Origin: Bacteroidales bacterium
Lineage (GTDB): Bacteria; Bacteroidota; Bacteroidia; Bacteroidales; UBA12077
Reading direction: 5' to 3'
Assembly: GCA_028282585.1 (NCBI GenBank)
Contig: JANQHR010000012.1
Location: 1-21,884 of the forward strand
DNA length: 21,884 bases
The position numbers and the translations under genes are program-made. The notes beneath the pieces were generated by a model. The model saw only the letters and a list, made by a program, of their open reading frames with translations, made no database searches and had not been told where the DNA came from. Every line of letters starts with the position of its first letter. The stretch's first letter is position 1. This document shows, one piece after another, positions 1-21,884 of this stretch.

Positions 1-44
1 AGGGTTCTTAAAGTAAAAAGGCGTTTGAAAACAAACTAAATAAT

Positions 45-84
45 AAAAAACCGCCTCAATTAGTTTTGAGACGGCTTCTTTTTT
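45..84 (+). terminator. Intrinsic terminator of an upstream transcript (possibly bidirectional)
   Basis: Stem CCGCCTCAA (51-59) / TTGAGACGG (66-74) with one mismatch, preceded by A6 and followed by CTTCTTTTTT. Confidence 0.75.
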
Positions 85-197
85 CTTTTCTAAGGTTTAA
101 AACGTAAGGCTGGTACCTACAAACCGTTGCATTATTTATAATCGTTCCAAATTTATTACAAGCCTGTAAAACGTTACGATTAGTTTCCTTTTTTTAC

Positions 198-205
198 TAT
201 ATTTG
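198..205 (+). promoter_or_regulatory. Bacteroidota housekeeping promoter -7 box
   Basis: TATATTTG matches the TAnnTTTG consensus about 90 nt upstream of the ATG at 294; no clear -33 TTTG. Confidence 0.5.
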
Positions 206-293
206 ATATACTTGTTATTGGGCTCGATTTTACAAGAAGGGGAATCCGAAAACCTATAAAAGAGTAGGGAGTTCTACTATAAATCATAAAATT

Positions 294-818
294 ATGAGAA
301 AAATTATTTTTATAGCATTTATCAGTATGCTATATTTATATGGTTGTTCTAATTCCGAGGAACCTGAAGACATTGATTCCTTTGTTCTTGAATTGGAAAA
401 AAAATTAAATACCTACCCTTTTGAGTTTACGAAAGAAGACTCTCTTTTTGCAGCAAAAAAACTTGACAATAATTTTACTGCAATGAAAGAATATAGAATT
501 GAAAATTTTAAAAAATTTGTACGTAATTATTCATGGGTAAGAGCTAGTAAATATTTGCTGCTAGATTCATTAGAAGTTAAAAAAGAAGCCAATAAACTAG
601 GTTTTAATCAACCGTACTATTATCTTGAGTACTTGCGAAGTGATACTATAAACAATAAACAAAAAAAGGAAATTATGGATAAATTAAGGATGAGATATCA
701 TTCTGTATGCGAAAATGAAGAAAAGAATAAAGAATTGGATGATATTCAGCTTCTTCAGCAAGCATTTAGTATTAGCAATAAAAAAGGATGCGGAGATAAT
801 TGTACTTGTGTAAATTAA
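294..818 (+). CDS. Hypothetical lipoprotein, 174 aa, with Cys-rich C-terminal tail
   Basis: Signal peptide MRKIIFIAFISMLYLYG-C with lipobox Cys followed by acidic SNSEEPED; ends GCGDNCTCVN; A-rich leader AAAATT-ATG. Confidence 0.8.
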   Translation: MRKIIFIAFISMLYLYGCSNSEEPEDIDSFVLELEKKLNTYPFEFTKEDSLFAAKKLDNNFTAMKEYRIENFKKFVRNYSWVRASKYLLLDSLEVKKEANKLGFNQPYYYLEYLRSDTINNKQKKEIMDKLRMRYHSVCENEEKNKELDDIQLLQQAFSISNKKGCGDNCTCVN

Positions 819-830
819 TAAAAATATAAA

Positions 831-1550
831 ATGAAAAAACATAGTTTAAAATTCGTATATTTAATATTCCCATTGTTCTTATCTTCTATATTCACGTATG
901 GACAAGATTACAAAGTTGGGCTTTATAGTGATATGCATGGGGAAGTTTGGATTGATTGTCCCGATGATAGTTATATATTAGATAGAGCAGAGGAAGAGGG
1001 TATTAATTTACCTTATTCTTGCAGAGCAGGCGCGTGTTCATCGTGTGCCGGTAAAATTATGTGGGGCCTTGTTGACCAATCTGACCAGTCGTTTTTAGAT
1101 GATGACCAAATAGCGATGGGGTTTGTTTTAACTTGTGTGGCATATCCTATATCTGATTGCTACATTGAAACACATAAAGAAGAGGATACCTATGGTGACC
1201 CATGGGGAGGAGGTGGAGGTTCAGGTGGCTCAGGCGGTTACGATTGCAATCCGGATATCGGGCTTGGTGGAGTTTATTTAAACACTTATTCAGTTGGAAA
1301 TAGTGCATCTTTCGGATTTACTGCTGGGGCTAATGTATTGATAGAAGTATCCAGTACTATACCTGCTGTCTATAACTTAATATGTACCGATGGTACTTTA
1401 GAAAATCAAGGTAGAGGAGGTACAGCAAGCGTGTTTGTTTCTGAACAAGAATTTGGTTGCGGCGTATGCAGTTTGCCAAATAACTGGGAATTTGAATTAT
1501 CAACACCAACTATGTATGGTGTAGGGGCAATAGGGTATTGTAGAGATTAA
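831..1550 (+). CDS. Exported protein: signal peptide + plant/cyanobacterial-type [2Fe-2S] ferredoxin domain + Gly/Ser linker + unknown beta-rich domain
   Basis: Residues 1-24 form a hydrophobic signal ending TYG|Q. Residues 25-121 carry C64-x4-C69-x2-C72-x29-C102 ([41 protein letters not shown]). Residues 126-136 are [11 protein letters not shown], followed by about 100 aa with 5 Cys. Confidence 0.9.
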
Positions 1551-1567
1551 TATAAAACTTAAAATTT

Positions 1568-2056
1568 ATGAAAAAATACATAATTATTATCATGTTTGTA
1601 TCATTTGTCTTAAGTAGTTGTGAAAAAGCAGATAAACAATTTCTGATTCAAAATGAACAAGATTTAACAACTAATCAAACCTACAAACATTATTTGGAAG
1701 TTGATTTTGAACAAGTGAATAGAGATAAAAGTTTAACAGAGAAAGAGCTAAAATATAAAACAGAGATTGTGTATACTGCTTTTAAAAGGGCTAGTGAACA
1801 TATCGAACAAATAGATGGTATTTTATATTTTAAGTTGAAGAATCATAACGAAATAAATGTTTCGCCCGAATTATTTAAACTTATAAAGAACTATGTTCAT
1901 GAGGTTAATGCGGTAACACTTAAAAATATGAAAGAAAACCCTAGCAAAACGAAACATTTTAAGCAGCAAAATGCTAAAAGTGTTAAGATAATGCATATAA
2001 GTAATTGGAACTGGAATAATACATACAAAATGTATAAAACCTACTCCGAAAATTAG
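1568..2056 (+). CDS. Hypothetical lipoprotein, 162 aa
   Basis: MKKYIIIIMFVSFVLSS-C lipobox; 17 nt downstream of the ferredoxin-fusion gene; followed by a strong hairpin. Confidence 0.8.
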   Translation: MKKYIIIIMFVSFVLSSCEKADKQFLIQNEQDLTTNQTYKHYLEVDFEQVNRDKSLTEKELKYKTEIVYTAFKRASEHIEQIDGILYFKLKNHNEINVSPELFKLIKNYVHEVNAVTLKNMKENPSKTKHFKQQNAKSVKIMHISNWNWNNTYKMYKTYSEN

Positions 2057-2064
2057 ATTCTTTT

Positions 2065-2112
2065 TTATTAACGAGGGAATTTTATAATTCCCTCGTTAAT
2101 AAGTTATTCTTT
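2065..2112 (+). terminator. Intrinsic terminator closing the three-gene unit
   Basis: Perfect 17-bp inverted repeat TTATTAACGAGGGAATT (2065-2081) / AATTCCCTCGTTAATAA (2086-2102), 4-nt loop, followed by GTTATTCTTT. Confidence 0.8.
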
Positions 2113-2133
2113 AAAATATAGGAAAGTTTTATT

Positions 2134-2141
2134 TAATTTTG
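2134..2141 (+). promoter_or_regulatory. Promoter -7 box for the DUF2007-like gene
   Basis: TAATTTTG matches TAnnTTTG and lies between the terminator and the ATG at 2200. Confidence 0.45.
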
Positions 2142-2199
2142 ATGTTTACTATTAAATGTCAAATCCAGTGACTTCCTATTGGATATTAAAAAGCTTAAT

Positions 2200-2565
2200 A
2201 TGGGAAATTGGTTAACAATCTTAAGGTTTGACATGGTGCATGAGGCACATATGGCCAAAACGAAACTTGAATCAGAAGGTATTAAAGTAATCGTTGAAAA
2301 TGAATTAAGTGGGCAAGTTTATAATATTATTCGAACAAGCGATGTAATTAAATTATGTGTTCATATTAACGATTATGATCAGGCCTTTCAGATTTTAAAA
2401 GAAAGTGGCTATATAAAAGATTCGAAAACAGAAAACAAGTTTTTAACTAAGCTGGACAAGATTACATCCAAAATACCTTTACTTGGTAAAACCATATTTG
2501 AGTTTAGAGTTATTATTTTATTGACAATATTAATTGTTTTAATGTCGCTTCCATTCATTTTATAA
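2200..2565 (+). CDS. DUF2007-like (putative signal-transducing, PII-like fold) protein with C-terminal TM anchor
   Basis: Pattern EAHMAKTKLESEGI...IKLCVHINDYDQAFQIL is typical of DUF2007; hydrophobic C-terminus VIILLTILIVLMSLPFIL. ATG at 2200 preferred over TTG at 2179. Confidence 0.75.
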   Translation: MGNWLTILRFDMVHEAHMAKTKLESEGIKVIVENELSGQVYNIIRTSDVIKLCVHINDYDQAFQILKESGYIKDSKTENKFLTKLDKITSKIPLLGKTIFEFRVIILLTILIVLMSLPFIL

Positions 2566-2567
2566 TC

Positions 2568-2608
2568 AAAAAGGCTTCTACTTGCTTTACAATATAGAAG
2601 CCTCTTTT
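2568..2608. terminator. Bidirectional intrinsic terminator
   Basis: AGGCTTCTA (2572-2580) / TAGAAGCCT (2595-2603), with an A-tract on the left (T-tail on the minus strand) and CTTTT on the right. Confidence 0.7.
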
Positions 2609-2958
2609 CCTTATTAAGAACCCTAAATTTTAATTACTCCCCTTCTCAGATGATATCAGTAATTTATTAGTTGACTTTATGTATTTACATTGCAAGTTAT
2701 AACAATGACAAAATAATTTTATAGGTAAAACTACCTGATTAGTAATTTTTTAATACAAGTGTTTTTTACTGGGGTCAATAAATCCTATTTTTTTGGAGAC
2801 TAAAAATACCCGTTTTACAGTTTCTTTCGTTTTGGTGGGTCGTGCTTATATAACTGTGTTTTGTTGATTGGAAAAACAAACTTTAAATAACATTATTTTA
2901 AAACAAATATTAGGGTATATTTACACAGAGAACCAAAATGGATTTTAAAGGGAATTAA

Positions 2959-3543
2959 ATGAAATATCGGATACAAATAATACTTTCTTTTTTTAGCTTC
3001 TTCCTTGCTATAATTAATCTAAATGCACAAGAGAAGTTGGAAGAAGAATACAAGGTGAAAGAGGATGAAGTTCCGGCACAAGCAAAAAAATGGATCAATG
3101 AAACTTTTGGTGAAATGAAAGGGATAAAGTGGTACTATGAAAAATCTTCTGGAAAAGTAAGCTACGAGGCAAAATTAAAAACCAATAATGAAATCTATAG
3201 TATCGAATTCGATACCACAGGTTTAATCGAAGATATTGAACAAAAATATGATTGGAAAAATATTAGCCAGAATACTAGAAAAGGTTTAGTCCACTATTTT
3301 AAATCCAATTATATCAAATACAAGATCATTAAAATTCAGAAGCAATATTTAGGTACGCCTTATAATTTAAAGAGTTTAATTAAGCAAAATGAAATGGAAG
3401 GTATTACTGTGAATTACGAAATTGAATTTCATGGTAGAACCGAAAAGGAAAACGAGTTATGGGAATGCCTTTTCAACTCCAATGGAGAGTTGCTTCAAAA
3501 AAAGAAAATCATTCTTAAACCTTCCAATAACCTTGAGTTTTAA
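2959..3543 (+). CDS. Exported protein with PepSY-like (BLIP-like) repeats
   Basis: Signal peptide ending LNA|Q. Two repeats of the type EVPxxxxxWIxxxF...YEAK...IEFDTTG and ...HYF...YEIEF...LFNSNGEL. Confidence 0.6.
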   Translation: MKYRIQIILSFFSFFLAIINLNAQEKLEEEYKVKEDEVPAQAKKWINETFGEMKGIKWYYEKSSGKVSYEAKLKTNNEIYSIEFDTTGLIEDIEQKYDWKNISQNTRKGLVHYFKSNYIKYKIIKIQKQYLGTPYNLKSLIKQNEMEGITVNYEIEFHGRTEKENELWECLFNSNGELLQKKKIILKPSNNLEF

Positions 3544-4220
3544 TGAGATTACGTTTTTTATTCATACTGTTTTTCTTTTCCGGAATTCTTATGGTACAGG
3601 GTTCAGAATCGTATCTGGGCATAGTGCCTGAAATTAATATCAGTTATAAGTTAAAAGACATTAAATTTAATGTAAAGGCAGAGTTTTTCCAGTTGTTTTA
3701 TGCCAATGAGGGCGAACTTGGGCCTGAGTGGGACTATCAGTATGAAAATACTGATTTGCAGTTTTTTGCCAGCAAAAAAGTGAATCCCTTTATCTCATTG
3801 GCCTTGGGTTATCAATATGGTATTGAAACTGGTGATAAAAATACACACCGGACCATTCAGCAGTTTTCCTATGTTTTTAGACCGGGTAATTTAAAATGGG
3901 GTCACCGGGTAAGGGCAGGCCAGACCTTTTATGAGGATGAACCAACAAAATTTCGTTTTAGGTATCGACTGTCGGTTGAAATTCCGTTACAAGGACAATC
4001 CATCGATTACAATGAGTTTTATGTGATTGCATCCGATGAATTTCTGTATGCATATCAAGATAAGGATCAAGAATATGAAAATCGTCTGGCCATGTATATA
4101 GGTTATTTATTTGAGAATAATAGTAAGTTTCAGTTAGGTATAGATTATAGGACTGATCTTTCGAGCGAACCCTTGGTTCATAATTATTGGATACGTTTGG
4201 GTTATCTCATTAATTTATAG
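3543..4220 (+). CDS. DUF2490-like outer-membrane beta-barrel protein
   Basis: Signal peptide, alternating aromatic beta-strands, motifs HRTIQQF, HRVRAGQ, RFRYRL, ENRLAMYIGY, terminal strand LGYLINL. TAATG translational coupling to the upstream gene. Confidence 0.75.
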   Translation: MRLRFLFILFFFSGILMVQGSESYLGIVPEINISYKLKDIKFNVKAEFFQLFYANEGELGPEWDYQYENTDLQFFASKKVNPFISLALGYQYGIETGDKNTHRTIQQFSYVFRPGNLKWGHRVRAGQTFYEDEPTKFRFRYRLSVEIPLQGQSIDYNEFYVIASDEFLYAYQDKDQEYENRLAMYIGYLFENNSKFQLGIDYRTDLSSEPLVHNYWIRLGYLINL

Positions 4221-4322
4221 GCTATTGTTGGATTTGTTTAATAGTTTTTATTAATTTAACAACAAAAAGTAAACAAACATGAACATTAAATTATAATTGC
4301 TGTTTATTCAAAAAATACAATT

Positions 4323-5228
4323 ATGAAGAAATATTTACAAAATATATTGGTGCCAGTTGATTTTAGAGATTCATCTTTAAAAGCAGTTAAGTATGCTTTC
4401 CAGGTTGCTAAAAAAATAGAAGCTAATTTAGTTTTAATAAATGTTATTGAAATTCCTGGAATGTTAGCCGAGTTATTTTCATCAGGAGATGAGTTAGTTA
4501 AGATTACTAATAAGGCTAAAGATGAGTTTCAGAAGGTGATTGATCAACTTAAAGAAGAAGATACCGAGATTCAGATCAAAAGTAGAATAGAAAGGGGTAA
4601 ACCTTACCAAAAGATTCTTGAAATAGCAGAAGAGATGAATGTTCGCATGATTATCCTTGGAGAAAATCACCAGGGCGAGTTAAAAACTAAAAATCTGGGA
4701 AGTACGGTTTATCAAGTGACTTTAAAATCTCCAGTTCCTGTTATTACTTATAAAGGGACGCATGAAAATGTGGTAAATAAAATTGTTGTTCCGCTCGATT
4801 TAACAAAGCAAACAAAAAAACAAATTGGTAGTGCACTGGCTTATGGTCTTAACTATAACTCGAAGATATATCTTGTTTCAGCGTTAATAGGTGGCATAAA
4901 ACTTAAAGAAAGCAGGATTTATAAAAAGCTTAAGGAAGCGAAAAAAACACTGGATCAGAATAATGTGGAATGTGAAATCAAGCTTTTTGAGCGCTCGGAG
5001 GTTGAACCTTTCCAAAGGGTGTTGGACTATACCAATGAAATAAATGCCGATATGATTTTGGTAATGACACACCAGGAAGGGTATACTTACGACAATTATA
5101 TAGGGGCTTTCGCGCATCACATTATTAACGAATCAGATGTATCCGTAATGAGTTTAACGTCTTCGGCCACCAGTGTTGATTTTAAAAGTCTCCTTGGAGC
5201 TATTGTCGATCCATTTGCCATATTTTAA
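4323..5228 (+). CDS. Universal stress protein, tandem USP domains
   Basis: NILVPVDF...GKPYQKILE...LGST...PVPV in domain 1 and KIVVPLDL...ADMILVMTH...IGAFAHHII in domain 2. Confidence 0.9.
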   Translation: MKKYLQNILVPVDFRDSSLKAVKYAFQVAKKIEANLVLINVIEIPGMLAELFSSGDELVKITNKAKDEFQKVIDQLKEEDTEIQIKSRIERGKPYQKILEIAEEMNVRMIILGENHQGELKTKNLGSTVYQVTLKSPVPVITYKGTHENVVNKIVVPLDLTKQTKKQIGSALAYGLNYNSKIYLVSALIGGIKLKESRIYKKLKEAKKTLDQNNVECEIKLFERSEVEPFQRVLDYTNEINADMILVMTHQEGYTYDNYIGAFAHHIINESDVSVMSLTSSATSVDFKSLLGAIVDPFAIF

Positions 5229-5240
5229 ACAATTTTTTTA

Positions 5241-7538
5241 ATGCTAAATATCTTACTTATATATTTTTTTCTGTCTTTATTGATTTTTGCTGTTCCAAGC
5301 AAAGTATTTAAATATAAAGCGATTGTTCTTGCACTAGTTCAGTTGGTAATATTTGTTTATTTTTTTACAAAAATTCCAATCATAACAGATGGTGAAACTC
5401 TTATATCAAAAATTAGCTGGATTCCTGAACTGGGATTAAATTTATCTTTTGTACTTAATGGCCTAAGCTTGGCATTTGCACTGCTGATTACAGGAATTGG
5501 ATCTTTGGTTTTTATATATGCACATGCTTATATGAAAAGTTATGCAAATACGGATAGGTTCTTTTTCTTCTTGTTTTTATTTAGTGGTGCCATGTTGGGT
5601 TTGGTTCTATCCGAAAATCTAATTCAACTTTTTATTTTCTGGGAACTCACCAGCTTTTTATCTTTTTTGTTAATTGCATTTTTCCACGAAAAGGAATCAG
5701 CAAGAAATGCTGCTTTTCAATCCTTATTTATTACTGGATTTGGGGGATTAATCTTATTAACAGGGATCATACTTATTGGCGGTGTTGTACAAAGTTATTC
5801 TTTAACTGAATGGATAAACAATGCAGATGAAATACGCAGCAGCGCATTTTATTTACCAGGTTTAATTTTAATATTAATAGGTGCTTTTACTAAATCGGCC
5901 CAGTTTCCATTTCACTTTTGGTTACCAGGAGCAATGCAGGCACCTACTCCTGTTAGTTCTTATTTGCATTCGGCTACCATGGTAAAAGCAGGATTTTTTT
6001 TGTTGGCAAGTTTAAATCCGGTTTTAGGAGGGACCGTAGAATGGACATACATCATCCCATTGTTTGGGGTTATCACCATGTTGGTTGGAGCTTATTTTGC
6101 TATTACGCAAACCGATATAAAAGCAATACTAGCTTATACAACTATTACGGCTTTAGGAATTTTAATATTACTTATAGGGGTTGATACAAAGTTGTCAATT
6201 AAAGCGGCTATTTTGTTTTTATTCATTCATGCTTTTTACAAAGCTACTCTGTTTATGGTAGCTGGATTAATCAATAAAAAAACAGGTACGCGTGAACTTT
6301 CAAAATTAGGCGGTTTGGCTCATTATATGCCCATAACTTTTGTGGTGGCTTTGCTGGCATTATTTTCAATGGCTGGTTTACCTCCGATGCTTGGATTTCT
6401 GGGTAAGGAATTGGTTTATGAAGCGAATGTACAATCTCCGGGAATAGCATCCTTAATTTTAATATTAGGTGTGGCAGCCAATGTTTTAATGATAGCCGTT
6501 TCTTTGTTTTTTTTGAAAAAGGTTTTTCTTGGAAAAAAGGGTAATTATAGTAAAAATCCAAACGAAAAAGGCTTGTTTATTGTTGGTCCGGCTTTGCTGG
6601 CAACTTTGAGCTTGTTTTTTGGCTTATTTCCAAATATTTTGGGTAATTCAATAATTGAACCGGCAATACAAAGTATTTTCCTTGAAACCTATCATATTAA
6701 ACTAAAATTATGGCACGGGTTTAACAAGGTTTTCTATTTAAGTCTTTTTACAGTTGCATTAGGTACTTTATTATTTTATTTAATTGATAAATACCCTAAA
6801 CTTTTGGAGAACTGGAGAAAGATAAACAATAAAATATTTACTATAAAATTCGTTGATGTATTTTCCAATGTCATGGACAATTTTATTGTATTTTCTAAGC
6901 GAAATAACAGAGTCATTCAACATGGATACCATAGGTATTACTTATTAACTATTATAGTTGTTACGGCTCTTTTATTATGGTTTCAGGTATTTGTTACGCG
7001 GGGCTGGGAGCTTCCGGCCAAATTATCTTTTAATCCTTTTTACATTTCAGGTTTAATAGGGATAATAATGGTATCAGCAATTTTTAGTGCAATAAGTAAG
7101 TCCCGTATAGCAACTATAATTGCTATGGGTGTTGCCGGTTATGGTATATCGCTCATATTTTTATATTATAGCGCTATAGATTTAGCTATTACTCAAATCA
7201 TTGTTGAAACACTTACGGTTGTAATGTTTGTAATTGTATTGCAGAAACTGCCTCGTTTTGCTAAACTTTCATCCAAAGCTACCAAAATACGCGACTTGGC
7301 CATTGCATTGGTTTTTGGGTCTGTAATGACAGTTTTGGCCCTCAAAGCAATTAGGTTAGAACTTAATTACCCCATTTCTGATTTCTTTGTGGAGAATAGC
7401 TATTTAAAGGCTTATGGAAAAAATGTGGTTAATGTAATATTGGTTGATTTCAGGGCACTTGATACTTTAGGCGAAATAACCGTGTTAACCATTGCTGCCT
7501 TAGGCGTATTTGTTTTACTTAAAAAGAAAAAAGTATGA
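5241..7538 (+). CDS. mrpA: Multisubunit Na+/H+ antiporter subunit A
   Basis: 765-aa membrane protein with FWELTS, TKSAQFPFHFWLPGAMQAPTPVSSYLHSATMVKAG and C-terminal NVVNVILVDFRALDTLGE. Confidence 0.95.
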   Translation: MLNILLIYFFLSLLIFAVPSKVFKYKAIVLALVQLVIFVYFFTKIPIITDGETLISKISWIPELGLNLSFVLNGLSLAFALLITGIGSLVFIYAHAYMKSYANTDRFFFFLFLFSGAMLGLVLSENLIQLFIFWELTSFLSFLLIAFFHEKESARNAAFQSLFITGFGGLILLTGIILIGGVVQSYSLTEWINNADEIRSSAFYLPGLILILIGAFTKSAQFPFHFWLPGAMQAPTPVSSYLHSATMVKAGFFLLASLNPVLGGTVEWTYIIPLFGVITMLVGAYFAITQTDIKAILAYTTITALGILILLIGVDTKLSIKAAILFLFIHAFYKATLFMVAGLINKKTGTRELSKLGGLAHYMPITFVVALLALFSMAGLPPMLGFLGKELVYEANVQSPGIASLILILGVAANVLMIAVSLFFLKKVFLGKKGNYSKNPNEKGLFIVGPALLATLSLFFGLFPNILGNSIIEPAIQSIFLETYHIKLKLWHGFNKVFYLSLFTVALGTLLFYLIDKYPKLLENWRKINNKIFTIKFVDVFSNVMDNFIVFSKRNNRVIQHGYHRYYLLTIIVVTALLLWFQVFVTRGWELPAKLSFNPFYISGLIGIIMVSAIFSAISKSRIATIIAMGVAGYGISLIFLYYSAIDLAITQIIVETLTVVMFVIVLQKLPRFAKLSSKATKIRDLAIALVFGSVMTVLALKAIRLELNYPISDFFVENSYLKAYGKNVVNVILVDFRALDTLGEITVLTIAALGVFVLLKKKKV

Positions 7539-7951
7539 ACTCTATAATTTTACAAATAGCAGCCAGGCATATTAAAGCATTGTTGGTACTTTTTGCAATA
7601 ATTGCTTTATTACGCGGGCATAACTACCCGGGAGGCGGATTTATTGGTGGCTTGTTGGCAGCATTATCGGTTATTTATTATGGGTTTGCTTTTAACGCAA
7701 AACAAGTTCGGGATAAGCTAAAAATTAGTCCAACGACTTATATAGCATTAGGATTATCTCTAGTTGTTTTAAGCTTTGTCCCTTCTATATTAAATCAGTT
7801 AGAACTGATGCAGGGAGTTTGGCTTAAAGTTCAAATACCGATTCTGGGCGAGTTAAAATTAGGGACGCCACTGTTATTCGACATAGGTGTATTTTTAACG
7901 GTGATAGGTGTGACATTTTTGTTTTTTTTCTCATTAACGAAAGTTGAATAA
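7535..7951 (+). CDS. mrpB: Multisubunit Na+/H+ antiporter subunit B
   Basis: LRGHNYPGGGFIGGL and LLFDIGVFLTV motifs; ATGA overlap with mrpA. Confidence 0.95.
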   Translation: MNSIILQIAARHIKALLVLFAIIALLRGHNYPGGGFIGGLLAALSVIYYGFAFNAKQVRDKLKISPTTYIALGLSLVVLSFVPSILNQLELMQGVWLKVQIPILGELKLGTPLLFDIGVFLTVIGVTFLFFFSLTKVE

Positions 7952-8295
7952 TGGAAATATTATTGGCCATATTAGTTGGAATATTATATACTGCCGGTGT
8001 TTATATGATACTTCGACGAAGTATTGTAAAGTTTATTATTGGTATTATTTTCCTGAGCAATGCTACAAATCTATTGGTTTTTCTTGCTTCAGGAATAGTT
8101 TCAGGAAAGCCGGTATTTGTGGGCGAAGAGCTGGCGGATGCATCCCAAATGGCGGACCCATTGCCTCAGGCTTTAGTTTTAACAGCTATCGTTATTGGTT
8201 TCGGAATAGTTGTGTTTACTTTGGCTTTAAAATTTAAGTTTTTTGAGCTAACCGGAACCGATGATTTGGATCAATTAAAGAAAACAGATACTTGA
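7951..8295 (+). CDS. mrpC: Multisubunit Na+/H+ antiporter subunit C
   Basis: DPLPQALVLTAIVIGFG motif; TAATG coupling to mrpB. Confidence 0.95.
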   Translation: MEILLAILVGILYTAGVYMILRRSIVKFIIGIIFLSNATNLLVFLASGIVSGKPVFVGEELADASQMADPLPQALVLTAIVIGFGIVVFTLALKFKFFELTGTDDLDQLKKTDT

Positions 8296-8296
8296 T

Positions 8297-9778
8297 ATGA
8301 TTATTACTGCCCTTCCCATATTAATTCCTTTTGTGTTGATAGTTATTATGATTATATCAAGATCTCTTGTATTTTCTAAAATAACCGGTATCATTGGGAG
8401 TCTTGGTTTATTGATTTTGTCCGTAATCATATTTTACAAGATAGATAAACAAGGATTCTTGGTACTTAATATGGCTGGATGGAAATCGCCTTATGGAATT
8501 ACCCTGGTGGTTGATTTTTTGAGTGGCCTGATGCTAACAATATCATCAATTATTGTTTTAGCCATTTCGATATATGCATACAAGTCGTTAAGTTTGGAAA
8601 AAGGAGTTACTAAATTTTATGTATTCTTTTTTTCATTAATCATGGGAGTTAATGGTGCATTTATCACAGGTGATGTTTTCAACCTTTACGTTTGGTTCGA
8701 GGTTATGCTTATTTCATCATTTGTTTTAATAACTTTTGGAAAATCAAAAGAACAGCTCGAAGGCGGAATCAAATATTTGGCGCTGAACTTATTAGGATCA
8801 TTATTTTTCTTAGCGGGTTTAGGCTTGTTATATGGCAAAACAGGTACCTTAAATATGGCTCACCTGGCAGATATACTTAGGAATGACAATCAGGTCATAT
8901 TAATGAATACTTCAGCTATTTTGTTTTTTATCGCGTTTGGAATTAAAGCAGCTGTTTTTCCATTATTTTTCTGGTTACCGGCATCATATCATACAGCCAA
9001 TATAACAATCTCATCCTTGTTTGCGGGCCTGTTAACCAAGGTAGGAGTTTATGCGTTTATTCGTTTTTTTACACTGTTTTTTGTGCACGATCAGGCCTTT
9101 TGGCATCAGTTTTTATTAATTATTGCAGGTTTTACAATGGTTATTGGTGGTATGTCGGCATCCATACATTACGATACAAGAAAAATCTTATCTTTCCATA
9201 TCATTAGCCAGATTGGTTATATGATTATGGGATTAGGTATTTATACTCCCTTGGCAATCGCTGGCGCGATATTTTTTACCATACACAACATGATAGCTAA
9301 AACGAATACATTTATAGTGGCCGGGCTAATTTATAAATTGAAAGGATCATTTTACCTGAAAGATGTAGGTGGAATCATCAAACAAAACCCTATGTTAGCT
9401 ATTTTATTTATAATACCAGCCTTTGCTTTAGCTGGAGTACCACCTATATCCGGGTTCTTTGCTAAATTTATTCTTATAAAAGCAGGTATAGATGATGGTC
9501 ATTTTGTAATTGTAATATTAGCTGTGCTTACAGCTTTGCTTACGTTATATTCTATGATAAAAATATGGAACGAAGCGTTCCTTAAAAAACAGCCCGATAA
9601 TGAATTTTCGGGTCAAAACACAGTTTTAAGTTTTGTAGACATGTTGCCATCTATAATTTTAGGGATTATGAGTATTTTAATGGGAATATTTGCATTTAAA
9701 GTATTTGATTTTACAATGCAGGCTGCTGATCAACTGATAGAAGGAACAGGTTATATTAATAATATTTTAAATAAGTAG
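8297..9778 (+). CDS. mrpD: Multisubunit Na+/H+ antiporter subunit D
   Basis: GDVFNLYVWFEVML, IKAAVFPLFFWLPASY, LLTKVGVY and LAGVPPISGFFAK motifs. Confidence 0.95.
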   Translation: MIITALPILIPFVLIVIMIISRSLVFSKITGIIGSLGLLILSVIIFYKIDKQGFLVLNMAGWKSPYGITLVVDFLSGLMLTISSIIVLAISIYAYKSLSLEKGVTKFYVFFFSLIMGVNGAFITGDVFNLYVWFEVMLISSFVLITFGKSKEQLEGGIKYLALNLLGSLFFLAGLGLLYGKTGTLNMAHLADILRNDNQVILMNTSAILFFIAFGIKAAVFPLFFWLPASYHTANITISSLFAGLLTKVGVYAFIRFFTLFFVHDQAFWHQFLLIIAGFTMVIGGMSASIHYDTRKILSFHIISQIGYMIMGLGIYTPLAIAGAIFFTIHNMIAKTNTFIVAGLIYKLKGSFYLKDVGGIIKQNPMLAILFIIPAFALAGVPPISGFFAKFILIKAGIDDGHFVIVILAVLTALLTLYSMIKIWNEAFLKKQPDNEFSGQNTVLSFVDMLPSIILGIMSILMGIFAFKVFDFTMQAADQLIEGTGYINNILNK

Positions 9779-9784
9779 ATTGAA

Positions 9785-10117
9785 ATGCAGATATTAAAGA
9801 AAACATATTATGCGTTGGAATTTGTGCTTTTCTATTTTGTAAAACTAGTGCAATCCAATATTTATATTGCATTTGATATATTAACACCTAATCTGAAAAT
9901 TTCCCCGGGTATTGTGAAAGTGCCATTGAACATTAGCTCCGATTTTGGATTGTTGGCTTTTTCCAATTTACTCTCCATGACTCCAGGTACTTTGACAGTT
10001 GATATCAGCGAGGATAAAAAAGTAATTATAGTACATGTTTTATATAGTAAAAATAGAGAAGTTGTGATGTTCGAAATAGATCAGGTACAGCAAAAAATAA
10101 AAAAAATCTTTAATTAA
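9785..10117 (+). CDS. mrpE: Multisubunit Na+/H+ antiporter subunit E (short form)
   Basis: NLLSMTPGTLTVD motif and HVL; position between mrpD and mrpF. Confidence 0.9.
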   Translation: MQILKKTYYALEFVLFYFVKLVQSNIYIAFDILTPNLKISPGIVKVPLNISSDFGLLAFSNLLSMTPGTLTVDISEDKKVIIVHVLYSKNREVVMFEIDQVQQKIKKIFN

Positions 10118-10119
10118 TT

Positions 10120-10392
10120 ATGGAAGCAGGTTTTCCAAATGTATGTTTAATTATATCCTTTCTATTCTTGTTAGGTGCTTTGATCATCAGCTTATTTAGG
10201 TTAATAACGGGACCTACAATTTATGATCGAATTGTTTCTCTTGATTTGATAGCTTCTATCGTAATGGGATTTATCTTATTGTATAGTATTGTAGTAAATA
10301 AAGCCATTTATTTTGACGTAGTAATTGTTATTTCATTAATAGCTTTTATTGGAACAGTTTCAATTTCAACTTATTTAAAAACAAAAAAATGA
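10120..10392 (+). CDS. mrpF: Multisubunit Na+/H+ antiporter subunit F
   Basis: RLITGPTIYDRIVSLD and FIGTVS motifs. Confidence 0.92.
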   Translation: MEAGFPNVCLIISFLFLLGALIISLFRLITGPTIYDRIVSLDLIASIVMGFILLYSIVVNKAIYFDVVIVISLIAFIGTVSISTYLKTKK

Positions 10393-10676
10393 CAGGTATA
10401 GTTGTATCAATATTAATACTATTAGGGAGTGCTTTTATATTTATAGCATCGCTGGGGTTATTTCGTTTTAGTGACCTTTACAGTAGGATGCATGCCAGTA
10501 CAAAAGCCACTTCGTTTGGAATCTTACTAATTGTAATTGGAATTGGAATATTTTTTAATACAGCAATTATATGGCTTAAAGCCTTTTTAGTGGTTATATT
10601 TATATATTTAACAGCACCACTTGCCGCACATTCCATTGCCAAATCTTTCGGAGATAAAAAAAAGAATAATGATTAG
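10389..10676 (+). CDS. mrpG: Multisubunit Na+/H+ antiporter subunit G
   Basis: GLFRFSDLYSRMHASTK and LTAPLAAH motifs; ATGA overlap with mrpF. Confidence 0.92.
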   Translation: MTGIVVSILILLGSAFIFIASLGLFRFSDLYSRMHASTKATSFGILLIVIGIGIFFNTAIIWLKAFLVVIFIYLTAPLAAHSIAKSFGDKKKNND

Positions 10677-11107
10677 TGCTGTTTTTCTTCTTTTTTAAGT
10701 TTGATTTTAAAATCTGCTTTTTTTATCAAAAAATAAGTTATACCTAAAGCTACTGTCATTATTGCGACGCTAATTAATTCTTCGGTTGAATATTTATTGA
10801 AATCCCAAACAATAGCTTTTCTTGCAATAGCTATAATTGCTATCAATATAATAAACTCTACATGTACAATGTCATCTTTAAGATAAGCTTTAATGGTTTC
10901 TAATAATTCCAGCCCTATAAGTAAAACTAGAAACAAACTAAATAAACTCATTAATCCGTTAGCATCGATTATAAATATGGGCTCTTCTATAATTTTCTGC
11001 TTGATTTCATAAACAATATCTATAAATGCCAACAGTATAATAGTTAGCATGACAATCAGAATTCCCCAAATTATTAGTTTCTCTACACTTCTAATAAACC
11101 CCAGCAT
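10673..11107 (-). CDS. Phosphate-starvation-inducible PsiE-family membrane protein
   Basis: Four TM segments with LLIGLELLETIKAYL...IAIIAIARKAIV signature. ATG at 11107 preferred (alternative TTG at 11140). Convergent with mrpG, 4-nt overlap. Confidence 0.8.
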   Translation of the reverse strand: MLGFIRSVEKLIIWGILIVMLTIILLAFIDIVYEIKQKIIEEPIFIIDANGLMSLFSLFLVLLIGLELLETIKAYLKDDIVHVEFIILIAIIAIARKAIVWDFNKYSTEELISVAIMTVALGITYFLIKKADFKIKLKKEEKQH

Positions 11108-11195
11108 TTCGTTTAAAGAATTAGTTTGTTTGTAAAACAAACGTTAAAAATAATTGTTTAGTTTTAATATATAACAATGATTAAAGAAAATTATT

Positions 11196-12332
11196 ATGAA
11201 ATTACTGGAAAATATATTATTGCCCACCGACTTAAGCGCTTCCTCAGAAAAAGCTGTTGAAGCTTCAATTCAGTTAGCGAAAGCATTTAAATCAAGGATT
11301 ACATTGTTACATGTTTATTCAGAAGAAAATTTTCCGGAAGAAACAGAAAAATTCCTAGAAATTGTAATCAAAGAGAATCTTGAGAAAATTAAAACTAAAA
11401 TTATTGAGGCTGATATTGAGGTAGCAGACGTTATTATGGAAAGGGGCGTAGCATTTGAAAAGATAATTCAAATAGCACAAGATAGAGATGTTAATGTTAT
11501 AATGGTCGGCTCGGGTAGTAAAAAAGAAAATGATAATTTCAAGTTAGGCACAACAGTTGAGAAATTAATGCGTAAAAATCAAATTCCGCTTTGGGTTGTA
11601 AAAAACGAAGCTGTTAAACCCATTCAAAGGATCCTATGTCCGGTTGATTTTTCCAACTCTTCTATAAGAGCATTTCAGAATGCTGTTACTTTAGCTGAAA
11701 GGTTTAAAGCCGAATTAAACCTTATACATGTTGTTGAGCCAGTTAAGAACACTTCTGCAAGGTTAAGTGTAAATGTTAAGGAAGAAAATCAAAGACGAAG
11801 AGATTTAAAGAAAAAAGAACTGAATAATTTCCTGTCTAATTACCAATTGCATCATATGAAATTGACTAAAGAGTTGTTAATGGGAGAACCTTTTTTGGAA
11901 ATACTTAGATATGCCAAACGAAATAAGTCCGATTTGCTGATTATGGGTACAACAGGAAAAACAGGCTTAAGCAAACTTTTAATGGGTAGCGTCACCGAAA
12001 AAGTTACTCGTGAATTGCCAGCTAGCTTTGTTACTACAAAAGCCAAAGACATAACCGATAATTATCTTGAAAGCAATTTGAAAGGGATTGAGTCCATATT
12101 AAATCCGGCGAAATCTTTACTTAAGAAAGGAAAATATGAGCCGGCGATTGAAAAGTTCTTAATAGGGATAAAGCAATATCCTGATAATATACCGATGTTA
12201 AAAGGCATTATAAAAGCATACGAAGCAGCAGGAAATGAAAAAAAGGCAAATTATTATAAAGATTATATGAAGGAAGTAGTTGAAAGAATTTGGGGTGATG
12301 AATATATTAACATGATCAATTTAGATGAATAA
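11196..12332 (+). CDS. Tandem USP-domain protein with C-terminal TPR-like extension
   Basis: NILLPTDLS and RILCPVDFS domain starts; ATP motif G-2x-G-9x-GS (GTTGKTGLSKLLMGS); tail AKSLLKKGKYEPAIEKF...YPDN...AYEAAGNEKKA is TPR-like. Confidence 0.9.
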   Translation: MKLLENILLPTDLSASSEKAVEASIQLAKAFKSRITLLHVYSEENFPEETEKFLEIVIKENLEKIKTKIIEADIEVADVIMERGVAFEKIIQIAQDRDVNVIMVGSGSKKENDNFKLGTTVEKLMRKNQIPLWVVKNEAVKPIQRILCPVDFSNSSIRAFQNAVTLAERFKAELNLIHVVEPVKNTSARLSVNVKEENQRRRDLKKKELNNFLSNYQLHHMKLTKELLMGEPFLEILRYAKRNKSDLLIMGTTGKTGLSKLLMGSVTEKVTRELPASFVTTKAKDITDNYLESNLKGIESILNPAKSLLKKGKYEPAIEKFLIGIKQYPDNIPMLKGIIKAYEAAGNEKKANYYKDYMKEVVERIWGDEYINMINLDE

Positions 12333-12374
12333 AAAGGTAGTTAATAATTTAGAAAAGTTGCTATGTATCATGAA

Positions 12375-13781
12375 TCAAAATAATTTCATTTGGTGCTCAT
12401 TGCCTGGTTTTAGTGATTGATTTTTAGCGCTTTTTCTCTGAATGACTTTCCCACCCTTCGTAGTTTTGGATTTACTTTGAACCATTTTTTCAATTATGCC
12501 CCCTCCAAAAATATTTGTCTGACCGATTATCTGATTTATTTCACCGGGATTAAATATAGAGACGGCACCATACTTACCATCGTAACCTCCTTTTGGATTC
12601 ACTTCGTGGTTACGTAATCTTCTTATAGCTTCAGCGAGCAGCTCGCCTGCCTTAGATTTTATCTCTTCATAAGGGATAGTATGCAATAAATCAAATTCGT
12701 TACCGAAAGTGGAAATGATTTTTGTAAAAGTTTGTTGCACAGTTTTTGTATTTGGGGCTGTGCCAGCAAATTCTCCAATTATTTCGGGCAAAGGGATTAT
12801 GTATTTAAAACCTGGCGATCCTTGTGGTTTTTGAGGTTTTTCCCTGTCTGCCAATTTTTCGACCCTATGTAATACACCTATGGTCAGAGGCTTTTTGCAT
12901 TTAGGACAAATATTGTTAAACTTAAGACTTTCTTGCGGTTCCAGGCAAATACTACAATTCCTGTGACCATCCATATGGTATTTCCCTTCTTCAGGGAAGA
13001 ATTCGTAAGTACCCAGAAAACCTTTTTTTGTTTTTAAAGCCTTAAATATATCGTAATAAGACATTTCTGTATCAAAGATATTCGCTTCTCTGCCAAGCTT
13101 TTGTGGTGAGTGGGCATCAGAATTGGAAATCAACGTATATTTATCCAAAGAGGATAGTTTCCAGTTCATGGCCGGATCAGAAGATAAACCGGTTTCAAGT
13201 GCAAAAATATGTTCCGATAAATCCCGGAAACACTCTTCAATACTATCGTATCCTGCTTTCGATCCAAGAGTAGAGAACCAAGGCGTCCAAATGTGGGCTG
13301 GAATAAGGTGAGCATCTTCTGATTTTTCGAGTACGATCTCCAGCAAGTCCCTTGATGATAATCCCAATATTGGCCTGCCATCCGAAGCCAAATTGCCGAT
13401 TTGGTTTAAATGGATATTTATTTTTTTTACTGTCTCAAAATCAGGAGCCACTAAAATGCTATGATTTTTTCTGACTTTTTCGCCATATTTGTAAACAGAT
13501 GAAATTTCCGCGCTAAGACAAAAAAATATATCTAGATCCTTAGTTTTAATATTTGGTAAGTTTTGTTCTTTTGGAGGGCTTTTTAATCGAAACAAACCGT
13601 TTCCTGCCGATTCGAGTTTTTCTTCTAACTCTTGTATCCACAAAGGGTGCGTAAAATCACCGGTACCAATAACATGGATACCTTTTATTTTTGCCCATTG
13701 GTATAGCGATTCAAGATTAAGGTTTTTACTTGTGGCCCTTGAATGATAAGAGTGGAGGTGAAAATCTGCAAAAAACTTCAT
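12375..13781 (-). CDS. PHP-domain endonuclease Q family protein (TIGR00375/YqxK-like)
   Basis: DFHLHSYHSRATS, GTGDFTHP, PAHIWTPWFS, ETGLSSD, SNSDAHSP, GKYH and zinc-ribbon CSIC...CPKC. Start at ATG 13781 (MKFFADFHLH) preferred. Confidence 0.85.
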   Translation of the reverse strand: MKFFADFHLHSYHSRATSKNLNLESLYQWAKIKGIHVIGTGDFTHPLWIQELEEKLESAGNGLFRLKSPPKEQNLPNIKTKDLDIFFCLSAEISSVYKYGEKVRKNHSILVAPDFETVKKINIHLNQIGNLASDGRPILGLSSRDLLEIVLEKSEDAHLIPAHIWTPWFSTLGSKAGYDSIEECFRDLSEHIFALETGLSSDPAMNWKLSSLDKYTLISNSDAHSPQKLGREANIFDTEMSYYDIFKALKTKKGFLGTYEFFPEEGKYHMDGHRNCSICLEPQESLKFNNICPKCKKPLTIGVLHRVEKLADREKPQKPQGSPGFKYIIPLPEIIGEFAGTAPNTKTVQQTFTKIISTFGNEFDLLHTIPYEEIKSKAGELLAEAIRRLRNHEVNPKGGYDGKYGAVSIFNPGEINQIIGQTNIFGGGIIEKMVQSKSKTTKGGKVIQRKSAKNQSLKPGNEHQMKLF

Positions 13782-14121
13782 GCCGGATAAAATTAATAAA
13801 GGTATAAGAATCAAAACGAAATTATTATCTTATTTTCTTTTAAACAAGATAGAAACCATTATGTTCTTTATAATTCAATGTCTTACTTTTAATAGCTTAA
13901 GAACAGAAAGAAGAATTAAAAAATGTTTAGTGAGGAATACAATGCATTTTTCAAGTTTCAAAGAATACGAAAAAAACCAAAGAAATCATAGACGCTTGTA
14001 ACAAGGAAGGATTTTATTTTTGCTTCTAAAACATTGTATATTTTAAACTGTACTAATAAATTAATCATTTTTTATAGCTCTGAAAGAACTAGTAATCCAT
14101 TTTTTACCTAAAATCAATAAT

Positions 14122-15231
14122 TCATTTGTCCCAATAGCGATTTAAAATTTCATTTTTATACGCCGTATAAAACTTCACTTTTTGTTGATTTTCCTTAGAT
14201 GTATATGAGCTGATCAATCCATTTATAATAGGAATATTATCAGGATATTGTCTAAGTCCTATTAAAAACTTATCTATTGCTTCGTTAAACTTCCCTTTTT
14301 TTAACAGTACCCTTGCAGGAATAAGGATTGACTCTACACCTTGCAAGTAGCTTTCCAGAAAATCATCGGTAATATCCTGTTCTTTGGTTGTTATTAAACT
14401 ACAAGGCAGTTCTCTGGTCACTTTTTCGGTGGTACTACCCATTAATAACCTGCTGATACCTGTTTTACCGGTAGTGCCCATAAGCAATAAATCAGCTTTT
14501 TGTTTTTCAATAGTTTTAATAATTTCTATATTCGGATTATTTCCCTTTAATAATTCTTTTGTGTAAGCTATTGATTTTAAATTAAAATTGGCCAGAAAAT
14601 TAGAAAAAGCAGCTTTTCTTTCTTTAAAAAGATTTTCATTTTGCGCATTTATACGTGAGCCTAGCCTGATTGAGCTTTCCCCGTAAGGCGTAAATATATG
14701 TATTATAGATAAATGTGCATTGAACGACCTGGCAAGAATAATCGCATTTTGCAATGCACGTTTGGAAGGGTTTGAAAAATCAACGGGGCATAAAATGTTT
14801 TTTATTGGTTTCACGGGTTCATTTTTTACAACCCAAAGCGGTATCTGGTTTTTTCGCATAAGCTTTTCGACGGTTGTTCCTAACTTAAAATTATCATCAT
14901 GCGATTTTAAACCGGAACCAACCATGATAACATTTACATTTTTCTTTTGGGCAACCTGAATGATTTTTTCGAAAGCTATTCCTTTTTCTATGATAACATC
15001 TGGGATATCAAGACCTTCTTTAAAAATTCTTACCTTTATTTCAGAGATCCTATTATAAGTATAAATTTCAATTTTTTTTTCGGTTTCCTTTGTGAGAGTT
15101 TCACTCGAAGATACATGTATTATTGAGATACTGGAATTAAATACTTTTGCTAATTGAATTGAAATATCAATTGCTCTGTCAGAAGATTCGCTAAAATCTA
15201 CAGCTACTAATATGTTTTTAAGTAATTTCAT
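14122..15231 (-). CDS. Tandem USP-domain protein with C-terminal TPR-like extension (paralogue of 11196..12332)
   Basis: Same architecture; shares the identical block DNFKLGTTVEKLMRKNQIPLWVVKNE and has GTTGKTGISRLLMGS. Confidence 0.9.
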   Translation of the reverse strand: MKLLKNILVAVDFSESSDRAIDISIQLAKVFNSSISIIHVSSSETLTKETEKKIEIYTYNRISEIKVRIFKEGLDIPDVIIEKGIAFEKIIQVAQKKNVNVIMVGSGLKSHDDNFKLGTTVEKLMRKNQIPLWVVKNEPVKPIKNILCPVDFSNPSKRALQNAIILARSFNAHLSIIHIFTPYGESSIRLGSRINAQNENLFKERKAAFSNFLANFNLKSIAYTKELLKGNNPNIEIIKTIEKQKADLLLMGTTGKTGISRLLMGSTTEKVTRELPCSLITTKEQDITDDFLESYLQGVESILIPARVLLKKGKFNEAIDKFLIGLRQYPDNIPIINGLISSYTSKENQQKVKFYTAYKNEILNRYWDK

Positions 15232-15514
15232 CGCTATCCGTTTTAGTTATAATATGAATTGAAAAAAATATGACACTAGCAATAGCTAAATGAGTAAAAA
15301 TCCATAATTGAATAAAATTAACTGAAAAAGTAAAGGCAAGAATTAGTCCACTAGTAGATATTAAAAGGTATAGGTTATACTTTTTTGTATTCCTACCTTC
15401 AATTAAGGGGGTTATTGCAGATATAAATGTAAAGATGACAATTCGGGATATAGCTAAACCAACTCTAAAAAATAGTTTGGAGCTTCTGGAATTTATATAA
15501 AATAATAACATCAT
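15218..15514 (-). pseudogene. Small hydrophobic ORF, possible degenerate fragment of an MrpA/MrpD/NuoL-family subunit
   Basis: NTKKYNLYLLISTSGLILAFTFSVNFIQLWIF aligns by eye to MrpA NTDRFFFFLFLFSGAMLGLVLSENLIQLFIF, but the conserved WE is absent; overlaps the USP start by 14 nt. Confidence 0.35.
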
Positions 15515-15561
15515 TTTAGTTAGTAATTTAAAAATAGAATGCTATTAAGCAGGAATTATTT

Positions 15562-15580
15562 AATTAAATTATATTTAATT
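15562..15580. promoter_or_regulatory. Palindromic operator-like site 1 (AATTAAAT-N3-ATTTAATT)
   Basis: AATTAAATTATATTTAATT, repeated identically at 15683-15701. Confidence 0.6.
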
Positions 15581-15644
15581 CGTCAGGTAAAAAATATAGA
15601 TGCTGTCTGTTTGTTGTTTAATTATGTCAAATTAATTTTTATAA

Positions 15645-15652
15645 TAACTTTG
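15645..15652 (+). promoter_or_regulatory. Promoter -7 box for the XRE regulator
   Basis: TAACTTTG(CA) matches TAnnTTTG, about 90 nt before the ATG at 15744 and bracketed by operator copies. Confidence 0.5.
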
Positions 15653-15682
15653 CAGTTGTTTCATAACAATATTTGCAAATAT

Positions 15683-15720
15683 AATTAAATTATATTTAAT
15701 TTGTGAAATTATATTTAATT
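15683..15720. promoter_or_regulatory. Tandem operator-like sites 2 and 3
   Basis: AATTAAATTATATTTAATT (15683-15701) immediately followed by TGTGAAATTATATTTAATT (15702-15720). Confidence 0.6.
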
Positions 15721-15743
15721 TACAAAATTATAAGATTAGCGTA

Positions 15744-16298
15744 ATGCATAGAATGGGTGATAGAATAAAGAAAATTAGAGAGAATTTAAACATTCAGACT
15801 AATGATTTAGCAAAAGAGGTGGGTGTTACACCAAGCTTAATTTCTCAAATCGAAAGGGCAAAAGCTTTCCCATCAATAATCACTCTTAAAAAGATTGCAG
15901 ATGCTCTTCAGACTACAGTTGGAGAATTAATAGGCGAAACAGAAACGTTGATAGAAAACCCATTACTGAAATATAGAGAAAGAAAATTCGTTAAGGAAAA
16001 TGGTAATGGAGCCAGGCTGTTTTTATTATCACATCATGATCCACATAAACATATGGATCCTTTTATTATTGAGTTTAATCAGGATGCGGATTCTAAGGAT
16101 ATAATGACTACCATTAATCCGTGCCAAGAATATTGTTTTGTAATTAAAGGAAGTTTTGAAGTAGTATTGAGTAGTAGAAAATACACGTTAAATGAGGGTG
16201 ACAGCTTTTATTTTAATTCAAATCAGTATCATTTATTTAAAAATATAGGTAATGAAAATGCTCAATTGTTATGGGTTGTAAATCAAAATGCGACTTAA
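15744..16298 (+). CDS. XRE-family HTH transcriptional regulator with C-terminal cupin domain (PuuR-like architecture)
   Basis: IKKIRE...LAKEVGVTPSLISQIERAKAFPSIITLKKIADAL HTH; cupin EYCFVIKG...LNEGDSFYFNSNQYHLFKN. Confidence 0.92.
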   Translation: MHRMGDRIKKIRENLNIQTNDLAKEVGVTPSLISQIERAKAFPSIITLKKIADALQTTVGELIGETETLIENPLLKYRERKFVKENGNGARLFLLSHHDPHKHMDPFIIEFNQDADSKDIMTTINPCQEYCFVIKGSFEVVLSSRKYTLNEGDSFYFNSNQYHLFKNIGNENAQLLWVVNQNAT

Positions 16299-16314
16299 AA
16301 AAATTTATGTACAT

Positions 16315-16333
16315 AATTAAATAATACTTAATC
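16315..16333. promoter_or_regulatory. Operator-like site 4
   Basis: AATTAAATAATACTTAATC, same dyad and spacing as sites 1-2. Confidence 0.5.
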
Positions 16334-16425
16334 AAATAAAAAATACTTAAATGAAAAAAATCAATAAGGAAAATTAAAATCTAAAGTAAGTCATTGATAA
16401 AGAATGCAAATTTTTTTATACAAAT

Positions 16426-16444
16426 AATTAAATAATATTTAAAA
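16426..16444. promoter_or_regulatory. Operator-like site 5
   Basis: AATTAAATAATATTTAAAA, ending 21 nt upstream of the purE ATG. Confidence 0.5.
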
Positions 16445-16465
16445 AACTAAAATAAATTTAATAAA

Positions 16466-16948
16466 ATGAAAAAGGTAGTTATTATAATGGGATCTAAAAG
16501 TGATCTTGATTGGGCAAAAAAAATAGTTAATACATTAGAAAAGTTTGAAATAGAAACTGCAATACATGCTGCTTCGGCTCATAAGGTTCCTTTAAAATGT
16601 TATGATTTAATTAAGAAGTACGAAAAAGAAAATGTTGTTTTCATAACAATTGCCGGTATGAGTAATGCACTTAGTGGATTTTCCGATGCACAAACCTATT
16701 GTCCGGTAATTGCCTGTCCTCCATACAGTGACAAATTTGGTGGTGGTGATTTGTTTTCAAGCGTTCGCATGCCATCCGGAGTTGCTCCGTTAACGATTTT
16801 AAGTCCTGAAAATGCTGCTTTGGCTGCTGCTAAAATAATAGGTTTAGCAAATACCGATATACAAAAAAAGGTCTCTGAATATCAAGCCAAAAAAAGAGAA
16901 GAATTGGAAAAAGCAGATGATGAGATACAAAAAAACAAGGAGAGTTAA
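16466..16948 (+). CDS. purE: AIR carboxylase, class II PurE-type
   Basis: IIMGSKSD, SAHK, ITIAGMSNALSGF, PVIACPP, SSVRMPSG and NAALAAAKI motifs. Confidence 0.9.
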   Translation: MKKVVIIMGSKSDLDWAKKIVNTLEKFEIETAIHAASAHKVPLKCYDLIKKYEKENVVFITIAGMSNALSGFSDAQTYCPVIACPPYSDKFGGGDLFSSVRMPSGVAPLTILSPENAALAAAKIIGLANTDIQKKVSEYQAKKREELEKADDEIQKNKES

Positions 16949-16951
16949 TAT

Positions 16952-17977
16952 ATGGGAAGTGTAAAAGATCTAAAAGTGATACAAGCACCTGAAAAAGATT
17001 CTTCAGGTGTTGGTGTTTTTAATTTTTCGGATCGGTATTCTGTTTTTGATTGGGGTGAAATGCCAGACACGATAGCACATAAAGGCGTTGCTACTGCTAT
17101 TTTAGGAGCCTTCTTCTTTGAAAAGCTCGAGAAACTTGGAATTGAAACCCATTATTTAGGACTTCTGGAAAACAATGTACCGAATAAGTTAAAAGACATA
17201 ACCACTCCCTCAAATCTCATGATGATTGATCTGGTTAACGTACATCAACCGGTAGTTAAAAATGATATTTACGATTATGATGTCTATAAACAGTTAACCG
17301 GTAATTTTCTTATTCCGTTGGAAATTATTTATCGTAATACTTTGCCTGCAGGAAGTAGTGTTTTTAAAAGGCTTGCTAAAGGGCAACTAAAATACTCTGA
17401 CTTAGGATTAAACTCAGAACCACAACCTGACACAAAGTTAGCAGTTCCATTTATTGATTTCTCTACAAAATTGGAAATAACCGATAGATATATATCCCAA
17501 GATGAAGCTCAGGAAATTTCAAACCTGGATAATTTTGAGATAGATTCTTTGGCGGACATAACCTTGAAAATCAATGAAATTATTTCTTCGGAATATTCAA
17601 AAATCAACGCTGTTAACCTTGACGGTAAAGTAGAAACAGCGTTCAATACAAAAAGAAAGGTTATGCTTGTAGATGTATTAGGTACCTTGGATGAATGCAG
17701 GTTTGAGTTAAACGGTTTACATCTCAGTAAAGAAGTTGCGCGCATCTATTACAGAAATTCTGATTGGTATCATGAAACAGAAAGAGCAAAAGAAAAAGAC
17801 AGGCAGAATTGGAAGCAAGAATGCAAACTGCAACCGGAACCTTTACCAGCAAGATTTAGAGATCTGCTTTCTTACATGTATTGTGGGGTTACCAACGAGA
17901 TTACTGAAAAGCAATGGTTTGATGTACCTATGACACTAAATGAAATTACAGAAGAAATAAAAACCTATATCAAATAA
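16952..17977 (+). CDS. purC: SAICAR synthetase, long archaeal-like subtype (341 aa)
   Basis: MGSVKD, FSDRYSVFDWGEMPD, IPLEIIYRN, FSTKLE, DGKVE, DVLGTLDECRF and SKE motifs; 3 nt after purE. Confidence 0.9.
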   Translation: MGSVKDLKVIQAPEKDSSGVGVFNFSDRYSVFDWGEMPDTIAHKGVATAILGAFFFEKLEKLGIETHYLGLLENNVPNKLKDITTPSNLMMIDLVNVHQPVVKNDIYDYDVYKQLTGNFLIPLEIIYRNTLPAGSSVFKRLAKGQLKYSDLGLNSEPQPDTKLAVPFIDFSTKLEITDRYISQDEAQEISNLDNFEIDSLADITLKINEIISSEYSKINAVNLDGKVETAFNTKRKVMLVDVLGTLDECRFELNGLHLSKEVARIYYRNSDWYHETERAKEKDRQNWKQECKLQPEPLPARFRDLLSYMYCGVTNEITEKQWFDVPMTLNEITEEIKTYIK

Positions 17978-18006
17978 AATAATTCAATATCATTAAGAAA
18001 AATAAA

Positions 18007-19572
18007 ATGTTAAACACAAATACTAGTAGCATTCAAACATCGGATTTAGAAAACATGATAGAACAGTATCAGTTTTCTGAAGAAACGGTGTCGATTCTTG
18101 AAAATGAAAATCTTATTCCCTCAAGGCTACTTAGCAGATTACACAATGTTTATCCACAACATTCTGGTATTCGAATATCAGGGGAATTTCTATTTAAAGG
18201 GAAAAATCATTATGCAGGTTTAAAGGGGTTTAGAGAAATAATAGAAATATTGCAAAAAAATGGAATAGAAATTGGACACATAGAAGCCCGTGAATTTTTT
18301 ATAAAAGTTTATCGCTTTTTAGCAACCAAACATGTTCTAAATGCCATTAACTGGAAAGATTTTAATAACGACTCAATTTTTCAATTAGTTTTCCCGCAGC
18401 CAGGAATGATAAAACCTGAGGTGATTAAAACCTATAGTGATGCAAAGGATGAAAATGAAAGACAAAAAGTTATTGATGATTATATAAAAAAAACGAATCC
18501 TCATGATGGTAAACAAAAATTAAATAGGCCATGCTTTGAAAATCAGGGAGGAATAGTTGAGGTAGTAGAAGGAGGACAACACAAATACCCTCAATGTCAT
18601 CTTATATTCGATAAAACTACTCAAAGTTGTTTTGCATTCTGTACATATTGTTTTAGGCATGCTCAAGTTCGTGGCGACGAAGATATGTTTTTACAAAAAG
18701 ATGCCAATCAGGTTCACGAATATTTAAAGCAACATAAGGAAGTTACAGATGTGCTTATTACAGGTGGCGACGCAGGTTTTATGCCATATGAACGACTTAA
18801 GCAATATGTTATACCTATTATTGAGGATCCTGAATTATCACATATAAAAACATTGCGACTTGGATCCCGTGCTTTGACTTTCCACCCTGAATTAATTCTA
18901 ACTTCTGATTATACTAAAATCCTGGACTTATTTACAAAAATGATTGATAATGGAATTCAGGTTGCATGGATGACACATTTTTCTACTCCACGAGAAGTGC
19001 TTAATATTAGCACAATAGCTGCTATTCGTCGTTTAAGAAAAAGAGGAGTGGTAGTAAAAAGCCAGAGCCCGGTTATGAACCATATTAGCATTTTTACAAA
19101 GCCTGATGGAACAATTGATGTTGACAAGTCTGCTCAAAACTGGATAGATCTGGGAAATATATTTGCCATGTTAACAATTGGGTTTCACTCAATGTATTGT
19201 GCCCGGCCAACAGGAGAACATCACTATTTCACAGTTCCGTTGGCTGATATGGACAAAGTATTTAGTAAAGTCTACAGGTCACTGCCATCAATCAGTCGAC
19301 CATCAAGATATATTACAATGACTTCTTCTGCAGGAAAAACTTCTTTGCTTGGTATTACAGAAGTTAATGGGAAAAAAGCGTTTGCTCTTAAATTCAATGA
19401 AAGTAGAAATATGGAATGGATGGATAAAGTTTATCTGGCTGTTTATGATGAGAAAGAAAATACCATAGAAAAACTTAAACCATTTGATAATGAAAAGTAT
19501 TTTTATGAAGATGAGTTAGAAAATCTTGAAAAAACATTGGAAGAAACACTGACAAGTCAACTACAAAAATAA
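18007..19572 (+). CDS. KamA-family radical SAM/PLP amino-acid 2,3-aminomutase-like protein, substrate uncertain
   Basis: QHKYP, CFAFCTYCFR (Cx3Cx2C, about 18628-18651), DVLITGGD, LRLGSR, MTHF..PRE, QSPV, putative PLP lysine in SSAGK. Confidence 0.85.
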   Translation: MLNTNTSSIQTSDLENMIEQYQFSEETVSILENENLIPSRLLSRLHNVYPQHSGIRISGEFLFKGKNHYAGLKGFREIIEILQKNGIEIGHIEAREFFIKVYRFLATKHVLNAINWKDFNNDSIFQLVFPQPGMIKPEVIKTYSDAKDENERQKVIDDYIKKTNPHDGKQKLNRPCFENQGGIVEVVEGGQHKYPQCHLIFDKTTQSCFAFCTYCFRHAQVRGDEDMFLQKDANQVHEYLKQHKEVTDVLITGGDAGFMPYERLKQYVIPIIEDPELSHIKTLRLGSRALTFHPELILTSDYTKILDLFTKMIDNGIQVAWMTHFSTPREVLNISTIAAIRRLRKRGVVVKSQSPVMNHISIFTKPDGTIDVDKSAQNWIDLGNIFAMLTIGFHSMYCARPTGEHHYFTVPLADMDKVFSKVYRSLPSISRPSRYITMTSSAGKTSLLGITEVNGKKAFALKFNESRNMEWMDKVYLAVYDEKENTIEKLKPFDNEKYFYEDELENLEKTLEETLTSQLQK

Positions 19573-19609
19573 AGTAGATTTGTCGATTCATATAATGTAA
19601 TATTTAATA

Positions 19610-20323
19610 ATGATTAATAAAATAGTAGAATCAACTTCTGAAGCTGTCAAAGATATTTTCGATGGTGCTGTTATTATGATTAGTGGATTTGGCGAAGCAG
19701 GTAGTCCAATCGAACTCATTCATGCACTCATCGATCAAGGAGCTAAAGATTTGACAGTAATAAGTAATAATACAGGAAGTGGACATGTTGGATTAGCTGC
19801 CCTTATAGAATGCAAAAAGGTTAGAAAAATGGTTTGTTCTTTTCCAAGGACAGCTAACTCCACTGTTTTTCCTGAACTATATTCAAAAGGAGAAATTGAA
19901 CTTGAACTAGTACCACAAGGAACTTTAGCTGAAAGAATAAGGTCCGGAGGTGCAGGGATTCCCGCTTTTTATACATCCACATCGGTAAATACTCCGTTGG
20001 CTGAAGGAAAAGAAATTCGTGTTTTCGACAACACTCAGTACGTAATGGAATATGGTATTAAGGCCGATTTTTCATTAATAAAATGTGAAGCAGCTGATCG
20101 CCATGGTAATCTAATATATAATAAAACGGCCAGAAATTTTGGTCCGATTATGTGTACTGCAGGCGAAAAAACAATTGTCCAGGCTAAGCGAATTGTTGAA
20201 TTAGGAGAAATTGATCCTGAATCTATTGTTACTCCGGGCATATTTGTAAATAGTGTAGTAGAAGTTAGTAATCCGGCCGATGAATCAAAACTTGTAAAAG
20301 AAAACAGGAGGTATCCATGGTAG
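19610..20323 (+). CDS. pcaI: 3-oxoacid CoA-transferase subunit A (3-oxoadipate CoA-transferase type)
   Basis: DGAVIMISGFG, LTVISNN, CSFPR, PQGTLAERIR, ARNFGPIM and TPGIFV. CSFPR is characteristic of recalled PcaI sequences. Confidence 0.85.
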   Translation: MINKIVESTSEAVKDIFDGAVIMISGFGEAGSPIELIHALIDQGAKDLTVISNNTGSGHVGLAALIECKKVRKMVCSFPRTANSTVFPELYSKGEIELELVPQGTLAERIRSGGAGIPAFYTSTSVNTPLAEGKEIRVFDNTQYVMEYGIKADFSLIKCEAADRHGNLIYNKTARNFGPIMCTAGEKTIVQAKRIVELGEIDPESIVTPGIFVNSVVEVSNPADESKLVKENRRYPW

Positions 20324-20973
20324 AAAAAGAAATAAAAAAAGGATGGAGCCGAAATGAGATGGCACAAAAAGTGGCTCTGGATATTCCTGATGGTGCTTAT
20401 GTAAATCTTGGAATAGGAATTCCCGAATTAGTTGCTGATTATGTTCCTGAAGGTCGTGAAGTAATATACCACACTGAAAATGGTTTACTTGGCATGGGAC
20501 CGGCGCCTGAAAAAGGACAGGAAGATCCCGAACTTATTAATGCAGGTAAGAAAAATATTACAACTATTAAAGGTGCCTGCTTTTTTCATCATGCCGATAG
20601 TTTTACAATGATAAGAGGAAAACATATAGATATCTGCGTTTTAGGAGCATTTGAAGTTTCCGAAAAAGGTGATCTGGCAAACTGGTCAACCGGGGAACCT
20701 GATGCGGTTCCTGCTGTAGGCGGAGCTATGGACCTGGTTGCCGGAGTAAAAAACATCCTGGTTATTACCCAACACACAACAAAAAGCGGCAAGCCCAAAA
20801 TTGTTGAAAATTGCACTTACCCTTTAACTGGTAAAGGAGTGGTTAACCGTATTTATACCGATCTTGCTATAATCGATATCACGGAAGAAGAGCTTGTTAT
20901 TAAAGAATTGGCCCCAGGTATTAGCTTTGATTATGTGCAGGAAAGAACAGGAGCAAAACTTAGAATGTCATAA
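20317..20973 (+). CDS. pcaJ: 3-oxoacid CoA-transferase subunit B (3-oxoadipate CoA-transferase type)
   Basis: YVNLGIGIP, HTENG (catalytic Glu), LINAGK, FFHHADSF, GDLANW, PAVGGAMDL and CTYPLTG; 7-nt overlap with subunit A. Confidence 0.85.
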   Translation: MVEKEIKKGWSRNEMAQKVALDIPDGAYVNLGIGIPELVADYVPEGREVIYHTENGLLGMGPAPEKGQEDPELINAGKKNITTIKGACFFHHADSFTMIRGKHIDICVLGAFEVSEKGDLANWSTGEPDAVPAVGGAMDLVAGVKNILVITQHTTKSGKPKIVENCTYPLTGKGVVNRIYTDLAIIDITEEELVIKELAPGISFDYVQERTGAKLRMS

Positions 20974-20996
20974 ACTTTTACAGAAACTACTTAAAT

Positions 20997-21884
20997 ATGG
21001 GGCATAGTATTAATACACAAATAAAAAAACACACCAACGAAGAAATATATCAAAAAGCGCGTAAGGTTATACCTGGTGGAGTAAGTCGAAATACGGTATT
21101 TCACGAGCCATACCCGCATTATGTTGCTCATGCAAATGGATGTTATGTTACTGATATTGATGGTGTCCAACGAATTGATTTTGCTAACAATATGGCGGCA
21201 TTAATTCATGGCCATGCTTTTCCTCCAATAGTAGAAGGTGTTATCGAACAAATTAAAAATGGTACAGCTTATACCATGGCAACAGAGGTAGAAGTGGATT
21301 TTGCGCAATTATTATGCGACAGAGTTCGTGGATTTGAAAAAATTAGGTTTGTAAACTCGGGTACTGAGGCTGTTATGGCTATGATAAAGGCTTCTCGAGC
21401 TTTTACAGGAAAATCTAAAATAGCAAAAGCCGAAGGTGCCTACCATGGAACTTATGACTTTGCCGAAGTAAGTCAATTTGCAGACCCAACAAATTGGGGT
21501 GATATTAACAAACCAAATAGTGTTCCGCTGGCATATGGCACGCCGCAAGGAGTTTTAGATGATGTAATAATTTTTCCGTACAATGATATCGAAAGAACAA
21601 TCGCTATTTTGGACCAACATGCAGATCAGATCGCTTGTGTACTTATAGATCCGATACCTCACAGGGTTGGATTACTAAAAGGAACAACAGAATTTGTTGA
21701 AGCATTATACAAATGGACGCGTGAAAACAAAGCTTTACTCGTATTCGATGAAGTAGTAACCTTTCGGACAAATTATAGTGGCGCACAGCAATATTATCCG
21801 GTAAAGCCAGACCTCACAGCTCTGGGTAAAATAATAGGAGGAGGATTTCCTGTTGGTGCATTTGCCGGACGTTCAGATATTATG
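20997..21884 (+). CDS. Class III PLP aminotransferase (HemL-like fold, probable beta-amino acid transaminase), 3'-truncated by the window
   Basis: Hand translation from ATG 20997, open for 296 codons to the window end: MGHSINTQ...IPGGVSRNTVFHEPYP...IHGHA...FVNSGTEA...EGAYHG...LVFDEVVTFR...PDLTALGKIIGGGFPVGAFAGR. Not in the supplied ORF track. Confidence 0.9.
   Translation, partial: MGHSINTQIKKHTNEEIYQKARKVIPGGVSRNTVFHEPYPHYVAHANGCYVTDIDGVQRIDFANNMAALIHGHAFPPIVEGVIEQIKNGTAYTMATEVEVDFAQLLCDRVRGFEKIRFVNSGTEAVMAMIKASRAFTGKSKIAKAEGAYHGTYDFAEVSQFADPTNWGDINKPNSVPLAYGTPQGVLDDVIIFPYNDIERTIAILDQHADQIACVLIDPIPHRVGLLKGTTEFVEALYKWTRENKALLVFDEVVTFRTNYSGAQQYYPVKPDLTALGKIIGGGFPVGAFAGRSDIM

Follow-up and report, generated by a model that had tools for sequence, protein, structure and literature searches.

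The 3' end of a Bacteroidales contig raises the question of why a radical SAM enzyme resembling lysine 2,3-aminomutase (LAM, KamA) is encoded together with a CoA-transferase and an aminotransferase, and on which amino acid such a set of enzymes would act. The window, that is, the whole stretch of 21,884 nucleotides analyzed here, is an entire contig, and its positions 18007–21884 encode a KamA-like protein (18007..19572, 521 aa), subunits A and B of a 3-oxoacid CoA-transferase of the PcaI/ScoA and PcaJ/ScoB families (19610..20323, 237 aa, and 20317..20973, 218 aa) and part of a HemL-like class III aminotransferase (20997..21884, Aminotran_3; 296 N-terminal residues out of 449). All four open reading frames (ORFs) lie on the + strand. 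The PcaI and PcaJ genes share 7 nt, and the two other junctions are spacers of 38 and 24 nt. ORF positions and family matches confirmed the serial arrangement of these enzyme types proposed in a first-pass annotation. Its statement that the window lacks genes for lysine 5,6-aminomutase, kdd/kce/kal, ablB, efp/epmA and NRPSs also held, with no match to these families in a profile scan of the 26 window ORFs.

The aminotransferase ORF is still open at the window end. The last 99 nt match contig C30 exactly, the sole other match in the genome, and the remainder of the gene on that contig (L003:17772-18332, minus strand) completes an ORF of 449 aa. The joined protein aligns without gaps to an orthologue from locus L004 (408/450 identical residues), with identity spread evenly on both sides of the junction. 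The downstream thiolase anticipated in the first-pass annotation is present on C30: the gene directly following the aminotransferase, outside the window (L003:16552-17760, minus strand), encodes a PcaF-type 3-oxoadipyl-CoA thiolase scoring above the curated equivalog cut-offs of NF006551 (709.4 versus 605 bits) and TIGR02430 (691.3 versus 597 bits).

We lean toward the view that the five genes, for the KamA-like protein, PcaI, PcaJ, the aminotransferase and PcaF, make up a single operon for the catabolism of L-2-aminoadipate. The radical SAM/PLP enzyme, a predicted 2-aminoadipate 2,3-aminomutase, would use LAM-type chemistry to move the C2 amino group onto C3, producing 3-aminoadipate. The HemL-like aminotransferase, a predicted 3-aminoadipate (β-amino acid) transaminase, would then pass the β-amino group to a 2-oxoacid, leaving 3-oxoadipate, onto which PcaIJ would load CoA from succinyl-CoA, forming 3-oxoadipyl-CoA and succinate. 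Finally, PcaF would use CoA to cleave 3-oxoadipyl-CoA into acetyl-CoA and succinyl-CoA, regenerating the CoA donor. The order of the two middle steps could be reversed, with CoA first transferred to 3-aminoadipate and the resulting thioester then transaminated. In sum, 2-aminoadipate, a 2-oxoacid and CoA would yield succinate, acetyl-CoA and an amino acid, without O2, decarboxylation or glutaryl-CoA. Lysine degradation via saccharopine, pipecolate or lysine-6-aminotransferase has 2-aminoadipate as a common intermediate. We found no paper describing a route from it via 3-aminoadipate; if true, the cassette would provide an undescribed, oxygen-independent bacterial breakdown of this lysine breakdown product. 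The pathway is supported by comparative genomics and residue mapping, from which we infer each of its steps.

The genes proved to be co-conserved across many phyla, as the earlier reading had presupposed. Of the 57 loci for which 4.3 kb or more of downstream sequence was available, 51 keep the exact order KamA-like > pcaI > pcaJ > aminotransferase > pcaF, and the same gene series begins in each of the shorter loci with any ORF left downstream (19/19). In L010, all four partners are present with the aminotransferase and pcaF genes swapped; in L011, the aminotransferase alone accompanies the KamA-like gene, without PcaIJ and PcaF; and four loci (L028, L034, L035 and L039) have no PcaF within 6.5 kb. 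By record title, cassettes occur in Bacteroidales, Desulfuromonadales, Krumholzibacteriia, Fibrobacteraceae, Neomarinimicrobiota, Ignavibacteriae, Planctomycetota and others, with Shewanella corallii and Motiliproteus as gammaproteobacterial carriers.

For the radical SAM enzyme, the label 'KamA-like' stood with regard to motif and fold but not as close kinship to canonical KamA. The protein scored below every KamA-family cut-off, including those of TIGR00238 (75.1 versus 199.2 bits), the lysine 2,3-aminomutase model TIGR03820 (67.3 versus 525.4 bits) and the glutamate 2,3-aminomutase model TIGR04368 (61.5 versus 650 bits); EpmB was among its weak matches (50.6 bits), and no Pfam family was detected at E ≤ 0.001. 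Using hhalign, residues 49–449 aligned with canonical lysine 2,3-aminomutases at 98.8% probability. An AlphaFold2 model (pLDDT 85, pTM 0.88) retrieved LAM from Clostridium subterminale (PDB 2a5h) as the top Foldseek match (E = 3.1e-14, TM 0.65 on the target; next entry, 5.2e-05), and the predicted structure has a LAM-like fold. The two proteins align in the CxxxCxxC and GGD SAM motifs, at the Arg that follows the third Cys and at the PLP-binding Lys, and the 1,2-amino shift of LAM would be expected of the KamA-like enzyme too. They differ in that the KamA-like protein is only ~19% identical and exceeds LAM in length by ~100 residues, an insertion bearing an invariant TNPHDGxQ motif; Cys268, a presumed zinc ligand of LAM, is not kept, and C-terminal cysteines are absent.

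Active-site residues were mapped in 28 family members using 2a5h numbering, with agreement between hhalign and an independent MAFFT L-INS-i alignment. The Fe–S ligands Cys125/129/132 of LAM correspond to C208/C212/C215 of the CxxxCxxC motif, the carboxylate-binding Arg134 after the third Cys to R217 and Lys337, presumably the PLP-binding lysine of LAM, to K444 in both alignments; these residues and the GGD motif (G253-G254-D255) are invariant (28/28). With all KamA-family cut-offs missed, the chemistry is uncertain, and together with the weak EpmB match this leaves room for a KamA-like protein that shares no pathway with its neighbors and has an unrelated role, such as EpmB-like protein modification. 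We give this idea almost no credence: the family conserves both the PLP lysine and the Arg that binds the carboxylate, the gene order is fixed in most loci over many phyla and efp/epmA homologues were not seen in the window.

Two further positions bear on the substrate. LAM Asp293 corresponds to Arg400, which is Arg in 28/28 members of the KamA-like family and Asp in 11/11 members of a lysine aminomutase group (six above the TIGR03820 cut-off, five at 473–496 bits). LAM Asp330, likewise Asp in 11/11 of that group, corresponds to T437, with 18 Ser and 10 Thr among the 28 family members. In LAM, Asp293 and Asp330 reportedly hold the ε-ammonium group of lysine, a finding ascribed to Lepore et al. 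in 2005. As 2-aminoadipate equals lysine in chain length and carries a carboxylate in place of the CH2–NH3+ end, the exchange of Asp for Arg is the charge swap that would be expected. Judged from the alignments and the LAM residue roles, R400 at the putative distal end of the substrate pocket favors 2-aminoadipate. Among the alternative substrates named in the first-pass annotation, histidine, aromatic amino acids and leucine fit less well because of the invariant distal-pocket Arg and the PcaF-type thiolase, while glutamate stayed a candidate. A basic residue at the Asp293 position would suit glutamate equally, as Arg would bind its γ-carboxylate too, and glutamate 2,3-aminomutase is said to have such a residue there (attributed to Ruzicka and Frey, 2007); the weak similarity of the KamA-like protein to the glutamate 2,3-aminomutase model (61.5 bits) points the same way. 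L-Glutamate would then be converted via β-glutamate, 3-oxoglutarate and 3-oxoglutaryl-CoA to malonyl-CoA and acetyl-CoA, which could serve, for example, the consumption of the osmolyte β-glutamate. We judge this route decidedly unlikely. The score with the glutamate 2,3-aminomutase model lies far under its cut-off; the thiolase passes a 3-oxoadipyl-CoA thiolase equivalog model; enzymes neighboring the cassette in seven loci make 2-aminoadipate instead; a gene handling malonyl-CoA was not seen among 25 annotated neighbor clusters; and 3-oxoglutarate easily decarboxylates.

PcaI scored 341.7 bits with TIGR02429 (cut-off 128.5) and 209.9 bits with CoA_trans, and PcaJ 309.9 bits with TIGR02428 (cut-off 243.55); both TIGR models also cover ScoAB, such that 3-oxoadipate-specific and acetoacetate-specific enzymes are inseparable and the substrate is not fixed by these scores. 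The window part of the aminotransferase matched Aminotran_3 (139.5 bits), with HemL-type models as best matches. Its identity as HemL (glutamate-1-semialdehyde 2,1-aminomutase) was rejected, since the full-length orthologue (L004:12990-14339, 91% identical) failed both curated HemL cut-offs (TIGR00713, 333.3 versus 527.3; NF000818, 327.9 versus 398). The closest solved structure to this orthologue is 6k8h (383 bits), and ForI (314 bits) is among its close solved relatives. PMC10589169 presents 6k8h, from Sphaerobacter thermophilus, as an omega-transaminase acting on β- and γ-amino acids. The cassette aminotransferase shares a class III subgroup with HemL-like β-amino acid transaminases (6k8h, 4ao9, 2yku and 6iz9); those were studied for biocatalysis, whereas a catabolic role is proposed here, and we found no catabolic 3-aminoadipate transaminase in the published literature. 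In principle, each of the four reaction types can run backward, and the closest solved aminotransferase relatives include biosynthetic enzymes such as ForI. The cassette could accordingly be imagined to run from succinyl-CoA and acetyl-CoA via 3-oxoadipate to 3-aminoadipate, and perhaps on to 2-aminoadipate, providing a β-amino acid as a building block or supplying lysine synthesis. This direction appears very improbable to us: NRPS, PKS and lysine biosynthesis genes are not linked to the cassette in the window or among conserved neighbors, which are instead catabolic enzymes, LysR-type regulators and uptake systems, and a CoA-transferase releasing a free 3-oxoacid would be an odd choice.

For breakdown of 2-aminoadipate, genes near the cassette suggest possible sources of the substrate. 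Seven of 80 loci, which show several arrangements, have an aldehyde dehydrogenase gene within 7 kb, and all three tested proteins (3/3) were L-piperideine-6-carboxylate dehydrogenases (AmaB; 795–827 bits, cut-off 730), the product of which is 2-aminoadipate. Together with Arg and Ser/Thr at the two LAM Asp positions in 28/28 family members, this adjacency favors 2-aminoadipate, the preferred substrate of the first-pass annotation. By title, all seven loci are Desulfuromonadales-type or gammaproteobacterial and none is from Bacteroidota. Further neighbors comprise AmaA-like L-pipecolate oxidases (two loci; 459 and 473 bits, under the cut-off of 600), saccharopine-dehydrogenase-like proteins (three loci), ornithine/lysine-type omega-aminotransferases (five loci) and HGLS/2-oxoadipate dioxygenase family proteins (five loci). 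No AmaB was found in the source genome, where the best aldehyde dehydrogenase reached 221 bits against 730; contig C172 starts exactly at the AmaB end point of the closest relative, so the gene may have been lost in an assembly gap. AmaB is present in four of five other cassette-bearing Bacteroidota genomes, but also in 148 of 301 genomes sampled across the phylum, and its genome-wide co-occurrence with the cassette is uninformative.

The same flanking genes would be needed if lysine entered first: an omega-aminotransferase and the neighboring aldehyde dehydrogenase would oxidize C6 of β-lysine to give 3-aminoadipate, and some cassettes are indeed flanked by an aldehyde dehydrogenase and another omega-aminotransferase. 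As the identity of the substrate is inferred, 2-aminopimelate or another compound with a polar or anionic distal group could also be accepted. We regard these variants as unlikely. The loss of both Asp residues in 28/28 family members speaks against binding of the lysine ε-amine, most loci have the five core genes but lack a neighboring aldehyde dehydrogenase, and the dehydrogenase passes a specific piperideine-6-carboxylate model.

Upstream of the cassette, the window encodes an HTH (Cro/C1)–cupin transcriptional regulator (15744..16298, + strand; HTH_3, 49.6 bits; Cupin_2, 50.4 bits; PuuR model, 50.7 bits versus a cut-off of 211). Orthologues occur in 25 loci in all, assigned by metagenome-assembled genome (MAG) titles to Bacteroidota and Neomarinimicrobiota, and 24 of the 80 loci have theirs just ahead of a co-oriented KamA-like gene. 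The regulator probably controls the cassette operon in the source genome. Between regulator and cassette, we observed a pair of genes (16466–17977) absent from the first-pass finding. The first encodes a PurE-like protein of the AIR carboxylase/N5-CAIR mutase family (16466..16948, + strand; AIRC, 144 bits; TIGR01162, 146.5 versus 149.6 bits) and is a second genome copy, with a better one on contig C1 (219.4 versus 143.9 bits); among the 80 cassette loci, it recurs only in L004, the 90% relative. The second encodes a PurC-like, long-form SAICAR synthetase (16952..17977, + strand; SAICAR_synt, 79.6 bits; NF010566, 279.7 versus 546 bits) and likewise is a second copy, the canonical one residing on C135 (243.8 bits). 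Homologues 55–60% identical and named PurC appear in Methanobacterium, Nitrospirae and Bacillota records, and the cassette is absent from all 80 metagenome loci that encode a PurC of this type. Both genes are probably passengers rather than pathway members.

Parts of the proposed pathway resemble known systems. Its end would coincide with that of the β-ketoadipate pathway, as the cassette PcaIJ and PcaF pass the same NCBIfam models and would share the succinyl-CoA cycle. In that pathway, however, 3-oxoadipate arises from ring cleavage of protocatechuate or catechol, whereas here it would derive from an amino acid via a β-amino acid; neither the window nor the joined contig yielded a pcaB/C/D/G/H homologue. 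The proposed pathway would also resemble lysine fermentation in clostridia and Fusobacterium (KamA, KamDE, Kdd, Kce and Kal) and its Cloacimonas variant, which employs a 3-aminobutyryl-CoA aminotransferase, in being anaerobic, beginning with a radical SAM 2,3-aminomutase and having a β-keto intermediate and a CoA-transfer/thiolase end. None of KamDE (the B12-dependent 5,6-aminomutase), Kdd, Kce and Kal was detected among the window ORFs or nine joined-contig ORFs scanned. While the clostridial pathway yields butyrate and acetate, the cassette is predicted to convert the dicarboxylate 2-aminoadipate to succinyl-CoA and acetyl-CoA.

2-Aminoadipate itself is known to be transaminated to 2-oxoadipate and further converted to glutaryl-CoA. 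Pseudomonas putida reportedly has an HglS route to 2-hydroxyglutarate (bioRxiv 10.1101/450254). The proposed pathway would share the entry metabolite with these routes, and their feeder enzymes AmaB and AmaA-like adjoin the cassette in some genomes. It would differ in shifting the amino group before removing it, so that breaking the carbon chain at the C3–C4 bond would require neither decarboxylation nor O2.

The window comprises the whole of contig G000:C130 from the 4.9-Mb, 173-contig Bacteroidales assembly and has a G+C content of about 30-35%. Seven genes run head to tail on the plus strand from 15744 to the window end, with a 168-nt spacer after the first and gaps of 3 to 38 nt thereafter. 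They encode an HTH-cupin regulator, PurE-like (16466-16948) and PurC-like (16952-17977) proteins, a 521-aa radical SAM protein (18007-19572), the two subunits of a CoA-transferase and a class III aminotransferase truncated by the contig end at 21884. Pfam and NCBIfam bore out the gene calls of the first-pass annotation, except that the radical SAM protein is just a distant KamA relative. No homologues of lysine-fermentation, ablB, efp/epmA or NRPS genes were seen among the window ORFs with these two libraries, confirming the earlier observation of a mutase, transferase and transaminase series outside those contexts. Between 15200 and 21884, a sigma-70 promoter scan, which does not cover Bacteroidota promoters, returned 26 sites versus 28.8 expected from shuffles, and two terminators were found versus 3.6 expected. 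A look through sequencing runs turned up no RNA run and a single DNA run, which may be that from which the assembly was made.

Elsewhere, the window carries genes for an Mrp-type cation/proton antiporter, tandem universal stress proteins (USPs), a PsiE-like protein, a TIGR00375-family protein and small proteins without an assigned family. The seven-gene antiporter operon (5241-10676) is surrounded by the PsiE-like gene and four tandem-USP genes (region 4323-15231 plus L003:14663-15550), the latter located at 4323-5228, 11196-12332 and 14122-15231 (minus strand) and, for the fourth, past sua5 on contig C30. The 479-aa TIGR00375-family protein (12375-13814, minus strand) scored 167.6 bits, below the cut-off of 326.6, and showed a faint metallohydrolase match.

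The window's final 99 nt recur exactly at the end of contig C30 and match nowhere else in the genome. On the minus strand of C30 (locus L003), the aminotransferase reading frame reaches its full 449 aa and is followed after 11 nt by a 402-aa thiolase (L003:16552-17760) exceeding the cut-offs of NF006551 (709.4 versus 605) and TIGR02430 (691.3 versus 597). Beyond it lie genes for Sua5/TsaC, a USP protein and transporters of the AI-2E and AbgT families. The join is sound because the joined aminotransferase matches its orthologue in L004, the locus of the closest relative, at 408 of 450 positions, without gaps and evenly on both sides of the junction, and because gene order in L004 is the same. 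The downstream thiolase that the first-pass annotation had suggested looking for is, therefore, present, as an enzyme of the 3-oxoadipyl-CoA type. C30 also carries, at L003:6148-8598 (minus strand), a gene for a KAP-family P-loop NTPase of 816 aa that weakly matches the anti-phage protein QatA (45 bits versus a cut-off of 600).

The 521-aa KamA-like protein scored 75.1 bits against TIGR00238 (cut-off 199.2), lacked a Pfam match and reached 50-67 bits with models for lysine, arginine and glutamate 2,3-aminomutases and EpmB. Plain sequence or profile searches against the PDB gave an alignment with lysine 2,3-aminomutase (LAM; PDB 2a5h) limited to residues 184-358; the PLP lysine was reached through profile-profile alignment. 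A 28-member alignment of the KamA-like family was compared with 11 proteins of the lysine aminomutase type encoded in genomes of the phylum (six above the TIGR03820 cut-off, five at 473-496 bits) using hhalign (98.8% probability, residues 49-449) and, independently, MAFFT L-INS-i, with 2a5h numbering transferred through one LAM-group protein. Both methods gave the same residue mappings. The Fe-S cysteines Cys125, Cys129 and Cys132 of LAM correspond to C208, C212 and C215, Arg134 to R217 and Lys337 to K444, all invariant in the KamA-like family (28/28) and the LAM group (11/11). Asp293 and Asp330, likewise invariant in the LAM group (11/11 each), map to R400, which is Arg in 28/28 members, and T437, which is Ser in 18 and Thr in 10 of the 28. 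Unlike LAM, the KamA-like protein has no counterpart of Cys268 and no cysteine in its C-terminal third; Cys268 and the C-terminal cysteines form the zinc site of LAM.

We take Arg134 of LAM to bind the alpha-carboxylate, Asp293 and Asp330 the epsilon-ammonium group and Lys337 the PLP, roles reportedly described by Lepore et al. 2005. If these roles are right, the residue mapping implies that the 2,3-aminomutase machinery would be intact in the KamA-like family and that the pocket end holding a cation in LAM should here hold an anion. 2-Aminoadipate has the length of lysine, with a carboxylate in place of the CH2-NH3+ end. A basic residue in the pocket would suit glutamate too, and glutamate 2,3-aminomutase reportedly has one at this site; the five genomes searched contained no gene above the cut-off for that enzyme (TIGR04368). 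An AlphaFold2 model of the KamA-like protein (pLDDT 85, pTM 0.88) had 2a5h as its best structural match (E 3.1e-14, TM 0.65 on the target), with other radical SAM enzymes well behind. Relative to LAM, residues 134-186 (window positions about 18406-18564) form an insertion specific to the KamA-like family. It contains the motif T163-N-P-H-D-G-x-Q170, in which T163, N164, P165, H166, D167 and Q170 are each conserved in 28/28 members, and may be part of the substrate pocket. Two further KamA-related genes occur in the same genome (G000:C86:27804-28721 and G000:C23:21810-22883, in open reading frames encoding 385 and 732 aa), scoring 169 and 161 bits, below the TIGR00238 cut-off.

The full-length aminotransferase orthologue scored below both HemL cut-offs (333.3 versus 527.3 and 327.9 versus 398 bits). 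Its nearest solved relative is 6k8h (383 bits), an omega-transaminase of Sphaerobacter thermophilus that, according to PMC10589169, has been applied to beta- and gamma-amino acids. Lower scores were obtained with ForI (314 bits), HemL proteins (about 195-226 bits) and the beta-phenylalanine and beta-transaminases 4ao9, 2yku and 6iz9 (177-185 bits). Judged from these similarities, the enzyme fits a beta-amino-acid transaminase; if so, its annotation, likely HemL by automatic calls, would be corrected.

The KamA-like family is large and tight. Its 120 best-matching database clusters are proteins of 499-573 aa with 66-90% identity across almost the entire length, and 1,666 clusters with E ≤ 0.001 were obtained among 8,000 candidates scored, a figure that takes in more distant KamA relatives. 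NCBI names these proteins 'hypothetical protein' and JGI 'lysine 2,3-aminomutase', and the ESM Atlas offers automatic names alone, such as 'hypothetical protein' or 'lysine 2,3-aminomutase family'. Scanning one genome per species identified 140 relatives, of which the best 80 loci were used and their ORFs searched with the window proteins. Among these, 51 of the 57 loci whose downstream sequence extends for at least 4.3 kb carry pcaI, pcaJ, the aminotransferase gene and pcaF in exactly that order and on the same strand, the first two being named under CoA-transferase models that do not separate PcaIJ from ScoAB. In locus L010 the four partners are complete, but the aminotransferase gene and pcaF are swapped; L028, L034, L035 and L039 have no PcaF within 6.5 kb; and L011, from a Roseivirgaceae MAG, has, besides the KamA-like gene, just the regulator and aminotransferase genes. 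Downstream genes of these last five variant loci gave nothing pathway-related and no hint of another fate of the beta-keto acid. All 19 of the 23 shorter loci that retain a downstream ORF begin the same gene series. Judged by title, the cassette records come from Bacteroidales, Ignavibacteriae, Neomarinimicrobiota, Fibrobacteraceae, Krumholzibacteriia, Eisenbacteria, Planctomycetota, Desulfuromonadales and Gammaproteobacteria; among the gammaproteobacterial carriers, Shewanella corallii DSM 21332 and Motiliproteus sp. SC1-56 are in culture. Such order conservation across phyla looks like that of an operon encoding one pathway.

The purE-purC pair was considered as part of this pathway and rejected. 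Both are second copies, with better-scoring purE and purC elsewhere in the genome, and among the best 80 of 140 cassette loci the pair occurs only in the window and in its 90% relative L004. The PurC-like protein is of the long, 'archaeal-type' form, 55-60% identical to proteins annotated as PurC in methanogens and in several further phyla, and a search of 300 additional genomes from the class gave no match at E ≤ 1e-40. Across 80 metagenome loci with this PurC type, purE lies just upstream in 28 and sua5 just downstream in nine, and the cassette is present in none. In the genome studied here, the five-gene cassette sits between the long-form purC and sua5. We read the pair as probably acquired horizontally and lodged between regulator and cassette, rather than as pathway enzymes.

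The remaining ORFs lying no more than 7 kb from the cassette were clustered across the best 80 of 140 loci, and representatives of 25 clusters were annotated. The commonest neighbor is the HTH-cupin regulator (25 loci), followed by two Bacteroidales housekeeping genes and LysR-type regulators; amino-acid ABC and TRAP transporters also recur. Seven of these 80 loci have an aldehyde dehydrogenase near the cassette, and all three tested representatives exceeded the cut-off for L-piperideine-6-carboxylate dehydrogenase (AmaB; 794.9, 826.6 and 796.5 bits versus 730), the product of which is L-2-aminoadipate. The gene lies directly upstream on the cassette strand in L017, L018 and L025, downstream in L023, downstream with an AmaA-like L-pipecolate oxidase in L026 and divergently, paired with such an oxidase, in L024. 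Because its placement differs between loci, the pattern speaks for the gene having been recruited several times, not inherited from a single chance event. Saccharopine-dehydrogenase-like proteins occur in three loci, a second class III aminotransferase, most similar to ornithine omega-aminotransferase, in five, short HGLS/2-oxoadipate dioxygenase-family proteins in five and hot-dog thioesterases in four.

All seven AmaB-adjacent loci are Desulfuromonadales-type or gammaproteobacterial records and none is from Bacteroidota. AmaB was not found in the genome studied here (best match 221 bits); in the closest relative it lies on another contig (L109, G658:C80). We rejected a claim of absence because contig C172 of our genome starts exactly at the syntenic position, just after the AmaB end of the relative; the gene may have been lost in an assembly gap. 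Genome-wide co-occurrence of cassette and AmaB was uninformative: AmaB is present in four of five other cassette-bearing Bacteroidota genomes versus 148 of 301 sampled from the phylum, where the KamA-like gene is sparse (three of 401 mostly high-quality genomes, our own included).

These data support the earlier interpretation of a beta-keto route. A catabolic sequence of aminomutase, beta-transaminase, CoA-transferase and thiolase is quite probable. Since the neighbor genes and the PcaF-type thiolase together point to it, 2-aminoadipate is the best candidate substrate, a choice we consider somewhat better than even. With similar, modest confidence, we propose that the KamA-like family represents a new activity, a radical SAM 2-aminoadipate 2,3-aminomutase, which with a 3-aminoadipate transaminase would join lysine catabolism to the end steps of the beta-ketoadipate pathway. 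A full-text literature search, with subscription journals and patents outside its coverage, returned no description of this route, mentions of 3-aminoadipate and its synonyms only in metabolomics or meteorite chemistry and, judged by titles and the beginnings of abstracts, no aminomutase acting on aminoadipate.

To our knowledge, the disposal of lysine carbon by strict or facultative anaerobes outside the clostridial fermenters is poorly mapped. The proposal is of interest for lysine catabolism in anoxic habitats. If true, it would describe a widespread path by which anaerobic and facultative bacteria of many phyla convert lysine-derived 2-aminoadipate into succinyl-CoA and acetyl-CoA without O2 or decarboxylation, one that is absent from the literature as far as searched. 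It would also provide a function for a large family labeled 'hypothetical protein' or, wrongly, 'lysine 2,3-aminomutase'. The proposal can be tested directly in the cultured carriers S. corallii DSM 21332 and Motiliproteus sp. SC1-56. The enzymes are also relevant to engineering; bio-adipate patents have proposed the interconversion of 2-aminoadipate, 3-aminoadipate and 3-oxoadipate. Known routes from 2-aminoadipate need either 2-oxoadipate dehydrogenase and glutaryl-CoA dehydrogenase or an O2-dependent dioxygenase. The cassette pathway, a new variant assembled from known kinds of enzymes, would be a third and short one, needing only a CoA donor in catalytic amount.
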